Shown here piece by piece: positions 1 to 64,000 of a stretch of DNA of 64,000 bases. The stretch lies in sequence record KJ019146.1; one strand, 5' to 3'. The notes under the pieces were generated by a model. The model was not told the DNA's origin and did not search any database. It was given only the letters and a program-made list of their open reading frames with translations. The translations under genes and the position numbers were made by a program. Every line of letters begins with the position of its first letter. Position 1 is the stretch's first letter.

Positions 1-290
1 GTTCTTTCTATATCCCCTCCACACAGGGGGATGTAAGTAGTTTCTGTTTTCCATTTGTAGTTGATAATATGCACTGTTATCTTAAGTTAAAAGAACTTCT
101 AGAAGAATACTATGTTGAGTATCGACCTATTGTGAGTGGTAACCTCCTACGACAACCATTCTTGAGAGAATATTCTGCTGAGTGTCCCAAGGCAGATATA
201 GCCCATGAAAAGGGACTATATATTGGGAATAATCACTTTGTAGATGAGTCTAACTTTCACATGCTAGATGAGATTTTGAGCCAACTTTGA
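1..290 (+). CDS. C-terminal part of a DegT/DnrJ/EryC1/StrS PLP-dependent sugar enzyme (ColD/RfbH-like); 5'-truncated by the window edge
   Basis: Frame is open from base 3 (SFYIPSTQGDVSSFCFPFVV...), with RPIVSGNLLRQP and GLYIGNN motifs typical of this family's C-terminus. Confidence 0.75.
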   Translation, partial: SFYIPSTQGDVSSFCFPFVVDNMHCYLKLKELLEEYYVEYRPIVSGNLLRQPFLREYSAECPKADIAHEKGLYIGNNHFVDESNFHMLDEILSQL

Positions 291-291
291 T

Positions 292-1086
292 ATGACATTT
301 TCATTTAATCATATGGGCAACTTGGGGCATCTGGGAAACCAGATGTTTCAGTATGCCGCACTCATTGGTATGGGGGCTAAGCATGGGAGGAGTATTTGTA
401 TCCCCCATAAACAAAGTTTTGGGCAATCATACTACCAGGATCTTCGTAGTAATATCTACGATGCTTTCAACCTCTCACCCAATGGTGTAGGTATCAGTAG
501 GTTCCCCACAGTTCAGGAAGGTAGTTTCCACTTTGATGAAAACTTATTTGAGAACCCACCAGAGGAGAACTGTAACCTCTATGGATTCTTCCAGAGTGAA
601 AAGTGGTTCTCACATATCAAAGAAGGTATTAGGAAAGAGTTCACTCTAAAGGATGAGTACCGGGAAGTGGCACAACTGATGAGAGAACAACTCTCTGGTC
701 AGGTTGTTGCTATTCATGTTCGTAGAACTGACTACCTATCCAATCCAAACCACGGAGCATTGGGTTTAGATTACTATGAGAAGGCACTGGAGTTGGTTCC
801 CAATAACCTTACAGTAGTTGTATTCACTGATGATCCAGAGTGGGCTAAAGAACAACCACTCTTCCCAGACGATAGGTTCTTTGTATCAGAGACAGACTGT
901 CCCTATACAGACCTTGCTCTTATGAGTATGTGTGATTATCATATTATTGCCAACAGTTCATACTCTTGGTGGGGTGCATACTTATCTGATAGTAAGAAAG
1001 TAATTGCTCCTAAACAGTGGTTTGGGGAACCACTTAAAACAAATAACCTGAAAGATCTTTATTGTGATGGGTGGGTGAAACTATGA
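292..1086 (+). CDS. GT11 family alpha-1,2-fucosyltransferase-like glycosyltransferase
   Basis: GxLGNQMFQYA, HVRRTDY and ANSSYSWWGAYL motifs. Confidence 0.9.
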   Translation: MTFSFNHMGNLGHLGNQMFQYAALIGMGAKHGRSICIPHKQSFGQSYYQDLRSNIYDAFNLSPNGVGISRFPTVQEGSFHFDENLFENPPEENCNLYGFFQSEKWFSHIKEGIRKEFTLKDEYREVAQLMREQLSGQVVAIHVRRTDYLSNPNHGALGLDYYEKALELVPNNLTVVVFTDDPEWAKEQPLFPDDRFFVSETDCPYTDLALMSMCDYHIIANSSYSWWGAYLSDSKKVIAPKQWFGEPLKTNNLKDLYCDGWVKL

Positions 1087-1706
1087 GTAACTTTGCAAGT
1101 GCTAAACAGTTTATCAAGAATGGTATTGATACACAACAGGAGTCTATCTCTGGTGGTGGCAGCACTATGGCTTCCACAGTTGCTTTCAGATACTTCCTAC
1201 CAAAGTATATCAAACAGTATGGTATTGAGAGTATCTTAGACATTGGGTGTGGTGACTGGCATTGGATGTCTACTATCAGAGAAGAGTTTCCTGATGTAGA
1301 CTATGAGGGATGGGATGCCTCTGAGGATATGATTAATCCCATGACTGAGAAGTACGGAACAGAGAATACCAGGTTTGAGGTAAAGGATATCATTGATAAC
1401 AAGTATCCCAAAGTGGATTTGGTTATCGCTCGTGATGTTCTATTCCACCTCAAAGAAGATTACCTAAAGAAGGTTCTCAAGAATATCAGTAAGGCAGGTG
1501 TGAAGTATCTACTAGCAACTACCTTCCCAGGTTTACCTAAGAACGAAGAACTCACTCCTAAGAAATATGACGGTTGGGGATTCAGACCAATCAATCTGGA
1601 TATCGAACCTTATAATATGAAAGATTATTGTATCAATGATTTCAAGGAAACCACAGCTCCCAACAGAGGGTATCATCGTCATGTGTATTTGTATGAGGTA
1701 AAATGA
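1083..1706 (+). CDS. Class I SAM-dependent methyltransferase
   Basis: ILDIGCGD motif I and DLVIARDVLFHL; ATG at 1083 overlaps the upstream stop. Confidence 0.8.
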   Translation: MSNFASAKQFIKNGIDTQQESISGGGSTMASTVAFRYFLPKYIKQYGIESILDIGCGDWHWMSTIREEFPDVDYEGWDASEDMINPMTEKYGTENTRFEVKDIIDNKYPKVDLVIARDVLFHLKEDYLKKVLKNISKAGVKYLLATTFPGLPKNEELTPKKYDGWGFRPINLDIEPYNMKDYCINDFKETTAPNRGYHRHVYLYEVK

Positions 1707-1855
1707 AGATCGAAATTGAACTCTCTAAAGATGTAGAATACAAAGGAGAGAAACTAGGTGAGTATATCTGGAACCTAGAAGAGGGAATTAATCATGTTAC
1801 TGGTTTTGGTGATTCACTTGAGGAATGTTTTAAGGAAATTGTGAGGTTTAGATGA
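1703..1855 (+). CDS. Small hypothetical protein (50 aa, MKIEIELSKDVEY...)
   Basis: Fills the gap, with ATGA overlaps at both ends; too short for the ORF track. Confidence 0.65.
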   Translation: MKIEIELSKDVEYKGEKLGEYIWNLEEGINHVTGFGDSLEECFKEIVRFR

Positions 1856-2583
1856 AGAAAGTAGCTATTATCTTTATTGGAACAGGTAGATACCTAGAGT
1901 TTCTACCAAAGTATTATGAACAGGCAGAAGCAAACCTCTTCCCTGACAGACCCAAACACTACTATGTGTTTACTGATGGTGACTTAGGTAATGAACTACC
2001 TGACAATGTAACTGTATACGAACAGGAACATCTCCAATGGCCATACATCACCCTCTATCGTTTCGGTATTATCCAGAAACACCTAGAGGAGATTGAGAAG
2101 GAGTGTGGTTTCCTACTCTTTATGGATGCTGATACACAGGTAGTATCCCCTGTATCGTTCGATGAAGTATTCAGGAAGGGAAAACCCTATACAGGTGTTC
2201 ATCACCCCTGCCACGCCCTGAATATGCCACCACACAATGAGTTTCCTGGTAGTCTAGAAACTAATACAGCATCCAAGGCAGCATGTAAACCTGGTGATGA
2301 CTTCTCTGTATATTGGCAAGGTTGTGTATGGGGTGGAAACATCAAGGGTGCTCGTAAGATTATTGATACTCTCCACCACAGAACTAAACAAGATGAGGAG
2401 AATGGAATCATTGCTAAGTGGCATGATGAAAGTCATATCAATAGATACTTCCTTGACAACAAAGATAAGGTGAATACCCTATCACCTAGTTTCGCATACC
2501 CAGAGTCCTTCACTGAGTATATGGAAGACTACGAACCTAAGATTGTACACCTAGCAAAAGAGAATTCTAAGTATCAGGTATGA
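1852..2583 (+). CDS. GT6 family (ABO / alpha-1,3-galactosyltransferase-like) glycosyltransferase
   Basis: ATGRY-like start (IGTGRYLEF), FMDAD (DxD) and KWHDESHINRYF motifs. Confidence 0.88.
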   Translation: MKKVAIIFIGTGRYLEFLPKYYEQAEANLFPDRPKHYYVFTDGDLGNELPDNVTVYEQEHLQWPYITLYRFGIIQKHLEEIEKECGFLLFMDADTQVVSPVSFDEVFRKGKPYTGVHHPCHALNMPPHNEFPGSLETNTASKAACKPGDDFSVYWQGCVWGGNIKGARKIIDTLHHRTKQDEENGIIAKWHDESHINRYFLDNKDKVNTLSPSFAYPESFTEYMEDYEPKIVHLAKENSKYQV

Positions 2584-3203
2584 GTTACTTCACAGATTAT
2601 GACAACGAATTCACAGTATTCGAGGCACCAAAGAACGGGGGAACTACTCTCCGTCTTTGGATATACTACGCAGGAACAGGGGAGTTAGTAAAGTCAGCGG
2701 AGTCTGAATACTACGCTGGCACTGGAGAAACATACAAACAACTCCAAGAGTGGGGTTATGTGAATGGGGAATACGAGAACCCCAAGACCCAGATGGTATG
2801 TATCAAGAGAGACCCTGTAGATAGGTTTGTAAGTGCCTTCTATGATAAGGTAATCAAAGAGGGGAGAATCAAAGTAACCATCGATGAGTTTCTCTCAAAC
2901 TATGAAGAGATACTTGATAAGTCTACCCTCAAGATGAATGATGGTAAGACTAACTTCATGAAGTTTCACTTTGAGTCACAGACATATCACTTTGGTAAAG
3001 ATAGAGATCTATATCATAAGGTCTTTGATATCTCAGAGGTCGGTACTGGTTTGAAGAAGTATCTGGAGGGTAAGTGGAATATAGAACTACCTGATGTCCA
3101 TGCTAGAAATAGTGGTGGTGGTAGAAAGTTTGATCTCTCCAGGGGACAACTGAATAGGGTGAAGGAAATCTACACACAGGACTATTATAATGGGTGGTAC
3201 TGA
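2580..3203 (+). CDS. Sulfotransferase family 2 protein
   Basis: PKNGGTT 5'-PAPS loop, RDPVDRFVSAF 3'-phosphate motif and HFESQ. Confidence 0.75.
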   Translation: MSYFTDYDNEFTVFEAPKNGGTTLRLWIYYAGTGELVKSAESEYYAGTGETYKQLQEWGYVNGEYENPKTQMVCIKRDPVDRFVSAFYDKVIKEGRIKVTIDEFLSNYEEILDKSTLKMNDGKTNFMKFHFESQTYHFGKDRDLYHKVFDISEVGTGLKKYLEGKWNIELPDVHARNSGGGRKFDLSRGQLNRVKEIYTQDYYNGWY

Positions 3204-3975
3204 AGGATATATCCTGATAGGTATTGGTGATAGGTACCTACAGATGACAGAGAACCTCACTAAAACTCTAAAGAAACATGGAGATAATAGAGGATCCCTA
3301 ACTATCACAAGATCAGATAATAGGGAACTCTATAGTGAGTGTAACACTGAGTTTGAGAGGAATGGAACTCTACCTAAGATTACCTTAGATAGATACTTAC
3401 CTTTTGATCACAATATATTCCTAGATGCTGATATGTTATGTGTAGGTGATACACAACATGTATGGGATCTATTCAGGAGTAGTGATCAGTTTGTTCAACA
3501 GGTAGGATGTTTGGGAAGAGATCCTAACTTCCATGCTCACCAGTATGAGAGTGAGTTGGGTTTTGAGATTCCTAGAGTCCATGGTGGTTGTATCTACATC
3601 AATAGAGAGAAACTAGACCCAGGGTTCTTTCCCTATATGAGAGAGTGTTTCCTAAACTATAAACAAATATTTCATAATAGTGGTCTAACCTATAAGAATA
3701 GTAGACCAGATCAACCACTATACGCTCTAGCAAATGGTATGTGGGGATTCAAACCTGTGGATCTATACACTAACCCTATCATGACTATCGTGAATGATAG
3801 TACTCCACCACCACTAGATAGTGTATTCTTCAATAAGAAGAGAGGTCCTAAGTTAGATACTCCTGTTCCCTTTGTTCATGTATTCCGTGGAGAAGAGGGT
3901 ATGTCTAGGGGTTATACTAGAGGTGACCAGAAGATGTTGTTGTCCCATTATGATTACTACCTGAACTATGAATAA
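3190..3975 (+). CDS. GT-A fold glycosyltransferase (GT8-like)
   Basis: IFLDADML DxD motif, HGGCIY and DQPLY motifs; cluster context. Confidence 0.6.
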   Translation: MGGTEGYILIGIGDRYLQMTENLTKTLKKHGDNRGSLTITRSDNRELYSECNTEFERNGTLPKITLDRYLPFDHNIFLDADMLCVGDTQHVWDLFRSSDQFVQQVGCLGRDPNFHAHQYESELGFEIPRVHGGCIYINREKLDPGFFPYMRECFLNYKQIFHNSGLTYKNSRPDQPLYALANGMWGFKPVDLYTNPIMTIVNDSTPPPLDSVFFNKKRGPKLDTPVPFVHVFRGEEGMSRGYTRGDQKMLLSHYDYYLNYE

Positions 3976-4756
3976 AACTATATGGATGTGTTGGTTCCAG
4001 GGTTGGGATAAGGCACCAGAGATTACAGAGAAGTGTTTAGAGTCCTGGAAACACTACAATAGTGATTGGGATATTGTTCTACTAGATGAATCCAACTACA
4101 AGGATTACATCTCCATTGATAAAGAACTACCAGGACTGAAGACAAACTATATCTCACTGGGTGATATCCTTCGTCTCTTTCTACTAAAAGAGCATGGTGG
4201 AGTATGGGCAGATGCAACTATCTTCTGCAACAAACCAGTGGATTGGGTTTTGGATTATGAGGATTCTTTCATCTTCACCAGGAAGGATAAGATGATTGCC
4301 TCTTGGTTTGTTGCTGCTCAGAAAGATTCCCATGTTGTAGATGTATGGTATAATAAGATGTTAGAGTTCTGGAAGTATCGTATGGAAAATACAGATACTT
4401 TCGAGCAACAATATGGTTGGATACACGCTTTGTTCCGTCAGTCCTACGCTCAGGATAAGGGGTTCAGGGATATTGTAGATAGTATGGATAAGATTGATTG
4501 CATGAGTGATGGTCAATCTAGAGGTAAGGGTCCGCACTTCTTTGCACCCTACAGTAAATACTTCTACAACCCTATCAGTGACACGATAAAGAATCGTATA
4601 GACTCTAAAGTTGATCCACTATATAAGTTGTCTTACAAGGCAAACACAGACTGGAGAAGTCCAGAGAACAGGGGTATCCACCCAGCAGACCAAAAGATTA
4701 TGTTGGAATATCCAACTAATAGTGAACTACATTATCTACTCAACACATTAAAATGA
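3968..4756 (+). CDS. Capsular polysaccharide synthesis protein / GT32-like glycosyltransferase
   Basis: IWMCWFQG...AP start and DILRLFLLKEHGGVWADAT motif. Confidence 0.82.
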   Translation: MNKTIWMCWFQGWDKAPEITEKCLESWKHYNSDWDIVLLDESNYKDYISIDKELPGLKTNYISLGDILRLFLLKEHGGVWADATIFCNKPVDWVLDYEDSFIFTRKDKMIASWFVAAQKDSHVVDVWYNKMLEFWKYRMENTDTFEQQYGWIHALFRQSYAQDKGFRDIVDSMDKIDCMSDGQSRGKGPHFFAPYSKYFYNPISDTIKNRIDSKVDPLYKLSYKANTDWRSPENRGIHPADQKIMLEYPTNSELHYLLNTLK

Positions 4757-5658
4757 CAAATAAATCATTGGTTACCGGTGGCGCGGGTTTCATCGGGTCA
4801 CATATTGTGGACCGACTTATTACACTAGGACATCAAGTCGTAGTGATTGACAATGAATCCTCTGATGGTCATGATGAATACCATTGGAACAGAAGCGGAC
4901 AAGTACAAAACCATAAGGCAGACATTCGTGACTACGATGCAATCAAACACTTGTTTGGTGGAGTCAATAATGTTTTTCACCTTGCCGCTAAAGCATCAGT
5001 ACAGGCGTCAGTAGATAACCCCCTACCAACTATTGCCACACAGGTAATGGGAACCGCCAATGTATTGGAGGCAGCACGACAATCTGGTGTGAGTAAGTTT
5101 GTATATTCCTCTACTAGTGCTTGTTATGGTAACAACAACCCCATTCCTAATGTAGAAACGATGAGAGAAGATCCTCTCAACGCCTATGCTATTGGTAAGT
5201 TATCTGGGGAACAACTAGTTCGTGCCTATCACTACCTCTATGGTATGAAGACGGTGGCATTCCGTTATACCAATGTATATGGGGAGAGGGCAAGACATGT
5301 AGGACACTATGCTCCTGCTGTTAGTAAGTTCCTAAAGATGAGAGCACAGGGAGAACCTCTAACTATCTTTGGTGATGGTGCCCAACGCCGAGACTTTATT
5401 CATGTATCTGATGTAGTCAACGCTAACTGCTGTATTACCTATGAGGAACTAGAGCAGTGGGGTGAGACCTATAACATTGGTTATGGTAAGAACTGGAGTA
5501 TCCAAGAGATCGCAGACTCTATCAGTCAGGAACAGATTCACCTATCTGCTCGTACTGGTGAGATGCGTGAGACCCTTGCTGATATTGGGAAGGCAAAGGC
5601 AGAGTTGATGTGGAAACCAAAGACTGACATCATGGATTGGATTAGGGTACAACTCTGA
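4753..5658 (+). CDS. NAD-dependent nucleotide-sugar epimerase/dehydratase
   Basis: TGGAGFIGSH Rossmann motif, YAIGK (YxxxK) and RDFIHVSDV. Confidence 0.92.
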   Translation: MTNKSLVTGGAGFIGSHIVDRLITLGHQVVVIDNESSDGHDEYHWNRSGQVQNHKADIRDYDAIKHLFGGVNNVFHLAAKASVQASVDNPLPTIATQVMGTANVLEAARQSGVSKFVYSSTSACYGNNNPIPNVETMREDPLNAYAIGKLSGEQLVRAYHYLYGMKTVAFRYTNVYGERARHVGHYAPAVSKFLKMRAQGEPLTIFGDGAQRRDFIHVSDVVNANCCITYEELEQWGETYNIGYGKNWSIQEIADSISQEQIHLSARTGEMRETLADIGKAKAELMWKPKTDIMDWIRVQL

Positions 5659-6275
5659 TGCCAGTATTTCAGAAGGACAACAAGAAAGTTCTATTCATCC
5701 ATGTTCCCAAGACTGCAGGAAGTTCTGTGAATAAACTCTTTGTGAATAATGGATATGAAATGTCCTACTATTCTGAGAGTTCTAAAGATCTATACAATGG
5801 ATTATGTGGACCGCAACATCTAGACTCACTTCTATTGGAAGATGAGTTCCAAGATTTCTCTCAGTTTGATTATATCTTCTCTATCTTCAGAGACCCAGTA
5901 GACAGACATCTATCTGAGTTCACCTGGGCACCCTGGGGACTAATGGGTAGAAACATCTACACACCAGAAAGATTTGATGAGTGGTGTCCTAAGATATTCA
6001 GGGCGTATCAGGACTCACCATATAGGATGGATAACCACATTAGACCTCAACATGAGTTCTATGTCAATGGATGTGATGTGTATGACTATGAAAATATCAA
6101 TACACTCACAGAGAAACTATGTGATAAAATAGGTCTAGATAATAAAGAGATGCCATATGAAAGGTCTTCACGATATGATAGTGAGGATTATGTCATCTAT
6201 GAAGATACTTACAATTGTATTACTGAATTTTACAAAGGAGACTATCAATGGCAAAAGGATTCAGTCCTGTTGTGA
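5658..6275 (+). CDS. Sulfotransferase family 2 protein
   Basis: FIHVPKTAGSSV, RDPVDR and HIRPQ motifs. Confidence 0.85.
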   Translation: MPVFQKDNKKVLFIHVPKTAGSSVNKLFVNNGYEMSYYSESSKDLYNGLCGPQHLDSLLLEDEFQDFSQFDYIFSIFRDPVDRHLSEFTWAPWGLMGRNIYTPERFDEWCPKIFRAYQDSPYRMDNHIRPQHEFYVNGCDVYDYENINTLTEKLCDKIGLDNKEMPYERSSRYDSEDYVIYEDTYNCITEFYKGDYQWQKDSVLL

Positions 6276-7126
6276 CTAAGGATAAGAACAAGTCCCAGTT
6301 CAAACTACAGGGTGTTCCTAGGATTTACTACATCAGTTTAGATGATCATGCTCATCGTCAAGACTATATGGAGTCCCAGTTTGAAGACTGGGGCATCACT
6401 AACTTCGAAAGAATCTCTGCTCATGATGGTAGAGGTGATAATGATCTGAGTGATATTCTCAAAGGATCTTATCCAAAGATGATGAGTTCTGGTGAGGTTG
6501 GTTGTGTAACCTCTCACCTAAAGGCACTAAAACACTGGTTAGATACTACAGAGGGTGAAGAGTTTCTCCTTATTATGGAGGATGATTGTGATATCTCCAC
6601 TGCTTCCCACTGGGGGTTCTCCTGGAGAGAGTTTGTTGGGAATATTCCATCCCATGTAGATTGTGTTCAGTTAGCAGTTATCAACCCATCAGAACTACAT
6701 ATCAAACTCCATATCAGGTTTGTGAATGATTTCTCCACTGCCTCATACCTAATCCGTAGATCACACGCAGAGAAGTTAGTTAGACTCTATTGTAGGGGTG
6801 ATAAGTATAAACTTGATAGTGATATCAAACCCAGAGCAGTTGCTGATGATCTTATCTACAACTCTGGTGTGACTCTTGCTATGCCTCTATTTGCCTTCAA
6901 GATTGCACTAGGTTCCAGTATCCATGATGTCCATATCAATACCTTCCACAAGAGTAGTCATGATGGTATCTGGGAGTTTTGGAAGAAAACAGCACCAACT
7001 ATTGAGAACTGGAAACCATTCTTCAACTATGATGCCTATCTGGGAACCCTACCACCCAATGTTGTGGTTCAACAATGGCAGCAAAAACAGGAATCCAAAG
7101 CAAAAGATTCAGGGGCTTCGCAATAG
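6248..7126 (+). CDS. GT25 family (LPS biosynthesis) glycosyltransferase
   Basis: YYISLD...R, GEVGCVTSH, LIMEDD and ASYLI motifs. Confidence 0.82.
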   Translation: MAKGFSPVVTKDKNKSQFKLQGVPRIYYISLDDHAHRQDYMESQFEDWGITNFERISAHDGRGDNDLSDILKGSYPKMMSSGEVGCVTSHLKALKHWLDTTEGEEFLLIMEDDCDISTASHWGFSWREFVGNIPSHVDCVQLAVINPSELHIKLHIRFVNDFSTASYLIRRSHAEKLVRLYCRGDKYKLDSDIKPRAVADDLIYNSGVTLAMPLFAFKIALGSSIHDVHINTFHKSSHDGIWEFWKKTAPTIENWKPFFNYDAYLGTLPPNVVVQQWQQKQESKAKDSGASQ

Positions 7127-7145
7127 AACATATATATGTTATAAT
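7117..7145 (+). promoter_or_regulatory. Sigma70-type (early) promoter for hli-petF
   Basis: TTCGCA-17 nt-TATAAT with a TGn extension. Confidence 0.5.
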
Positions 7146-7170
7146 ATTTACATTCACCCATGAGGTTATT

Positions 7171-7290
7171 ATGAAATTTGGTTTTACCCCCGAAGCAGAA
7201 ATCCTAAACGCTCGTTTGGCAATGTTGGGATTCGTTATCGCCGTAGGCACTTACTTGACCACAGGTCAGATTATTCCAGGAGTTCTTTGA
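7171..7290 (+). CDS. hli: High-light inducible protein (39 aa)
   Basis: [17 protein letters not shown] chlorophyll-binding motif; GAGG RBS before ATG 7171. Confidence 0.92.
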
Positions 7291-7583
7291 TGGCGTTTTC
7301 TGTAACACTTAGATCACCTACTGGTGAAGATAAAGTTGTAACAGTGGAGGGAGATCAATACATCCTAGATGCCGCAGAGGAAGCGGGTGTAGATCTCCCA
7401 TATTCATGTAGAGCTGGTGCTTGTTCATCCTGTGCAGGTAAGATTGTATCTGGAAAGGTGAATCAAGAAGACCAGTCATTCTTAGATGATGATCAGATCG
7501 AAGCAGGTTTCGCACTCTTATGTGTATCTTATGCCGAATCTGATTGTGTGATTGAGACGGAAAAAGAGGAAACCCTTTACTGA
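7290..7583 (+). CDS. petF: Plant-type 2Fe-2S ferredoxin
   Basis: [16 protein letters not shown] and GFALLCV motifs. Confidence 0.95.
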
Positions 7584-7588
7584 GACTG

Positions 7589-7738
7589 ATGTCTAATCCA
7601 AACGCTCTATATGAAGATATGGAGAAACTGAATGCCCTCTACGAAGAACTTTGTTGGGGGCATAACGATGAACTACAATTTTCCCATGACGGGGAGAGCA
7701 TTATTATTACCAATAAAACCCAGGAGAAACAAAAATGA
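7589..7738 (+). CDS. Small hypothetical protein (49 aa, MSNPNALYEDMEKLN...)
   Basis: Open frame between petF and hli, stop overlaps the next ATG. Confidence 0.65.
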   Translation: MSNPNALYEDMEKLNALYEELCWGHNDELQFSHDGESIIITNKTQEKQK

Positions 7739-7944
7739 CAGTAACAACTGAAGACGGCGGACGCACAAACATGTACGCCACTGAACCCACTATGTTTATT
7801 GATCCTTCTTACACTGAGAAGTATGGTTTAGAAACACACGCGGAACGAGCTGAAACAGCAAACGGGCGTTGGGCAATGATTGGATTTGTTTCTGGTATTG
7901 TATCCTATGTTATTACTGGTAACTTCTTCTTTGGTGTTATCTAA
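7735..7944 (+). CDS. hli: High-light inducible protein with N-terminal extension
   Basis: AETANGRWAMIGF motif; MTVTTEDGGRTNMYATEP leader typical of cyanophage hli. Confidence 0.9.
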   Translation: MTVTTEDGGRTNMYATEPTMFIDPSYTEKYGLETHAERAETANGRWAMIGFVSGIVSYVITGNFFFGVI

Positions 7945-7950
7945 TATTAG

Positions 7951-7978
7951 AAGGAGGGTTTGATACCCTCCTTTTTTT
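7951..7978 (+). terminator. Intrinsic terminator
   Basis: AAGGAGGG/CCCTCCTT stem followed by a T run. Confidence 0.8.
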
Positions 7979-7985
7979 GTGCTCC

Positions 7986-7993
7986 TATAAATA
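7986..7993 (+). promoter_or_regulatory. T4-type late promoter
   Basis: TATAAATA about 32 nt upstream of the tail-fibre start. Confidence 0.75.
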
Positions 7994-8025
7994 CCTTCTA
8001 GGCACCCACACACCTTCGTATCAAA

Positions 8026-10434
8026 ATGGCATTTAAGATTAATGGCGTAGTACGCATTGATAATAGTGGCAACGGTTTTCTGGGAATTGTAACCGCTACC
8101 GACGCTAATATCACAGGAGTTCTCACTGCCACTGAGGTGGATGCGAAAGTATCATCTAAGGCAATAACTGAACAAACAGATGGAACCGTAGATGATGTAA
8201 CTGGTGCAGATGAACTATTACTATTAGATGCTGAGACTGGTGGATTACTAAGAGTATCAATAGATGAGTTCGTGCAGGGTTCAGGCATTGGAACTCTAGT
8301 AACGGACTTTGATAACTTAACTGTTACTGGTATCACAACCGTTGCCACCCTCAAAGGTATTGGATCTAATAACATCAGTGTAGGGAGCACACTTTCCTTT
8401 GCTGATGGTACAGAGATCATCATGGGTGACTCTGGTGACTTCAGTATTCATCATGATGGTGACCATACTTACCTAGATGAGACGGGGCAGGGTAATCTAA
8501 AACTCCGTACAAATAACTTTAGAGTAACAAATATAGCAGAAACAAAACCAGCTATTACAGCACAGGTTACTTCTGGTGTTGAGTTGTATTTTGATGGTAA
8601 TAAGAAGATAGAAACTACAAATACTGGTGTTCTTGTGAGTGGTATGCTCACTGCTGATAGATTAAGATCAGGTGATATTGCTGCTAGAAATGTAATCACA
8701 CTGGGTATTACCACTATCCAAGATCATTTGGAAGTGAATGATAGTACTGGTTCTGGTACCGAATATAATCTTAATGTTAAGACTAATGGTAGTTCTACCT
8801 TTGGTGTCTTAGGTAATGGAAATATTCTACTTGGAAACAGTTCCGGTGCTCCATTCATGGCGACGAATGATCACCACGCAACTTCCAAGAAGTATGTGGA
8901 TGATGCTATTGATGATTCCGTCAGCTACATCGGCGCTAGTGCTTGGGGTAGTGTTGCTGCTGATGGATCACTTCGGAATGGACTAAACTGCACAACTTCA
9001 CAAACAAGTGGAGGGGTTTATCAAGTCACGTTCACAACTCCTCTTTCTAATGCAAACTATGCTATCACTGGAGCATCTAGTGATAGTGCTTTCTGGGTAA
9101 AAGATGGTTCAGAAACAGTCAATGGATTTACAGTTTATATAGTTGATGTAGATGGAAATTCAATAAATAGAGATTTATCCTTCGCCGTCTTCAGTGCCAA
9201 CGCCATCGTGCCGCCGTCAGGTGTAGGCGCTGACGCCTGGGGAACATTCTCTGGAACGACTGGCGACCTGCAAGCTGGGATGAATATCAGCTCAACTACA
9301 CGTACTGCCCTAGGAGAATATGACGTAGAATTTATAACCGAGATGCCTTCGGACTCAGAATATGCCGTAACCGCAGTATCTAATGCAAGTCAAGCAAAGT
9401 TTATTAATATACGCAATAAGTCTACAAGTGGTTTTAAGGTTGTAACTAGAGATGGTTCTGGAAATATTTCTGACGGAGCCGTATCCTTCGCCGTCCACGC
9501 ATCATCAACAGTCACGCCAACCTATACCTGGACACGCGACGGCACAACGCTGAAGACTGCTAATGATGGTGATGATGTAGAGGTGAACGGTCGGGGCCTT
9601 TTCGAAAGCAGCGAGCCGGCTGACTATGTTGTGAGAGTAAAAAACACCGACACAGGTACTATCAATCCCGCATGTTTGCTGCTGGACATGCGAGATGTCG
9701 ATGCTTCTAATAATTATTCAGCCTTAAGGGTAGTAGGTTACAACACTACAACAGGTCTTGATATAAATTCAGACGGCGCTATCACGGCTCAGGGGCAGAT
9801 AACCGCAAACGTCAGTAACCAAGGCGGAGAGAATAGTGCAATCAAGGCAATTCAAACCAACTCCAACGGGTATGCGGTATGGGTTGGTGATGGACCTAAC
9901 TCTACAGATAGAACCGCTTCTATAGGCCCTGATGGAAGAGCCACGTTTTCCTCCGGCAAAATTTCGCTGGGTCCGACCGGCTCGGGGACGTTTGCAGACA
10001 ATAACATCTTCCTGCAGTCGGACGGACAAGTCAGATGCACGAACGTAATTACATCTTCAGCTTTGGCAGGCTCAGGCACCAGACCATTATATGTCGACTC
10101 ATCTGGTGGTTTAACTATCAGCTCTTCTGATCGTAGTTTGAAGACGAACATCACTACTCTTCCTGATCAGATACAAGTAGTCAAAGCATTAAATCCCGTT
10201 TCGTTTAATTGGATAGAGAAAGAAAGACTAGGTGCAGGTCTTGAAATTGGATTTATTGCTCAAGAAGTAGAAGAAATCGTTCCTGAGGTTGTTCGTAGCA
10301 CTGCCGGAATACTTTCAGTAGATTATGCAAAATTAACCGCAACTTTAACGTCTGCCCTACAGGCAGCACTCACCCGCATCGAAGCCCTCGAAGCGAAAGT
10401 CCAATCACTCGAAGAAGGTGTGACACCTGACTAA
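8026..10434 (+). CDS. Tail fibre protein with C-terminal intramolecular chaperone (peptidase S74-like) domain
   Basis: SSDRSLKTNI...LNPVSFNW...GFIAQEVEEIVPEVV...VDYAKL chaperone, terminal coiled coil, late promoter. Confidence 0.85.
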   Translation: MAFKINGVVRIDNSGNGFLGIVTATDANITGVLTATEVDAKVSSKAITEQTDGTVDDVTGADELLLLDAETGGLLRVSIDEFVQGSGIGTLVTDFDNLTVTGITTVATLKGIGSNNISVGSTLSFADGTEIIMGDSGDFSIHHDGDHTYLDETGQGNLKLRTNNFRVTNIAETKPAITAQVTSGVELYFDGNKKIETTNTGVLVSGMLTADRLRSGDIAARNVITLGITTIQDHLEVNDSTGSGTEYNLNVKTNGSSTFGVLGNGNILLGNSSGAPFMATNDHHATSKKYVDDAIDDSVSYIGASAWGSVAADGSLRNGLNCTTSQTSGGVYQVTFTTPLSNANYAITGASSDSAFWVKDGSETVNGFTVYIVDVDGNSINRDLSFAVFSANAIVPPSGVGADAWGTFSGTTGDLQAGMNISSTTRTALGEYDVEFITEMPSDSEYAVTAVSNASQAKFINIRNKSTSGFKVVTRDGSGNISDGAVSFAVHASSTVTPTYTWTRDGTTLKTANDGDDVEVNGRGLFESSEPADYVVRVKNTDTGTINPACLLLDMRDVDASNNYSALRVVGYNTTTGLDINSDGAITAQGQITANVSNQGGENSAIKAIQTNSNGYAVWVGDGPNSTDRTASIGPDGRATFSSGKISLGPTGSGTFADNNIFLQSDGQVRCTNVITSSALAGSGTRPLYVDSSGGLTISSSDRSLKTNITTLPDQIQVVKALNPVSFNWIEKERLGAGLEIGFIAQEVEEIVPEVVRSTAGILSVDYAKLTATLTSALQAALTRIEALEAKVQSLEEGVTPD

Positions 10435-10447
10435 CTGGCACAGGGGG

Positions 10448-10476
10448 TTGGCACCCTGGGGAATCTGTGTTATAAT
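10448..10476 (+). promoter_or_regulatory. Sigma70-type promoter of psbA
   Basis: TTGGCA-17 nt-TATAAT with a TGn extension. Confidence 0.75.
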
Positions 10477-10514
10477 AAACACATAAATAAGAAATGTAAC
10501 GTTCTTATTACAAC

Positions 10515-10600
10515 ACTTCCATCTAACCGAGACCTATGGGGAAGTAAAATACGTCTCTAATACCTACACCGGAGGGTGGTGTAGGAATAATACTATCGTC
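10515..10600 (+). ncRNA. Structured psbA 5' leader, probably the PhotoRC-II motif
   Basis: GAGAC/GTCTC pairing and CCTACACC/GGTGTAGG hairpin; position upstream of a cyanophage psbA matches the known motif. Confidence 0.6.
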
Positions 10601-10634
10601 AGCTCCCCCTGGCACTACTTACCCTTTTTACACA

Positions 10635-11714
10635 ATGGCTTCAACACTTACACGCCGTCAAGGCGCATCTATCTGGGATCAGTTTTGTTCCTGGGTCACA
10701 TCAACCAACAATCGTCTTTACGTCGGTTGGTTCGGTGTTCTAATGATTCCTACATTGTTAGCCGCAACTGTATGTTTCATTATCGCTTTCGTGGGTGCTC
10801 CCCCAGTGGACATCGACGGAATCCGTGAACCAGTAGCTGGTTCACTCATGTATGGAAACAACATCATCTCTGGTGCAGTTGTTCCTAGTTCAAACGCAAT
10901 CGGTCTACACTTCTACCCAATCTGGGAAGCAGCCACACTCGACGAATGGCTCTACAACGGTGGTCCTTTCCAACTAGTTGTCTTCCACTTCCTTATTGGT
11001 ATCTACGCCTATATGGGACGTGAGTGGGAACTCTCTTATCGTTTAGGTATGAGACCTTGGATCTGTGTAGCATACTCTGCACCAGTTGCAGCAGCTTCAG
11101 CAGTATTCCTAGTCTATCCTTTCGGTCAAGGTTCATTCTCAGACGCGATGCCCTTGGGTATCTCTGGAACATTCAACTACATGTTGGTATTCCAAGCAGA
11201 ACATAACATCCTGATGCACCCCTTCCACATGTTGGGAGTCGCAGGTGTCTTTGGTGGTTCATTGTTCTCAGCGATGCACGGTTCACTTGTTACATCTTCA
11301 CTCGTAAGAGAGACAACTGAAACAGAATCCCAGAACTATGGTTACAAGTTTGGACAAGAAGAGGAGACCTACAACATCGTTGCAGCCCATGGCTACTTCG
11401 GTCGTTTGATCTTCCAATACGCCTCATTCAACAACTCCAGAAGTCTTCACTTCTTTCTCGCAGCGTGGCCCGTTGTAGGTATCTGGTTCACCGCACTTGG
11501 TGTTTCCACAATGGCATTCAACCTCAATGGTTTCAACTTCAACCAGTCTGTTATCGACGGACAAGGTAGAGTATTGAACACCTGGGCGGATGTATTGAAC
11601 AGAGCTGGTCTAGGTATGGAGGTGATGCATGAGAGAAATGCACACAACTTCCCACTAGATTTGGCAGCAGCTGAGTCCACACCTGTGGCTCTAATTGCAC
11701 CATCTGTTGGTTGA
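10635..11714 (+). CDS. psbA: Photosystem II D1 protein
   Basis: Unambiguous D1 sequence ([14 protein letters not shown]...[13 protein letters not shown]); uninterrupted 359 aa. Confidence 0.99.
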
Positions 11715-11736
11715 TCACTCAACCTGTGATATGATA

Positions 11737-11765
11737 AAAGGGGACTTCGGTCCCCTTTCTTTTTC
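11737..11765 (+). terminator. Intrinsic terminator with UUCG tetraloop
   Basis: AAAGGGGAC-TTCG-GTCCCCTTT followed by T-rich tail. Confidence 0.85.
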
Positions 11766-11784
11766 TTTTGTAATGTAAAGTTTT

Positions 11785-12015
11785 ATGTCTCACGATCTAA
11801 TCGAATTGCTCACTTACTATGTGATCGGTGGTGCCCTTATCATAGGACCACCCGCTATCTTTCTCATCATTGCTATGATGGCAGCACTCCAAAATACGAA
11901 AGGTCGCATGGTTGGATACAAAGATCACAAAACTTATGGTGATTCATCCATCTACGATCCGGCACCAAAATTGCCAGTAGATCAAACAAAATTCTTCTTG
12001 GAACTTAACAACTGA
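11785..12015 (+). CDS. Small single-TM hypothetical protein between psbA and psbD
   Basis: Hydrophobic stretch YYVIGGALIIGPPAIFLIIAMMAAL. Confidence 0.7.
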   Translation: MSHDLIELLTYYVIGGALIIGPPAIFLIIAMMAALQNTKGRMVGYKDHKTYGDSSIYDPAPKLPVDQTKFFLELNN

Positions 12016-12026
12016 GGTAAACAAAA

Positions 12027-13088
12027 ATGACGACAAGTACACTTGCACCCCCAAAAAGCAACGGGGGTTGGTATGATATTTTGGAAGACTGGCTTCTCAG
12101 AGATAGGTTTATCTTTATTGGCTGGTCTGGATTACTACTTCTTCCCACTGCTTATCTTGCCATTGGCGGCTGGCTTACTGGCACAACTTTTGTCACGAGT
12201 TGGTACACCCATGGTCTTGCTTCTTCCTATCTTGAGGGTGCTAACTTTCTCACGGCGGCTGTCTCGACTCCTGCTGATGCTATGGGTCATTCTCTTCTTC
12301 TACTTTGGGGTCCTGAATCTCAGGGCGACTTCCAGCGGTGGCTCCAACTTGGAGGGCTTTGGTCCTTTGTTGCTCTCCACGGTGCCTTCGCTCTAATTGG
12401 ATTCATGCTTCGTCAGTTTGAACTGTCACGACTCATTGGTATCCGTCCCTACAACGCTATTGCATTCAGTGGTCCTATCGCTGTATTCGTCAGTGTGTTT
12501 CTTCTATACCCACTAGGTCAATCTTCCTGGTTCTTTGCCCCCTCCTTTGGTGTGGCAGCAATCTTTAGATTCCTATTGTTTCTTCAGGGTTTCCACAACT
12601 GGACACTGAACCCCTTCCATATGATGGGAGTTGCTGGTATACTAGGTGGAGCACTACTATCTGCAATCCATGGCGTTACTGTTGAAAATACCCTATATGA
12701 AGATGGAGAACAGAATAACACCTTCACTGCGTTCGATTCCACCCAGGAGGAAGAGACCTATTCGATGGTTACTGCGAACCGCTTCTGGTCGCAAATCTTC
12801 GGGGTTGCGTTTAGTAATAAGCGTTGGCTTCACTTCTTTATGTTGTTTGTTCCTGTCATGGGTCTTTGGGTCTCAAGTATTGGGATCATTGGGCTTGCTC
12901 TTAATCTTCGTGCTTATGATTTTGTGAGCCAAGAGATTAGAGCAGCAGAAGATCCTGAGTTTGAAACTTTCTACACAAAGAACATCCTTCTTAACGAAGG
13001 ACTAAGAGCATGGATGGCACCTGTGGATCAACCACATGAGTCATTTGTATTCCCAGAAGAAGTTCTACCTAGAGGTAACGCATTGTGA
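12027..13088 (+). CDS. psbD: Photosystem II D2 protein
   Basis: [13 protein letters not shown]...[12 protein letters not shown]; GAGG RBS. Confidence 0.99.
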
Positions 13089-13330
13089 TTAACGCACTCT
13101 TCACTTTTATATTTGCTGCGGTGATGTGGGTGCAAGTCCCACAGTGGCAGGATGATTGGTCTAAGTGCGCAGTAGATGTACCTGATGTTCAATGTCATTG
13201 GTATATCACAGCACCCGATAGCACCATGGGTGAAGGATTTAGTTGGGCGAATGCCCCTTGGTTCAGTGCTGAAGGTCTCCTTGATATTGGAGAACTTCAC
13301 AACACAGTTCAATCACTTCAGGAGGCATGA
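13085..13330 (+). CDS. Hypothetical protein with N-terminal hydrophobic segment
   Basis: GTG start overlaps the psbD stop; signal-like N-terminus, two Cys. Confidence 0.7.
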
Positions 13331-13542
13331 TGAATATATTATTTTTAGTATTATACTTCGTCTGTTTCTGTCTCATTGCAGGTGGTGCCGCAGCTATGAT
13401 GTATGCAAACATACAATCTATCTGGAACACACCACCCGCTCTACCTAAACCAATTCATCCTGAGGCACCTGTAGCAGGTGAAGAGGTTATGTATGTCGAT
13501 CTAACAAGAGAAAAACTGGAAGATTTGTACCATGAACATTGA
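13327..13542 (+). CDS. Small membrane protein, DUF2973-like
   Basis: TM helix followed by HPEAP..GEEVMYV motif. Confidence 0.55.
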   Translation: MMNILFLVLYFVCFCLIAGGAAAMMYANIQSIWNTPPALPKPIHPEAPVAGEEVMYVDLTREKLEDLYHEH

Positions 13543-13654
13543 ATACCTTTTAGGTTGGGTTGCTATTCTTGTTTTGTTTATAGCAACACAGAATACTGAT
13601 GATGACGATGATCCAGAAGGTGGCATGATGGTCCCTTCTACCCAATACTCATAA
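13532..13654 (+). CDS. 40-aa membrane microprotein (MNIEYLLGWV...DDDDDPEGGMMVP)
   Basis: TM helix plus acidic DDDDD-GGMM tail; ends just before a terminator. Confidence 0.6.
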   Translation: MNIEYLLGWVAILVLFIATQNTDDDDDPEGGMMVPSTQYS

Positions 13655-13663
13655 CAAAACTAC

Positions 13664-13692
13664 AAGGGGATTGCTAACAATCCTCTTTTTTT
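13664..13692 (+). terminator. Intrinsic terminator closing the psbD operon
   Basis: AAGGGGATTG/CAATCCTCTT stem plus T run. Confidence 0.75.
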
Positions 13693-13776
13693 ATGCCTTT
13701 ATATTGCCTGATTGTTATATAATGTGTTTATTTTCACACAAACCATATACATAGAGTGTAGAACAAGAGGAGTATT

Positions 13777-13977
13777 ATGTTATCGCATAATCTTATTTCG
13801 CATAACCAATTAGAAGGTTGGCGAGAATCTTTTCAGAAGATAGATAAATCTACCAATAAAACAACAGACGAACTAAACCTAATTAATGATTACTATGATT
13901 GCTTAATAGAGTGTGATGATAACCAATCAGCATGTAAGCGTATCTGTAAACATGTATTGACATCTCCACCAATTTAA
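13777..13977 (+). CDS. Small protein with paired CxxxC motifs
   Basis: GAGGAG RBS; DCLIECDDNQSACKRIC. Confidence 0.75.
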   Translation: MLSHNLISHNQLEGWRESFQKIDKSTNKTTDELNLINDYYDCLIECDDNQSACKRICKHVLTSPPI

Positions 13978-13989
13978 ATATGTTAGAAT

Positions 13990-14016
13990 GGAGGGTATAA
14001 CAACCCTCCTTTTTTT
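13990..14016 (+). terminator. Intrinsic terminator
   Basis: GGAGGGT/ACCCTCC stem plus T run. Confidence 0.8.
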
Positions 14017-14184
14017 ATGCGATTCGATTTAACCATGGATGATTATGCCATCATCCTCAACGCATTACACTATTATAAGAAAGTAGAGAAGCGTGGCAAC
14101 TTCAAGCAGTATAATGAGGAGCGAGTTAACGATCTTAGGGACCGAATGGCCCACCAAATCGTCTGGGAACAGGGTGAAGAGTAG
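14017..14184 (+). CDS. Small hypothetical protein (55 aa, MRFDLTMDDYAIILNALHYYKK...)
   Basis: Open frame with protein-like composition; start could be 14035. Confidence 0.55.
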   Translation: MRFDLTMDDYAIILNALHYYKKVEKRGNFKQYNEERVNDLRDRMAHQIVWEQGEE

Positions 14185-14299
14185 CAAATACCACCATTTT
14201 CAGGAACCTCTCACCAAACCTTTGGGATACACTATGGGAAAACGGGTTGTTGATCGCCTATAATAAGGGGGTAGAACACAACTGGAGAGAAAATCCACT

Positions 14300-14680
14300 A
14301 TGAAAATCCAACAATCAATGCTTCGTCGTCTCGCCGCTAAGAAAGGAAAGACGCAGAACGGATTCACACTAATTGAACTGATGGTGGTTGTTGCTATCGT
14401 TGGTGTCCTGTCCGCTGTAGCACTTCCTCAACTCACTAAAGCACAAGACCGTGCTAAGTCCGCAGCCGCATCTTCCACCGCATTAAACGCTGCTAAGACT
14501 TGTTCAATCGCTATCATCGGCGGTGATTCTACAGAGGGTGACGTCGCTGAAGTTACCACAGGGGACGTTACCAATGGAGCGATCACTTGCGCTGATGATG
14601 CCGAATTCGTATTCATCGGTGGCGGAGACACATGGACAGTAGCGATGGATGACGGCATTCCCGGTAACCCTTCTAAGTAA
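14300..14680 (+). CDS. Type IV major pilin-like protein (class III signal peptide)
   Basis: Basic leader then G|FTLIELMVVVAIVGVLSAVALP (G-1, F+1, E+5); two Cys; GGAG RBS. Confidence 0.9.
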   Translation: MKIQQSMLRRLAAKKGKTQNGFTLIELMVVVAIVGVLSAVALPQLTKAQDRAKSAAASSTALNAAKTCSIAIIGGDSTEGDVAEVTTGDVTNGAITCADDAEFVFIGGGDTWTVAMDDGIPGNPSK

Positions 14681-14686
14681 AAATCA

Positions 14687-15250
14687 ATGAACCTAATGTC
14701 CGCTCTGGTAGGACTTAGTGTTATGGGGGCTGCGGCTCCCTCAATAACACAAATGTCCATCGCACCATTCGAAGCTCAAAAGAGAGCACAAAACCTTGGA
14801 GTCGCTGAAACTGCTGCTGTAGTATTCGCCGCTACTTACGAAGGTAAGCTCGAACTCCCAGAAGATACAGACACCTGTGTATCAAAGTTACGTGAAGGTA
14901 CTGCAAACGCTTTTAGCGTTACCTGTACTGAAGGTGATGGTAAGTATGTCCAAAGTGTCACTCGTGCCTTCCGTCTAGCTGTACCTGATTCAGAACTAGA
15001 TGGTGGTAATGGAACTGATACAAGCAGAGAGTTTGCATTTGAAACTCCTACTCGTTTCTCAGGACACCAATGTCCAATTCACGACAGATGGGGAACTAAT
15101 GGATACAACGATAGAAATTACTCTGCCTTAGGTGGAGCTTGTATTCCTAACGATGGTTGGAATCAAACTAATTATCAGTTCTCTAATCCAGACGCTTGGC
15201 TTTATGACATCAACAACCGTAATGGTTGGGGAGCACATCCTGACTACTAA
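14687..15250 (+). CDS. Pilin-like / minor pilin-like protein
   Basis: N-terminal hydrophobic helix (MNLMSALVGLSVMGAAAP) with pilin-like amphipathic continuation, four Cys; directly follows the pilin. Confidence 0.5.
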   Translation: MNLMSALVGLSVMGAAAPSITQMSIAPFEAQKRAQNLGVAETAAVVFAATYEGKLELPEDTDTCVSKLREGTANAFSVTCTEGDGKYVQSVTRAFRLAVPDSELDGGNGTDTSREFAFETPTRFSGHQCPIHDRWGTNGYNDRNYSALGGACIPNDGWNQTNYQFSNPDAWLYDINNRNGWGAHPDY

Positions 15251-15432
15251 TGATTGAGTTACTCGCATCTAGCATTATCATTTACGGTAATGCCAACGGG
15301 GTGTGGTCTCCCTCACATCCCGATATTTATCCTTATTCAGAACCACCTACACGAGTAGAAAAACCTGAAACTCCAAAAACATCTACGACTAGCGGAAATG
15401 GAGATATCATTTTCCCTCAACTATTAGAATAA
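15250..15432 (+). CDS. Small Pro/Thr-rich hypothetical protein
   Basis: Start overlaps the upstream stop; hydrophobic N-terminus. Confidence 0.55.
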   Translation: MIELLASSIIIYGNANGVWSPSHPDIYPYSEPPTRVEKPETPKTSTTSGNGDIIFPQLLE

Positions 15433-15453
15433 CTAAAACTAGGAAACACACAC

Positions 15454-15476
15454 AGGAGGGCAACCCTCCTTTTTTT
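15454..15476 (+). terminator. Intrinsic terminator closing the pilin cassette
   Basis: AGGAGGG-CAA-CCCTCCT plus T run. Confidence 0.8.
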
Positions 15477-15491
15477 GTGCTATAATTACTA

Positions 15492-15791
15492 GTGAGTTGT
15501 GAGACTACTATGGATGAAAGAATAAGAACTTTATATGTCTTTCAGTCGGATGATCGTCTCATAACTCATGACGGGCATGTTCAACTAGGTTGTCACAACA
15601 TGACTATGGAAGAGTTTATGTCTTTCGATAGGGAGAATATCCGATACATCGAAACCTACTGGTTGCCTGATGTATTTGGAAATAGGTATAAGCGTTCTAA
15701 CTTCCAAGCACACCAGAGGGTATCTGGGGAGAAGGGTGTATTAGAACTATCCAATAACCAACCAGAAAACAGACTTGATAGGTCTGTATAA
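15492..15791 (+). CDS. Hypothetical protein
   Basis: ORF after a TGCTATAAT promoter-like site; real start may be ATG 15510. Confidence 0.6.
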   Translation: MSCETTMDERIRTLYVFQSDDRLITHDGHVQLGCHNMTMEEFMSFDRENIRYIETYWLPDVFGNRYKRSNFQAHQRVSGEKGVLELSNNQPENRLDRSV

Positions 15792-15819
15792 GGCACCTAT
15801 ATACACAAAAAGGATTCCT

Positions 15820-16029
15820 ATGGGACCTATAATTGTATTTGCTTGTTTTCTACCTATAGTTGCTATATTCATTGTAATAAAACTAGCTGTTTGGGTAGAA
15901 GCTGTTAACTCCGAAACAAACTATGTCAGAGAAGAACCTTCAAGACAACGAGGACCTTGGGTGGAAAACCCATATGAGGATATTGATGTTGAGGAAGAGG
16001 AGTATGGAGATCGCACAGACTATCGATGA
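15820..16029 (+). CDS. Small single-TM protein with acidic tail
   Basis: MGPIIVFACFLPIVAIFIVIKLAVW TM segment; AGGA RBS. Confidence 0.6.
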   Translation: MGPIIVFACFLPIVAIFIVIKLAVWVEAVNSETNYVREEPSRQRGPWVENPYEDIDVEEEEYGDRTDYR

Positions 16030-16156
16030 AGCGATTAACGACTATTATTCGCTTCATGGACTCCCTGTTCCCGATTGGAAACTGAAAAAGAATCCAGACT
16101 GGTGGATTGAATACTTACTTTCTCTTGGATTAACTGATAACAATGAACCCCTTTAA
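16004..16156 (+). CDS. Small hypothetical protein (MEIAQTIDEAINDYY...)
   Basis: GAGGAG RBS before ATG 16004. Confidence 0.6.
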   Translation: MEIAQTIDEAINDYYSLHGLPVPDWKLKKNPDWWIEYLLSLGLTDNNEPL

Positions 16157-16313
16157 GATACTCGGACCTTTCCTGAACCTATTGGTGGTGTATAGTCTAT
16201 GGTATTCTGACTTATACAGTAGGAATCGATACTACGCATATGGTATTGTACTACTACACATTCTCGTACTGGCATCAATTCCAACCATACCCGCAATTCT
16301 ATATTGGTATTAA
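16143..16313 (+). CDS. 56-aa two-TM membrane protein
   Basis: Open frame filling the gap before talC; two hydrophobic segments. Confidence 0.5.
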   Translation: MNPFKILGPFLNLLVVYSLWYSDLYSRNRYYAYGIVLLHILVLASIPTIPAILYWY

Positions 16314-16315
16314 TT

Positions 16316-16966
16316 ATGAAGATCTTTTTAGACACCGCTGACTTGAATGAGATCAGAGAAGCATCATCCACTGGTTTGATTGATGGGGTGACTACCAACC
16401 CAACACTCATTCTAAAGAGTGGTAATGACCTATACTCCACTGCAAAACTATTACAACTAGAATACCCTACATTTGAGAGTATCTCCACTGAGGTGGTTGC
16501 AGACACCGCAGAGGAGATGGTAGAGCAGGCACGTCAGTATCTTAATATTGGATCTGCAATCACTGTTAAGGTTCCTTGTACTGTAGAGGGTCTTAAGGCG
16601 TGTAGAACACTCTCAGAGGAGGGTGTGAAGACCAATGTGACCCTTGTGTTCTCTGTATCCCAGGCTATCCTGGCAGCTAAGTCAGGAGCCACCTACGTGT
16701 CTCCCTTTGTTGGTAGGGTGAATGATAACTCCTTCAGTGGGGTTGCACTTATCCAAGCTATCTCAGAGACCTTCTCCCTACACAGGGTGAAGACAGAGGT
16801 ATTGGCAGCTTCAGTTCGTGAAGCAAACCAAGTAGGACGTTGTTTTGCAGCTGGTGCTGACATTTGTACCATCCCAACCAAAGTATTCTGGAAGATGTAC
16901 GAGCACATTCTCACAGAGAAAGGTTTAGAACTCTTCCAAAAGGACTGGGATAACTCAACACGATAG
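16316..16966 (+). CDS. talC: Transaldolase (TalC/FSA family)
   Basis: MKIFLDTAD, GVTTNPTLI, VKVP, ATYVSPFVGR and LAASVR motifs. Confidence 0.96.
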   Translation: MKIFLDTADLNEIREASSTGLIDGVTTNPTLILKSGNDLYSTAKLLQLEYPTFESISTEVVADTAEEMVEQARQYLNIGSAITVKVPCTVEGLKACRTLSEEGVKTNVTLVFSVSQAILAAKSGATYVSPFVGRVNDNSFSGVALIQAISETFSLHRVKTEVLAASVREANQVGRCFAAGADICTIPTKVFWKMYEHILTEKGLELFQKDWDNSTR

Positions 16967-16994
16967 GGTGTGAATATCCACACTTTAAGTATTA

Positions 16995-17002
16995 TATAAA
17001 TA
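16995..17002 (+). promoter_or_regulatory. T4-type late promoter
   Basis: TATAAATA upstream of ORF 17030. Confidence 0.6.
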
Positions 17003-17029
17003 TTAAAGAATACATATTTCTTTGCATAA

Positions 17030-17236
17030 ATGAAACGCCCAGCCTTTTATTTGGTTGCGAGTGTTGTTATTGTTCAGATGCTAATGGCGGCGGGGGTATT
17101 ATTTGGTTGTTTCGCACGACCGGATCCCCGTTGTACCGGAGATAAGGCATCTGATTTATTGAATAATATTATTGTACAAACTTTCGCACTCTATGCGGCT
17201 GAGAAAGTTACCCATAAAGATGATAAACAAGTATAG
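17030..17236 (+). CDS. Small membrane protein
   Basis: Hydrophobic N-terminal helix, two Cys. Confidence 0.6.
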   Translation: MKRPAFYLVASVVIVQMLMAAGVLFGCFARPDPRCTGDKASDLLNNIIVQTFALYAAEKVTHKDDKQV

Positions 17237-17275
17237 TGTGGTAGAATAGGGGAGACCACCTCCACCTATTTTTTT

Positions 17276-17764
17276 ATGCCTATCAATAAAGAGTATTATG
17301 ATAAATGGTATGGGATATGGAGTTCCCAATCAGAAGATGTATTGGAAGTTACTGCCTTAGTTAGAGCTATTGAATGTACTAATGGGTGTATTCAGTGGGC
17401 GTTTAGGGATGATGATGACAGGTCACTACCCATTGAGAAGACCAGAGAGGCTATGAAACTCTCCATGGGTGTGATGAAGAATAAAGTTTTACCATTCCCT
17501 GATGGTGGGAAGTTTGTTATCCCAGAGGATGTAGTTCCCCTCATGGATAAGTCCAGAGATATTTACATTAGAGGATTCAAACAAGGTGATGAGGATGCCT
17601 ACCAAGAGTTTATGGCACTATCCAAGTCACACTTTGTTGTAATGGGTAGAGAGAGGATGGATAGAAACTTCCAGAAGGTGAAGGACCATTTCATAGATGT
17701 GTTTAGTGACTACTGGATTGAGATGGGTAGGGGATACGTTTATGCCCTTGGGGAGTTTGTATAA
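17276..17764 (+). CDS. Hypothetical protein (162 aa)
   Basis: Long ORF with normal composition; no family recognised. Confidence 0.75.
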   Translation: MPINKEYYDKWYGIWSSQSEDVLEVTALVRAIECTNGCIQWAFRDDDDRSLPIEKTREAMKLSMGVMKNKVLPFPDGGKFVIPEDVVPLMDKSRDIYIRGFKQGDEDAYQEFMALSKSHFVVMGRERMDRNFQKVKDHFIDVFSDYWIEMGRGYVYALGEFV

Positions 17765-17788
17765 ATATCGGGTATCGCTTCTCCTCCA

Positions 17789-17980
17789 ATGGACGAAAAT
17801 AGTGCATCACGTATTTTAGATTCAGCAGGAAAAGGTGGGCATGTTAATCCTACCGCCCTGGCTGTTACCATCCGTGCCGCAGTGAAGGAATGTCTAGACC
17901 ATAATGGTATGGTTAGTATGTCATCCCTCTACGAACTCAGTTGTCAGTTGGAAAAGAAGGGAAAAGAGTGGTATGATTAG
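17789..17980 (+). CDS. Hypothetical protein
   Basis: ORF preceded by TATAAATA at 17760-17767. Confidence 0.6.
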   Translation: MDENSASRILDSAGKGGHVNPTALAVTIRAAVKECLDHNGMVSMSSLYELSCQLEKKGKEWYD

Positions 17981-18000
17981 TAAACTTATTTGGTGATGTC

Positions 18001-18201
18001 ATGAGTGAAAAACTTTGGGTGAAGATGGCGGAAGTATTCTACAATAAGGATGCTGAGACCGCAGAACGAATGGGAGTTGAGAACTTCTTCAATAAAGCAG
18101 CATCTAAAATGATTGCAGTTGTTGCTGAGAGTGTTGAGGGGGAGGAAAAACTATACCTAGAAGAGCAATCCAAAATAGCAGAGGCTGAGCAACGAGTATG
18201 A
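18001..18201 (+). CDS. Hypothetical protein
   Basis: ORF coupled to the next gene. Confidence 0.6.
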   Translation: MSEKLWVKMAEVFYNKDAETAERMGVENFFNKAASKMIAVVAESVEGEEKLYLEEQSKIAEAEQRV

Positions 18202-18425
18202 ACACTTACTATGTGATAGTATACACACTAGTATTCTTTGTTGGTGTGTGTATTATTGAACCCAACCTACTCAAGTGGATAGAACTCCAGTTTAAGTGGG
18301 CAGGTATAAACGTTAGAAGAGCTATACTTATAGTTCAATTTCATCCACGTAACTTTGTTACCAACTGGATAATTCGTAGGAAGTTTCAGAAGATTATCAG
18401 AGAACATAGTCAACCTAAAGAGTAG
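18198..18425 (+). CDS. Hypothetical membrane protein
   Basis: ATGA overlap; N-terminal TM segment. Confidence 0.6.
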   Translation: MNTYYVIVYTLVFFVGVCIIEPNLLKWIELQFKWAGINVRRAILIVQFHPRNFVTNWIIRRKFQKIIREHSQPKE

Positions 18426-18434
18426 GAGTTAGTT

Positions 18435-18611
18435 GTGATTGAGACTTTGGCATTTGTTTTCCTTTCATGCCAAGATGCACGTCAGGTTGCGGATCGTGCA
18501 ATGAATACTGAGAGTATTACCAAAGAAGTAGCCATAGAAGTTATTATTGAACTTGATATAGCTTCTGGTGGTAAATGTAACTTACCTGGAATAACTGATG
18601 GGAATGTTTGA
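18435..18611 (+). CDS. Small hypothetical protein (58 aa, GTG start, MIETLAFVFLSCQDAR...)
   Basis: AGGAG RBS then GTG; fills the gap. Confidence 0.5.
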   Translation: MIETLAFVFLSCQDARQVADRAMNTESITKEVAIEVIIELDIASGGKCNLPGITDGNV

Positions 18612-18987
18612 TACTATAAGATGCTCCTATGATATTGGAGAACTCACTGATGTAGAATGTCAGTCTAAGAATATAGATGATTGGGGAGGCACTATGTCTT
18701 TCTATTGGGTAGATCCTAATGGGAGGTTGTGGTCTCCCAGTTATGCTGGAACCTATGACTTTGTTCCTGAAGAGGGCCCCTTCCCTGAGCTCGGAAAGGG
18801 GAAGCTTAGTCATGTACAATATTTGGGTACTACACCTAATGGAACTCATGGGAAGTATCAGTTCATACCTATGACACGATGTATAGAAATATATGATACA
18901 AAAACACATGCGGATGGGTATGTAGAGTTTGTGACATGTTACTTGTCATTCTACCAAGGATTACTGAGAGATTACTTTTATAAATAA
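18598..18987 (+). CDS. Hypothetical phage protein (MGMFDTIRC... type)
   Basis: MGMFD N-terminus and YWVDP.GRLW motif recurrent in phage hypotheticals. Confidence 0.7.
   Translation: MGMFDTIRCSYDIGELTDVECQSKNIDDWGGTMSFYWVDPNGRLWSPSYAGTYDFVPEEGPFPELGKGKLSHVQYLGTTPNGTHGKYQFIPMTRCIEIYDTKTHADGYVEFVTCYLSFYQGLLRDYFYK
18979..18986 (+). promoter_or_regulatory. T4-type late promoter
   Basis: TATAAATA 26 nt upstream of ORF 19013. Confidence 0.7.
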
Positions 18988-19012
18988 GTCCATATAGAGT
19001 TGTTTTTAACCA

Positions 19013-20500
19013 ATGGACCTCCAATCATATATCCAACTTAAAGAGGCGTACACCAACGTCCACTCCCCAAAGGTAGAAGTCACTAGAGAAGAAGTTGATT
19101 CTTTCATTGATGCCTTATTGGAAGAAGGATACGATCTAAGTGAGTTTACTTGGGAAGAAGTCCGTGATGCTTACCTAGAAGAGGGTATTGCTAATAATCC
19201 TCGTTATGGAGTTATTGGTCAAGGTGCAAGACTTCTTCAGAAAGGTTTTGGTAACAAACAACAGGGAGATGCTGCTAGGGATTATGAGACATCTGTAAAT
19301 AATATTAATAGTCGTAGAAATCAAAATTCTAGTACATCAACTGCAACTGCTAACGAGATTGCAGCAGAAACCAAAGGTAGGAAAGCTCAGACAGGTGGTG
19401 GATCTAGTTCTAGTGGATCTAGTTCTAGTGGATCTGGTGGATCAAGTCTCTCTGATTCTGTTGCTAGAAAACAGAAAGAGGCTGATGCCAAACGCGCAAG
19501 ACAAAGGGAGACTGGTGGAACTGGAGCCACCGACAATAAGCCCGCTGGTGGTTCTGGCGGTTCTGGTGGTTCTGGTGGCTCCGGTGGCTCCGGTGGTTCT
19601 GGTGGATCCGGTGGCGGCAGTAATAGACCAGTAGCAAAGGCTAAGCCAGTACAGACAGCACAACAGAAGGCAGACTCTTCTACTAACGCACAGTATGACA
19701 AGTTGAGGAAGTCTGATCCAGCTGCCGCTAAGAAGTTTGGTATGGCTGCATCACAGAAGAAGTTTGGTAATCAACTAAAGCCAAAGACTCCAAATCCATT
19801 GATGAGGGGTATGAATACTGCTTCTACTAAGCCAGCAACTACTCCCAAACCAGCAACTACTCCTAAGCCAACAACTCCAGTATCAGACTCATCTCCTGTT
19901 AGGGCAATGAGTAAGACTACCCCCACACCAGCTGCCTCCAAGCCAAAGGCAACACCTATCAAGTCAAGTCGCCTAAACAAGGCACTATCCAGTGTTGGTG
20001 AAGCAGTGGAATTTGATTCCTTTGATATCATCCTAGAATACCTAGTTGATTCTGGTTTCCCACAACAGGAAGCTCTCGTCATCATGGCGGAAATGCCTGA
20101 AGAGAAACGCGAAGAGATTCTCGAAGCTATGAAGCATCGTGACGCCAAGACTGGTGAAGTCACAGACAAGCCTGAAATTGGCAAGACATACTACCCCCAT
20201 GGTGAGCGTCAGAAGTCTTCTGTAGCTCTTCGCAAAGAGAAGGAGAGGGCAGATGCTAAAAAGAAATCAGTGAAGGAGGATAGAGCTTCCCTCGCAGATG
20301 CCTATCGGGCAGTTTATTCTGAGGAAGCTTCCGATACTAAAAAGGATAAGCACCTAGAGCGTGGTGGTCACTCTGCTAAGACTGACTATAGTAAGCCACC
20401 TTCTACTGGTAACACCTTCGGTAAGAAGCCATCTATGAGTGAGGAAGATCGTAGTGAGGCTATGGCTAAGATTGTGGCTAGAATGAAAGGTAAGAAATAA
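19013..20500 (+). CDS. Late low-complexity protein, probably virion-associated
   Basis: Late promoter; acidic helical ends around a disordered GGS/KPATTP core. Confidence 0.7.
   Translation: MDLQSYIQLKEAYTNVHSPKVEVTREEVDSFIDALLEEGYDLSEFTWEEVRDAYLEEGIANNPRYGVIGQGARLLQKGFGNKQQGDAARDYETSVNNINSRRNQNSSTSTATANEIAAETKGRKAQTGGGSSSSGSSSSGSGGSSLSDSVARKQKEADAKRARQRETGGTGATDNKPAGGSGGSGGSGGSGGSGGSGGSGGGSNRPVAKAKPVQTAQQKADSSTNAQYDKLRKSDPAAAKKFGMAASQKKFGNQLKPKTPNPLMRGMNTASTKPATTPKPATTPKPTTPVSDSSPVRAMSKTTPTPAASKPKATPIKSSRLNKALSSVGEAVEFDSFDIILEYLVDSGFPQQEALVIMAEMPEEKREEILEAMKHRDAKTGEVTDKPEIGKTYYPHGERQKSSVALRKEKERADAKKKSVKEDRASLADAYRAVYSEEASDTKKDKHLERGGHSAKTDYSKPPSTGNTFGKKPSMSEEDRSEAMAKIVARMKGKK
19548..19620 (+). 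repeat. Degenerate 9-nt tandem repeat encoding (GGS)n
   Basis: ggtggttctggcggttctggtggttctggtggctccggtggctcc... Confidence 0.9.
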
Positions 20501-20512
20501 TAGTGTTATAAT

Positions 20513-20544
20513 AACCCCATAGGTCCATTCCCATGGGGTTTTTT
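20513..20544 (+). terminator. Intrinsic terminator
   Basis: AACCCCAT/ATGGGGTT stem plus T run. Confidence 0.7.
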
Positions 20545-20578
20545 GTTATGAATACATAAAACTAAATGGACTTACTCC

Positions 20579-20953
20579 ATGAATACATATGGTTCTCCTG
20601 AAGGATATCTCTTTAACCTTCATACCTGCTCAGCATCAGAAGCGAAGCGAATGTGGAAAGAATCTATAAAGAATGATTGGAAACAAAAATGTGCGTATTG
20701 TGGATCGGAACATGAAATTACTTTAGATCATATAGTACCCAAAGCAAAAGGTGGCACTAGTCACACAACCAATATCGTAGCCTGCTGTCGTTCTTGTAAC
20801 GCCAGTAAGGCATATGAGGATTGGATTATCTGGTATATTCAACAGCCATTCTTCACTGAAGAGAGGAGGGAGGCTATTGAAAAGTGGATGGAGAAGGGTC
20901 TCCTCAACAATAACTTAGTTGCATATCCACCCAGAAGAAATGTCGTTTATTGA
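20579..20953 (+). CDS. HNH endonuclease
   Basis: CAYCG...TLDHIVPKAKGG...NIVACCRSCNASK. Confidence 0.92.
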   Translation: MNTYGSPEGYLFNLHTCSASEAKRMWKESIKNDWKQKCAYCGSEHEITLDHIVPKAKGGTSHTTNIVACCRSCNASKAYEDWIIWYIQQPFFTEERREAIEKWMEKGLLNNNLVAYPPRRNVVY

Positions 20954-20959
20954 GTCTTT

Positions 20960-21088
20960 ATGAATTCCTATCACCCGTCTAGGGCAGATCAAGAACTAGA
21001 ACTAGAACAGCAAGAACTAAAAACAATCATAGGAGGATCTATACTATCCTTCTTCACTGTACTTATACCTTTTATTATACTTCTCTAA
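20960..21088 (+). CDS. 42-aa protein with C-terminal TM helix
   Basis: Open frame; hydrophobic tail IIGGSILSFFTVLIPFIILL. Confidence 0.4.
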   Translation: MNSYHPSRADQELELEQQELKTIIGGSILSFFTVLIPFIILL

Positions 21089-21107
21089 AACCTTTCAGTT
21101 CAGGCGA

Positions 21108-21115
21108 TATAAATA
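21108..21115 (+). promoter_or_regulatory. T4-type late promoter for the giant structural gene
   Basis: TATAAATA; flanked by TTCAGGC/GCCTGAA inverted repeat. Confidence 0.75.
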
Positions 21116-21169
21116 AACCTAAGAAGAGTATATGCGTTCTTCGTCGGATAGCCTGAATCGACAAAAGAG

Positions 21170-24100
21170 ATGATCTCAACAGCGACTAAGATTAAATTTA
21201 AAAGGTCTGGTGTAGCCGGACGTAGACCCTCCTTAGCTGATCTTCAGTTAGGTGAATTGGGGATCAATTATAACGATGGTAAACTATTTTTCCGACAGGA
21301 AAATGAAGTAGTTGGCTCTCGTATCATTGAACCTGGACAGGGTGATGTAATCGGTAAGACTATTTTCGTATCCACAAAGGGTAACGATAACAATAGTGGT
21401 CTTAACGAAAGAGATGCCAAGAGAACTGTTAAAGCGGCCGCCGCAGTAGCAGAACCTGGTGACTCCATCAAACTGTATCCAGGTCAGTACATCGAAGATA
21501 ACCCTATCGTATTTAAGGATAGGGTATCTGTAGAGGGTATGGAGCTTCGTAACGTTCTCGTTACTCCAGCCAACCCCAGTAAAGACTTGTATCAAGTTGG
21601 TGAGGCGTTCCACGCTACCAACCATTCCTTTGTGTCCAATAGGGATTCAACAGATGGTGCCTCTATTATCACCTATCGTCCTCTAGAGGGAACTGCGTCT
21701 GACAGGTATTTTGACGCGGCTAGACTCATCAGGGACAATCTTAGCTTCATTGCTAACGAGACAGTAGGTTTCCTAACCAGTGGATATTCAGGCTTTGCCG
21801 CTGGTCAGAGATCACAGGACGCTGCTCGTGCTCTAGAACTAAACAAGAACTTCATAGTAGAAGAAGCATTTCAATATATTAACTCTCCTGATTATACAGG
21901 AGCCACATACTTCAACCCAGACCCAGCACAGTGTAAGAGAGACCTAGGAAATATCATTGATGGTTGGAGATATGATCTCATCTCTGATGGTAACACCAGA
22001 TCTACTGGTCTTGGTCTAACCTACTACGCACCTATTCCCTTTGTGAATAGTGCTAATGTTGCTGACCTTGTATACAACAGAAATAACGGTGATGTTCTAA
22101 TTGAAACCGACGTAGATACACAGGTTTCAGTTGGTGAGAAGATCAAACTACAGGATATCAGACTAGAGTGTGGTTCCTACAACAACGATTTCCTCATCAC
22201 TGGTTTCAAGTATGATAATACCAGTGGTATTGGAACAGTCAATCTACCATTCATTCATAACGTCAAGGTTGGAGACCTTGTTAAGTTTGATGGTTTAGAG
22301 TTTGATTGTCCTGCCTATGGTGCCATTGAATATGGTATCCAAGACTTCAAGTATAATGAAACTACTGGTGGAAGTGTTGTCACACTCACCGAAGATCACG
22401 ATCTAAAGATTGGTGACACCATTGAACTAAGAGACCTTCAGTTCGATTGTCCCGCCTATGGTGGTGACTTCACTAACATCATCAACCTAGAATACAATAA
22501 GACCAGTGGTCAGGGTGTTATCACATATGACAAACCCGCCGATCTCAAGTCTGGTGACGTTGTTATCCTCTATGACCTCACACTAACTTGTGATGCTTAT
22601 GGTAACGCTATCTCAGTTACTGATTTCTCTTATGATAACTTCACTGGTATCACTGAAGTAGAAGTAAATAGACCCCACAACCTCCGTCCCGGAGACCTAA
22701 TCAAACTAGAGAACCTTAAGTTCTCTTGTGATTCCTACCTTAATGAAACATACAAGGTCTCTAACTTTGTATATAATGAGAGCACTGGTGATAGTGTCCT
22801 CACCCTAACTGAACCACATAGTTTAGTTGCTGGTAAGAACGTCAGACTTGCTGACCTAGTTTTCTCCTGTAACTCCTATGTTCCAACCGCTAAAGCAATC
22901 TCTAATTTCCAGTATGATGAAGTAGTTGGTATCTCTACTATTACTCTAGCATCTCCACACAACTTATCAGTTGGTGAGCAATTCAGACTAGAGGACCTAG
23001 TATTCTCCTGTAACTCATACTCCTTCACTGATATTCCTATCATTGATGCACCATATGATAATGTAACTGGTTATGTAACCCTATCGTTCTCTGGTGACCA
23101 CGGACAACAGGTTGGTGAGAGAGTAAGACTCAGAGATATTGAGTACTCCTGCCCTGGTGGTTCAGGTATCACTACAACCTTGTTCCCTGATGGAACCTTT
23201 GGTTATGAGTTTGAAATCCTAAGTGTTCCAAACACTAAGAAGATGATTCTTAATGTTGGCACCTCCACTATTGAACACTCCTATGTGAGTGGTGGTACTG
23301 CTACCGTTGGTATTACAACTACTATCTTCCCTGATGGAACACAAGGTTTCGACTTCAATGTATCCAGTGTTAATAGTTCCACTGTTATCGAAGCAAGTGT
23401 TGGTATTTCTACCATCGCTCACAACTATGTTTCTGGTGGATCATTATTCGTTGGTTTCACTACCACAGTATTCCCCGATGGAACACAAGGTGATACCTTC
23501 AGAGTTAATTCTATTCCTTCTAGCACTCAAATCAGTGTTAATGTTGGTGTATCTTCTATCGCCCATACTTTCGTATCCGGTGGTACAGCAACTGACCTAG
23601 ACTCTTTCATCCCTGTATCTGGTTTCACCTACAATGAAGGTGACGGAACTGGACTAGTATCCCTAGACAAGGCACACAACCTAGTGGTTGGTGACTCTTT
23701 TGTTCTAGAGGATCTTAAGTTCAACTGTAACTCCTACAGAACAGGTGGTACTTCTACTATTGATATCACTAACTTTGAGTATGATAAGGTAACCGGACTA
23801 TCTACAGTCACACTATCTTCTTCACACAACCTACATGTTAATGATACCGTAGCACTATATGATATCAAGTTCTCTTGTCCTGGTGGTTCAGGTATTACAA
23901 CTAATATCTTCCCCGATGGAACCAGAGACAACTTCTATGATGTAGTTGCTGACCTAAACCCCAACCAGATTATTGTTCGTGTTGGTAAGTCTGACATTAC
24001 TCACACATACGCTAGTGGTGGTAGTCTATCCGTTGGTATCACTACTAACATCTTCCCTGATGGAACTAGACCTTCTGGTGACTTCTTCCAGGTTATCTCT

Positions 24101-27100
24101 GTTCCTTCTACCAAGTCTGTTCTAACTCAGGTTGGTCTATCCTCTATCGCCCACTCATACGCAAGTGGTGGTAAGTTCTACACTGGTATCACTACTAATG
24201 TATTCCCACAGGTATTCACTGACCCCAACATCAAGGTAACCAACGCTGTATATGATGAAGTATCTGGTGTTATCACCATTACTACTAACAAGGCACACGG
24301 ACTTACCGCTACCGCACCTGTTCTACTACAGGACCTAAACTTCTCTTGCCTCTCTGGTGGTGTAGGAAACACCCCAGGCAACCTTGTGTTCCCCAGGAAC
24401 CAGGAAGTTTATGATGTTGTATCCGTTCTATCCCCCACCCAATATACGATCAATGTAGGTCCTTCTGACTTCTCTCACGCATATGTTGATGGTGGTACTT
24501 CTACCACACAGAACATCACTAAGGCATCCTACAACAAAGGAACTGGTGATCTAACAGTAACCCTAGACAAGCAACACGGTTATTCAGTTGGTGATCGTGC
24601 TAGTGTGGTTGATCTCCTCTTCTCCTGTCAGTCTGGTGGTCCTAACAACCAACCTGGAACACTTCTATTCCCTCGTCCTACTGATGAGTATGAAGTTCTA
24701 TCCGCAAGTGGTAAGACACTCACAGTTAATGTTGGAGCGTTCCCATCACTAGTTCATACCTATAAGAATGGTGGATCACTAACCTATAGTTCTACTGTGC
24801 TTCCTGTAACTAACGCAGTTTATGATCAATCAACTGGAGTTCTAACACTCACCACATCAATTGCACTAGGGGCACCTGTTGGTTCTACCATTAAGATGCA
24901 GGGTCTAAACTTCTCCTGTGCTTCTGGTGGTCCTGGTAATGACGCTGGTGCTATTGTATTCCCAAGACTAGACACCCCTACCTTCAAGGTGAAGGAAGTC
25001 AAGAGTGGTGTATCCTATGTTATCAATGTAGGAACCTCTACACTCTCACACACATATACATCTGGTGGTTTCTCCTCACTCAAGAAGTTGAAGAACGACC
25101 CCAATATTTTCAAAGTTATCGACACCCCAACACCCAGTAAGGTTATTACTAATGTAGGTGTCTCATCTATCGCTCATGACTATGTGAGTGGTGGTAATAT
25201 GTTTGTGGGTATCACCACTAATGTATTCCCTGATGGAACTCGCCCTGATGGAAGTAGGTTCGAAGTTATCTCCGCCCTATCACCCAACCAGGCATGTTTG
25301 TGGGTATCACCACTAATGTATTCCCTGATGGAACTCGCCCTGATGGAAGTAGGTTCGAAGTTATCTCCGCCCTATCACCCAACCAGGCACTCATCAACAT
25401 CGGTGTTTCTACTATCACCCACAACTACGATAGTGGTGGTAGGATGCAGTATGGCACTACCAATGAGAGACCTGTTCTAGACTTCCTATATGATGGTCAG
25501 ACTGGTATTTCCACTGTAACCATCAGAGGAACCCATGGTTTGTCACAGGGTGACCTAGTGAAACTCAAAGGTCTTGAGTTCTCTTGCACCAACTCACCTG
25601 GTATTACAACTACTATCTTCCCAGATGGAACTGCCGCTGGTCTCAATATCTACAAGGTTACTGAGATTATTAGTAACAGTACCTTCAAGACAAATGTAGG
25701 TAGAGTTGGATTCGATCATACTTACATCCAAGGTGGTTCCGCTTTCGTTGGTATCACTACTAACATCTTCCCCGATGGAACACAAGGTTATAACTACACA
25801 GTTGCCGCCATTCCTAATAAGAATCAGGTAACAGTTGATGTGGGTATCTCCAGTATCCAACATGATTATATTCGTGGTGGATCACTATTCTCTGGTAAGA
25901 CTAACGAGAGAGATATCGCAGACTTCAAGTATGATCACATCTCTGGTGATGCGGTTCTTACCTTCAGAAAGGCACAGAACTTATTCACACAAGATCTAGT
26001 AAAACTTAAGAACCTTCAGTTTGATTGTCCAAACTCTACTGGTATCACTACTACTCTCTTCCCAGACGGAACCAGAAGTAACCTCTTCCTAATCAAGGAG
26101 AGACTAAACCCAACACAGTTCAAACTCAATGTTGGCACTTCACCATTCGGTCATGACTATGTGAGAGGAACAGGTCAGGCATTCGTTGGTATCACTACTA
26201 ACATCTTCCCTGATACCAAGACACAACCAAGTAAGTTATTCAAGGTTGTTGATGTTCCAACTCCTACTACTATCTCTGCCAAGATTGGTGTATCCACTAT
26301 CTCCCACTCATATGTTAAGGGTGGTAAGGTATTCGTTGGTATTAACACTGATATCTTCCCTGGAGATGAGCAAGTATCACCACTAGGTGACACATATACA
26401 GTTCAGAGTATCACTAAAGATGGTGAGTTGGTTATCAATGTTGGACTATCTTCTATCAGTCACTCCTATGGTGGCGGTGGTAAGGTTCTATATGGACAGA
26501 GTTCTGGTAACAACCTACAACATATCACTGGTCCTGGTGTACTAGACGCAACCATCGCCGCTATCGATTTCGAGAAACAGGTAGCAATCAACGCACTAAA
26601 CAACAGACCTTGGGGTTCATTCGTTCCTGAAGAGACTGCTGTTGTGGAGGCGTTCGCCTATGATAACCAGACTGGTTTCGGAACAGTAACCGCTAGGGGA
26701 ATCAACGTCAACACTGGTGACACCATCAGGATGAGTGACATTCAGTTTGTTTGTTCTGAGGAGTACGCAGGTGTAACCACTACCTTCTTCCCTGATAATA
26801 CTAGACCAGAGGGTCAGTACTTTAGAGTAGAAAGAAGAATCAACATCGATGAGTTTGAAGTTAATATTGGTGTTTCTACTATCAAACACGTCTTCACCTA
26901 CAACACAGGTGGTAACGTATATCGTTACAGACAGTCTATTCTAGATGTTAACTATGATAGATCCAGTGGTATCACTAGTATCCGAGCAACCAAGCATGGT
27001 TACAAGGCAAAAGATATTGTGGAACTAGGTGATATCGAGTTTGATTGCCCCGTATTCAAACCTCAATATGATATTGAGAACTTTGTTTATGATAACACAA

Positions 27101-30100
27101 CTGGTCTATCCACAGTTACTACTACTGTAGATAACACCATCAAGGTAGGTGACAATGTAAAACTAGCAGACATCAAACTAGAGTGTCCTCCATATGGTAA
27201 CCAGAGAGTTATTGATAACTTTGTTTATGATAATAAGAGTGGTCTTTCCACCATATCACTAACAGCAGCACACGGACTCAACCTAAGACCTAGACCTTCT
27301 GTTTCTATCTCTACCGCCCTATATGACAACCAGACTGGTATTCTAACCGTCACTACTAACGCTGACATCAACTTCACTGATAGAAGTGGTCAGGGTGTTC
27401 AACTCAGTGGTCTAAGGTTCTCCTGTGACTCCGCTGGTTTCCCTGGAACTCTCACCTACCCTGAAGAGAATCTAGTTTATGACATCCTAGAGATTCAGTC
27501 TCCTAGTAAGTTCAAGATCAATGTTGGTCTTTCCACTATCGCTCACGAGTATGTGGATGGTGGTGCCGCTACTAAGGTTGATAGATTCGATGTGAAACTA
27601 CAGGGTATCAAGTTTGATTGTCCCGCCTATGGAAACACAATCGATGTTACTAACTTCCTATACGATCAGAGAAGTGGTAACTCACTAGTTACCGTAGATA
27701 AGGCACACAAACTATCTGTTGGTGATAACATCAAACTAGCGGATCTCAAGTTCCAATGTGCTCCATATGGTAACGATTACAATGTTCTAAACGCAGATTA
27801 CGACAACACAACTGGTATTATTACAGTAACCACTAACCAAAACATCAACGGTGTTGGTGTTGGTGATACTATTCGCCTCTCCAGACTACAGTTTGATTGT
27901 GTAGGTAGTGGTCCTGAGTATAATATCACTAACGTATTCTTCAATACTGGTAACAGATCAGTTATTCTCACAGTTCCTGAAAGACCAATTGGTCTAAACC
28001 CAGGTGATGACATTAAACTAACCAATATGTCATACCTAGAAGGTGGTAGTGGTAATGTAGTTGCGTATCCAGATGGAAGAGATTCAAGTCTAAACATCTT
28101 CCGTATCAATGATGTTCAACCTAACTCCATTCTCCCTGGATACTTCGATGTAACCACAGCGTTCCCCAATGTTAAGGATCCTTTCGCGATCTTCAACAAT
28201 ACTGGTAGACTAACCACTGGTATTACTACTAACATCTACCCTGAGAATGTAGGTGCTGAAGGTGGTTTCTATGAAGTTATCCGACTAAGACAAGATAACC
28301 AGTTTGAGATTCAGGTAGGAACCTCTACTATCACTCACAACTATGTGAGACAAGGACAGATGTTTACTGGTGTAACCACCAACTTCTTCCCTGGTAACCT
28401 ACAGAACTCACCTAGAGGAAACATCTTTGAGATTGTGGAAGTTCCCACAGCAACACAGGTGAGAATCAATGTAGGTGTATCTTCTATCTCTCATAGTTAT
28501 GATAGTGGTGGTCAGATGTTTGTTGGTATCACTACTAACATTTTCCCTGATGGAACCAGAGGTAACCTGTTCCCAGTTGTTGGTGTAGCAAATACACTCA
28601 CCCTAAGAATCGACGCTGGTGTATCCAGTATTCCTCACAACTATGTTTCTGGTGGAGAACTATTCGTAGGTATTACAACTAATATCTTCCCTGGTAACTC
28701 ACAGAACTCACCAAGAGGTAGTATCTTCAAGGTCCTATCTAAGGATAATGAGTGTGGTTCTGATAGATTCACTATCAATGTTGGTGTATCTTCCATCACT
28801 CACGGTTATGTTGAGGGTGGAACAGTAACCACTGGTGTTACAACTAACAAGTTCCCTGATGGAACACACGGATTCAAGTTCCCTGTTATCGATGTTCTAG
28901 ATGACAACTACTTCACCGTGAATGTTGGTACTTCTACTATCACTCACAACTATATCTCTGGTGGTTTCACTAGAAGACTTGAAGTTCCTATCAATAGTTT
29001 CGTATATGATAGAGTTTCTGGTCTATCCACAGTGGGTATCCAAAGTCACAGAATGAATATCGGTGACCTTGTGAAACTTCGTGATGTGAAGTTCAACTGT
29101 GATCCATATGGTGGAGAAAAGACTATCTCTGGTGTTGTTTATGATAATACCTCTGGTAGAATGACCGTTAACACCACTGGTTCTCATAGTCTAAACATCA
29201 ATGATGTTGTGAAACTCTCCAATATTCAGTTGGATTGTTCCCCATATGGTAACGAGAGAACTATTACCGCCGCCACCTACAACAGAAACAATGGAAACCT
29301 AAGTGTTCAGGTATCTGAACCTCACAACCTCAAGATTAGTGAGAATGTGAAACTTAAAGGTTTAGAGTTCTCCTGTTCCTCAGAACACGCAGGTGTGACA
29401 ACAACAATCTTCCCAGATTCAACCGCACCTTCTCTAAACATCTACGCCATCCAGAGTATAACCAACTCCACAACCTTCATGGTTAATGTTGGAACCTCTA
29501 CTATCAGTCACAACTATGTTTCTGGTGGTTCCGCTTTCGTAGGTATCACAACTAACATCTTCCCAGGTGATAGCCAGAACTCCCCCAGAGGTTCTTTCCT
29601 CAGTGTGGTAGATATCCCAGCATCAGACGCCTTCGTGGTGAATGTAGGGGTTTCTACTATCTCTCACGGGTATGTTAGAGGTGGATTGGTTCAGACAGGT
29701 ATTACAACTGATGTATTCCCTGATGGAACACAGAGTGATTTCTTCAAGATTGAAGATGTCCCTAGTAATAATACAGTTGTAATCAACGCAGGTATCTCTT
29801 CTATCATCCATAGATACAACTCTGGTGGTTTCGCCGCCAAGTATGTTACCTATCAGTCCAATAACTCACAACTACTTGATAGTTCTGTTATTAGAGTGAG
29901 TGGTGATTGTATGGCAGTTGGTGAGAGAGTTGAAGAACTCGCAGGTATTGTTACCTCCATCATCAAGAATGGTCCTTCAATCGCACCTGGTGGTATTCCA
30001 GTAGATGTGGTAAGTGCATCCTACGACCAGTCTGGTGGAGCACTATCAGTCACAGTCAAAGACGCAATTGACCTCACACCAACTAACATAGTTAGAATCG

Positions 30101-33100
30101 AAGGTCTTATCTTCGAGTGTGAGTCCTCTGGTGTAACAAACACTCGTGTATATCCTGACAATAAGGTATTCAACTATGAGGTTCTATCAGTTCAGTCTCC
30201 AACAACCTTCACTATCAATGTAGGTTCTCAGGCAGATATCCCACACACATATGTGAATGGTGGAACTGTAAGACCAGGTAACAAGTTTGATGTGGCAACC
30301 GCAACCTACAATACTGAAAATGGTATTGTTAGAGTTACTACCACTGAAGATAACTACTTGGTTCTTGGTAGAGGAGTTAACCTACAGGGTCTAAACTTCT
30401 CCTGTACCTCTGGTGGTCCTAACAACAAACCTGGAACACTAACCTTCCCCGACAAAACACCAACCAATGTAACCGCCGCCACATATGATAGTGTGACTGG
30501 TGTATTACGTATCACAACCAACAGACCTCACCAAGCATACAAGGACGCGTTTGTATCCCTAAACGGACTAACCTTCACTTGTGATCCAGGTGGTCCTCTA
30601 GTATTCCCTAGAAACCCTGATACTAAGTCCTTCAGAGTTACTAAGAGAGTTGATGACTACACATATGAGTGTCAGTTGGCACCGACCAATAAGGTTCATA
30701 CTTATCTAAGTGGTGGTACTTCCTCCACAGGAAACGGAAACTTCAGAGTTTCTCGTCTCATTGATACAAAGACCTTCGAAGTCACAATGGTTCCTCTAGA
30801 TCTACCACATACCTATGTAAATGGTGGTTCCGCCGCTAGTGTATTCACTAGACAGATCATTGATGGAATCAACATCAACACTAGGAAGTGTGCTAGAGAC
30901 GTTAGACGTATCTACCTCGCAGTGGCACACGATATCACTCGTGGTGGTAACTGGAAGTGTGTTGAAGGAGCGAAACTCTACTACGATAACGTGGGTCAAA
31001 CCAAGTTTATCTCTGGTGGTGAAGTAAATCAAACCGTTGAGGCACTTGACTTCTCCCTAAACATTGTTAGATGTTTAATCAACAACGTAACATGGGGTGG
31101 AGTTCCAAGAGGATATCTCACTAAGGGTGAGAGAAGTGAACTAAGAATTCCATCTTCAGCTAAGACTTCAGTGGTTGGTTTCAGACAACAACTACTTTCC
31201 AACCAATACACTACTCAGAAGAAGAGTATTTCTGGTATGGTATACGATAACCTTACGGGTATCGCAACCGTCACCACTAAACTCTCACATGAACTCATCA
31301 AGTATGATGGTATTCAACTCTCAGATATTGAGATGAGATGTACTGGTAGTCCAAGGATTACCACCAATGTATTCCCTGATGGAACACAAGGTGAGATCTT
31401 TGAGGTTATGGAAACTCTAGATGATAGAGTAGCATACATCGTAACTGACGCGTCATACACCAACACCACTGGTAAGTTGGTAGTAACAACAACAGGAAAC
31501 AATGATATTCCTGTTGGATCAAGAGCAAAACTAGATGGTTTACTCTGGACTTGTTCATACGATCCTTCAAAACAACTTAAGTTCCCAGAGAACAGGAAGT
31601 TCCGTTATGAGGTTATCGCAAAACCAGATGGTACAACACTAGAGTTCAATGTTGGTATCTCTACGATTCCACACACATTTGTTCCAGCTCCTATAGATGT
31701 TGAATACACAGTCAAGGAGGATCCAGTTAAGTTTAAGGTTCATGTTGGTACAGTTTCCTTCCCACACACCTACTTCGGTGGTGGAACAGTATGGCACAAA
31801 CTACCATTCACTCCACCTTTCACCCAAACACAGATCAAGGACGTATCACAACAGAAAGATCCAGTCCAGTTCTCTAACAATACTCCTAACGGATGTGCTA
31901 ATGTATTCTCCGCTATCAGTAATTGTATTGGTGTTGTTACTAGTATCGTAGCAAATGGATTAGAAGGATCAGGTATCTCCACAACTTATCCAGGTAATGA
32001 TGGTAAAGGTGTTCCAACTATGGATGAGATGCCTTCACAGGGTGTTGGTAACATTATCAAAGGTCCATACATCAGAAACTGTACGAACTTCGTTCCCAAG
32101 TCTATTGGTATGAGAATGGATGGTTTCGACGCGGAACCTGGTGATGAAATCTCCAATGGTGTTCAAGGTTCATCTAACGTTGACTCCTTCACCCAGTTCA
32201 ACCCTGGTGGTGTTGGTTGTTCCATCTCTAACGGAACCTACCAACAGTTGGTTTCTATCTTCACTATCTGTTGTGACGAAGCAATCGTATGTGACTCTGG
32301 AGCACAACTCGACCTCACTAACTCCAACTCTTCCTTCGGTAGATTGGGTCTAGTCGCAAGAGGTATTGGTGACAAACTCTCCAAGTGTATCGACAGATAT
32401 ACTGGTATCGTCGCCAAAGAGGCATCAATCGAAGATGACCTAGTTGTTGTGAAGGGTATTGGTGATAAGAGACCCTACGATGGTCAGGGTATTTTCTTCG
32501 GAGAACTCTTCAGGGATGTGGTTAGTATCGAAGTTCTGGACGGTGGTTCAGGTTACAACGATGATATTCCACCTAACGCGTTTGTCGCAGAACCTACTGG
32601 TCCCGCTGGTATTAAGGCGGAAGTTTCACCAACAGTCAGAGATGGTGTTGTTGTTTCTATCGAGGTTATCGCAAATGGTAACCAATACAGAGAGAAATTC
32701 CCTGAGGTTGTAATATCACCTCCTAAGAGTCCTCTTGGTAGAACCGCAAAAGCAAGGGCAATTACCGAACCTCTCTACTATAATGTAGAAAGTTCTTCCC
32801 CACCTGAAGAGGGTACAACTAGTATCATCTTCAAACAGCGTCTAAATAATACCGTATCGGTAGGCACAACTGTATTCTTCTCTAGATTAAGTCTACAGAT
32901 TGCCTCCTCTCACTCCTTCGAATACATTGGTGCTGGTAACAGCATTAACGGAGCAAGACCTTCTGAAGGTGGAGTTCCAATTAAGGAAAATGAGATCGTG
33001 AAGGAAGACGGTGGTTCAATTGTCTATACCTCCACTGACCAGGCAGGTAACTTTAACATTGGTGACGATTTCGTTATCAACCAGTTCACTGGTACTATCA

Positions 33101-33168
33101 CTGGTAGATCGTTCGATCAATCAGTCCTAAATAAAGTTACTCCACTCATCATCGCCCTAGACAGTTAA
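21170..33168 (+). CDS. Giant virion structural/fibre protein (about 3967 aa), shown as two ORFs (21170-25480, 25294-33168) because of a 95-nt duplication
   Basis: Fibre-type N-terminus (KIKFKRSGVAGRRP...LGELGINYNDGKLF); same repeat families in both halves; removing one duplicate copy gives 11904 nt = 3968 codons in one frame. Confidence 0.85.
25199..25388 (+). repeat. Exact 95-nt tandem duplication (25199-25293 / 25294-25388)
   Basis: Two identical adjacent copies of atgtttgtgggtatc...cccaaccaggc. Confidence 0.97.
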
Positions 33169-33172
33169 GATC

Positions 33173-33523
33173 ATGGCAGCAGTTGCTTTAAATACGTTCA
33201 AAACGGTCAGGCATTTAGTTTCTGATTCCAATGTGGGGATTTATACATCCCCCATTGGTGTTGCCTCTATTGTCCTATACGCTCAGGCGACACACGTTGC
33301 GAACGATGAAAGTGTATATTTCATTAACTTTTCACATGCTCGTCCCGACGAGGATCCTGTGCAGTTTGAAATCATTAAGGATGGTCCAGTTATCCCTAAT
33401 GACGCACTAAACCTATTAACAGGTAGATTAGTTCTCGAAACTGGAGACGAACTTAGAGTATCAGGAAATACGACCGGAGATGTGAAGGTTGTTGTTTCTA
33501 TTCTAGAGACTGCAAAGTCTTAA
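33173..33523 (+). CDS. Small virion structural protein
   Basis: Beta-rich, LVLETGDELRVSG...VVVSILET ending; lies between giant structural genes. Confidence 0.7.
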   Translation: MAAVALNTFKTVRHLVSDSNVGIYTSPIGVASIVLYAQATHVANDESVYFINFSHARPDEDPVQFEIIKDGPVIPNDALNLLTGRLVLETGDELRVSGNTTGDVKVVVSILETAKS

Positions 33524-33555
33524 TAGCATAACACACACACCCAAAGCGTAGACCA

Positions 33556-36500
33556 ATGCCTCTAAATTATCTTACCGGAAGAGTAAGTAGATTACAAGTT
33601 GGATTTCCAGGGTTTTCAACAGCAAAGGACCTTACAGTTGATGTAGCAGGTGCCATTGGTATTGATACCCAAAACCCAAGAGCAGCTGCCGACTTCCCAG
33701 ATGTCAGTATCCGTGGTGATATTGTTGACTCTGTTGGATTTACCGGTGGTATTGGGTATTTTCTAGCGCAAGATGTTCAGGGTGTTCGGTGGGTAGAGGC
33801 TCCACCTATCAACTCTAATGCCATCTTAGTGTTAGACAATGGAGTTATCGTTGGTGCTGGATCATTCATTGGTCTAAACTTTGACTCTGGTAAGGATGAG
33901 GACTTCCTCTCGGTTGTTCCTGACCCACTAAACCCACAGATTGCAAAGATTGCATATGATGTTCGTTGGGTAAGATATAATTACGGTAATAATAAAGGTA
34001 TCTCCACAGGTTTTGGAGATAATGGTGACTACTCCTCAATCCCTGGTTATGGAACCACAGAGGCAGTTGGTGTTACCTCAGTTGGTATTGGTACTAACCA
34101 ACCACTAGATGACTTCCAAGTTGGTATTGGATCTACTGGTGTTACTATCAACGGACCTCTAGGTCTAGTTGATGCAGAAATTATTAAAGCAAAATCAATC
34201 TCGGTTGAAGGAAACCTAGAGGTTGAATCACTTATTGTTAGACCTGGTGTTGCCACTCTAACCACTCTAGATGTATTGAACGAGGCGTTCATACCAGTAG
34301 AGTATGTTGGTTTCTCCAGCATTCAAGATGCAAATATTGATGCTCTCTTTGCTAATCAGTTACTAGCAGGTATTACTACCCTAGGTTTCGGTGGTGAAGA
34401 TGTATTCATCCTCAACGACTTATATGTTCAGGGTGGTTTAGGTACCTTCGATGGCGACGTATTCGTTGGTGGAGACCTAACTGTTAAGGGTGAGACGTTC
34501 TTCAACCAGATTAACGCAGTCAACTTATCAGTATCTGGTATTGCCACTATCGTCCAAGCGGAGATAGCTGTTGGTTTAGTTACCGATCTAAAAGTATCTG
34601 GTTTCTCTACACTATCAGATTTCTCATTCAACATTGGTGTTGGTACATACCTAGAACTAGAAGATCTAGATGTATCTGGTGTTGGTAGTTTTGGTGTTGT
34701 CAACTCTGGTGATATTAATGTTAGTGGTGGTTTAACCGCTAGTGAGATTGATGCAGATAAGGGATACATTGGTATTCTCACAGCAGACTCTATTGTATCT
34801 GGTGCAGGTACTATTGGTTCTATCGAGTCTGATGGGAACCTAACAACACTTAATGATATTATTGTTGGTGGTGCTTCAACCTTCGTTGGTTTGGGTACTT
34901 TCCAAGACGATCTCTTTGTTGGTGGTGACCTCTTTGTTAGAGGTGATGTTACCTTTAAGAATATTAATGGTGAACAACTACTAATCAGTGGTATTGGTAC
35001 CATCAAGGAACTAGTCTTTGATAGTGGTATTGGAACCTCACTAGAAGTGAGAGATCAGATTACGACTGGTATATCTACGATCAATGAAGCAGATATTCAA
35101 GATGCCGCTGTTGAGAGACTCACTGTTGGTGATGCAGAGATCATCGGTATCGCAACTATTACCGAGATTGATGTAGATAGAGGTAGAGTTGGTATCCTAA
35201 CTGGTACAGACCTCTCCTATGCTGGTATCGGTACTATCACGGAGATTGATGTTGACCAGGGTAGAGTTGGTCTAGTCACTGGTGACACACTACTATACTA
35301 CGAACAGTCTAGGATCAATAGAGTTACCTTCTTTGATAACTACCTATCAGTTAATCAGAGTCTAAGAGTTTCTGGTCTCTCCACCTTTGTTGGAACAGGT
35401 ACATTCTTCAATGACTTGTATGTTGGTGGTGACCTATATGTTGCTGGTGAACTAAACTTCAAACAACTCAATGGTGAGAACCTATACCTAACTGGTGTTG
35501 GTACCATCTATGATTTACGTAACACTGTTGGTTTCATTACTAACCTCTACGTAGAAGAGTCTGTAACTGGTTTAGCAACCATCAGTAGTCTAGTTGGTTC
35601 TTCCGCTACCATCACAGACTTCACTGGACAGTCACTACTCATCCAGAATCCATTCAACCCAATGCCTTTGGATCCAACTGGGATCCCAGGACAGGGTGTT
35701 ATTGATAGTCTCCTAGTTAGAAACCTAACTTCTTCTAACAACATTCTAGCCAATGACATTGATGCCAACTTCGTTGACACCGATGATCTAAAGGCTGGTG
35801 TTGGTACTATCACTGACCTAGAGTGGACTACCGCTGTTGGTGATGACACTACTACCAATACTCTACAGGTTACTGATACAGCAACCATTAACATCATCGA
35901 TGCCAATCAGATCGATGCCGAAGATGCCAACATTGGAGTTGCCACCCTCTCTAGTCTCCTAGTAACTGGTGTCACTACCTTCAAGGGTCAGGTTGATATT
36001 GAGGATATTGAGTTCGTTGACCAGAGTGTCACCGGTATTTCCTCCATCAACATTCTCAAGTTTAATGTTGGTTATGGAACTTACCTAGAGGTCACTGACT
36101 CAGTAACTGGTGTTGGAACTATTGGTCTTGCCAGTATCACAACCGCTCAGGTATCCTTCCTAGATGTAAGAGATGAGGTAGTTGGAGCATCCACTATTGG
36201 TGTTCTATCAGTAACTGAAGGATTTGCAGTATCTGGTTTCTCCACCTTTGTTGGTTTCACTACCTATAAAGGAGATGTATTTGTTGATGGTAACTTAACT
36301 GTTACTGGTTTCGTTAGTTTCACACAACTAAACGCTGATCAATCACAGATTGGTATCCTAACTGTATTCGATGCGTTAGACGCTAGAACGGGTGTTGGTA
36401 CATTCAAACACCTAGAGACAGTAGATAGTGCAGTTCTATCAGGTGTATCTACCATTGGACTCACAACCTTCAAGAATGGTGATGTTAATATTAACCGCAA

Positions 36501-39162
36501 CCTAACAGTTGGTGGTATCACTACCTTCATTGGTAATGTTTTCATTGAAGATACTGAGTTTGTAGAACTAAGTGTTACCAATCAGGCTAACATTAACAAA
36601 CTATTTGTAAACTCTGGTGTTGCAACTCAGTTCAGTATCGGTGTTGCCACTATCACCCAGTCACTAACAGGTATCGCCACTATTGGTGACCTCAATGTAA
36701 CTGGTCTTTCTACCTTCGTTGGTCTCGCTACCTTCAAGGGTGACGTTAGTATTGATAGTTACCTAGAAGTATCTAAGGATGTTGTAGTTGGTTCAGCACT
36801 AACAGTTCCTAACCTTACATTCACTGATGGTGATGGACAGTTCCTCAATATTCAGGAAGAGGTTGTTGGTGTATCCACTATTGGTTTCGCTAGTATTACA
36901 GATGAGATAGTAGGAACTTCCACTATCTTTAGATCCAATATTCGTGACCTAGCAGTATCCGGTCTCTCCACCTTTATTGGTGATGTGTTGATGGGTTCCA
37001 ACCTAGATGTGGTTGGTGATATATCTGGAACTAATATATCAATTGCACAATCAGTAACTTCTGACACCCTATTCACTAGGTTTGCTGATATTGAGGGATC
37101 CAATACTGGTGTTGCTACTATTGGTTTCGCCACTATAACCGAACTCTTCACTGAGGATCTAACGGTTGTAGGAACCTCCACCTTCGTTGGTTTCACAACG
37201 ATGACGGGAGACCTAAACATTGAGGGTAACCTTAATGTAACTGGTGTTGTTACCTTCCAACAGTTAGACGCAACTCAGTCACAGATTGGTATCCTAACGG
37301 TATTCAACTACCTAGACAACCAAGGAGACCTAAGAGTAGTTGGTTTCTCCACACTCGGTGACTTCTCAGCCAACTCCGGTATCCTTACCAGTATTGAATC
37401 TGGTGAGATTGATGTAACCGGTGATGTTTCTATCGGTGGAACACTAGGTGTTGCCGGTGAAGTTGGTTTCTCCAGTAACTTCTATACCGTTGGTATTACT
37501 ACCCTCGCTTCTGGAACTGGTATTGTTACTACTGGTGGTGACCTCTATGTTGGTGGTAACCTATTCGTATATAACGATATTGTATATGATGAAATCATTG
37601 GTCGTAACCTAGACATTAGTGGTATTGGTACTATCGCAGACCTCAGAGTGGGTCTTGGTAGTATCGCAGACCTTAGAGGTACAACACTCAGGTATCAGAC
37701 TGGTATTATTACTTCACTCAGAGCAGAAGATTCTGAAGTTGGAAGACACATTGGTACTTCAGTTGTTGTAGAGAACATAACTGCTACTGGTCCTTCTACT
37801 TTCGTTGGTGTTGTTACTACTACTAACGAACTCTTTGTTGGAACTAACCTATTCGTAGGTAACAACGCAGATATCCAAGGTGATATCTTCGGTAGAAACC
37901 TAACACTCGAACTAAACGCCTCTGGTACTACACTAGACTTTGATTCAGGTCAGATCGATGACCTTATCTCACAGTATATACTCTCTGATGACTTGTTTGT
38001 CACTGGTATTACTACTTCAGTTGCGGCACAAATCAACTTCCTGAATGTATCTGGTGTAACTACTTCACCTATCATTAACTCCACACTACTAACCAACTCT
38101 GGTTTAGTTACAACTGGTAGTCTATATGTTCAGGGTCTAGCACAGGTAGAAACAACTCTACTTGTAGATGGTAACTCCATCTTCAATGGTCCAGCACTCT
38201 TCAATGATACAGTTACAGTCAATGACGACATTAATGTAACAGGTGATATCACCTTCAACGATATCAGTGGTATTAATGGTAACTTCGCTGGTATTGTTAC
38301 CGCAACGAAACTCAAGTCTAACTTCCTAGAGGTTAATGGTCAAACAGCCATTACTGGTTTAGCAACCTTCTTCAGTGGATTGAATGTAAGAGGTGGTCCT
38401 CTAGTAGTAGATAATCAGATCTTCGCTAACTCTGGTTTCGTTACTACCATTCAGGGTACTGACTTAACATATACTGATGGTATTTTCTTAGGTGATCTAC
38501 AGGTCAATAAGGATACAACCATCAACCAGAACCTAAGAGTTGTTGGTATCACTACCTCAACCAACTTAGATGTATCAGCACAAACTGAAACCTCACTACT
38601 AAGTGTAACGGGTGTAGGTACTATTCCAATCTTATACTCCACCAATGGTGAGTTTAAGACTTCACTCAAGACGGATCAACTCTTCTTTAATACTGGTTTA
38701 GGTACATACCTCAGTGTTACTGATCTAAATGTTGTTGGTGTTGCTACTATCCCAACACTAGACATTGAATTCCTAGAAGCTGACAGAGCTGAAATTGGTA
38801 TTCTAACCGTCACAAATAGAACTGATATCAGTGATACTTCCAGTATCTTTAGTTACAGACTAACTACATCTGGATCAGCCACCAACGTAACTCTCTACGA
38901 CTCCTCAGTTTATAGAAGTTTCGAGGCAAATATCCAAGTATCCACTGGTAGTAGTTTCCAATCTAGTAAGATGCATGGTTTGAGTGATGATAACTCTACA
39001 CCAAATGTACTCTTCAATGAAACTTCCTACCTCTCTAATGGTGGTGAGTTGGCTGAGTTTGATGTATCAGGTTCCGCTGGTAACAATGTTATCCTAACAG
39101 TTACTCCATATACAGTTGGAATTACAACCTATATACTTTCAGTAACCGCGGTAAGGGTCTAA
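33556..39162 (+). CDS. Giant fibre-like protein with GISTF/GLSTF beta-repeats (1868 aa)
   Basis: Recurrent (V)SG(I/L)STFVG..TF..DL.VGG.L.V repeats; G/T/S/V-rich. Confidence 0.8.
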   Translation: MPLNYLTGRVSRLQVGFPGFSTAKDLTVDVAGAIGIDTQNPRAAADFPDVSIRGDIVDSVGFTGGIGYFLAQDVQGVRWVEAPPINSNAILVLDNGVIVGAGSFIGLNFDSGKDEDFLSVVPDPLNPQIAKIAYDVRWVRYNYGNNKGISTGFGDNGDYSSIPGYGTTEAVGVTSVGIGTNQPLDDFQVGIGSTGVTINGPLGLVDAEIIKAKSISVEGNLEVESLIVRPGVATLTTLDVLNEAFIPVEYVGFSSIQDANIDALFANQLLAGITTLGFGGEDVFILNDLYVQGGLGTFDGDVFVGGDLTVKGETFFNQINAVNLSVSGIATIVQAEIAVGLVTDLKVSGFSTLSDFSFNIGVGTYLELEDLDVSGVGSFGVVNSGDINVSGGLTASEIDADKGYIGILTADSIVSGAGTIGSIESDGNLTTLNDIIVGGASTFVGLGTFQDDLFVGGDLFVRGDVTFKNINGEQLLISGIGTIKELVFDSGIGTSLEVRDQITTGISTINEADIQDAAVERLTVGDAEIIGIATITEIDVDRGRVGILTGTDLSYAGIGTITEIDVDQGRVGLVTGDTLLYYEQSRINRVTFFDNYLSVNQSLRVSGLSTFVGTGTFFNDLYVGGDLYVAGELNFKQLNGENLYLTGVGTIYDLRNTVGFITNLYVEESVTGLATISSLVGSSATITDFTGQSLLIQNPFNPMPLDPTGIPGQGVIDSLLVRNLTSSNNILANDIDANFVDTDDLKAGVGTITDLEWTTAVGDDTTTNTLQVTDTATINIIDANQIDAEDANIGVATLSSLLVTGVTTFKGQVDIEDIEFVDQSVTGISSINILKFNVGYGTYLEVTDSVTGVGTIGLASITTAQVSFLDVRDEVVGASTIGVLSVTEGFAVSGFSTFVGFTTYKGDVFVDGNLTVTGFVSFTQLNADQSQIGILTVFDALDARTGVGTFKHLETVDSAVLSGVSTIGLTTFKNGDVNINRNLTVGGITTFIGNVFIEDTEFVELSVTNQANINKLFVNSGVATQFSIGVATITQSLTGIATIGDLNVTGLSTFVGLATFKGDVSIDSYLEVSKDVVVGSALTVPNLTFTDGDGQFLNIQEEVVGVSTIGFASITDEIVGTSTIFRSNIRDLAVSGLSTFIGDVLMGSNLDVVGDISGTNISIAQSVTSDTLFTRFADIEGSNTGVATIGFATITELFTEDLTVVGTSTFVGFTTMTGDLNIEGNLNVTGVVTFQQLDATQSQIGILTVFNYLDNQGDLRVVGFSTLGDFSANSGILTSIESGEIDVTGDVSIGGTLGVAGEVGFSSNFYTVGITTLASGTGIVTTGGDLYVGGNLFVYNDIVYDEIIGRNLDISGIGTIADLRVGLGSIADLRGTTLRYQTGIITSLRAEDSEVGRHIGTSVVVENITATGPSTFVGVVTTTNELFVGTNLFVGNNADIQGDIFGRNLTLELNASGTTLDFDSGQIDDLISQYILSDDLFVTGITTSVAAQINFLNVSGVTTSPIINSTLLTNSGLVTTGSLYVQGLAQVETTLLVDGNSIFNGPALFNDTVTVNDDINVTGDITFNDISGINGNFAGIVTATKLKSNFLEVNGQTAITGLATFFSGLNVRGGPLVVDNQIFANSGFVTTIQGTDLTYTDGIFLGDLQVNKDTTINQNLRVVGITTSTNLDVSAQTETSLLSVTGVGTIPILYSTNGEFKTSLKTDQLFFNTGLGTYLSVTDLNVVGVATIPTLDIEFLEADRAEIGILTVTNRTDISDTSSIFSYRLTTSGSATNVTLYDSSVYRSFEANIQVSTGSSFQSSKMHGLSDDNSTPNVLFNETSYLSNGGELAEFDVSGSAGNNVILTVTPYTVGITTYILSVTAVRV

Positions 39163-39182
39163 AACACCTCTCCCACTCCCTC

Positions 39183-39190
39183 TATAAATA
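39183..39190 (+). promoter_or_regulatory. T4-type late promoter
   Basis: TATAAATA upstream of GTG 39234. Confidence 0.75.
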
Positions 39191-39233
39191 TCTGTATATC
39201 TAACACTGCAGATTATAGGGGGAATGTGAACCC

Positions 39234-42200
39234 GTGGCGAATCAGAATTTTCGTGTCAAAAAAGGTATAGAAGTTGGCTTAGGTGCCACTTTTCTATACG
39301 CAGACGACAGTGGAGTTGGCATTAATAGTGCTAGCCCACGATCAAACCTAGACGTTCGAGGTAGATCCCAAACAGAGGAACTACTGGTAGACAACTATGC
39401 AGAGGTGCAAGGACCCTCTACATTCGTTGGACTAGGTACCTTTGGGGGTGATCTATATGTTGGGAATGATCTATATGTAAAGGGCAACCTATCATTCACC
39501 AGTTTTGAATCTGAGACTGGTAATGTAACAGGTGTTCTTACCACAAGAGACTTTAATGTAACCGGATTATCTACGTTTGCGGGAGACGCCACCTTCCAAA
39601 GTGACGTAAATATCTCTGGTGCTTCTTCAATTACTGGAAACTTAGTAGTTTCTGGTGCCTCTACGCTCACAGGTATCGTCACAACTGGCGATGACCTCTA
39701 TGTGGGTGGTAGTTTATATGTATTCAATGATATCTTCTATGATGAGATTACTGGTAGAAACCTCAGTATCTCTGGTATTGCCACACTCAGACAGTTAGAA
39801 ATCCAACAGGACCTAGAAGTTGCAGGTCTCTCCACATTTGTTGGTTTAGTATCGTTCAGAGATGCAGTAGGTACAAACCTAACAGTTTATAATCTTTCCG
39901 CCAATACTGGTAACTTCGTAGAGATTAACGTCGATGGTGGAGGAGGCGGCGGTGGCGGTACTGGTATCGATAGTACCTCCGTCAATACCGAGTTCTTAAA
40001 CGTCACTGGTGTTGCAACATTTAACAATGGTATTGCCACCAACTTCAGTGCAGAGTTTATTGACGCTGGTGTAACCACAACTACCGACCTCCACTTCACT
40101 AATGGTTACGGTGTCAATCTCAATATGAGTGGCATCACAACTGTTGGTATTCTAACAGTCTATGAGAATATCTATGACTCTAGAAACCAAGTTGGTTATG
40201 GTGACTCACTACTAGTCACACAGGGTGGGAAACTAGTGTGGACTAGACCTGATATTGCAGGTATTGCCACTTCATTCCAACCAGGTTCTACCTTCTATGT
40301 AAGTGAGAATGGTAGTAATACCAATGATGGTAGAAGTCCAGAGAAAGCATGGAGCTCTATTGCATATGCCGTATCACAGATTGGAGATACTTCTCACGAT
40401 ATTCTAGAGGTTACTGCTGGTGAATACACAGAAACCTTCCCTATCACAGTCCCTAAAGGTCTAACCATTTCTTGTGCTGGACAAAGGGCAACCATTGTCA
40501 GACCGTCACAGGCAACCGAAACCAATGATGGTTTCCTACTAAACGATAGATCCACTATCCATAACATCACAGTTACTGGATTCTACAAACCACAAGGTTC
40601 TATCAACTACGCCTTCAAGTTTAGTGTTGGAGCAGCAATCACCAGTAGAAGTCCTTATGTTGATAAGGTCACGGTCATCAACAAAGGTACTCAGACAAGT
40701 GCCAGTGACCCATATGGTTATGGTTCAGCTGACTCCTACCCAACCACAGCACCTGGTGGTGCTGGTGTTTTAGTTGATGGTAGTGTAGTTGCAACCAACT
40801 CACTAGAAGCAGCAATTCTCCTCAATGAGGTTACACTATTCACTGCTGGCAACCAAGGTATTAAGATTACCAATGGTGGTAGAGTAGAGTGGTTGAATGG
40901 TTTCATCTACTTCGCTTCTGAAGCACTTGTAGGTCTTAGTGATAAGACTACTGGTTTAGCGGGTGCTGGTAAGGCAAGACTAACCCTAGAGAACGCCTCT
41001 GGTGGATTGGTTGGTGGTAATACCGTTCAATACTATGATAGTGATGGAACCACAGTTCTTGCTTCTGGTACCATTGATAATGTATCTGGTAGTTATGTAA
41101 CACTAACCAACGCTGGTGTTGGTACATTCACAACTCCTAGAAATAGAACAGCCAAGAAGGTTGACTTTGTTAATGGAGCACAACTATCCACAGCACAGGC
41201 AAGGTTCGGTACATCCTCACTAGATGTAACTGGTGCCGGAACTGATAACATCACAGTTGATTCCACTTCAGACTTTGGGTTTGGAACTGGAGACTTCACC
41301 GTTGAATTCTGGATATACAGAACTGGTAATATTAATGGTAAGGTAATCTGTGACTTCAGAGATACCGCCGCTACAGATCAAGCAATTACTATCCAAGGTG
41401 ATGGTGGTAATGAGACTGATGTTTATATTGGTACTACATCCGTTGTCACTGGTACAGTTCCTACCACACTGAATGCTTGGAACCATATCGCTGTTTGTAG
41501 AGTTGGTTCTACCATCACTCAGTATATTGATGGTGCTGTTTCTGGTAGTGGAACTGCTGCTACTGATCTAGGTGTTGCTAGACAACTAACCTTTGGTGAT
41601 AGGTACGACAATAGTAACAACGGTCCTACAGCATACCTAGATGAACTTCGTGTCACTAAGGGGGCAGCAAAATACACAGGAGCATTCACTTCACCTTCAG
41701 TAGCACTCACAGGTGATAAGGATACTTCTATCCTACTACACTTTGATGGTATCAATGGAGCAACCTCCACTACAGATGATATCATTGTCCTCCAGGATAT
41801 TCGTATCACTGGTGGTAACACAGCAGATAAAGTTACCCTAGCAGACTACAGTCAGTTTGGTGCTGACCTCAGGTCTATCGCTTGTGCCATTGAATATGGT
41901 AACCAGGGTATGATTGGTGATGGTGATGGAGTAACTCTCCGTGCTATCTCTATCAACTTCAACCATGTAGGTGCTCTTGGTGATATCACTAACGATCCTA
42001 ACCTAGCGATTCAATCGAACGAGGTTATCGAACTCAATGGTGGTCAAGTATCCTATGTAAGTATTGACCAGAAGGGTGACTTCAGAGTTGGTGAAGCATT
42101 CTATGTGAATCAGGAGACTGGTGAAGTATCCTTTACAGATACTGTAACAGACCTAACTGCTTTATCCTCACTCACTATTACTGATGGTACTAATAGTAGT

Positions 42201-45200
42201 ATCATTACTCCTACTTCTGGTAGGTTTGGTAATGTTCTTATCAGTGGTCAGAGTGTAGAGAGTGTAACCGGAGACCTCAACATTAAGACTGGTGGTTCCG
42301 GTGAGATCAATATCTTTGGTAACACCAATGTTATTGGTATTCTAACCGCTCAGATCATTGAGATTAATGCTATTCAGAAGGGCGATACAGCAATCGCTCT
42401 AGATGATACTGGAACTGATGGGACTATCCGTTTCATCACAGACGGACAAGAAGCACAACGTATTACAAACCAACAGAGAGTTGGTATTAACACCACCACC
42501 CCAGTTACTCAGTTAGAAGTTAAGGGTGGAACACAACTAGAGAACTTAAATGTAACTGGTATTGCCACACTTAATGGTGTTGGTATTGCTACTATCGGTG
42601 GTGATCCTGACTTCAGGAACTTAAATATCACTGGACTATCAACGTTCGCTGGTGTTGGTACTTTCCTCAGTGACTTGTATGTTGGTGGTAACCTCAGTGT
42701 CCTAGGTGATATCAAGTTTGATGAAGTTGATGCGAGAAACGCCAACATCACTGGTATTGCCACAGTTGGTTTCGCCTCTATCACAGATGCCAGAGTTGGA
42801 AGTGCCCTCACTAACTTGGGTCACACTCAACTCAATACTCTGAATGTAAGTGGAGTATCTACACTATCACTACTAGAAGTCAGTGGTAACTCAGTATTTA
42901 CTGGTATCTCTACCTTCAACAACAATGTAACTATCAATGGTGACCTCACCATTAATGGTTCTCAGAATGTAGATAGTTTTGGAACTGGTGATTTAATAGT
43001 TAGTGGTATTGCTAGTATCAACCAGGCGAAGATCGCCACTGGTATTGTTACCACACTAACTGCCACTAGAACAGAGTCAGCAGAATTAAAAGTAACTGGT
43101 CTCTCCACCTTTGTTGGTGTTGCTACCTTTGCTAACGATGTATTCGTGGCAGGTAACCTCAATGTTCTAGGAGATATTGCATATGATGAAGTCACTGGTA
43201 GAAACCTAAACATCTCCGGTATCGCAACCATCGGGTTCGCCTCTATCACAGACGCCAAGATTGGTGTCGCCACTATTACAAAACTTGATGTCACTGAGAT
43301 CAATGTAGATGGTGGAACAGGTATTGATGATAACTCAGTAACTACAGAGAACCTAGTTGTTAGTGGTATCGCTACCATCAACTCAGGTATCCTCACAACC
43401 CTCCAGGCGGAGGTAGGAAGTATCACAAACCTCACCGCTGGTGTTTCTACCTTTACTGGTATTGTAACCACTACAGAGGATCTATACGTTGGTGGAAACC
43501 TCTACGTATTCAATGATATCTTCTATGATGAAATCACTGGTAGGAACCTTTCTATCTCTGGAGTATCTACATTAGGTTTCGCTTCTGTTAGAGATCTAAG
43601 AGTATCTGGTGTCGCTACATTCCTTGGTGATGTGGAGATCAGTGGATCACAGATTGTTGACTCACTAATAACTGGTGACTTGGAAGTTACTGGTGTTACT
43701 ACAACTAAGGAACTAAGATTTACAGACGCTGTTGGTGTAGGACTCACACTCACCAATCTAGTTGTAACTGGTAACGCGGAACTCAATGGTTCTGGTATTG
43801 TTACCGCTGGTCAAGACATCAACTTCAGAAACCTAGAAGTTGCTGGTCTATCAACCTTTGTTGGTCTCCAGTCCTTCAGGTCAGCAGTTGGAACGGCACT
43901 CACAGTTTATAACCTAAGAGTTCCTGAAAATGGTATTGTTTCACTACCTGGTATTCCTGTTCAGGGTGGGGACGCTGAGTTTAGAAACGTCAATGTAACT
44001 GGTGTATCTTCCTTCAGTGGAGTATCAACTTTCGGTAGTGACCTCTATGTGGATGGAAACCTATTTGTTTCTGGTCTAGACTTCAGAGAGACACTTGCTG
44101 GTGAAAACCTATTAGTTGCTGGTGTTGGTACTGTTAATAATCTCAATAGTAATATTGGTATTATCACTCATCTACAGGCAGGTATATCAACCTTCACTGG
44201 TATCACCACCTTCCAGAGTGATGCCTCCTTCTTGAGTGATGTATATGTAGATGGAAACCTTAATGTTACGGGTGACATTAGATATGATGAGGTGAATGGT
44301 AGGAACTTGAATATCAGTGGTATCGCTACCATTGGTTACTCCTCTATCACAGACGCCAAGATTGGTGTTGCTACTATCTCCACACTATCCTTTGGTGATG
44401 GTGTTGGAACAGCACTCACACTTACAGACCTCACGGTAACAGGTGACGCCAACCTCAATGGTTCTGGTATTGTAACCGCTGGTTCTGATGTAGCGTTTAG
44501 AAATCTAGAAGTAACTGGACTATCTACCTTCACTGGTGTTGGTACTTTCCTCAGTGACTTGTATGTTGGTGGTGACCTCTTTGTATTCAATGATATCAAG
44601 TATGATGAGATTAATGGTAGAAACCTAAACATCTCTGGTATCTCCACACTTGGTTTCACTTCTATCTCCGACATCAGAGTATCTGGTGGTTCTACCTTCT
44701 TAGGTAATGTAGAGATTGATGGAAACCTAGATGTAACTGGTGACCTAACCTTTGATGAGTTTGATGCCACTAACGCTAACATCACTGGTATTGCCACTAT
44801 TGGTAACCTACTAGCGGGTGTGGGAACTATCACCACACTATCATCTACTGATGGTGAGATTACAACACTAACCTCTACTGATACTGTTGTTGGTACTCTA
44901 ACCGCCACTGATGCAACTATCACTACACTAGGTGTTACTGATAGTGTAGTTGGAACCTCTACCATTACAACACTCAGTGTTACTGATAGTGTAGTTGGAA
45001 CTTCTACTATAACATTACTCAACTTCACTGATGGTGTTGGAGTAGCACTCACACTCACTGACCTCAATGTTCTAGGTGAAGCTAACCTCAATGGTTCTGG
45101 TATAGCAACCGCTGGTTCTGATATAGAGTTTAGGAACCTCAGTATTACTGGTCTCTCCACCTTTGTTGGTGTAGCAACCTTCCAAGATGACTTGTATGTG

Positions 45201-46790
45201 GCAGGTAACCTGAATGTATTGGGTGACCTAACCTATGATGAAGTGAATGGTAGAAACCTTAACATCTCTGGTATCGCTACCATTGGTTTCGCCTCTATCA
45301 CAGACCTAAGAGTATCTGGTGTAACTACCTTCCTCGGTCCTGTTAATATCGATGGTGGTCAGCAAACCGACTTCATTCAAACCACAGACTTGATTGTCAC
45401 TGGTGTTGCCACTATTGGTTACGCAACTGTCACTAAGTTGATCGCTGATCACAGTGATATGAGGAACCTGAATGTATCAGGTATCGCCACTATTGGTAGT
45501 CTCGTATCAGATGGTAATGGTGGAATCATTGTAGATGGTGCTGTATCCATTAGTGGTATTGTTACTATTGGTGAAAACTCTATCATTCTCGATGGTAGAA
45601 AGGATGTAGAAGCGATCTACTTGGGTGATACTGGAAGAGCAATCGTCTCTGGTATTACTACTGATGGTAAGAGAACTTATGTCAAATTTGATGATGGTAG
45701 ATTTGATAGACTAAATGTATCTGGTGTCTCTACCTTCAATGATGTAGTATCCACATCATCTACTATCACTAACCTAGATGTAACCACAGCAACTGTTGGT
45801 TTCCTAACCGCAACTCAGGGTTATGTTGGAGTTCTAACTGTAGGAACATTCACCAATGATGGTGGTGGTTCTGTTATTGGTGACGATATCACAACCAGAA
45901 ACCTGAATGTAACTGGTGTATCTACCTTCGCAGGTATTGTTACTACTACTGGTGACCTCTATGTGGGTGGTGACCTCTTTGTATTCAATGATATCTTCTA
46001 TGATGAGATCAATGGTAGAAACCTGAATATCACGGGTGTCGCCACTATCGGTTACTCCTCTATCACTGATGTTAGAGTATCTGGTGTAGCAACATTCCTA
46101 GGTGATGTGAATATCTCTGGTGTTACTTCTGTAACCACACTGGAGGCAACTGGCATTGATGCCTATCGGGTTACTACTCAGAGATTGATCGTACCTGATG
46201 ATGGTTTCGTACAACTACCTGGTATCCCAGTTAGTGGTGGTTCCGCTGAGTTCTCAGAACTATTAATAACTGGTATATCTAGTTTCGTTGGAGTCGCCAC
46301 CTTCAAGGATGATGTGTATATCGATGGTGACTTTATTGTTGGTGGATCTCAGGTTATTGATAATGTTGCTACTGAGAACATTATCATCAGTGGTATTGCT
46401 ACAATAAGAACAGGTGAGATCACTGAACTAAATGTAGGAATTGCTACAGTTGGATTCCTCACAGCCACTGATGGATACATTGGAGTTCTAACAGCTCAGA
46501 ACTACACTTCACTCTCTGATGAGAGACTCAAGTCTAACATTGAAACTATTGATGATGCTCTAGCGGGTGTTCTCAGACTCGATGGTGTAATGTTCCAGTG
46601 GAATAATACTGGCAAAACTGATATGGGTGTTATCGCCCAACAGGTGGAGGCGGTATTCCCCGAGATCGTACATGGGGATGATACAAAGGGAGTCAATTAT
46701 AACGGTCTTATTGGTGTACTGATCGAAGCAGTCAAGGAACTCAAAGTAGAAAACGATAGTCTCAGAGAGAGACTAGACAGACTGGAGTGA
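39234..46790 (+). CDS. Giant tail fibre (2518 aa) with beta-helix-like and LamG/ConA-like domains, GISTF repeats and S74 chaperone
   Basis: GTGDFTVEFWIYR...WNHIAVCR...YLDELRVTKG LamG motifs; SDERLKSNI...GVIAQQVEAVFPEIV...VNYNGLIGVLIEAVKEL chaperone. Confidence 0.85.
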   Translation: MANQNFRVKKGIEVGLGATFLYADDSGVGINSASPRSNLDVRGRSQTEELLVDNYAEVQGPSTFVGLGTFGGDLYVGNDLYVKGNLSFTSFESETGNVTGVLTTRDFNVTGLSTFAGDATFQSDVNISGASSITGNLVVSGASTLTGIVTTGDDLYVGGSLYVFNDIFYDEITGRNLSISGIATLRQLEIQQDLEVAGLSTFVGLVSFRDAVGTNLTVYNLSANTGNFVEINVDGGGGGGGGTGIDSTSVNTEFLNVTGVATFNNGIATNFSAEFIDAGVTTTTDLHFTNGYGVNLNMSGITTVGILTVYENIYDSRNQVGYGDSLLVTQGGKLVWTRPDIAGIATSFQPGSTFYVSENGSNTNDGRSPEKAWSSIAYAVSQIGDTSHDILEVTAGEYTETFPITVPKGLTISCAGQRATIVRPSQATETNDGFLLNDRSTIHNITVTGFYKPQGSINYAFKFSVGAAITSRSPYVDKVTVINKGTQTSASDPYGYGSADSYPTTAPGGAGVLVDGSVVATNSLEAAILLNEVTLFTAGNQGIKITNGGRVEWLNGFIYFASEALVGLSDKTTGLAGAGKARLTLENASGGLVGGNTVQYYDSDGTTVLASGTIDNVSGSYVTLTNAGVGTFTTPRNRTAKKVDFVNGAQLSTAQARFGTSSLDVTGAGTDNITVDSTSDFGFGTGDFTVEFWIYRTGNINGKVICDFRDTAATDQAITIQGDGGNETDVYIGTTSVVTGTVPTTLNAWNHIAVCRVGSTITQYIDGAVSGSGTAATDLGVARQLTFGDRYDNSNNGPTAYLDELRVTKGAAKYTGAFTSPSVALTGDKDTSILLHFDGINGATSTTDDIIVLQDIRITGGNTADKVTLADYSQFGADLRSIACAIEYGNQGMIGDGDGVTLRAISINFNHVGALGDITNDPNLAIQSNEVIELNGGQVSYVSIDQKGDFRVGEAFYVNQETGEVSFTDTVTDLTALSSLTITDGTNSSIITPTSGRFGNVLISGQSVESVTGDLNIKTGGSGEINIFGNTNVIGILTAQIIEINAIQKGDTAIALDDTGTDGTIRFITDGQEAQRITNQQRVGINTTTPVTQLEVKGGTQLENLNVTGIATLNGVGIATIGGDPDFRNLNITGLSTFAGVGTFLSDLYVGGNLSVLGDIKFDEVDARNANITGIATVGFASITDARVGSALTNLGHTQLNTLNVSGVSTLSLLEVSGNSVFTGISTFNNNVTINGDLTINGSQNVDSFGTGDLIVSGIASINQAKIATGIVTTLTATRTESAELKVTGLSTFVGVATFANDVFVAGNLNVLGDIAYDEVTGRNLNISGIATIGFASITDAKIGVATITKLDVTEINVDGGTGIDDNSVTTENLVVSGIATINSGILTTLQAEVGSITNLTAGVSTFTGIVTTTEDLYVGGNLYVFNDIFYDEITGRNLSISGVSTLGFASVRDLRVSGVATFLGDVEISGSQIVDSLITGDLEVTGVTTTKELRFTDAVGVGLTLTNLVVTGNAELNGSGIVTAGQDINFRNLEVAGLSTFVGLQSFRSAVGTALTVYNLRVPENGIVSLPGIPVQGGDAEFRNVNVTGVSSFSGVSTFGSDLYVDGNLFVSGLDFRETLAGENLLVAGVGTVNNLNSNIGIITHLQAGISTFTGITTFQSDASFLSDVYVDGNLNVTGDIRYDEVNGRNLNISGIATIGYSSITDAKIGVATISTLSFGDGVGTALTLTDLTVTGDANLNGSGIVTAGSDVAFRNLEVTGLSTFTGVGTFLSDLYVGGDLFVFNDIKYDEINGRNLNISGISTLGFTSISDIRVSGGSTFLGNVEIDGNLDVTGDLTFDEFDATNANITGIATIGNLLAGVGTITTLSSTDGEITTLTSTDTVVGTLTATDATITTLGVTDSVVGTSTITTLSVTDSVVGTSTITLLNFTDGVGVALTLTDLNVLGEANLNGSGIATAGSDIEFRNLSITGLSTFVGVATFQDDLYVAGNLNVLGDLTYDEVNGRNLNISGIATIGFASITDLRVSGVTTFLGPVNIDGGQQTDFIQTTDLIVTGVATIGYATVTKLIADHSDMRNLNVSGIATIGSLVSDGNGGIIVDGAVSISGIVTIGENSIILDGRKDVEAIYLGDTGRAIVSGITTDGKRTYVKFDDGRFDRLNVSGVSTFNDVVSTSSTITNLDVTTATVGFLTATQGYVGVLTVGTFTNDGGGSVIGDDITTRNLNVTGVSTFAGIVTTTGDLYVGGDLFVFNDIFYDEINGRNLNITGVATIGYSSITDVRVSGVATFLGDVNISGVTSVTTLEATGIDAYRVTTQRLIVPDDGFVQLPGIPVSGGSAEFSELLITGISSFVGVATFKDDVYIDGDFIVGGSQVIDNVATENIIISGIATIRTGEITELNVGIATVGFLTATDGYIGVLTAQNYTSLSDERLKSNIETIDDALAGVLRLDGVMFQWNNTGKTDMGVIAQQVEAVFPEIVHGDDTKGVNYNGLIGVLIEAVKELKVENDSLRERLDRLE

Positions 46791-46848
46791 TAAATACAAA
46801 TACGGCTCAATGAGCCCTTTTGTACGTACACAAAGGAGAAAAACCTAA

Positions 46849-49800
46849 ATGGCATATTTACTTTCTAATGGGGGCGTTATTATTAACGACTCCAGAGAAA
46901 TCGTAAATGCTGGGGTTGTAACTGCTACTGCGTTCTTTGGGGACGGTTCTGGTTTATCTGGAATCGCAACCATTTCTGATGGGGGAATCTCCATCGGCGA
47001 CGCAAACATCACTGGAAACTTAAATGTTTCTGGTATTTCTACCGTAGAATTCTTAAACGCTTCTGACATTAATGTCGGCGGTGCTTTAACAGTCACAGGT
47101 GATCTATCTGTCGGTGGTGATTTATCTTTTGATGAGGTTTCTGGTAGAAACCTAAACATCACTGGTATTTCCACACTCGGAACAGTTAAGATTTCAAATG
47201 GCATTGTAACCGCCACTAGTGGCGTTGTTACATATTACGGTGATGGTAGCAATCTAACCGGCATTGACATCACAGATAGTGATGTAAGACTCAGAAACCT
47301 TTCGGTTACTGGTGTCTCTACATTCACAGGTGATGTATCTTTTGGAGCAAACGCTTCTCTAGTAGGCGACCTAACTTCTGGTCGTAACGCAAACCTTTCA
47401 GGTATTGCGACAGTAAATGATATCTATATTGAAAACTTACTTTATGATTCCAACAATAATGTTGGAGCAGCTGGTTCAATTCTTGTAACCGCAGGTGGAA
47501 AGTTACAGTGGCTACCGCCCGATCAAGCGGGTATTGCTACAGTATTCCAACCAGGAAATACATTCTTTGTTTCTAAGAATGGTGATGATAGTAGTGATGG
47601 TCTCTCCATGGAGAAATCATTTGCTACCATTTCCTACGCTCTGTCTCAGATTTCATCAGGGACAAACAACGTTCTCTTAATCACCGCTGGTGATTATGAA
47701 GAAGTATTCCCACTATCAGTTCCCGATGGACTGACTGTTAAGGGTGTTGGACAACGTGCGGTCCTAGTTAGACCCACTTCAGCTACAGAAACCAACGATG
47801 GTTTCCAACTTGGTAACGCATCCACAGTTGAAGATTTGACCATTGGTCAGATGTTTAAACCTCAAGGTGCTTCCAATAATAACTACGCTTTCACATATAG
47901 AAGTGGTGCTACCATTTCATCTCGTGGACCTTATGTTTCTAGAGTTACGGTTCTAAACAAAGGTAGCGTAACCTCTGCCTCTGATCCATTTGGATATGGT
48001 TCAGCTGATGCTTATCCAACGACTGCCCCTGGTGGTGCTGGTGTATTGGCTGATGGTAGTGTTCTTAACTCCGCCTCACTAGAAGCATCATTCCTACTTA
48101 ACGAAGTCACCACCTTCACTGCCGGTAACATCGGTATTGATATGGTCAACGGTGCTCGTGTTGAGTGGTTGAATGGTTTCTCCTACTTCGCATCCGAGGG
48201 TGTTAAAGGTAGAGCTGACCAGTCAACTGGTTTGTATGGTGCAGGTAAGACGAGACTAAGAGTTGAGAACGCCTCTGGTGGTCTAGTCAATGGTAATACC
48301 ATTGAACTCTATGATATTGATGGCACGACTAGCCTTGCTAGTGGTACTATTGACGGCACCAGTGGTGCATACACGACCCTGACTACTGGTGGTACTGGTA
48401 CCTTCGCTATTGCAGGAAGTCGTAAGGCGAAAGCTGCCTCATTCGTTGATACAGCCTCTCTATCTACAACACAAGCCAAATTCGGGAATGCTTCACTAGA
48501 TGTAACTGGTCAGTCTACTGATTGTATCAATGTTGATCCAAGCAGTGACTTCGGTTTCGGTACTGGTGACTTTACAGCTGAATTCTGGTTGTATAGAACA
48601 TCAGCTACTGCTGGTGCTACTATTCTCGATATGAGAGATGCAGCTGATACTGATTCAGCTCTATCTATTAGAGAGAACACTAGTGATGTTATTGAAGTTC
48701 TTGTCGGCAACTCTGTTGTTCTAACTTCATCCACAAGTGCTATTGGTAATGCCGCTTGGTATCACATTGCTGTTGCCCGTTTGGGTAGCACAATGGAACT
48801 ATTCATTAATGGTGCCCAGGAAGCTTCAGCATCCAATTCATCTGACTTAGGTCTAAGCCAGTCACTCACCTTTGGTGCTGACTATGCTAACGCCAATGGT
48901 ACTATTGCGTTCTTAGATGAACTCCGTATCGAGAAGGGTGCTGCTAAGTACACGAATCCGTTTACTCCTTCCACTGTACCCCTTGAGGGTGACCGTGGTA
49001 CAGCTATCCTACTCCACTTTGATGGATCAAATGGAGCAACTGAAGCTCCTGATGATATTCAGATATTCCAGGATATCCGTATCAGTGGTGGTAACACAGC
49101 TGATAGACTATCACTTGCTGACTACAGTCAGTTTGGTGCTGAGTTGCGTTCCTCTGGTTGTGCTGTTGAGTATGGTAACAAAGGTGTCGTCGGAGACGGT
49201 GCTGGTGTTGCTCTAAGACTCATCGGTATTAACTTCAGTTTCGTAGGTGCCCTAGGTGATCTAACTAACGATCCAAACCTAGCCGTTCAGGCTAATGAAG
49301 TTACAGAAACCAACAATGCTGAGGTATCTTTCACCAGTATTGATCAAGGTGGTGACTTCCGTGTTGGTGAATCCTTCTATGTTAACCAGGAAACTGGTGA
49401 TGTATCATTCAACAACACAACAACTGATCTAACCTCACTATCTAGTCTAACCATCACTGATGGTACTAACAACTCACTTATCACTCCTACCTCTGGTAGA
49501 TTTGGTAATGTTCAGATCTCTGGACAGCAAGTTGCTTCTGTATCTGGTGACCTAGACCTAGTAACCGCTGGTGGTGGTGAAGTTAACATCTACGGTAATA
49601 CTAACGTTGTTGGTATTCTAACCGCACAGGTTGTTGAGATCAACGCTATCCAGAAGGGTGATACTTCTATCGCTCTAGATGATACCGGTACTGATGGTAC
49701 TATCCGGTTTAACACCGATGGTTCTGAGGCAGGTAGATTCACTAAGGATAACGACCTTGCAGTAACACACAACTTCCGCGTTGGTGGAATTGGTACTATT

Positions 49801-52719
49801 CCAAACTTGGTAAGTACTACTGCAACCATCACAACTCTAAATGTTGAGAACCTTGTCAGTAGTGGTAGCACTAGTGGCGGTGGCGGAACTGGTATCGGTT
49901 CTACCGCTATCAATTCACCTAACCTTAATATTTCTGGTCAGGCAAACTTCAACAACGTCAACGTTTCTGGTGTTGCCACGGTTCCTGATCTAACTGTAAC
50001 CAACTCCTTTACTAATACTGGTTATTCAACCATCACTGGTGACGCCGAAGTTGGTGGAAATCTATGGTTGAAGGGTGACCTCAATGTTATCGGTTCCCAG
50101 AATGTTAGCGAGTTCTTCGCTACCAATATGGAGATCTCTGGTATCGCTACCTTCGGTACCGTAAAGGTCAACAGTAATGTCCATTGTGACGATACTGTAT
50201 TTGTTGGCGGTGCTGTAACAATCACTGGTCCAATCACAGCAGTGGATATCTTTGCCACTGGTATTGGAACCATTCCTGTAGCAGATGTTGGACATGCCGA
50301 TGTTGATTCTATCAATGTCACTGGTATCTCTACTATCTCTCAGGTTGATATCGGTAAGATTACCGTAGGTGACTTCACTGTAACTGGATTTGCAACTGTC
50401 ACTGACGGACTTGAAGTTATCGGTCCTGTCTCATTTGGTGGTTCTATCACACAACTACCTCTACCAACTGGTCAAGGTGGTGTTTGGTTTGACAACTCTG
50501 TTGTGGGTGTCGGCACACTACTCGCCACTAATGCATCAATTAGCGGACTCCTCGGAGTTGGTAATTCATTGGGTGTTGCTGGTGATGCCTACATCGATGG
50601 AAACATCATTGGTTCTGGTGGTACTATCTCTAATTACAACGAGATTATTACACCTCTCCTAACCGCAACTGATATCGATGCAGCTACACTCGATGTTAGT
50701 GGTAACGTAACCATTGATGGAAACGTAGACCTTGGTGACACATCTGCCGACTTCGTTAGAATCAACGGTAGAGTAAGTACTTCCTTTATTCCTTCTACTG
50801 ATAGTGCAACTGACTTAGGTAGCAATGGTCTCAGGTGGAAAGAACTCTTCGTTGATAAACTCACCCTCACAGATGATGCTGCTATTGGTGGTGATCTATC
50901 TGTTGGTGGTAGTGTATCTGCCGATTATGTAGATACTACTGAACTCAATGTCAGTGGTGTTGCAACCTTCGCTCAGATTTCAATTGGTGGTGGCGGCGGT
51001 GGTATTAGTACCAACGGCGTTATTATTAACAATGTTACTGTTACTGACCAGAGTACTCTTAACAACCTCATTGTTTCTGGTGTATCAACCTTCGTTGGTG
51101 TTTCTACCTTCAAGGGTGATGTCTATATCGATGGTAACCTAATCATTGATGGTGATAACAGTCAGGATCTAATCAGTGGTACTAACCTACTCGTCAGTGG
51201 TATTGCTACCATCGGCACACTAGGTGTAACTACAAACTTAACTGTTGGTGGTGATGTACTTGTCAGTGGTGCTATGACCGCTGGTTCATACAATGGTGAT
51301 GGTTCTCAGTTAGATAATCTACCTGCAGCATCAATCACAACCTCCATAACACCTACAACTAGGGTGAATGGTGATACACTACAGACTGGTGATCTATGGT
51401 ATGACTCTTCTGAGTTACGCCAGTATACTTACTATGATGATGGTGGATCCGTTCAGTGGGTACCTTCAGCCCCAGAACCTACTATTCCTGATTTTACCTA
51501 CGCAGGTAACACAGGTATTGGTACTCTATCCTTAGGGGATGATACTTTCTCTGTTGTTGGTGATGGTACAAACGTAGTCACTACTGCAAGTGGTGTAACT
51601 ACTACCGTAACCATTTCACTATCCGATAGTGTGGCAATCGCCGGTTCTATGACCGCTGGTAGCTTCCTTGGTGAGAACCTCAATGTTTCTGGTGTATCAA
51701 CCTTCGTTGGCGTTACAACCTTCAGAGGTGATGTCTTCATCGAAGGTAACCTAATCATTGATGGTGATGAGAGTCAGGATCTAGTCAGTGGTACTAACCT
51801 AATTATTACTGGTATTGCTACCATTGGTACATTAGGAGTAACTACTACTACTACCAATACTCTCACCGTACTCGATACCTTCACTCTAGATAACCCAGTC
51901 AATTCTATCGGAATTAGTTCTGATCTAGGTGGTGCCGGTGCTGCTCACACAGCTCTTGCTTCCCAGTTAGCAATCAAACAATACATTGATGCTAATAACT
52001 CAGATCAAAACCTAAACTTCACTGGTGATACTGGTTCTGGCTCGATTGGTCTTGGTACTGAATTCCTAGAGGTTCGTGGTACAGCACAACAGGTTACAAC
52101 CATTGGTGTTGGTAACAGTGTTGTTATTGGACTACCTAACACAGTAAGAGTACCACAGAGACTATATGTTGGTGGTGGTGCCTTTACTCAGGTTATGGAT
52201 GCCAACTCCGCTTCTGGTGTGGTATTTGCCAATAAGATTGTTACGATCAACAAAGGTCTAACCCTCAGTAGTAGTGACCTAACCGGAGTTCGTAACCTAG
52301 TTCAGACTGGTATTGCAACTCTTGGTACAGTTAACTTCTCTGGTGTAACAACCACTGTAGGTAACGCATTCGTTGGTAATGACTTAAGTGTCTTAGGCAC
52401 AGTCAACGCTAATGACTTCAACTCTACTTCTGACGCTACTAGAAAAGAAGACGTAGTTGAGATTGAAGATGCACTCGCTAAGGTCCTAGACCTACGTGGT
52501 GTAACATTCAACTGGAAGAATGGTGAAGGATCATCTGCTGGTGTTCTTGCACAAGAAGTTCAGATGGTTCTACCTGAGATTGTTAAGGGTGATGTAGGCA
52601 ATATGTCCGTTCAGTATAACGGTATTATAGCACTTCTCGTCCAAGCAGTCAAGGAACTCTCTTCTGAAGTTGAAGAACTCAAGAGAACCAAGAGTGACAA
52701 GAGAAGGAAGAAATCCTGA
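46849..52719 (+). CDS. Giant tail fibre (1956 aa), paralogue of the previous gene, with LamG-like domain and S74 chaperone
   Basis: AAGGAG RBS; GTGDFTAEFWLYR LamG motif; SDATRKEDV...GVLAQEVQMVLPEIV chaperone. Confidence 0.85.
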   Translation: MAYLLSNGGVIINDSREIVNAGVVTATAFFGDGSGLSGIATISDGGISIGDANITGNLNVSGISTVEFLNASDINVGGALTVTGDLSVGGDLSFDEVSGRNLNITGISTLGTVKISNGIVTATSGVVTYYGDGSNLTGIDITDSDVRLRNLSVTGVSTFTGDVSFGANASLVGDLTSGRNANLSGIATVNDIYIENLLYDSNNNVGAAGSILVTAGGKLQWLPPDQAGIATVFQPGNTFFVSKNGDDSSDGLSMEKSFATISYALSQISSGTNNVLLITAGDYEEVFPLSVPDGLTVKGVGQRAVLVRPTSATETNDGFQLGNASTVEDLTIGQMFKPQGASNNNYAFTYRSGATISSRGPYVSRVTVLNKGSVTSASDPFGYGSADAYPTTAPGGAGVLADGSVLNSASLEASFLLNEVTTFTAGNIGIDMVNGARVEWLNGFSYFASEGVKGRADQSTGLYGAGKTRLRVENASGGLVNGNTIELYDIDGTTSLASGTIDGTSGAYTTLTTGGTGTFAIAGSRKAKAASFVDTASLSTTQAKFGNASLDVTGQSTDCINVDPSSDFGFGTGDFTAEFWLYRTSATAGATILDMRDAADTDSALSIRENTSDVIEVLVGNSVVLTSSTSAIGNAAWYHIAVARLGSTMELFINGAQEASASNSSDLGLSQSLTFGADYANANGTIAFLDELRIEKGAAKYTNPFTPSTVPLEGDRGTAILLHFDGSNGATEAPDDIQIFQDIRISGGNTADRLSLADYSQFGAELRSSGCAVEYGNKGVVGDGAGVALRLIGINFSFVGALGDLTNDPNLAVQANEVTETNNAEVSFTSIDQGGDFRVGESFYVNQETGDVSFNNTTTDLTSLSSLTITDGTNNSLITPTSGRFGNVQISGQQVASVSGDLDLVTAGGGEVNIYGNTNVVGILTAQVVEINAIQKGDTSIALDDTGTDGTIRFNTDGSEAGRFTKDNDLAVTHNFRVGGIGTIPNLVSTTATITTLNVENLVSSGSTSGGGGTGIGSTAINSPNLNISGQANFNNVNVSGVATVPDLTVTNSFTNTGYSTITGDAEVGGNLWLKGDLNVIGSQNVSEFFATNMEISGIATFGTVKVNSNVHCDDTVFVGGAVTITGPITAVDIFATGIGTIPVADVGHADVDSINVTGISTISQVDIGKITVGDFTVTGFATVTDGLEVIGPVSFGGSITQLPLPTGQGGVWFDNSVVGVGTLLATNASISGLLGVGNSLGVAGDAYIDGNIIGSGGTISNYNEIITPLLTATDIDAATLDVSGNVTIDGNVDLGDTSADFVRINGRVSTSFIPSTDSATDLGSNGLRWKELFVDKLTLTDDAAIGGDLSVGGSVSADYVDTTELNVSGVATFAQISIGGGGGGISTNGVIINNVTVTDQSTLNNLIVSGVSTFVGVSTFKGDVYIDGNLIIDGDNSQDLISGTNLLVSGIATIGTLGVTTNLTVGGDVLVSGAMTAGSYNGDGSQLDNLPAASITTSITPTTRVNGDTLQTGDLWYDSSELRQYTYYDDGGSVQWVPSAPEPTIPDFTYAGNTGIGTLSLGDDTFSVVGDGTNVVTTASGVTTTVTISLSDSVAIAGSMTAGSFLGENLNVSGVSTFVGVTTFRGDVFIEGNLIIDGDESQDLVSGTNLIITGIATIGTLGVTTTTTNTLTVLDTFTLDNPVNSIGISSDLGGAGAAHTALASQLAIKQYIDANNSDQNLNFTGDTGSGSIGLGTEFLEVRGTAQQVTTIGVGNSVVIGLPNTVRVPQRLYVGGGAFTQVMDANSASGVVFANKIVTINKGLTLSSSDLTGVRNLVQTGIATLGTVNFSGVTTTVGNAFVGNDLSVLGTVNANDFNSTSDATRKEDVVEIEDALAKVLDLRGVTFNWKNGEGSSAGVLAQEVQMVLPEIVKGDVGNMSVQYNGIIALLVQAVKELSSEVEELKRTKSDKRRKKS

Positions 52720-52723
52720 TAAC

Positions 52724-52752
52724 TTGCCATACTCCTTCTGATCCTGTATAAT
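52724..52752 (+). promoter_or_regulatory. Sigma70-type promoter overlapped by an 11-bp inverted repeat
   Basis: TTGCCA-17 nt-TATAAT; CTTCTGATCCT/AGGATCAGAAG. Confidence 0.55.
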
Positions 52753-52787
52753 ACCTTTGTGGAGGATCAGAAGTTGGCTCTAAGCTT

Positions 52788-52811
52788 AGACCCCTTATGG
52801 GGTCTTTTTTT
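52788..52811 (+). terminator. Intrinsic terminator
   Basis: AGACCCC-TTAT-GGGGTCT plus T run. Confidence 0.85.
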
Positions 52812-52850
52812 ATGCCATAATAAATAGAAGTGATAACTCCATGAAGACAC

Positions 52851-53231
52851 ATGTCTCTTTCAATTACTACTGCCACTACTACACATGATGGTGTAGTTAC
52901 TGATGTACAATGGGCTTATACTACATCTGAAGGTATTATCTCAGGTGGCCACACAATGCAAGGAACACCTGGTAGTGTTCCATTAGAAAATGTTAATGAA
53001 TCTGTTATATCTGGTTGGTTAGAAGAACAGATGGATACCTCACACTTTGATAGACTTTGTTCTGAAAGAGGTTTTCCAACAGAAGAGGAAGAAGAAGACA
53101 GAACCTTCAACTTCTCAGAAACAGGTACAATGGAAGAAGTAGTTGCACCTGAGCCTGAGCCTGAGCTTGAGCCTGAACCTGAAGATAATGTTGGTATTGC
53201 AACCGATGGTTCATCTGGTATTTCAACTTAG
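52851..53231 (+). CDS. Hypothetical acidic protein, possibly tail-associated
   Basis: VTDVQW...VPLENVNESVISGWL core, acidic PEPE tail; AATAAATA late-like site upstream. Confidence 0.6.
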   Translation: MSLSITTATTTHDGVVTDVQWAYTTSEGIISGGHTMQGTPGSVPLENVNESVISGWLEEQMDTSHFDRLCSERGFPTEEEEEDRTFNFSETGTMEEVVAPEPEPELEPEPEDNVGIATDGSSGIST

Positions 53232-53267
53232 AAACTTTTAATCTTCCAAAAGAACAAAATTATTCTA

Positions 53268-53942
53268 ATGTCTCAAATCAATTTCCCAAATATCCCATCA
53301 GATGGTGATGAGTTTTTGGCACCCAATGGTACAACTTACCAATATGATTCCGACACAGGTCAGTGGAAGATTCTATTAGGTCCTGGTGCCGATGGTCCCA
53401 AGGGTCCTATAGGTCCTGAAGGTGCTACTGGATCCACAGGTCCCGATGGTCCTACTGGTGCTACTGGAACGGATGCTACAAGAATAACTGGTGAGATTAT
53501 TGCATTTGGTGGAACTACTGTTCCATCTGGTTGGCTTGAATGTAATGGTCAAGCTGCTCCTAGTGCTCTTGCTGCTGTATTAGGTATATCTAATGTACCA
53601 GACTTACGTGGTGAGTTTATAAGAGGATTTGATAACGGTAGAGGTGTTGATAGTGGCCGTGCCATTCTCACCGCTCAGGGTGATGAATTTGAGAGTCACA
53701 CACACATTCAAAATTCCCATAACCATACACAAAATCCACACACTCACCAAGCAAATTACACACCCTTAACCTATGTGGCGGGGCAACCACAAGCAAATGG
53801 ATTGGTTACCGCGGTAACAGCTCTAACAAACATTTCCACAAACACAGCAACCAACATTGCAGCCACAGCAACCAACCAAAGCACAGGTGGTACTGAAACC
53901 CGTCCACGCAACATATCTCTGATGTACATCATTAAAACCTAA
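53268..53942 (+). CDS. Phage tail-collar domain protein with short collagen-like segment
   Basis: GEIIAFGG..VPSGWLECNGQ...VPDLRGEFIRG and ETRPRNISLMYIIK. Confidence 0.9.
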   Translation: MSQINFPNIPSDGDEFLAPNGTTYQYDSDTGQWKILLGPGADGPKGPIGPEGATGSTGPDGPTGATGTDATRITGEIIAFGGTTVPSGWLECNGQAAPSALAAVLGISNVPDLRGEFIRGFDNGRGVDSGRAILTAQGDEFESHTHIQNSHNHTQNPHTHQANYTPLTYVAGQPQANGLVTAVTALTNISTNTATNIAATATNQSTGGTETRPRNISLMYIIKT

Positions 53943-53946
53943 ACCC

Positions 53947-54594
53947 ATGTCTCAAATTAATTTCCCAAATAGCCCATCCGATGGTGAAGAGTTTCTAGCA
54001 TCTAATGGAACTACGTATCGATACGATAGTTCTACGGGTCAGTGGAAGATTCTATCAGGTCCTGGTGTTCAGGGACCCGCTGGTAATACAGGTCCTACTG
54101 GATCTATTATTATGTGGGGAACTTCAACACTACCAGAGGGATATATCGAATGTAATGGTCAATCTACTTCTGGATATACAGCTTTAGCTGCGTTATATGG
54201 TTCCAATGTCCCAGATCTTCGTGGTGAGTTTGTAAGGGGTTGGGATAACGGTAAGGGTACTGATAGTGGTCGGGCTCTATTGGGTAGTCAAGGCGAATCG
54301 TTTAAAAGCCACACACACACTCAGAATTCACACAATCACAGTCAGAATTCACACAATCACACACAGAATCCCCACAAACACACGCAACAACTGGGTGGAA
54401 CTATTTCATCTGACCTTTTGCAATCCGGGAGCTATCGGATTGGTAACGCAAATTCTGCATCAGTTAGTAATACCACAGCAACCAATAAATCTACTACAGC
54501 AACCAATAATGCTGCTACAGCAACCAACCAAAGCACAGGTGATACTGAAACCCGTCCACGCAACATATCTTTGATGTATATTATTAAGACCTAG
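53947..54594 (+). CDS. Phage tail-collar domain protein (paralogue)
   Basis: GSIIMWG..LPEGYIECNGQ...VPDLRGEFVRG and ETRPRNISLMYIIK. Confidence 0.9.
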   Translation: MSQINFPNSPSDGEEFLASNGTTYRYDSSTGQWKILSGPGVQGPAGNTGPTGSIIMWGTSTLPEGYIECNGQSTSGYTALAALYGSNVPDLRGEFVRGWDNGKGTDSGRALLGSQGESFKSHTHTQNSHNHSQNSHNHTQNPHKHTQQLGGTISSDLLQSGSYRIGNANSASVSNTTATNKSTTATNNAATATNQSTGDTETRPRNISLMYIIKT

Positions 54595-54630
54595 TGTGAT
54601 ATAATAAATACACTGTAAGAATACTATATT

Positions 54631-54864
54631 ATGTACACCCTATACTCCAAACTAAACTGTTCTCATTGTAAAGCAATTGAGAATGTATTTGATCTAAAGA
54701 ACATTCCATACACCAAGAAAACACTAGGTCTAGACTTCACTAAGGTGGAGTTTATGGAACAATTTGGTAGAACTACTTTCCCCAGAGTAGTCAGTAATGA
54801 AGGAGTGGTATTGGGTGGTGCTAGTGAAACTGTTAAAATCCTAAAAGAACAAGGTATCCTTTAA
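54631..54864 (+). CDS. Glutaredoxin
   Basis: YSKLNCSHC (CxxC), TFPRV and LGGASET motifs. Confidence 0.88.
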   Translation: MYTLYSKLNCSHCKAIENVFDLKNIPYTKKTLGLDFTKVEFMEQFGRTTFPRVVSNEGVVLGGASETVKILKEQGIL

Positions 54865-55076
54865 TGTCTCAAATTAATTTTCCAGATAGTCCATCCAATG
54901 GTGATGAGTTTTTAGCCGGTAATGGCACAACATATAAATATGATTCCGCTACAGGTCAGTGGAAGATTCTATCAGGTCCTGGATCTCAAGGTCCTATAGG
55001 TCCTGCAGGTCCTCTTGGATCTACAGGTGCTACTGGACCTACCATTGATATTGGTTCCTTACCAGAACTTAGTTGA
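54864..55076 (+). CDS. Short protein: tail-collar-type N-terminal module plus collagen-like GPx repeats
   Basis: MSQINFPDSPSNGDEF...YKYDSATGQWKIL nearly identical to the two upstream genes; no collar domain. Confidence 0.7.
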   Translation: MSQINFPDSPSNGDEFLAGNGTTYKYDSATGQWKILSGPGSQGPIGPAGPLGSTGATGPTIDIGSLPELS

Positions 55077-55110
55077 TATGTTATAATGTATCATAGTAAC
55101 TCTATGATAT

Positions 55111-55869
55111 ATGGCTGCCCCTGTTGTTAAGATTTTGACTCCTGCATATATGGGTCAAGTGACCACACAATATATGCACAGTCTTATTGAATTTATACCA
55201 TATGCTATGAGTAATGGTATAAATGTAACCTTTGAGACAATGCCCAACTGTTCTCTCATCAGTTTGGGTAGGAATGTGATGCAGTCTAGAGCACTCAGAG
55301 ATCCCACATGGACTCATCTAATGTGGATTGATTCTGATATTAGATTTCCAAAGGAAGCTATTATCAGTATGTTATTTGATGATAAACCTATTATGGGTGG
55401 TTTCTATCCAAAGAAGTCACTACCCATTGACATGGCAAGTTCTCCCATGCCTGGTGGTGAAGAAACTGAGCAACTATTTGAAACTGATTATGTTGCCACT
55501 GGTTTCATGTTAATTAAACGTGAAGTCATTGAGAAAATGCAAGATTCATACCCCGAACGTAAGTTTTTCTATCAGGGTAGTGACGAATATTATGATTTAT
55601 ATGCACCTTACATCGATGAAGATTCACCTAATAGATTATTTCTCACTGAAGACTATGCCTTCTGTCGTCTAGCACGTAAGATTGGTTATAAGTCATATAT
55701 GTCCAAGAGATTTACTCTAGGTCATATTGGTGTTTATGAGTTTAATTGGAATACAGAACAAAATCTATCACAAGCATATATTCAAAAGTATGCACAACCA
55801 AAACAAAAACTAGAAAAGGTTGAAGGTGATAGTGAAGATTACAATAAACTAGATGATCTTCCACAATAA
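55111..55869 (+). CDS. GT-A fold glycosyltransferase-like protein
   Basis: ILTPAY start, HLMWIDSDIRF, ATGFMLIKR and LTEDYAFC motifs. Confidence 0.75.
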   Translation: MAAPVVKILTPAYMGQVTTQYMHSLIEFIPYAMSNGINVTFETMPNCSLISLGRNVMQSRALRDPTWTHLMWIDSDIRFPKEAIISMLFDDKPIMGGFYPKKSLPIDMASSPMPGGEETEQLFETDYVATGFMLIKREVIEKMQDSYPERKFFYQGSDEYYDLYAPYIDEDSPNRLFLTEDYAFCRLARKIGYKSYMSKRFTLGHIGVYEFNWNTEQNLSQAYIQKYAQPKQKLEKVEGDSEDYNKLDDLPQ

Positions 55870-55897
55870 ATACTAACACTAGAACTACCACAAACAA

Positions 55898-57052
55898 ATG
55901 TCTATAAGAACTGCTTATTACTTAATGCAAAGAAGTGGCGTTAATTATAAGGTTTCGGGATTAGATCTTATAAACAGAGACACTTCTATACTTAATGCTG
56001 GTGATGTATTTTTGGTTGAAAGGAGTGGAACTGCATACAAATTTACAGTATCACTTGATGCAGGAGGGGATGTAGATACATCTAGCATTCAAGATGATGA
56101 TCTGTTTGTTTGTTTTATTGATGGATCTGAAAAGAAAATTAATGGATTAGAGTTTAGTGCTCTAGTTAGTCCGAACGTATGGGAAACCAAAGACAGTTGG
56201 ACTCATATTATTACAGATATAGAATACGAATGGCAAAGCGTATATGGTTATGATCATGATGGTGTCTATCGATTAGATGGAACATTAATAGCTGCTGCTG
56301 CTTCCAGCACCGAGCTCACGACTGAATCAGAATTTGTGATCACTGGTAATAGTTCTACTGTGAGTGCAGGCGGCATTGATGTTAGAGTAGCGTGGCTTAG
56401 TAACATAGGCACAAGAACAGACTTAAGTCGTGCGTTCGAAGATCTACCCGATCTGACTTTATTTGATGGGTATTGGGATACGACCAACGTTACAAACATG
56501 GCACAGATGTTCTACAACGTTGGACCTTTTACAGCTGACGTTAGTAGTTGGAATACATCTAATGTGACTAATATGTCGGATATGTTCTATCGCTCGGGTT
56601 GGGGTGATTACACCTTCAATGTTACAGGGCTTTCTTCCTGGGATACAACGAATGTCACATGTATGTCGTTTATGTTTGAAGGCATTGATCTAACTGAAGA
56701 TATTACTGGTTGGGATGTTTCTAATGTAACTAATATGGCGGGTATGTTCGAGTTCGGTATCTTCAACCAAAACATTGGTGGTTGGGATGTTTCTAATGTA
56801 ACTAATATGAGTTATATGTTCCACGAGAGTAACACCTTCAATCAAAACATTGGTGGTTGGGATGTTGCTAATGTAACTAATATGGATGCTATGTTCTATT
56901 ACTATAGTGGTGGACAATTTGCTGGACAATTCAACCAAAACCTAAGTGGATGGTGTGTAACTAACATTGGATCTAAACCTAATGACTTCGATACTAATTC
57001 TGGTTTCGCAGGTCAGACCGCCCTACAACCACAGTGGGGTACTTGCCCATAA
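55898..57052 (+). CDS. BspA/DUF285 leucine-rich-repeat surface protein
   Basis: Repeated WD(V/T)SNVTNMxxMF units with 25-aa period; ends NLSGWCV. Confidence 0.9.
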   Translation: MSIRTAYYLMQRSGVNYKVSGLDLINRDTSILNAGDVFLVERSGTAYKFTVSLDAGGDVDTSSIQDDDLFVCFIDGSEKKINGLEFSALVSPNVWETKDSWTHIITDIEYEWQSVYGYDHDGVYRLDGTLIAAAASSTELTTESEFVITGNSSTVSAGGIDVRVAWLSNIGTRTDLSRAFEDLPDLTLFDGYWDTTNVTNMAQMFYNVGPFTADVSSWNTSNVTNMSDMFYRSGWGDYTFNVTGLSSWDTTNVTCMSFMFEGIDLTEDITGWDVSNVTNMAGMFEFGIFNQNIGGWDVSNVTNMSYMFHESNTFNQNIGGWDVANVTNMDAMFYYYSGGQFAGQFNQNLSGWCVTNIGSKPNDFDTNSGFAGQTALQPQWGTCP

Positions 57053-57669
57053 TGAGTAAGGTTGATATTGTTATTCCTTGTCATGAGTTATATAAAATTC
57101 TTGGAGAATGTATTGAATCAGTTTTAGAAACCAAATCTCACAATCCAAATACCTTCGGTCAAGTTATTCTAGTTGATGATGACTCCTCATCAGAGGGAAC
57201 ACTAGAAGAATACTTCAGTGACAAATATCCTGATGTTAAATACGTCAGGAATCCAAACAGGATGTATTTTAGTGGAACTGTTAATCATGGTTCTGACTAT
57301 GTTACATCCAAATACTTTATGATGCTAAATTCTGATACTCTAATTGAAACTCCAAATTGGTTGGAGGTTATGGTAGAGGAATATAACTCTGATGATAAGA
57401 TTAAGATTATTAGTGCAAACTTTAATGATCGCAAACCATACTTTTCTGGAGGACCATTTGTGTGTGGTGTTTGTCTTATGATGGAGATTGATTTGTTCAG
57501 ACAAATAGGAAAGTTAAAATCTGATGGTAAATTCATTCACTGGCATAGTGATAAGAAATTACAGAATGATGTACGTCGTATGGGATATTTGAATGCTTTA
57601 TCCACTGCTAAGATAAAACATTTGGGAGGCAGATCCCGCGGATATATTCCTACTGAATTGGAAAGATGA
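57052..57669 (+). CDS. GT2 family glycosyltransferase
   Basis: VDIVIP, VILVDDDS, FSGTVNHG and MMLNSD motifs; ATG 57052 overlaps the upstream stop. Confidence 0.8.
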   Translation: MSKVDIVIPCHELYKILGECIESVLETKSHNPNTFGQVILVDDDSSSEGTLEEYFSDKYPDVKYVRNPNRMYFSGTVNHGSDYVTSKYFMMLNSDTLIETPNWLEVMVEEYNSDDKIKIISANFNDRKPYFSGGPFVCGVCLMMEIDLFRQIGKLKSDGKFIHWHSDKKLQNDVRRMGYLNALSTAKIKHLGGRSRGYIPTELER

Positions 57670-58658
57670 AAAGAGTTCTTGTGACAGGTGGTGCTGGTTT
57701 CATCGCTCACCATCTAATCTTAATGATATTAGAAACTACAGACTGGGAGATTATTAGTTTAGATAGATTAGACTTCAGTGGTAATTTGAATAGGTTATAT
57801 GATATTCTATTAGAATCTCCTCATAAGTCTAGAGTTAAGATAGTATATCATGACCTAAAGGCACCTATCAATCCATTGGTGGCATCAGATATTGGAAAGG
57901 TAGATTATATTCTACACCTTGCTGCTGGATCACATGTTGATCGTAGTATTGAGTATCCTTTAGAGTTTGTTATGGATAATGTTGTGGGAACCTGCAACAT
58001 ATTAGACTTTGCTAGAACACAGGATCTGATTCGGTTTATCTACTTTGGAACTGATGAAGTGTTCGGTCCCGCTCCTACAGGTGTAAGTTATAAGGAGAAT
58101 GATAGATACAACTCAACCAATCCATATAGTGCCAGTAAGGCAGGTGGTGAGGAACTAGCAGTATCATTTCAAAATACCTATGGTGTTCCAGTGTATATCA
58201 CACACACTATGAATGTATTTGGACAGAGACAACACCCAGAGAAGTTCATACCTATGTGTATTAAACGCATCAGGGACGGTCAAGTTGTAACTATTCATAG
58301 TGATGAGACTAAAACCATACCAGGATCTAGACACTACATTCATGCGGAGGATGTATCTGATGCTATTATGTTCCTCCTATCCTATGAGAGTGATGAGAAG
58401 TGTCCCAAGTTTAATATTGTAGGAACAGAAGAGTTGAATAACTTACAACTAGCACAGATCATTGCTGAAATTCAAGGAAAGGAATTAAACTATGAGATGG
58501 TTGATTTCCACACATCAAGACCGGGACATGATCTTCGATACTCATTGTGTGGGGAGAAAATGAAGTCATTGGGTTGGGAACCAAAGAATATAAGAGATAG
58601 GATTGAAGAAGTTGTTGATTGGACACTTGATAATGAACGTTGGATTAGTGTGTTATAA
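57666..58658 (+). CDS. dTDP-glucose 4,6-dehydratase-like NAD-dependent enzyme
   Basis: TGGAGFI, HLAAGSHVDRSI, TDEVFG, PYSASKA and RPGHDLRY motifs. Confidence 0.9.
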   Translation: MKRVLVTGGAGFIAHHLILMILETTDWEIISLDRLDFSGNLNRLYDILLESPHKSRVKIVYHDLKAPINPLVASDIGKVDYILHLAAGSHVDRSIEYPLEFVMDNVVGTCNILDFARTQDLIRFIYFGTDEVFGPAPTGVSYKENDRYNSTNPYSASKAGGEELAVSFQNTYGVPVYITHTMNVFGQRQHPEKFIPMCIKRIRDGQVVTIHSDETKTIPGSRHYIHAEDVSDAIMFLLSYESDEKCPKFNIVGTEELNNLQLAQIIAEIQGKELNYEMVDFHTSRPGHDLRYSLCGEKMKSLGWEPKNIRDRIEEVVDWTLDNERWISVL

Positions 58659-58704
58659 TAATGAGGTTAGGGGTATAAATAACTAAAAATAGGAGGCTAT
58701 TAAG

Positions 58705-58935
58705 ATGCTTACCGTATCAATTGTGTTTGGGGTTATCCTACTCCAAATGTTCCTCCTCCTAGGTGGTGTTATCGGGTACCTAGCTTATGGGTACCTATCA
58801 ATACAAGCCTCCCAGCTACCCAATCATCCTGAATTCTACGATGAAGAAGGAAACGTACTACCAGATGAAATTCTTGCTATTCGTTTTGAGCATAGCTATG
58901 GTCAGGATGGAGAGTGGATTGGTGAAGAGGATTAA
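58705..58935 (+). CDS. Small single-TM hypothetical protein
   Basis: Late promoter TATAAATA at 58674-58681; AGGAGG RBS; HPEFYDEEGN motif. Confidence 0.7.
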   Translation: MLTVSIVFGVILLQMFLLLGGVIGYLAYGYLSIQASQLPNHPEFYDEEGNVLPDEILAIRFEHSYGQDGEWIGEED

Positions 58936-58946
58936 ACTATTACTTT

Positions 58947-59564
58947 TTGGAAAACATTATGACAGAAGCGACAGAAACCAAGAAACCGCGTAGCGCACGA
59001 AAGGCACGCAAACCAGCGGCACCCAAAGTCCCTACCTCCCTACCAAACAATCCTTTGATGTTTGAGATTCTTGACATGGCATCCCGTACTAGGGGTACTG
59101 AAAAGAAGGTAGATGTTCTCAAGAGATACGGGTGTGGTGCTCTAAAGGCACTATTCATCTGGAACTTTGATGAAACTGTAGAGTCTGCTCTACCACCAGG
59201 TGAGGTTCCCTACTCTGGATATGAAGAACAGCATGTATACAGTGGAACACTAACTGATAAGATTGAAGAGTCTTCACGTCAGATGTATGAGAATGGAAGT
59301 TTCTCATTGGGTTCTACTGATGCCAACGCTAAGACTACACTAAGGGCACAATGGAAGAACCTCTATCACTTTGTTGAGGGTGGTAATGGTGGTCTATCTA
59401 AAACACGTCGTGAGATGATGTTTATCAACCTCCTAGAATCTGTTCATCCTCTGGAAGCAGAGATCCTCATCCTAGTCAAGGATAAGGAACTTGACACCAA
59501 GTATAAGGTTCCCTTTGAGGTTGTAGAAGAAGCATTCCCCGAGATCCAATGGGGAGGACGTTGA
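58947..59564 (+). CDS. Conserved T4-like cyanophage hypothetical protein
   Basis: LPPGEVPY, RREMMFINLLE and HPLEAEIL motifs; start may be ATG 58959. Confidence 0.75.
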   Translation: MENIMTEATETKKPRSARKARKPAAPKVPTSLPNNPLMFEILDMASRTRGTEKKVDVLKRYGCGALKALFIWNFDETVESALPPGEVPYSGYEEQHVYSGTLTDKIEESSRQMYENGSFSLGSTDANAKTTLRAQWKNLYHFVEGGNGGLSKTRREMMFINLLESVHPLEAEILILVKDKELDTKYKVPFEVVEEAFPEIQWGGR

Positions 59565-59590
59565 CATAAATACAAAGGATATGTTATAAT
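59561..59590 (+). promoter_or_regulatory. Consensus sigma70 promoter
   Basis: TTGACA-18 nt-TATAAT with a TGn extension, directly upstream of the riboswitch-like element. Confidence 0.8.
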
Positions 59591-59597
59591 ATCCACA

Positions 59598-59685
59598 CGT
59601 TCAACCCACTTCGGTGGGTCGCAAGTAAGTCGCGGAACGGATTCGTTCATCCAGGAAACTGGACGCAAACGACTGAAGGAACGGG
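59598..59685 (+). ncRNA. Glutamine riboswitch-like element (glnA / Downstream-peptide family), doubled
   Basis: Two CGTTCA-hairpin-CGCAA units, two GGAACGG, AGTA/GAA E-loop-like strands, AGTCG/CGACT helix. Confidence 0.8.
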
Positions 59686-59717
59686 TTTTAACTAACCTCA
59701 ACTTCAGGAGTACTACT

Positions 59718-59885
59718 ATGAACACTCTCGCACTCATCAAAAAGCAGATCAACAAAGCTGCCGCACTTCACAACGCTCAGATTTCTCACACCGCCTATCG
59801 TGGTGTTGAGTATGATGTTAGTTGTGATCAGTCTTCCGAGACACATGGCACTTTCTGCTACCGCGGACGCACTTATAACAAGTGA
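59718..59885 (+). CDS. DUF4278-like small protein (55 aa)
   Basis: AGGAG RBS; TAYRGVEY and CYRGRTY motifs; not in the ORF track. Confidence 0.8.
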   Translation: MNTLALIKKQINKAAALHNAQISHTAYRGVEYDVSCDQSSETHGTFCYRGRTYNK

Positions 59886-59906
59886 GTCCTAACTGAATAG
59901 TGTAGG

Positions 59907-59937
59907 AAAGGGAAGGACTTGTTTCTTCCCTTTTTTT
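59907..59937 (+). terminator. Intrinsic terminator
   Basis: AAAGGGAAG/CTTCCCTTT stem plus T run. Confidence 0.8.
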
Positions 59938-59968
59938 GTGCTATAATATAAACAAGTATTCTATCATC

Positions 59969-60148
59969 ATGGACACAGACAAAGTAAAGTTTCTCATTCA
60001 ATCCATAGAGGTTCTCATTGATGAACTAAAATCAGAAGTATATGCTGAGGGTGAAACTTTTAAAGTAAGTGAAACCCAGTACTCAGAGGAATCAGAAATT
60101 CCAACGACTATAACAAACTTTTATCCTGAAGTGACGGACGATCTATGA
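59969..60148 (+). CDS. Small conserved hypothetical protein (MDTDKVKFLIQSIEVLIDELKSEVY)
   Basis: Follows TGCTATAAT; ATGA overlap with thyX. Confidence 0.65.
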   Translation: MDTDKVKFLIQSIEVLIDELKSEVYAEGETFKVSETQYSEESEIPTTITNFYPEVTDDL

Positions 60149-60897
60149 AACCAGTCAAGGCAGATACACTCCTCAAACTAGATCCTCACCAGAAGGTTGA
60201 GATGATCCGTTGTACTCCCAACCCACAGCAACTTGTGTTTATGGGTGGTAAGAATGACTATAGTGAACTACCCATTGAAGACACAGACATTCCTCAAGAG
60301 AAAGAGTGTGGAGCGTGGGTTATTGAGCAACTCTTAGCGAACGAGAGAGGACACTGGGGACCCCTAGAACACCCCTCTATCACCTTCTCCTGTAGTGGGT
60401 TCGTTCATAACGTTATGGTTCAGGCAAGAACCCATAGAGTGGGTATTAGTTTCGATGTTCAGTCACAACGATATACTTGCAAGAGAGTTCTAAAAGTTGC
60501 AGAAGGGAAACTATCACCCCAGTCAGTATTCTATGTGAGACCTCCTGGTTTCTATACAAATAGAAAGGGAAAGAAGTATGAGTGGTCAGAAGATGACTAC
60601 CAGACACAACTGGGACTAACACTAGCGGCATCTAGACGATACGCAGTTCAGTTTGAGAATGGTGTATCTGAAGAACACGCTCGTGATTATCTACCACAGA
60701 ATATTCGTCAGAACTTTGTAGTCACCTTTAGTCTTCGTTCTCTCCTACACTTCCTAGATCTTCGAGCTAAACTAGATGCTCAGTTGGAAATCCAAGCTCT
60801 ATGTGAGGCTATGATTGAGCCCACTAAGACCTGGGTTCCTGAAATCTTTGAATACTACTCAGAGAAACGACTACACAGGGCAAGACTTGCCCCCTAA
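60145..60897 (+). CDS. thyX: Flavin-dependent thymidylate synthase
   Basis: GHWGPLEH, QARTHR...SFDVQSQRY, EHARDYLP and FLDLR..LDAQLEI motifs. Confidence 0.93.
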   Translation: MKPVKADTLLKLDPHQKVEMIRCTPNPQQLVFMGGKNDYSELPIEDTDIPQEKECGAWVIEQLLANERGHWGPLEHPSITFSCSGFVHNVMVQARTHRVGISFDVQSQRYTCKRVLKVAEGKLSPQSVFYVRPPGFYTNRKGKKYEWSEDDYQTQLGLTLAASRRYAVQFENGVSEEHARDYLPQNIRQNFVVTFSLRSLLHFLDLRAKLDAQLEIQALCEAMIEPTKTWVPEIFEYYSEKRLHRARLAP

Positions 60898-60925
60898 ATA
60901 TTTTTATGTCTAATGGAGGACTATT

Positions 60926-61168
60926 TTGGCGAAATTTGATGTGATCAATAAAGACACTGGGGAGACTAAAATCATTGATGTTAGTGTCCATGAAATCACC
61001 CAGTGGTATGAAGATAATAAACCTTGGGTTCGTGACTGGTCACAGGGATGTGCTGGTGGAGGTGAGATTGGTGACTGGAGAGACACTCTAAGAAAGAAAG
61101 CACCAGGTTGGAATGATGTATTGGGTGTAGCCGCCTCACAGAGAGGCTCCCGAGTCAAGAAGCTCTGA
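60926..61168 (+). CDS. Conserved hypothetical protein (TTG start)
   Basis: GGAGGA RBS before TTG; N.DTGE and PGWNDVL motifs. Confidence 0.65.
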   Translation: MAKFDVINKDTGETKIIDVSVHEITQWYEDNKPWVRDWSQGCAGGGEIGDWRDTLRKKAPGWNDVLGVAASQRGSRVKKL

Positions 61169-61193
61169 TTTTTAGTATTATTGTATAGTTATT

Positions 61194-61961
61194 ATGGCCG
61201 CTAGAAAGAAAAGAACACCTGCGAACTCCAACATTGGGGTAGGACTTACTACCAAGCAGATGAAGAGGAAGAAACCAATCAATAGTGACTTCCTCACTAG
61301 GGTTGAACCCATGACGGATAACCAGAAGTTGTTATTCGATGAGTATGACAAGGGACAACACATTGTTGCCTATGGTTCTGCTGGTACTGGTAAGACCTTT
61401 GTAACCCTCTACAAGGCGTTGAAAGAGGTTTTGGATGAGAGATCCCCGTATGAGAAAGTATATCTCGTCAGGTCTCTTGTAGCAACCAGAGAGATTGGTT
61501 TCCTTCCTGGTGACCATGATGATAAGGTAGCTATCTATCAGATTCCATATAAGAATATGGTGAAGTATATGTTTGCAATGCAGACAGACTCTGACTTTGA
61601 AATGTTATATGGAAACCTAAAGTCACAAGAGACTCTAAGTTTCTGGAGTACCTCATTCCTTCGTGGTACTACACTAGACAAGGCAGTTATCATCGTAGAT
61701 GAGTTCCAGAACCTCAACGCACACGAACTTGATTCCATCATGACTCGTGTTGGTGAGGATACTAAGATTCATTTCTGTGGTGATGCAACTCAGTCTGACC
61801 TTACCAAGGCGTCAGAAAGGACAGGTATCATGGACTTCATGGCTATTCTAGAAAGAATGCCCTCTATCAGTAAGATTGAGTTTGGTCTAGATGATATTGT
61901 TAGATCTGGTTTGGTTAAAGAATACCTAACTGCTAAGGCAGAGTCTGGTATTGAGATCTGA
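61194..61961 (+). CDS. phoH: PhoH-like ATPase
   Basis: GSAGTGKT Walker A, IGFLPG, FLRGTTL, IVDEFQN and GDATQSD motifs. Confidence 0.95.
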   Translation: MAARKKRTPANSNIGVGLTTKQMKRKKPINSDFLTRVEPMTDNQKLLFDEYDKGQHIVAYGSAGTGKTFVTLYKALKEVLDERSPYEKVYLVRSLVATREIGFLPGDHDDKVAIYQIPYKNMVKYMFAMQTDSDFEMLYGNLKSQETLSFWSTSFLRGTTLDKAVIIVDEFQNLNAHELDSIMTRVGEDTKIHFCGDATQSDLTKASERTGIMDFMAILERMPSISKIEFGLDDIVRSGLVKEYLTAKAESGIEI

Positions 61962-61991
61962 TGTGGTATAATAGTATTGTCTTTACTATAG

Positions 61992-62672
61992 ATGATGCCA
62001 TTTATTCACAGCCCTATTGATCTACCAAACCTTGAGAGGTACCCTATCAACGGGGTTCGGTATTATAAAGTACCAGATGGAGATACACTACACACTCTAG
62101 TGTCAGTAACCTCTGTAACTTCACACTGGAAGGCAGACTTCTTCCGTAAGTGGAGAGCAAAGGTTGGTGAAGAGGAAGCTAATCGTATAACAAATAGAGC
62201 AACAACTAGGGGTACAGACATGCACCTACTAACTGAACACTATTTGAGGAACGAGACTCTACCAAAGGCAAAGGTTCCTATTGCCGATCTCCTATTTAAG
62301 ATAGCCAAACCAGAGTTAGATAGGATCAATAACATCATTGTTCAGGAACAGGCAATGTATAGTTTGAAACTCGGTATTGCTGGTACTCCTGATTGTATTG
62401 CCGACTACAACGGAGAGTTATCTATTATTGACTTTAAGACATCAGCCAGACCCAAACCCAGAGAGTGGATTGAAGGTTACTTTGTTCAGGCATCAGCATA
62501 CGCTTGTATGTTGTATGAACTCACAGGACTAAAGGCTAAGAACCTAGTTATTATTATGGCGTGTGAAGATGGTGAGTGTGTGGTATATGAAGAGCGTGAT
62601 ATAATGAAGTACGCAAGACTACTTCACCAATACATTACCAAATTTGTAAACGACAAACTAGAGGAACTATGA
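61992..62672 (+). CDS. PD-(D/E)xK exonuclease (T4-like cyanophage exonuclease)
   Basis: SVTSV, RGTDMH, AGTPDCIA, IIDFKTS and YFVQASAY motifs. Confidence 0.85.
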   Translation: MMPFIHSPIDLPNLERYPINGVRYYKVPDGDTLHTLVSVTSVTSHWKADFFRKWRAKVGEEEANRITNRATTRGTDMHLLTEHYLRNETLPKAKVPIADLLFKIAKPELDRINNIIVQEQAMYSLKLGIAGTPDCIADYNGELSIIDFKTSARPKPREWIEGYFVQASAYACMLYELTGLKAKNLVIIMACEDGECVVYEERDIMKYARLLHQYITKFVNDKLEEL

Positions 62673-62932
62673 GCAAAGAAGAGTTTAATAAAGTATTGGA
62701 GGAGAAGTTTATCACCCCCATTCATTTCTCCTATGAGGTGGAGAAGATTGTATTGAAGGAAAAGGTTAACTATATTGATGGTATCCTCCTCTATTGTGAG
62801 AGGGAAAGTATTGAGGTAGAAGCTATTCCCAAACTGATGACTAAACCCCTCAAGGAGAAGCTGAAAATTGATGCCAATCGCTTGAACTTTATGAAGTCCA
62901 GAAACTTCTCTATGGCAAAGTTACCACTCTGA
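62669..62932 (+). CDS. gp33: Late-transcription coactivator gp33
   Basis: FSYEVEKIV...NYIDGILLYCE...PLKEKLKIDA..LNF; position before gp59. Confidence 0.85.
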   Translation: MSKEEFNKVLEEKFITPIHFSYEVEKIVLKEKVNYIDGILLYCERESIEVEAIPKLMTKPLKEKLKIDANRLNFMKSRNFSMAKLPL

Positions 62933-62945
62933 TCTTTATTATTAT

Positions 62946-63560
62946 ATGATGTACATTCGAGGAACAGGCTCAGTGAAACCTCTAGAAGTTTATAAACTAT
63001 ATCTCGCAATGAAGAGGCACTTTACTTCCTCCTATGATTACTTTAAGTATAAAGGAAAGACAAGGTGCTCTGAAGCTAGCTTCAATAAGAATAAACAGAA
63101 ATACTTCTTCGAGCGTATGAGTAGGAAACTTAGCGATGAAGAAGTGAAACTCTACTTCCTCTCTTGTTTCTTAGCAACTGATAACCCCTCTTCTATTTGG
63201 GTTGGTGAGATCATGAGAACTGGGGAGGATAACTTTAGAGAACTAGTCAAGAGGCATCAGAGTATGTCTTACATATTCACACAGGAGTGTGAGACAATTT
63301 TTTCGGAACATAAGCTCCCAGAGGCATTCGACGCCACAATGGGTCACCCCCCAATTTTGAAGGGATATCTACGGGGAGAGGTGAGTATTGAGACTTTAGT
63401 GATACTCGAAATGATCTTTGGGTTCTCCAAGAACTTAGATCGTAAACTAAAAGATCCTGTATGGGACATAGTGTGTATGAAAATGAAGAAATATAGACCC
63501 TTCCTAAATATTGAACTAGATAAGTTTAAGAAGATTCTAAGGAATATAGTGTATGTCTGA
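62946..63560 (+). CDS. gp59: Helicase loader gp59
   Basis: VYKLYLAMKRHF.SSYDYFKYKGK and SIETL motifs. Confidence 0.88.
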   Translation: MMYIRGTGSVKPLEVYKLYLAMKRHFTSSYDYFKYKGKTRCSEASFNKNKQKYFFERMSRKLSDEEVKLYFLSCFLATDNPSSIWVGEIMRTGEDNFRELVKRHQSMSYIFTQECETIFSEHKLPEAFDATMGHPPILKGYLRGEVSIETLVILEMIFGFSKNLDRKLKDPVWDIVCMKMKKYRPFLNIELDKFKKILRNIVYV

Positions 63561-63921
63561 GTTTTTCGATTCCGAACAAGTACAGAAAGCTCTAAGCGAA
63601 ATAGCTTTCCTACAGAATAAGGTGATGGCATTCACAGTTGTTGCTGCCTTCGCTGATGAAGATGAACAGAGAGAGAATATCATGACACTCAGATTACTTC
63701 TGAGCAAACAGGAAAACATGTATAACAGATGTGCTCTGAGCGATAGTGAAGAGGCTAAAGAGTTAATGGTAGAAGTGATGAAACACTTCTCTGAGCATGA
63801 TATTCCTACAAATCAACCAATGGGTGAAGTATTCAAAGCAATCCGTGAAAGGGTTGATGATATTGAAAACGATCTCAACCGGTTCATAGAAGAAGGGGAA
63901 ACAGATCCCTGGTTCTTCTAA
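63553..63921 (+). CDS. Conserved hypothetical protein (DUF1825-like)
   Basis: MSEFFDSEQVQ...LLSKQENMYNRCALSDSEEA; usual position between gp59 and gp32. Confidence 0.65.
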   Translation: MSEFFDSEQVQKALSEIAFLQNKVMAFTVVAAFADEDEQRENIMTLRLLLSKQENMYNRCALSDSEEAKELMVEVMKHFSEHDIPTNQPMGEVFKAIRERVDDIENDLNRFIEEGETDPWFF

Positions 63922-63931
63922 CAGCAGTGGC

Positions 63932-63960
63932 TTGGCATCCAACCTATTATCCTGTATAAT
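63932..63960 (+). promoter_or_regulatory. Sigma70-type promoter, probably for gp32 beyond the window
   Basis: TTGGCA-17 nt-TATAAT. Confidence 0.7.
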
Positions 63961-64000
63961 AAACAAGTTCAGCCGTTATCCAACGAATCCAAACAATCCT

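What the first reader, a model, noticed from the sequence alone, without database searches (positions are those of the whole stretch)
22040..31800. Recursively nested ('matryoshka') domain architecture in a ~4000-aa virion protein
The protein is made of two half-motifs. A is YD..TG...VT....H.L..GD.V.L.DL.F.C and B is GITT.IFPDGT...F.V......VNVG.S.I.H.YVSGG. Where A is followed at once by B (e.g. CPGGSGITTTLFPDGT near 23150) they form one complete domain. Elsewhere they come in runs that close like balanced brackets: A1-A8, B8 B7 B6, A9 A10 B10 B9, then B5 split by three whole domains, B4, A14B14, B3, A15B15, B2, B1 (15 A and 15 B, about 22050-26495). The later blocks also balance (6 open/6 close with one more domain inside an A half, 3/3, and two nested pairs), giving about 31 domains and depth 8. 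The first nest interrupts a helical unit (CKRDLGNIIDG...TYY | ...ATIAAIDFEKQVAINALNN) whose intact copy lies near 30880-31090 (KCARDVRR...QTVEALDFSLNIVRCLINN). Inference: domains inserted repeatedly into a loop of the previous domain, so the chain runs out and back to form branched arms, with A1 (about aa 295-337) pairing with B1 (about aa 1690-1745). I know of no described phage fibre built this way.
Basis: partly seen in the sequence, partly recalled or inferred. Interest (0 to 1): 0.9.

Follow-up and report, generated by a model that had tools for sequence, protein, structure and literature searches.

The report
Phage fibre protein of self-nested domains
A giant tail-fibre-like gene of a marine cyanophage is built from 31 copies of one small beta domain inserted into each other up to eight deep; only one other case of this kind (six deep, in cyanobacterial RNA polymerase) was found in the literature.

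Summary
The window is Synechococcus phage ACG-2014f (isolate Syn7803C16). Window 21170-33168 (+) is one giant gene, broken once here by a frameshifting insertion and annotated as a single 3967-aa CDS in the one sister isolate checked.

Among complete relatives, 148 of 195 are balanced as detected and 175 of 195 after inferring undetected B halves from spacing. All five apparent exceptions inspected by eye resolved to divergent or split halves.

Where relatives differ by one domain, the extra A and extra B are bracket partners in 27 of 32 cases, usually the innermost pair.

AlphaFold2 gives an all-beta fold. A halves whose partner was left out of the construct were predicted poorly. No coordinates were returned, so physical pairing is inferred.

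Family matches, neighbours and a proteome-backed annotation of a relative point to a tail fibre.

The principle is not unprecedented: cyanobacterial RNA polymerase Si3 has nine recursively inserted domains, six levels deep. I rate this a new, more extreme variant in a new fold and setting. Interest 0.72.

The parts
21170..33168 (+). Giant tail-fibre-like gene. It is broken once in this isolate (one frameshifting insertion) and is a single 3967-aa CDS in the sister isolate checked.
   Evidence: It matches phrog_3442 over its full length, and phrog_17885 'tail fiber protein' at both ends.
21170..22054 (+). N-terminal conserved region (aa 1-295): short beta strands, then a helical bundle that ends in the first half of helical unit 1.
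   Evidence: phrog_17885 profile positions 1-236, plus other tail-fibre and baseplate PHROGs. Conserved in smaller relatives. The AF2 secondary structure is of low confidence.
22055..26487 (+). Nest 1: 15 domains, depth 8, inserted in helical unit 1. Bracket tree: 1>2>{3>{4>5>{6>7>8, 9>10, three domains inside the B half of 5}, 14}, 15}.
   Evidence: HMM scan. Same string in the intact sister isolate and in S-CAM7.
22055..23152 (+). Run of eight A halves (A1-A8), spaced about 47 aa apart.
   Evidence: i-E-values 1e-15 to 1e-20.
23162..23590 (+). B8, B7 and B6, which close A8, A7 and A6.
   Evidence: In AF2 job 2 only A6-A8 are well predicted.
23612..24178 (+). Closed two-level nest A9 A10 B10 B9.
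26488..26640 (+). Second half of helical unit 1.
   Evidence: BLASTP to the intact unit, E 1e-4. The unit is contiguous in smaller relatives.
26641..26919 (+). Single contiguous AB domain.
26935..28971 (+). Nest 2: six levels plus one whole domain inside a split A half. The innermost domain is degenerate and lacks both the Cys and the His.
   Evidence: weak hits for the innermost pair. S-CAM7 carries a two-level nest where this gene has one domain inside the split A.
28987..29835 (+). Nest 3: AAABBB.
   Evidence: AF2 job 1 gave pLDDT 76.5, all-beta, three strands per A and four per B.
29836..30003 (+). Non-repeat spacer.
   Evidence: No A or B hit.
30004..30270 (+). Single contiguous AB domain. 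S-CAM7 has a two-level nest here.
30289..30834 (+). Domain whose B half is split by a whole AB domain.
   Evidence: partial B hits covering head and tail profile positions.
30835..31224 (+). Helical unit 2, the uninterrupted copy.
31225..31791 (+). Domain whose B half is split by a whole AB domain.
31801..33165 (+). C-terminal conserved domain (455 aa), shared with 0.8-1.5 kaa fibre proteins of many cyanomyoviruses.
   Evidence: tblastn found 112 phage records. phrog_17885 positions 630-1001. No PDB, Pfam or NCBIfam relative.
33173..33523 (+). Conserved small downstream gene (116 aa) of unknown function.
   Evidence: A 112-120-aa gene follows every homologue fetched. phrog_1276.

Best explanation
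The gene encodes a giant tail-fibre-like virion protein of a T4-like cyanophage. Its N- and C-terminal parts are shared with ordinary-sized fibre proteins. Between them lie 31 copies of one all-beta domain of about 90 residues.

The domain is written in two halves. A has three strands and ends in F-x-C. B has four strands and ends in H-x-Y-x-x-G-G. New copies sit in the short A|B junction of older copies, and twice inside a half.

The chain therefore runs outward through the A halves, turns at the innermost contiguous domain, and returns through the B halves, closing each bead on the way back. The result should be branched arms of beads. Each bead-to-bead joint is crossed twice by the chain, and both ends of an arm meet at its base, so a whole arm can sit in a loop of the helical scaffold. 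Arms change length mainly at the tip.

Shown: the order of halves, balance across relatives, partner-wise insertions and deletions, and joint loss of the Cys and His. Predicted: the beta fold and the dependence of A on B. Inferred: physical pairing of distant halves, arm shape, and a role in host-surface binding.
For: - Order and balance in the window and in the intact sister isolate and S-CAM7.
- Family test: 161 of 218 proteins are balanced as detected, and every protein with equal counts is balanced, across 33 architectures.
- Among complete proteins, 148 of 195 are balanced as detected and 175 of 195 after inferring undetected B halves from A-to-A spacing.
- Five apparent exceptions inspected by eye all resolved.
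- In blocks with a relative one pair shorter, the extra A and B are bracket partners in 27 of 32 cases (about 12 expected by chance) and in 22 of 24 with a clear margin.
- The minimal relatives S-T4 and Sf-CH8 have exactly one A followed by one B.
- All 8 contiguous domains lacking the A-half Cys also lack the B-half His (Fisher p 2e-12).
- A-to-B column couplings are as strong as those within a half.
- AF2: the closed nest is all-beta with pLDDT 76.5. An independent BFVD model of the paralogous nest superposes at TM 0.68. Partnerless A1-A5 score about 46-69 against about 75-80 for A6-A8, and lack the third strand.
- Fibre assignment: phrog_17885 'tail fiber protein'; UniProt names 'Tail fiber-like protein' and 'Long tail fiber protein'; the S-SCSM1 homologue carries a 'virion protein' note in its record, in a phage whose virion proteome was measured (PMC9602691); baseplate genes lie downstream.
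Against: - No coordinates or contact maps were available, so no A(i)-B(i) contact was seen directly.
- A partner-likelihood test trained on contiguous domains is strong only with the full alphabet, which probably reflects shared ancestry. It is weak with a reduced alphabet (p about 0.003-0.6, depending on settings) and mixed for the window's own nests.
- AF2 pTM is low (0.46 and 0.27), and the pLDDT gradient across A1-A5 may partly reflect the poorly predicted N-terminal neighbour.
- In more distant families only 48 of 78 complete proteins are balanced even after inference. I attribute this to weak detection of divergent B halves, but checked only five cases by eye.
- No direct evidence exists for this protein in ACG-2014f virions.
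- The gene is broken in this isolate.
Confidence: 0.8

Rival explanations
1. The bracket pairing is right, but the halves do not form discrete beads. The outgoing A run and returning B run would form one continuous two-layer or domain-swapped beta structure, as partly happens in RNA polymerase Si3.
For: AF2 pTM of only 0.46 for the closed nest. Si3 domains are reported to exchange secondary-structure elements (PMC11515920). Linkers between successive halves are very short.
Against: The minimal relatives have a single AB unit flanked by helices, so one A plus one B is a self-sufficient unit. Insertions and deletions come as whole A+B units. Foldseek's weak best matches are single small barrels such as E1 FCCH.
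Confidence: 0.1
2. A and B are two independent small modules, each folding alone or with its neighbours in the run. Equal numbers and bracket order would be historical accident.
For: Runs of up to eight A without any B look like ordinary tandem repeats. The reduced-alphabet partner test is weak.
Against: Balance across 33 architectures. Partner-wise insertions and deletions. Joint Cys/His loss. A halves without partners are predicted poorly and lose a strand. No relative was verified with A only or B only.
Confidence: 0.04
3. Pairing is between chains. In an oligomeric fibre, the A halves of one chain are completed by B halves of another.
For: Tail fibres are usually trimers (general knowledge). 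Nothing here tests the oligomeric state.
Against: The 3-residue junction in contiguous AB units and the single-domain relatives favour closure within one chain. Monomer AF2 closes the nest at pLDDT 76.5.
Confidence: 0.04
4. The nested pattern is an artefact of assembling repetitive DNA.
For: The gene is highly repetitive at protein level, and this record carries a frameshifting insertion that could be a sequencing or assembly error.
Against: The copies are only about 25-45% identical in protein. 48 other isolate records match 90-100%. The five metagenomic orthologues whose nests were aligned are about 60% identical to the window there, and their bracket strings have the same layout, differing only by whole A+B units.
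Confidence: 0.01

Closest known systems
Si3 insertion of cyanobacterial RNA polymerase beta' (nine HABAS / sandwich-barrel hybrid domains recursively inserted into each other; six levels in Prochlorococcus rpoC2)
   Same: One small beta domain family is inserted repeatedly into copies of itself, giving A1-B1-C-B2-A2 patterns, branching nodes and an arm that projects from a loop of the host fold (PMC11515920; PMC13114784).
   Different: The fold is apparently different: no RNA polymerase chain appears among the 50 best Foldseek matches. The setting is a virion fibre, not an enzyme. The scale is 31 domains and depth 8 (at least 10 in relative P0213), against 8-9 domains and depth 6. That depth of 6 was the deepest case highlighted in a survey of 2.7 million domains.
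Cyanomyovirus tail-fibre family phrog_17885 (S-SCSM1 'long tail fiber protein', S-CAM9, S-T4, Sf-CH8, P-SSM2 'tail fiber protein')
   Same: Homologous N- and C-terminal regions, the same AB domain between them, and the same small downstream gene.
   Different: Those proteins have 1-8 domains and depth 1-4. This one, with its S-CAM7-like orthologues (phrog_3442), has 31-34 domains and depth 8.
E1 FCCH beta-barrel and other inserted barrels (P22 coat I-domain, endosialidase barrel)
   Same: These are the weak best structural matches (2v31 TM 0.53 on the target). All are small barrels that occur as insertions. FCCH-like domains are known on phage tail tubes (PMC13576161).
   Different: No match reaches E 1e-3. 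Pfam PF16190 does not hit the window's protein. None of these is nested in itself.
Beads-on-a-string arrays of Ig-like or other small domains on phage fibres and capsids
   Same: Many copies of a small beta domain decorate a virion protein.
   Different: In those arrays each domain is contiguous and neighbours are joined by one linker. Here 17 of 31 domains are discontinuous, and the chain crosses each joint twice (general knowledge for the comparison).
T4 gp37 needle and pilus adhesin RrgA (both from my own knowledge, not tested here)
   Same: In the gp37 tip the chain runs out and back. RrgA has domains nested two to three deep.
   Different: gp37 uses extended strands rather than globular beads. 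RrgA nests different domains to a shallow depth. No sequence relative of either was returned.

Membership tests
Cyanomyovirus tail-fibre family (phrog_17885 / phrog_3442) | Conserved N-terminal region | tested here: met
   aa 1-294 match phrog_17885 positions 1-236 (E 1e-109) and phrog_3442 positions 1-295.
Cyanomyovirus tail-fibre family (phrog_17885 / phrog_3442) | Conserved C-terminal domain | tested here: met
   The last 455 aa match phrog_17885 positions 630-1001 (E 9e-123). tblastn hits 112 phage records, many annotated as tail fiber.
Cyanomyovirus tail-fibre family (phrog_17885 / phrog_3442) | Presence in the virion | not testable with these tools
   By homology only. The S-SCSM1 homologue is marked 'virion protein' in its record, and that phage's proteome is described in PMC9602691.
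Recursive self-insertion architecture (as in RNA polymerase Si3) | Halves of one domain are separated by complete copies of the same domain, giving a balanced bracket order | tested here: met
Recursive self-insertion architecture (as in RNA polymerase Si3) | Separated halves physically form one domain | tested here: inconclusive
   Indirect support only: partner-wise insertions and deletions and the AF2 result for partnerless A halves. No coordinates were available.
HABAS / sandwich-barrel hybrid motif fold | Structural similarity to RNA polymerase hybrid-motif domains | tested here: not met
   No RNA polymerase chain among the 50 best Foldseek PDB matches of the nest model. No PDB sequence relative.
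E1 FCCH domain (Pfam PF16190) | Pfam match above the gathering score | tested here: not met
   No PF16190 hit for the window's protein. Only a 'faint' precomputed hit on relative P0005.
E1 FCCH domain (Pfam PF16190) | Fold similarity | tested here: inconclusive
   Best Foldseek PDB matches are Uba1/Uba6 and 2v31 (E 5e-3 to 0.1, TM 0.53 on 2v31), all above 1e-3.
Tandem (beads-on-a-string) repeat protein | Every repeat unit is contiguous in sequence | tested here: not met
   17 of 31 domains are discontinuous.

The most novel reading that the evidence does not exclude
This is a previously undescribed class of virion fibre: a branched tree of small barrels made by self-nesting, in which each joint is strapped twice by the chain and arms lengthen or shorten by gain or loss of a domain at the tip. 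It holds the deepest self-nesting on record (8 here, at least 10 in a relative). A conserved Cys/His pair may clamp the two halves of each bead. Because outer beads can close only after more than 1,000 further residues are made, folding would have to proceed from the tip inward, perhaps helped by the conserved small downstream gene.
Probability: 0.45. Interest if true: 0.85.

Novelty: new variant of a known kind. Interest (0 to 1): 0.72.

Why it matters
Phage receptor-binding fibres are normally described as trimeric rods or strings of contiguous domains. Here the sequence order itself encodes a tree: the chain goes out and comes back.

If confirmed by structure, three things would follow:
- A second and much larger natural example of recursive self-insertion, outside RNA polymerase.
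- A simple evolutionary route for tuning fibre length and branching, by adding or removing a domain at the tip.
- A hard test case for co-translational folding, with domain halves up to about 1,360 residues apart.

It also matters for annotation. Domain finders that expect contiguous domains will miss or miscount such proteins; Pfam returns nothing here.

The family is small (644 clusters among 1.84 billion representatives). All named relatives are from marine cyanophages, where host-range determinants are poorly known.

Tried and rejected
- Searches that returned nothing useful: Pfam and NCBIfam on all parts; PDB sequence searches with single sequences and with profiles of the C-terminal domain and the AB domain.
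- Foldseek against the PDB gave no match below E 1e-3.
- Partner-likelihood test. I trained column couplings on contiguous AB domains and asked whether a nested A prefers its bracket partner. With the full alphabet the preference is strong, but scores are dominated by unseen residue pairs and probably by shared ancestry. With a reduced alphabet and heavier regularisation it is only weakly positive, and for the window-like protein it favours the bracket partner in one nest, ties in one and disfavours it in one. I count this as weak support only.
- Best-match concordance of A and B between orthologues is mostly positional and says little (second part).
- My first attempt to iterate the HMMs let the model length drift, and I discarded it.
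- AF2 job 2 did not give a usable N-terminal model (pLDDT 30-58), so I ran no fold search on it.
The construct with partnerless A halves was used instead.
- Considered and rejected: a circularly permuted domain (B followed by A). Every array starts with A and ends with B, and the single-domain relatives have A then B.
- The coevolution preprint on S-CAM7 names no gene that could be tied to this one.
Full report
**What the window is.** The region matches Synechococcus phage ACG-2014f isolate Syn7803C16 (KJ019146.1; Kyanoviridae, Atlauavirus) at 100% identity. Window 21170-33168 on the + strand is one very large gene. In this isolate it is broken once, by a frameshifting insertion, and is annotated as two hypothetical proteins. 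The other listed isolate records align without that insertion and show one annotated feature. In KJ019151.1 the gene is a single CDS of 3967 aa. The two pieces were analysed apart, and naturally intact relatives were read as they stand.

**Checking the observation.** I built profile HMMs of the two half-motifs from the window's own copies: A with 39 positions and B with 46-47.

- A1-A8.
- B8 B7 B6.
- A9 A10 B10 B9.
- A B head, three complete AB domains, then the B tail.
- B, AB, B, AB, B, B.

That is 15 A and 15 B in a balanced bracket word of depth 8 (22055-26487).

After the second half of a helical unit come, in order:
- one AB domain;
- a six-level nest with one whole domain inside a split A half (its innermost domain is degenerate);
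- a clean AAABBB;
- a spacer;
- one AB domain;
- a domain whose B half is split by a whole AB domain;
- an intact helical unit;
- a second domain with a split B;
- a 455-aa C-terminal domain.

The total is 31 domains: 14 contiguous and 17 discontinuous. No other frame of the window has either motif.

The interrupted helical unit resembles the intact one only weakly (E 0.005 and 1e-4). However, smaller relatives carry it uninterrupted at exactly this place.

**Is the balance more than chance?** One protein alone proves little, because a random order of n A and n B is balanced with probability 1/(n+1). The family is the real test.

Phage records gave these strings:

| Phage | Length (aa) | String |
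|---|---|---|
| S-T4, Sf-CH8 | 836 | AB |
| S-SKS1 | 928 | AB AB |
| S-CAM9 | 920 | AABB AABB |
| S-SCSM1 | 1478 | AB AAABBB AB |
| S-CAM7 | 4168 | same as ACG-2014f, but AABB at two places where ACG-2014f has AB |

Two protein searches returned 211 relatives. With iterated profiles, 161 of the 218 proteins scanned (the 211 plus seven read from phage records) are balanced as detected. Every protein with equal counts is balanced, and there are 33 distinct architectures with depths 1-8.

The unbalanced ones fall into three groups:
- fragments at contig ends;
- the giants' one degenerate innermost B;
- distant families whose B half has diverged.

A-to-A spacing separates the last two situations. 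About 47 aa means nested A halves; about 87 aa means an A followed by an undetected B. Counting only complete proteins gives 148 of 195 balanced as detected and 175 of 195 after that inference.

As an out-of-sample set, a profile of 13 contiguous AB units was searched against 1.84 billion representatives. It found 644 proteins. Of 78 complete new ones, 34 are balanced as detected and 48 after inference.

I inspected five apparent exceptions by eye. All resolved into divergent B halves or split halves. One of them, P0213 (5469 aa), nests to depth 10 or more. I found no verified counter-example, but the distant families are not fully tested.

**Do A and B belong together, and in bracket order?**
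1. The minimal relatives have exactly one A followed by one B between helices.
2. In contiguous domains the Cys that ends A and the His near the end of B are lost together: 8 of 8 cases, Fisher p 2e-12. A-to-B column couplings are as strong as couplings within a half.
3. Insertions and deletions. Among 32 closed blocks with a relative one pair shorter, the extra A and extra B are bracket partners in 27, against about 12 expected by chance, and in 22 of 24 with a clear margin. Most are the innermost contiguous pair. At both S-CAM7/ACG-2014f differences, the shared domain corresponds to the outer A and outer B, and the extra domain is the inner pair. A four-level versus three-level comparison shows the two outer levels conserved in both halves (95-100% in A, 93-96% in B) and the innermost domain doubled. 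This is what insertion of a whole domain into the A|B junction predicts.
4. Geometry. The last A of a run is joined to the first B by about three residues. If each A pairs with one B, the order can therefore only be antiparallel, that is, nested.
5. A partner-likelihood test gave only weak support (see tried and rejected).

**Structure prediction.** A closed AAABBB nest (window 28975-29841, 19-row alignment of natural orthologous and paralogous nests) gave mean pLDDT 76.5 and pTM 0.46. It is all-beta, with three strands per A and four per B. The independent BFVD model of the paralogous nest superposes on it at TM 0.68 over 299 columns.

The second job held the N-terminus, A1-A8 and only B8-B6 (window 21170-23599). 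Approximate pLDDT values, read from 10-residue block means:

| A halves | Partner in construct | pLDDT | Strands |
|---|---|---|---|
| A1, A2, A3, A4, A5 | absent | 46, 51, 61, 60, 69 | two short strands each |
| A6, A7, A8 | present | 80, 75, 80 | all three strands |

All eight A halves had the same alignment depth. This fits the bracket model and argues against A halves folding with each other. It is not decisive, because the tool returns no coordinates and the neighbouring N-terminal region was itself poorly predicted.

**What the protein is.** The gene matches phrog_3442 over its full length. Both ends match phrog_17885, 'tail fiber protein', and other tail-fibre and baseplate families. 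UniProt names for the same or related proteins are 'Tail fiber-like protein' and 'Long tail fiber protein'. The S-SCSM1 homologue is marked 'virion protein' in its record, and that phage's virion proteome was measured by mass spectrometry (PMC9602691). Baseplate wedge genes follow downstream.

Pfam, NCBIfam and the PDB give nothing. The weak best fold matches are small barrels that are themselves insertions: E1 FCCH, the P22 coat I-domain and the endosialidase barrel.

**Mechanism proposed.** The chain runs out through the A halves to a contiguous tip domain and back through the B halves, closing one bead per step. The bracket tree of nest 1 is 1>2>{3>{4>5>{6>7>8, 9>10, three domains in the B half of 5}, 14}, 15}, so the arm is branched.

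Each joint is crossed twice by the chain, which should stiffen it. Both ends of an arm meet at its base, so it can sit in a loop of the helical scaffold. Length changes at the tip. Outer beads cannot close until the whole interior has been made. The conserved small downstream gene is a candidate helper, but this is untested. Host-surface binding is inferred from the fibre context only.

**Comparison with what is known.** I found no paper describing nested domains in a phage fibre.

The principle itself is known. In cyanobacterial RNA polymerase beta', nine HABAS (sandwich-barrel hybrid) domains are recursively inserted into each other to form Si3 (PMC11515920). A survey of 2.7 million classified domains highlights that six-level case as the extreme (PMC13114784).

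The phage protein differs in apparent fold, in setting and in scale. No RNA polymerase chain is among the 50 best Foldseek matches. It has 31 domains and depth 8, and a relative reaches at least 10.

**Verdict.** Novelty: new variant of a known kind. Interest 0.72.

Noticed in passing
window 33173-33523 (+): A 116-aa gene directly follows the giant gene. A gene of 112-120 aa sits in the same place after every homologue fetched, from 1.5-kaa to 4.3-kaa versions. It matches phrog_1276, of unknown function. It may be an assembly factor for the fibre.
   Followed up: partly
window 20579-20953 (+): A small 'putative endonuclease' gene lies just upstream of the giant gene, and also upstream of the S-CAM7 orthologue.
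   Followed up: no
window 21170-33168 (+): The gene is broken once (a frameshifting insertion) in this isolate only. The other isolate records listed carry it as a single annotated feature, confirmed as one intact CDS in KJ019151.1. Whether the break is real or an assembly error cannot be told from the sequence. If real, the two pieces would separate the four outermost A halves from their B partners.
   Followed up: partly
window about 22000-32000: GC skew is negative across the repeat region and positive on both sides. This probably reflects the amino-acid composition of the repeats.
   Followed up: no
protein P0213 (metagenome, 5469 aa), aa about 3359-4784: The same two half-motifs are nested to depth 10 or more, with a different protein context in front. 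This is deeper than the window's protein.
   Followed up: partly
all AB domains, e.g. window 23024-23305: The Cys ending half A (present in 99% of copies) and the His near the end of half B (94%) are lost together: 8 of 8 contiguous domains lacking the Cys also lack the His. This suggests a contact or a metal site bridging the two halves.
   Followed up: partly
window 33556-39162 (+): The next gene (1868 aa) matches baseplate-wedge PHROGs and has its own internal repeats, with several matched stretches per family. It has no A or B motif.
   Followed up: no

Follow-up and report, generated by a model that had tools for sequence, protein, structure and literature searches.

Introduction

Glutamine riboswitches, their link to DUF4278 / IF17-like genes, a few cyanophage cases and the existence of tandem copies are already known. 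The structure of glutamine-I was reportedly described by Ren et al. 2015. Two riboswitches for other ligands provide a further frame of reference: the tandem glycine riboswitch, in which adjacent aptamers make tertiary contacts with each other, and the c-di-AMP (ydaO) riboswitch, which is pseudo-two-fold-symmetric.

In glutamine-I, P3 projects to one side, and a long-range pair terminates the ligand-binding helix, with the pocket nucleotides located in P1/PK (Huang et al. 2019, PMC6698751). Both glutamine riboswitch types are ON switches 5' of DUF4278 / IF17-like genes (Klahn et al. 2018, PMC6212724). The marine Synechococcus and Prochlorococcus hosts carry glutamine-II as an ON switch 5' of short DUF4278 ORFs, and these hosts are reported to have type II only (PMC6212724). 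Tandem ("pseudo-cooperative") glutamine riboswitches are common (Weinberg 2010, PMC2864571; Sherlock 2022, PMC9481103). The later study counted 157 doublets and 4 triplets, treated tandem copies as independently functioning units side by side, and discarded overlapping matches as single riboswitches (PMC9481103). In a 2017 survey, cyanophage genomes yielded just two glutamine aptamers, and its authors judged riboswitch use by phages to be rare (PMC5473149).

Here, we describe an element in Synechococcus phage ACG-2014f, a cyanomyovirus, within a window of 64,000 nt (KJ019146.1); all features discussed lie on the plus strand. We assign a probability of roughly three in four to the reading that this element is a glutamine riboswitch leader of two interlocked aptamer modules, ON for a 55-aa ORF. 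The seemingly undescribed feature is that one aptamer copy sits, circularly permuted, within P3 of another, with the P1 strands exchanged and two linchpins that covary. Full-text literature searching found neither a nested or permuted glutamine aptamer, of which an earlier mention in Ames & Breaker 2011 or Ren et al. 2015 is possible, nor a description of ORFs inside aptamer loops.

Promoter and transcript ends

A sigma-70-type promoter spans positions 59561-59590 and contains: the -35 hexamer TTGACA (59561-66); an 18-nt spacer; a TG extension (59582-83); and the -10 hexamer TATAAT (59585-90). The hexamers match the consensus at 12/12 positions, and this is the sole perfect sigma-70-type promoter in the region. 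From its position, transcription is predicted to start near A59597, within ~1 nt of the 5' edge of the glutamine-I match (59596-59687). Among relatives, 91 of 122 distinct upstream regions have a promoter-like site ending 7-9 nt 5' of CGUUCA.

The 3' end is predicted to lie at an intrinsic terminator (59904-59937), comprising a 14-bp stem (59904-17/59923-36) followed by a U run. The terminator fold has an energy of -19.8 kcal/mol (z = -3.5), and isolate C17 carries a compensatory A-U to G-C change in the stem. A scan of the region by simple stem and T-run rules reported no terminator, whereas folding gives this strong one; the hairpin was probably missed because it did not fit those rules. The transcript would be monocistronic, early and ~340 nt long, with the element as its 5' leader. 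Across ACG-2014f isolates the promoter, aptamer and platform are all invariant and the ORF is variable.

The outer junction

The Rfam Glutamine model (RF01739; glutamine-I, glnA) matches 59596-59687 at 41.1 bits, as compared to a gathering cut-off of 35 (E = 1.6e-5 for the entire 64-kb window). The match covers the full model (1-53) and is interrupted by a 41-nt insert in the P3 loop. The minimum free energy (MFE) fold of the matched segment is the nested fold described below (-30.5 kcal/mol, z = -2.35).

The outer three-way junction begins with the P1 5' strand CGUUC and the conserved A (59598-59603), which is followed by the P2 hairpin ACCCAC-UUCG-GUGGGU (59604-59619), assigned from the family match and the fold. 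The J2/3 E-loop strand CGCAAGUA (DNA CGCAAGTA) occupies 59620-59627 and leads into P3. On the 3' side, 59675-59684 contains the J3/1 E-loop strand GAAG (59675-78), the P1 3' strand GAACG (59679-83) and the linchpin G59684. The long-range Watson-Crick pair that closes the pocket in glutamine-I (PMC6698751) is here C59622:G59684. Relative to the family strands CGGAAGUA and GAAG, the sole difference is a G-to-C change at the J2/3 linchpin nucleotide, and this nucleotide covaries with its partner. The P1 5' strand is invariant in 29/29 compact relatives; P2 and P3 covary, with double changes at all four closing pairs of P2.

The element thus shares with glutamine-I (RF01739) P1 CGUUC/GAACG, the P2 hairpin, the E-loop strands (CGNAAGUA and GAAG), P3 and the long-range linchpin. 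It also shares the location in the 5' UTR of a DUF4278-type gene, here between the promoter (59561-90) and the Shine-Dalgarno sequence (SD; 59706-10) of the ORF at 59718-885. At the level of sequence, identity with the glutamine-I family is established. Two features differ: P3 has no hairpin and opens into another copy of the junction in circularly permuted form, and the J2/3 CGC together with the G after P1 gives the linchpin a glutamine-II-like polarity. The CGG...C version of the linchpin is also present in relatives. A first-pass annotation of this DNA had proposed a consensus promoter abutting the element and a glnA-type three-way junction with E-loop strands. The promoter match and its recurrence in relatives bear out the former, the above-threshold Rfam score supports the latter, and every motif position that it gave, from P1 through CGCAAA, is correct.

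The same annotation had pointed to the Downstream-peptide model (glutamine-II, RF01704), which did not reach threshold: the match at 59641-59691 scores 32.1 bits, just below the cut-off of 33, and relatives score 26-27 bits. Most P2 positions in the window's alignment are flagged as non-pairs. The phage element has the pocket nucleotides CGUUCA, CGCA and GGAACGG in common with glutamine-II (PMC6698751) but has no P2 around GGAACG and no H-type pseudoknot. Membership of glutamine-II was rejected, as every match is below the cut-off and without a P2 stem around the pseudoknot loop GGAACG. The type-I topology of the phage element differs from the type II reported for the hosts.

The inner junction and the common helix P3

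The 41-nt insert forms another glutamine-aptamer-like junction, in circularly permuted order, on the same P3. The two strands of P3, AGUCG (59628-59632) and CGACU (59670-59674), are common to both junctions. Between them lie: the inner core (59633-59649), composed of the joiner CG, the P1' strand GAACG (59635-39), the loop GAUU (59640-43), the P1' strand CGUUC (59644-48) and A59649; the P2' hairpin UCCAG-GAAA-CUGGA (59650-59663); and the inner J2/3 CGCAAA (59664-59669), in which C59666 pairs with G59640 to form the inner linchpin. This junction has every nucleotide that Huang et al. 2019 (PMC6698751) name as forming the pocket: the C:G closing pair, the G of CGN, and GGAACG. Its joining strands are shorter than the outer ones (CGCAAA and C, as compared to CGCAAGUA and GAA), and the inner junction consequently has no E-loop.

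Support for P3 comes from per-position tables and from shuffle and slide controls, with the signal arising from three variable positions; compensatory changes occur at pairs 1, 5 and 8. Within the 8-bp class, pair 8 is U-A in 102, A-U in 11, G-C in 59 and U.G in 2 elements (174/174 paired), and pair 1 is A-U, G-C, C-G or G.U in 172/174. The variant AGUCA/UGACU is also found among relatives. A partner-swap control inside P3 length classes was non-discriminating (0.828 vs 0.833); because just three P3 positions vary, it is uninformative. Local 2-bp mini-hairpins (AG-NNNN-CU) were considered as a replacement for the trans P3 in the 8-nt class and rejected, with the closing pair formed in 101/174 as compared to 172-174/174 in trans.

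Across 29 compact relatives, pairing in the nested fold amounts to 96.1%, with double changes at 11 pairs. The covariation score is 0.239, as compared to 0.076 in shuffled alignments (0/500) and at most 0.069 in slid controls. The inner P1' sequence is conserved and P2, P2' and P3 are free to vary, although the inner GGAACG / CGUUCA and the J2/3 motif were specified in the search patterns, making the invariance of these partly a matter of construction. In a looser pattern scan the inner motifs are still mostly exact. Two relatives (L187 and L202) keep the outer P1 but have CAACG/CGUUG in P1', a compensatory change from G-C to C-G. The proposal of a second, circularly permuted junction with a common P3 is therefore borne out by covariation in P3, P1' and both linchpins, and the two comparisons suggested with it, of AGTCG/CGACT and of the inner hairpin P2', gave compensatory changes at three positions and a freely varying P2', respectively.

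Linchpin pairs

The linchpins were compared across 277 distinct related elements from viral contigs. The outer pair, between J2/3 nucleotide 3 and the nucleotide after the second GAACG, is C:G in 176 and G:C in 101, making it Watson-Crick in 277/277 with two types and no mismatch. The inner pair is G:C in 217, C:G in 40, A:U in 3, U:A in 1 and U.G in 1, with 15 mismatches (262/277 paired), and its covariation (G:C, C:G, A:U) spans six P3 classes. The four outer/inner combinations occur in 128, 89, 37 and 3 elements. Taken together, these comparative data establish the nested fold and its tertiary pairs as far as covariation can.

In the proposed architecture, the outer module would be a canonical glutamine-I three-way junction whose P3 opens into a second junction in place of a terminal loop. 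The inner junction would be a circular permutation of the same aptamer, the two repeats being strand-swapped in cis with P3 in common, and each junction would form a long-range linchpin closing a glutamine pocket, as in the solved glutamine-I and -II structures. As in tandem glutamine riboswitches, the leader contains two aptamer copies; here, in contrast, the copies are nested and strand-swapped, with a common P3 and one expression platform. The glycine (tandem) and ydaO riboswitches likewise place two homologous ligand-binding modules on a single platform, and the phage element, with two junctions, both with linchpins, and one platform, is compatible with this pattern in architecture; ligand at the inner site and glycine-type cooperative binding would complete the likeness. 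The likeness extends to pseudo-symmetry by internal duplication and suggests a possible two-ligand, steeper response. Ligand and fold differ from both; in the phage element one module is embedded in a helix of its partner, with P1 built from swapped strands.

Expression platform and downstream ORF

The SD sequence AGGAG (59706-59710) lies 7 nt 5' of the AUG. The expression platform (59673-59707) consists of the core CUGAAG (59673-78), which alternatively pairs with CUUCAG (59702-07), a segment overlapping the SD by 2 nt. The MFE structure of 59596-59725 includes this helix (-45.2 kcal/mol, z = -4.7). In relatives the platform helix is 90.5% paired with two double-change pairs and a score of 0.276, as compared to 0.190 shuffled (0/500), and an A variant in the aptamer core stands opposite U in 30/30. 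Covariation establishes this predicted alternative anti-SD helix and, combined with the folding models, suggests that translation of the 55-aa ORF is under an ON switch. SD accessibility is higher in the aptamer-constrained ensemble in 108/122 relatives; the modelled opening is small, from 0.42 to 0.53. By nearest-neighbour energies, the platform-paired state of the window is the more stable by ~12 kcal/mol, and the aptamer fold would therefore depend on energy from tertiary contacts and ligand, or on kinetic control.

In the ligand-free state, CUGAAG of the 3' core would pair with CUUCAG beside the SD. The 5' strand GUUCA in ACG-2014f is also complementary to UGAAC at the start codon, and the two may pair in this state. 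Glutamine would then stabilise the nested fold, free the SD and AUG, and allow translation of the 55-aa DUF4278-like protein. That the element binds glutamine, and that the switch runs in the ON direction, are what we infer from these comparisons.

The 55-aa ORF (59718-59885) encodes two YRG motifs and matches phrog_545 (E = 1.4e-35). A DUF4278-type gene had been predicted downstream, and this holds: nine of ten sampled same-position proteins of relatives match DUF4278 (E at most 1.4e-3), four of them at or above the cut-off and up to 51 bits, whereas the window protein itself is below the Pfam gathering cut-off (21.7 vs 25.3 bits, E = 2.7e-4). The double YRG motif occurs in 119/119 distinct proteins of this downstream ORF. 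The product is probably a small nitrogen-regulator-like protein turned on at high host glutamine, and its function may include action on glutamine synthetase (GS). Short host IF17-like proteins are without the C-terminal residues for GS interaction in Synechocystis (Klahn 2018, PMC6212724).

Alternative explanations

The strongest competitor to two interlocked modules, though on balance doubtful, is that the outer glutamine-I aptamer alone is functional and that the inner junction is a ligand-free P3 extension, scaffold or folding aid left from duplication. The short inner joining strands and missing E-loop fit this proposal, and the inner junction may for this reason fail to bind glutamine. 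In addition, the sideways projection of P3 lets glutamine-I tolerate extensions (PMC6698751). Viral contigs also contain lone aptamers (L190, L195, L225 and L228) whose J2/3 and platform are the same, and one variant (L196) is entirely without the first GAACG. Against a scaffold stand an inner linchpin that covaries like those of true aptamers, a P1' that is conserved while P2, P2' and P3 vary, and the presence of every pocket nucleotide. The odds that the inner site binds ligand are about even. Far less probable is an arrangement of two side-by-side aptamers in a tandem register, either independent or switching by exchange with the nested register. The first-pass annotation had raised this register, and it is near-isoenergetic with the nested one in the window in silico (-29.5 vs -30.2 kcal/mol under constraint); tandem glutamine riboswitches are common (PMC9481103, PMC2864571), and the glutamine-II matches lie in this register. 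Yet the linchpin pairs are Watson-Crick solely in the nested register in 126/277 elements, where tandem pairing would place G.G and C.C at both, and the tandem register is therefore not the conserved fold. It likewise places C.C and G.G in P1 of L187 and L202. P3 covariation ties the two halves together, and on steric grounds the 2-nt joiner beyond an 8-bp P3 cannot reach back to a tandem P1. Independent tandem aptamers would each have their own P1, linchpin and platform; here, a single SD-pairing platform is present and the glutamine-II matches are all below the cut-off.

The direction of the two-module switch could also be reversed, with glutamine freeing CCUC to pair with GGAG and repress translation. 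We consider this OFF switch unlikely. A short CC(U)C...GGAG complement recurs 5' of the SD, a weak CCUC/GGAG hairpin can form near it, and the CC is taken up by the GGG 3' of P1 in the MFE without ligand. That hairpin has only 3-4 bp, however, and the helix that covaries is CUGAAG:CUUCAG. The SD and AUG are the more open in the aptamer-constrained ensemble in most elements, as noted above, and both characterised cyanobacterial glutamine riboswitches are ON (PMC6212724). That the likeness is due to chance, or that the element is a decaying relic without regulatory function, is scarcely credible, given the Rfam score above cut-off, compensatory changes in hundreds of distinct homologues, invariance of the element among isolates with a variable ORF, and its fixed position between promoter and SD.

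Relatives and embedded ORFs

The element and the downstream ORF occur together in at least 343 deposited phage records, and several hundred viral contigs carry the element with covariation, a recurrence that exceeds chance; this prevalence contrasts with the two cases of the 2017 survey (PMC5473149). The scan of genome contigs (596 Gb) returned 35 matches, as compared to an estimated ~38 expected by chance, and found no clear cellular copies. The full element occurs in only six marine SAG or MAG contigs, two of which are 189-194 kb, the size of a cyanomyovirus.

An early phage transcript appears to sense host glutamine, which signals the nitrogen status of the cell, and would do so through a type-I topology that marine hosts reportedly do not use (PMC6212724). 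Such sensing of nitrogen status, like cooperativity between the junctions, is a putative property that the first-pass annotation had already proposed. The element would provide a compact natural example of riboswitch duplication into a pseudo-symmetric two-module sensor, and makes testable the idea that a second site sharpens millimolar-affinity glutamine sensing.

The window represents a compact form. Most relatives hold complete small ORFs in the P2 or P2' loops: P2' contains an ORF of 49-66 codons in most, and the P2 loop is replaced by an ORF in 33. Syn9 gp196-gp198 and L003 are examples of ORF-bearing relatives. The P3 insert, 41 nt in the window, reaches up to ~240 nt in relatives. Because ORFs split the aptamer, most phage copies were probably missed previously. 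A bolder proposal, possible but held only tentatively, is a domain-swapped two-site sensor in which both junctions bind glutamine and are cooperatively coupled via P3, and the fold gates the embedded ORFs reciprocally. If true, one ligand-dependent fold would gate two or three proteins, with high glutamine turning the embedded ORFs off and the DUF4278 ORF on, and translation of the embedded ORFs would in turn melt the sensor. The embedded ORFs, one or two per element in most cyanomyoviruses, begin within the 5' strand of the enclosing stem and terminate in its 3' strand or in the aptamer core, and in one class the SD (GGAG) contains the inner linchpin G.

Identity and surroundings of the leader

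The 5' leader at 59596-59687 matches the Rfam glutamine-I model (RF01739) with 41.1 bits, over the cut-off of 35, and its third helix holds a 41-nt insert; the match bears out the glnA-type three-way junction proposed in the first-pass annotation. The Downstream-peptide (glutamine-II) model, to which that annotation also pointed, reaches a sub-threshold 32.1 bits (cut-off 33) over the 3' half at 59641-59691. By every testable criterion, the element belongs to the glutamine-I family. Comparative sequence data indicate a new architectural variant: a nested, strand-swapped double aptamer, widespread in cyanophages. Each motif first read from the sequence is found at its coordinates; the initial observation is confirmed and its interpretation is supported.

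The window region is 100% identical to KJ019146 (Synechococcus phage ACG-2014f). The consensus promoter expected directly at the element is a perfect extended sigma-70-type match at 59561-59590 (TTGACA, 18-nt spacer, TG, TATAAT), and its position predicts a transcription start near A59597, 1 nt ahead of the first aptamer nucleotide. The aptamer is followed by a Shine-Dalgarno sequence (SD; AGGAG, 59706-10), a 55-aa ORF (59718-59885), and a strong terminator hairpin (59904-59937). Together, promoter, leader, single ORF, and terminator make up a short monocistronic transcript, flanked by a DUF6433 gene on one side and by a small ORF followed by thyX on the other. ACG-2014f isolates share an unchanged promoter, aptamer, and platform except for one C-to-U giving a G.U pair in P2; the mid-ORF is variable, and the terminator carries a compensatory change. 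The latter, in the stem (window 59904-59937, L318), is A-U to G-C in isolate Syn7803C17. Immediately after the terminator, a second -10-like sequence, GCTATAAT (~59938-59945), is a possible promoter element for the following small ORF (59969-60148) and for thyX (60145-60897). The window also contains a second known cyanophage cis-regulatory RNA, PhotoRC-II (RF01717; 10503-10598, + strand; 69.5 bits, cut-off 39).

Nested and tandem registers

Helix names follow the solved structures: P1 is CGUUC/GAACG, P2 a hairpin, and P3 AGUCG/CGACU. The P3 insert consists of GAACG, a short loop, and CGUUC (together P1'), then hairpin P2', then CGCAAA. Covariation in P3, a compensatory flip in P1', and covariation of both the outer and inner linchpins show that the nested fold is the conserved one, in which the insert is a circular permutation of the junction and P3 is common to both, as originally proposed.

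The predicted covariation of P3 is found in both its 5-bp and 8-bp classes. In the former, the fifth pair switches from G-C to A-U, and G.U variants are present. In the latter (n=174), pair 8 is U-A in 102, A-U in 11, G-C in 59, and U.G in 2, and pair 1 is A-U in 145, G-C in 23, C-G in 3, G.U in 1, and mismatched in 2. When 29 compact (ORF-free) forms are aligned, the nested structure shows 96.1% pairing, 11 of its pairs are doubly changed, and its covariation score is 0.239 as compared to 0.076 when shuffled (0/500) and ≤0.069 with slid partners. P1' flips to CAACG/CGUUG in loci L187 and L202, with the outer CGUUC and GAACG unaltered. Local mini-hairpins in place of P3 were rejected, being closable in just 101/174 of the 8-bp class.

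The linchpin is a long-range pair that ends the ligand-binding helix; in glutamine-II it is C19:G41, and glutamine-I has a counterpart (Huang et al., PMC6698751). Across 277 distinct elements parsed among the scan matches listed, the outer linchpin (C59622:G59684 here) is C:G in 176, G:C in 101, and mismatched in none. The inner one (C59666:G59640), which joins the loop nucleotide directly 3' of GAACG(1) to the last position of the inner CGN, is G:C in 217, C:G in 40, A:U in 3, U:A in 1, U.G in 1, and mismatched in 15. The two vary independently, the four combinations being seen 128, 89, 37, and 3 times. The alternative tandem register, also raised in the first pass, would force G.G and C.C oppositions in the 126 mixed-linchpin elements and is thus not what selection preserves. 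For the window sequence, the nested and tandem folds have nearly the same energy (-30.2 vs -29.5 kcal/mol), so a transient tandem state may still form.

In the 8-bp class, AGCCGACU is often the sequence of both P3 strands; the duplex is then quasi-palindromic, and the RNA as a whole has pseudo-two-fold symmetry. Such symmetry would fit a tandem duplication whose strands were later swapped.

The inner junction retains all ligand-surrounding nucleotides named by Huang et al. (PMC6698751): the C:G pair that closes P1, the G of CGN (base triple), GGAACG, and the linchpin. The P1' sequence is conserved while P2, P2', and P3 drift, an invariance partly imposed by the search patterns. Each inner joining strand falls 2 nt short of its outer counterpart, which leaves the junction without an E-loop. 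Chances are about even that it forms a second glutamine site.

Expression platform and polarity

CUUCAG (59702-07), overlapping the SD, can pair with the 3' core CUGAAG (59673-78), and the resulting helix is present in the full-leader minimum free energy (MFE) structure (-45.2 kcal/mol, z = -4.7). The core variant CUAAAG lies opposite CUUUAG or CUUUGG in 30/30 relatives, whereas CUGAAG lies opposite C in 34 and U in 32; the A.C combination is not seen. The platform helix is 90.5% paired with two doubly changed pairs, scoring 0.276 as compared to 0.190 shuffled (0/500). When the aptamer fold is forced, the SD becomes more accessible in 108/122 elements (mean unpaired probability 0.42 to 0.53), as does the AUG (0.42 to 0.63). 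The two glutamine riboswitches characterised in cyanobacteria both switch DUF4278/IF17-type genes ON (PMC6212724). Taken with these precedents, the covarying SD-side helix and the modelled opening of SD and AUG favour a translational ON switch, with a probability of roughly 0.65. The opposite polarity, an OFF switch, is a live alternative, for which a weak CCUC/GGAG hairpin speaks.

Separately, the 5' P1 strand GUUCA (59597-59603) is complementary to UGAAC (59719-59723) at the start codon (AUGAAC), and this pairing is present in the full-leader MFE. Most inspected window-type copies of the downstream gene (ORF2) have AAC as their second codon; L001 has AAU. For this ORF2 type, the modelled OFF state may hide both SD and AUG.

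Open reading frames within the aptamer loops

Of the 130 elements parsed first, 31 are compact; the window, too, has this ORF-free form, with a GAAA tetraloop. A complete 49-66-codon ORF (ORF1, phrog_504) replaces the P2' loop in 66, an ORF (ORF0, phrog_6471) occupies the P2 loop in 11, and 22 carry both, as in Syn9 gp196 and gp197, upstream of gp198. Most related cyanophages thus have an ORF in one or both loops; examples (L001:401-660, L002:405-668, L003:193-675) correspond to window 59650-59663 and 59604-59619. The loop proteins have a hydrophobic N-terminal part and contain two Cys residues. The intact frames (ORF1 in 81/87 elements, ORF0 in 31/33), the 80 distinct ORF1 proteins, differences mostly at third codon positions, and the excess of synonymous over non-synonymous changes suggest that the loop ORFs are genuinely coding.

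The long-range stems closing these ORFs covary. Their 5' strand includes the AUG, and the stop codon falls within the 3' strand or the aptamer core; the ORF1 stop is UGA or UAA within CGACU(G/A)AAGG. In the 5-bp-P3 class, the P1' loop is GAG in 53/55 ORF1-bearing and 0/13 compact elements, and with the preceding G reads GGAG. Given the AUG in the closing stem and this GGAG, the aptamer fold would bury the initiation signals of the embedded ORFs and free the downstream one, a hypothetical reciprocal gating.

Distribution and novelty

BLAST finds the leader and ORF in 419 deposited phage records, all cyanophages, 343 covering ≥80% of the query. Four pattern scans find at least several hundred loci in viral contigs. 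Across 185,579 cellular genomes, pattern matches are at chance level, and the few complete elements lie on marine SAG or MAG contigs. Six such contigs (L124, L126, L130, L148, L155, L156; two of 189-194 kb) are assigned to Prochlorococcus or Synechococcus SAGs/MAGs or to Dehalococcoidia, Poseidoniales, and Euryarchaeota MAGs; these copies probably belong to cyanophages whose DNA was wrongly binned or came from infected cells.

Marine Synechococcus and Prochlorococcus are reported to have glutamine-II aptamers only, and the two types never to occur together in one genome (Klahn 2018, PMC6212724). In contrast to host glutamine-II leaders, the phage element has glutamine-I topology, with either linchpin polarity among relatives, and is therefore not just a host leader copied recently. 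Glutamine-I and -II riboswitches, the DUF4278 link, and tandem copies are already published (PMC9481103, PMC6212724, PMC2864571), as are isolated Rfam matches in cyanophages (for example PMC5473149), one of them a 99-nt glnA match in S-CREM1, the length of the compact double form. In the full-text literature searched, whose coverage is incomplete, no description was found of a nested, permuted glutamine aptamer or of ORFs inside aptamer loops.

Viral contigs L190, L195, L225, and L228 carry single canonical glutamine-I aptamers in which P3 is a plain hairpin, with the same CGCAAGUA joiner as the double element and a similar SD region; these would be natural single-site comparators. A variant at L196:4900-5020 (- strand of the locus) has two CGUUCA, no GAACG(1), and a P3-like strand GGUCUGGG opposite CCCGCCC, and may be a degenerate or intermediate form. 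One 22-nt hairpin (UUCGCUAUUCGCAAAUAGCGAA or close variants) serves in otherwise unlike elements as P2' (L025, L063, L075, L076, L109, L110, L116) or P2 (L007, L072, L103, L123), and may be a swappable or protein-bound module.

The downstream gene product

The window ORF matches phrog_545 (E = 1.4e-35). Its annotation as DUF4278-like holds in part: the window protein itself falls below the cut-off (21.7 vs 25.3 bits), but 9 of 10 sampled ORF2-position proteins match DUF4278, four at or over the cut-off. Two YRG motifs occur in 119/119 distinct proteins encoded at this position. The product may act on glutamine synthetase (GS); even in short host homologues, the residues through which IF17 binds GS are missing (PMC6212724). 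At L072:4961-5089 and L116:497-625, the YRG motif precedes the helix (LxLLKxQIEKAxRL...), opposite to the order in the window protein, which suggests modular shuffling within the ORF2 family.
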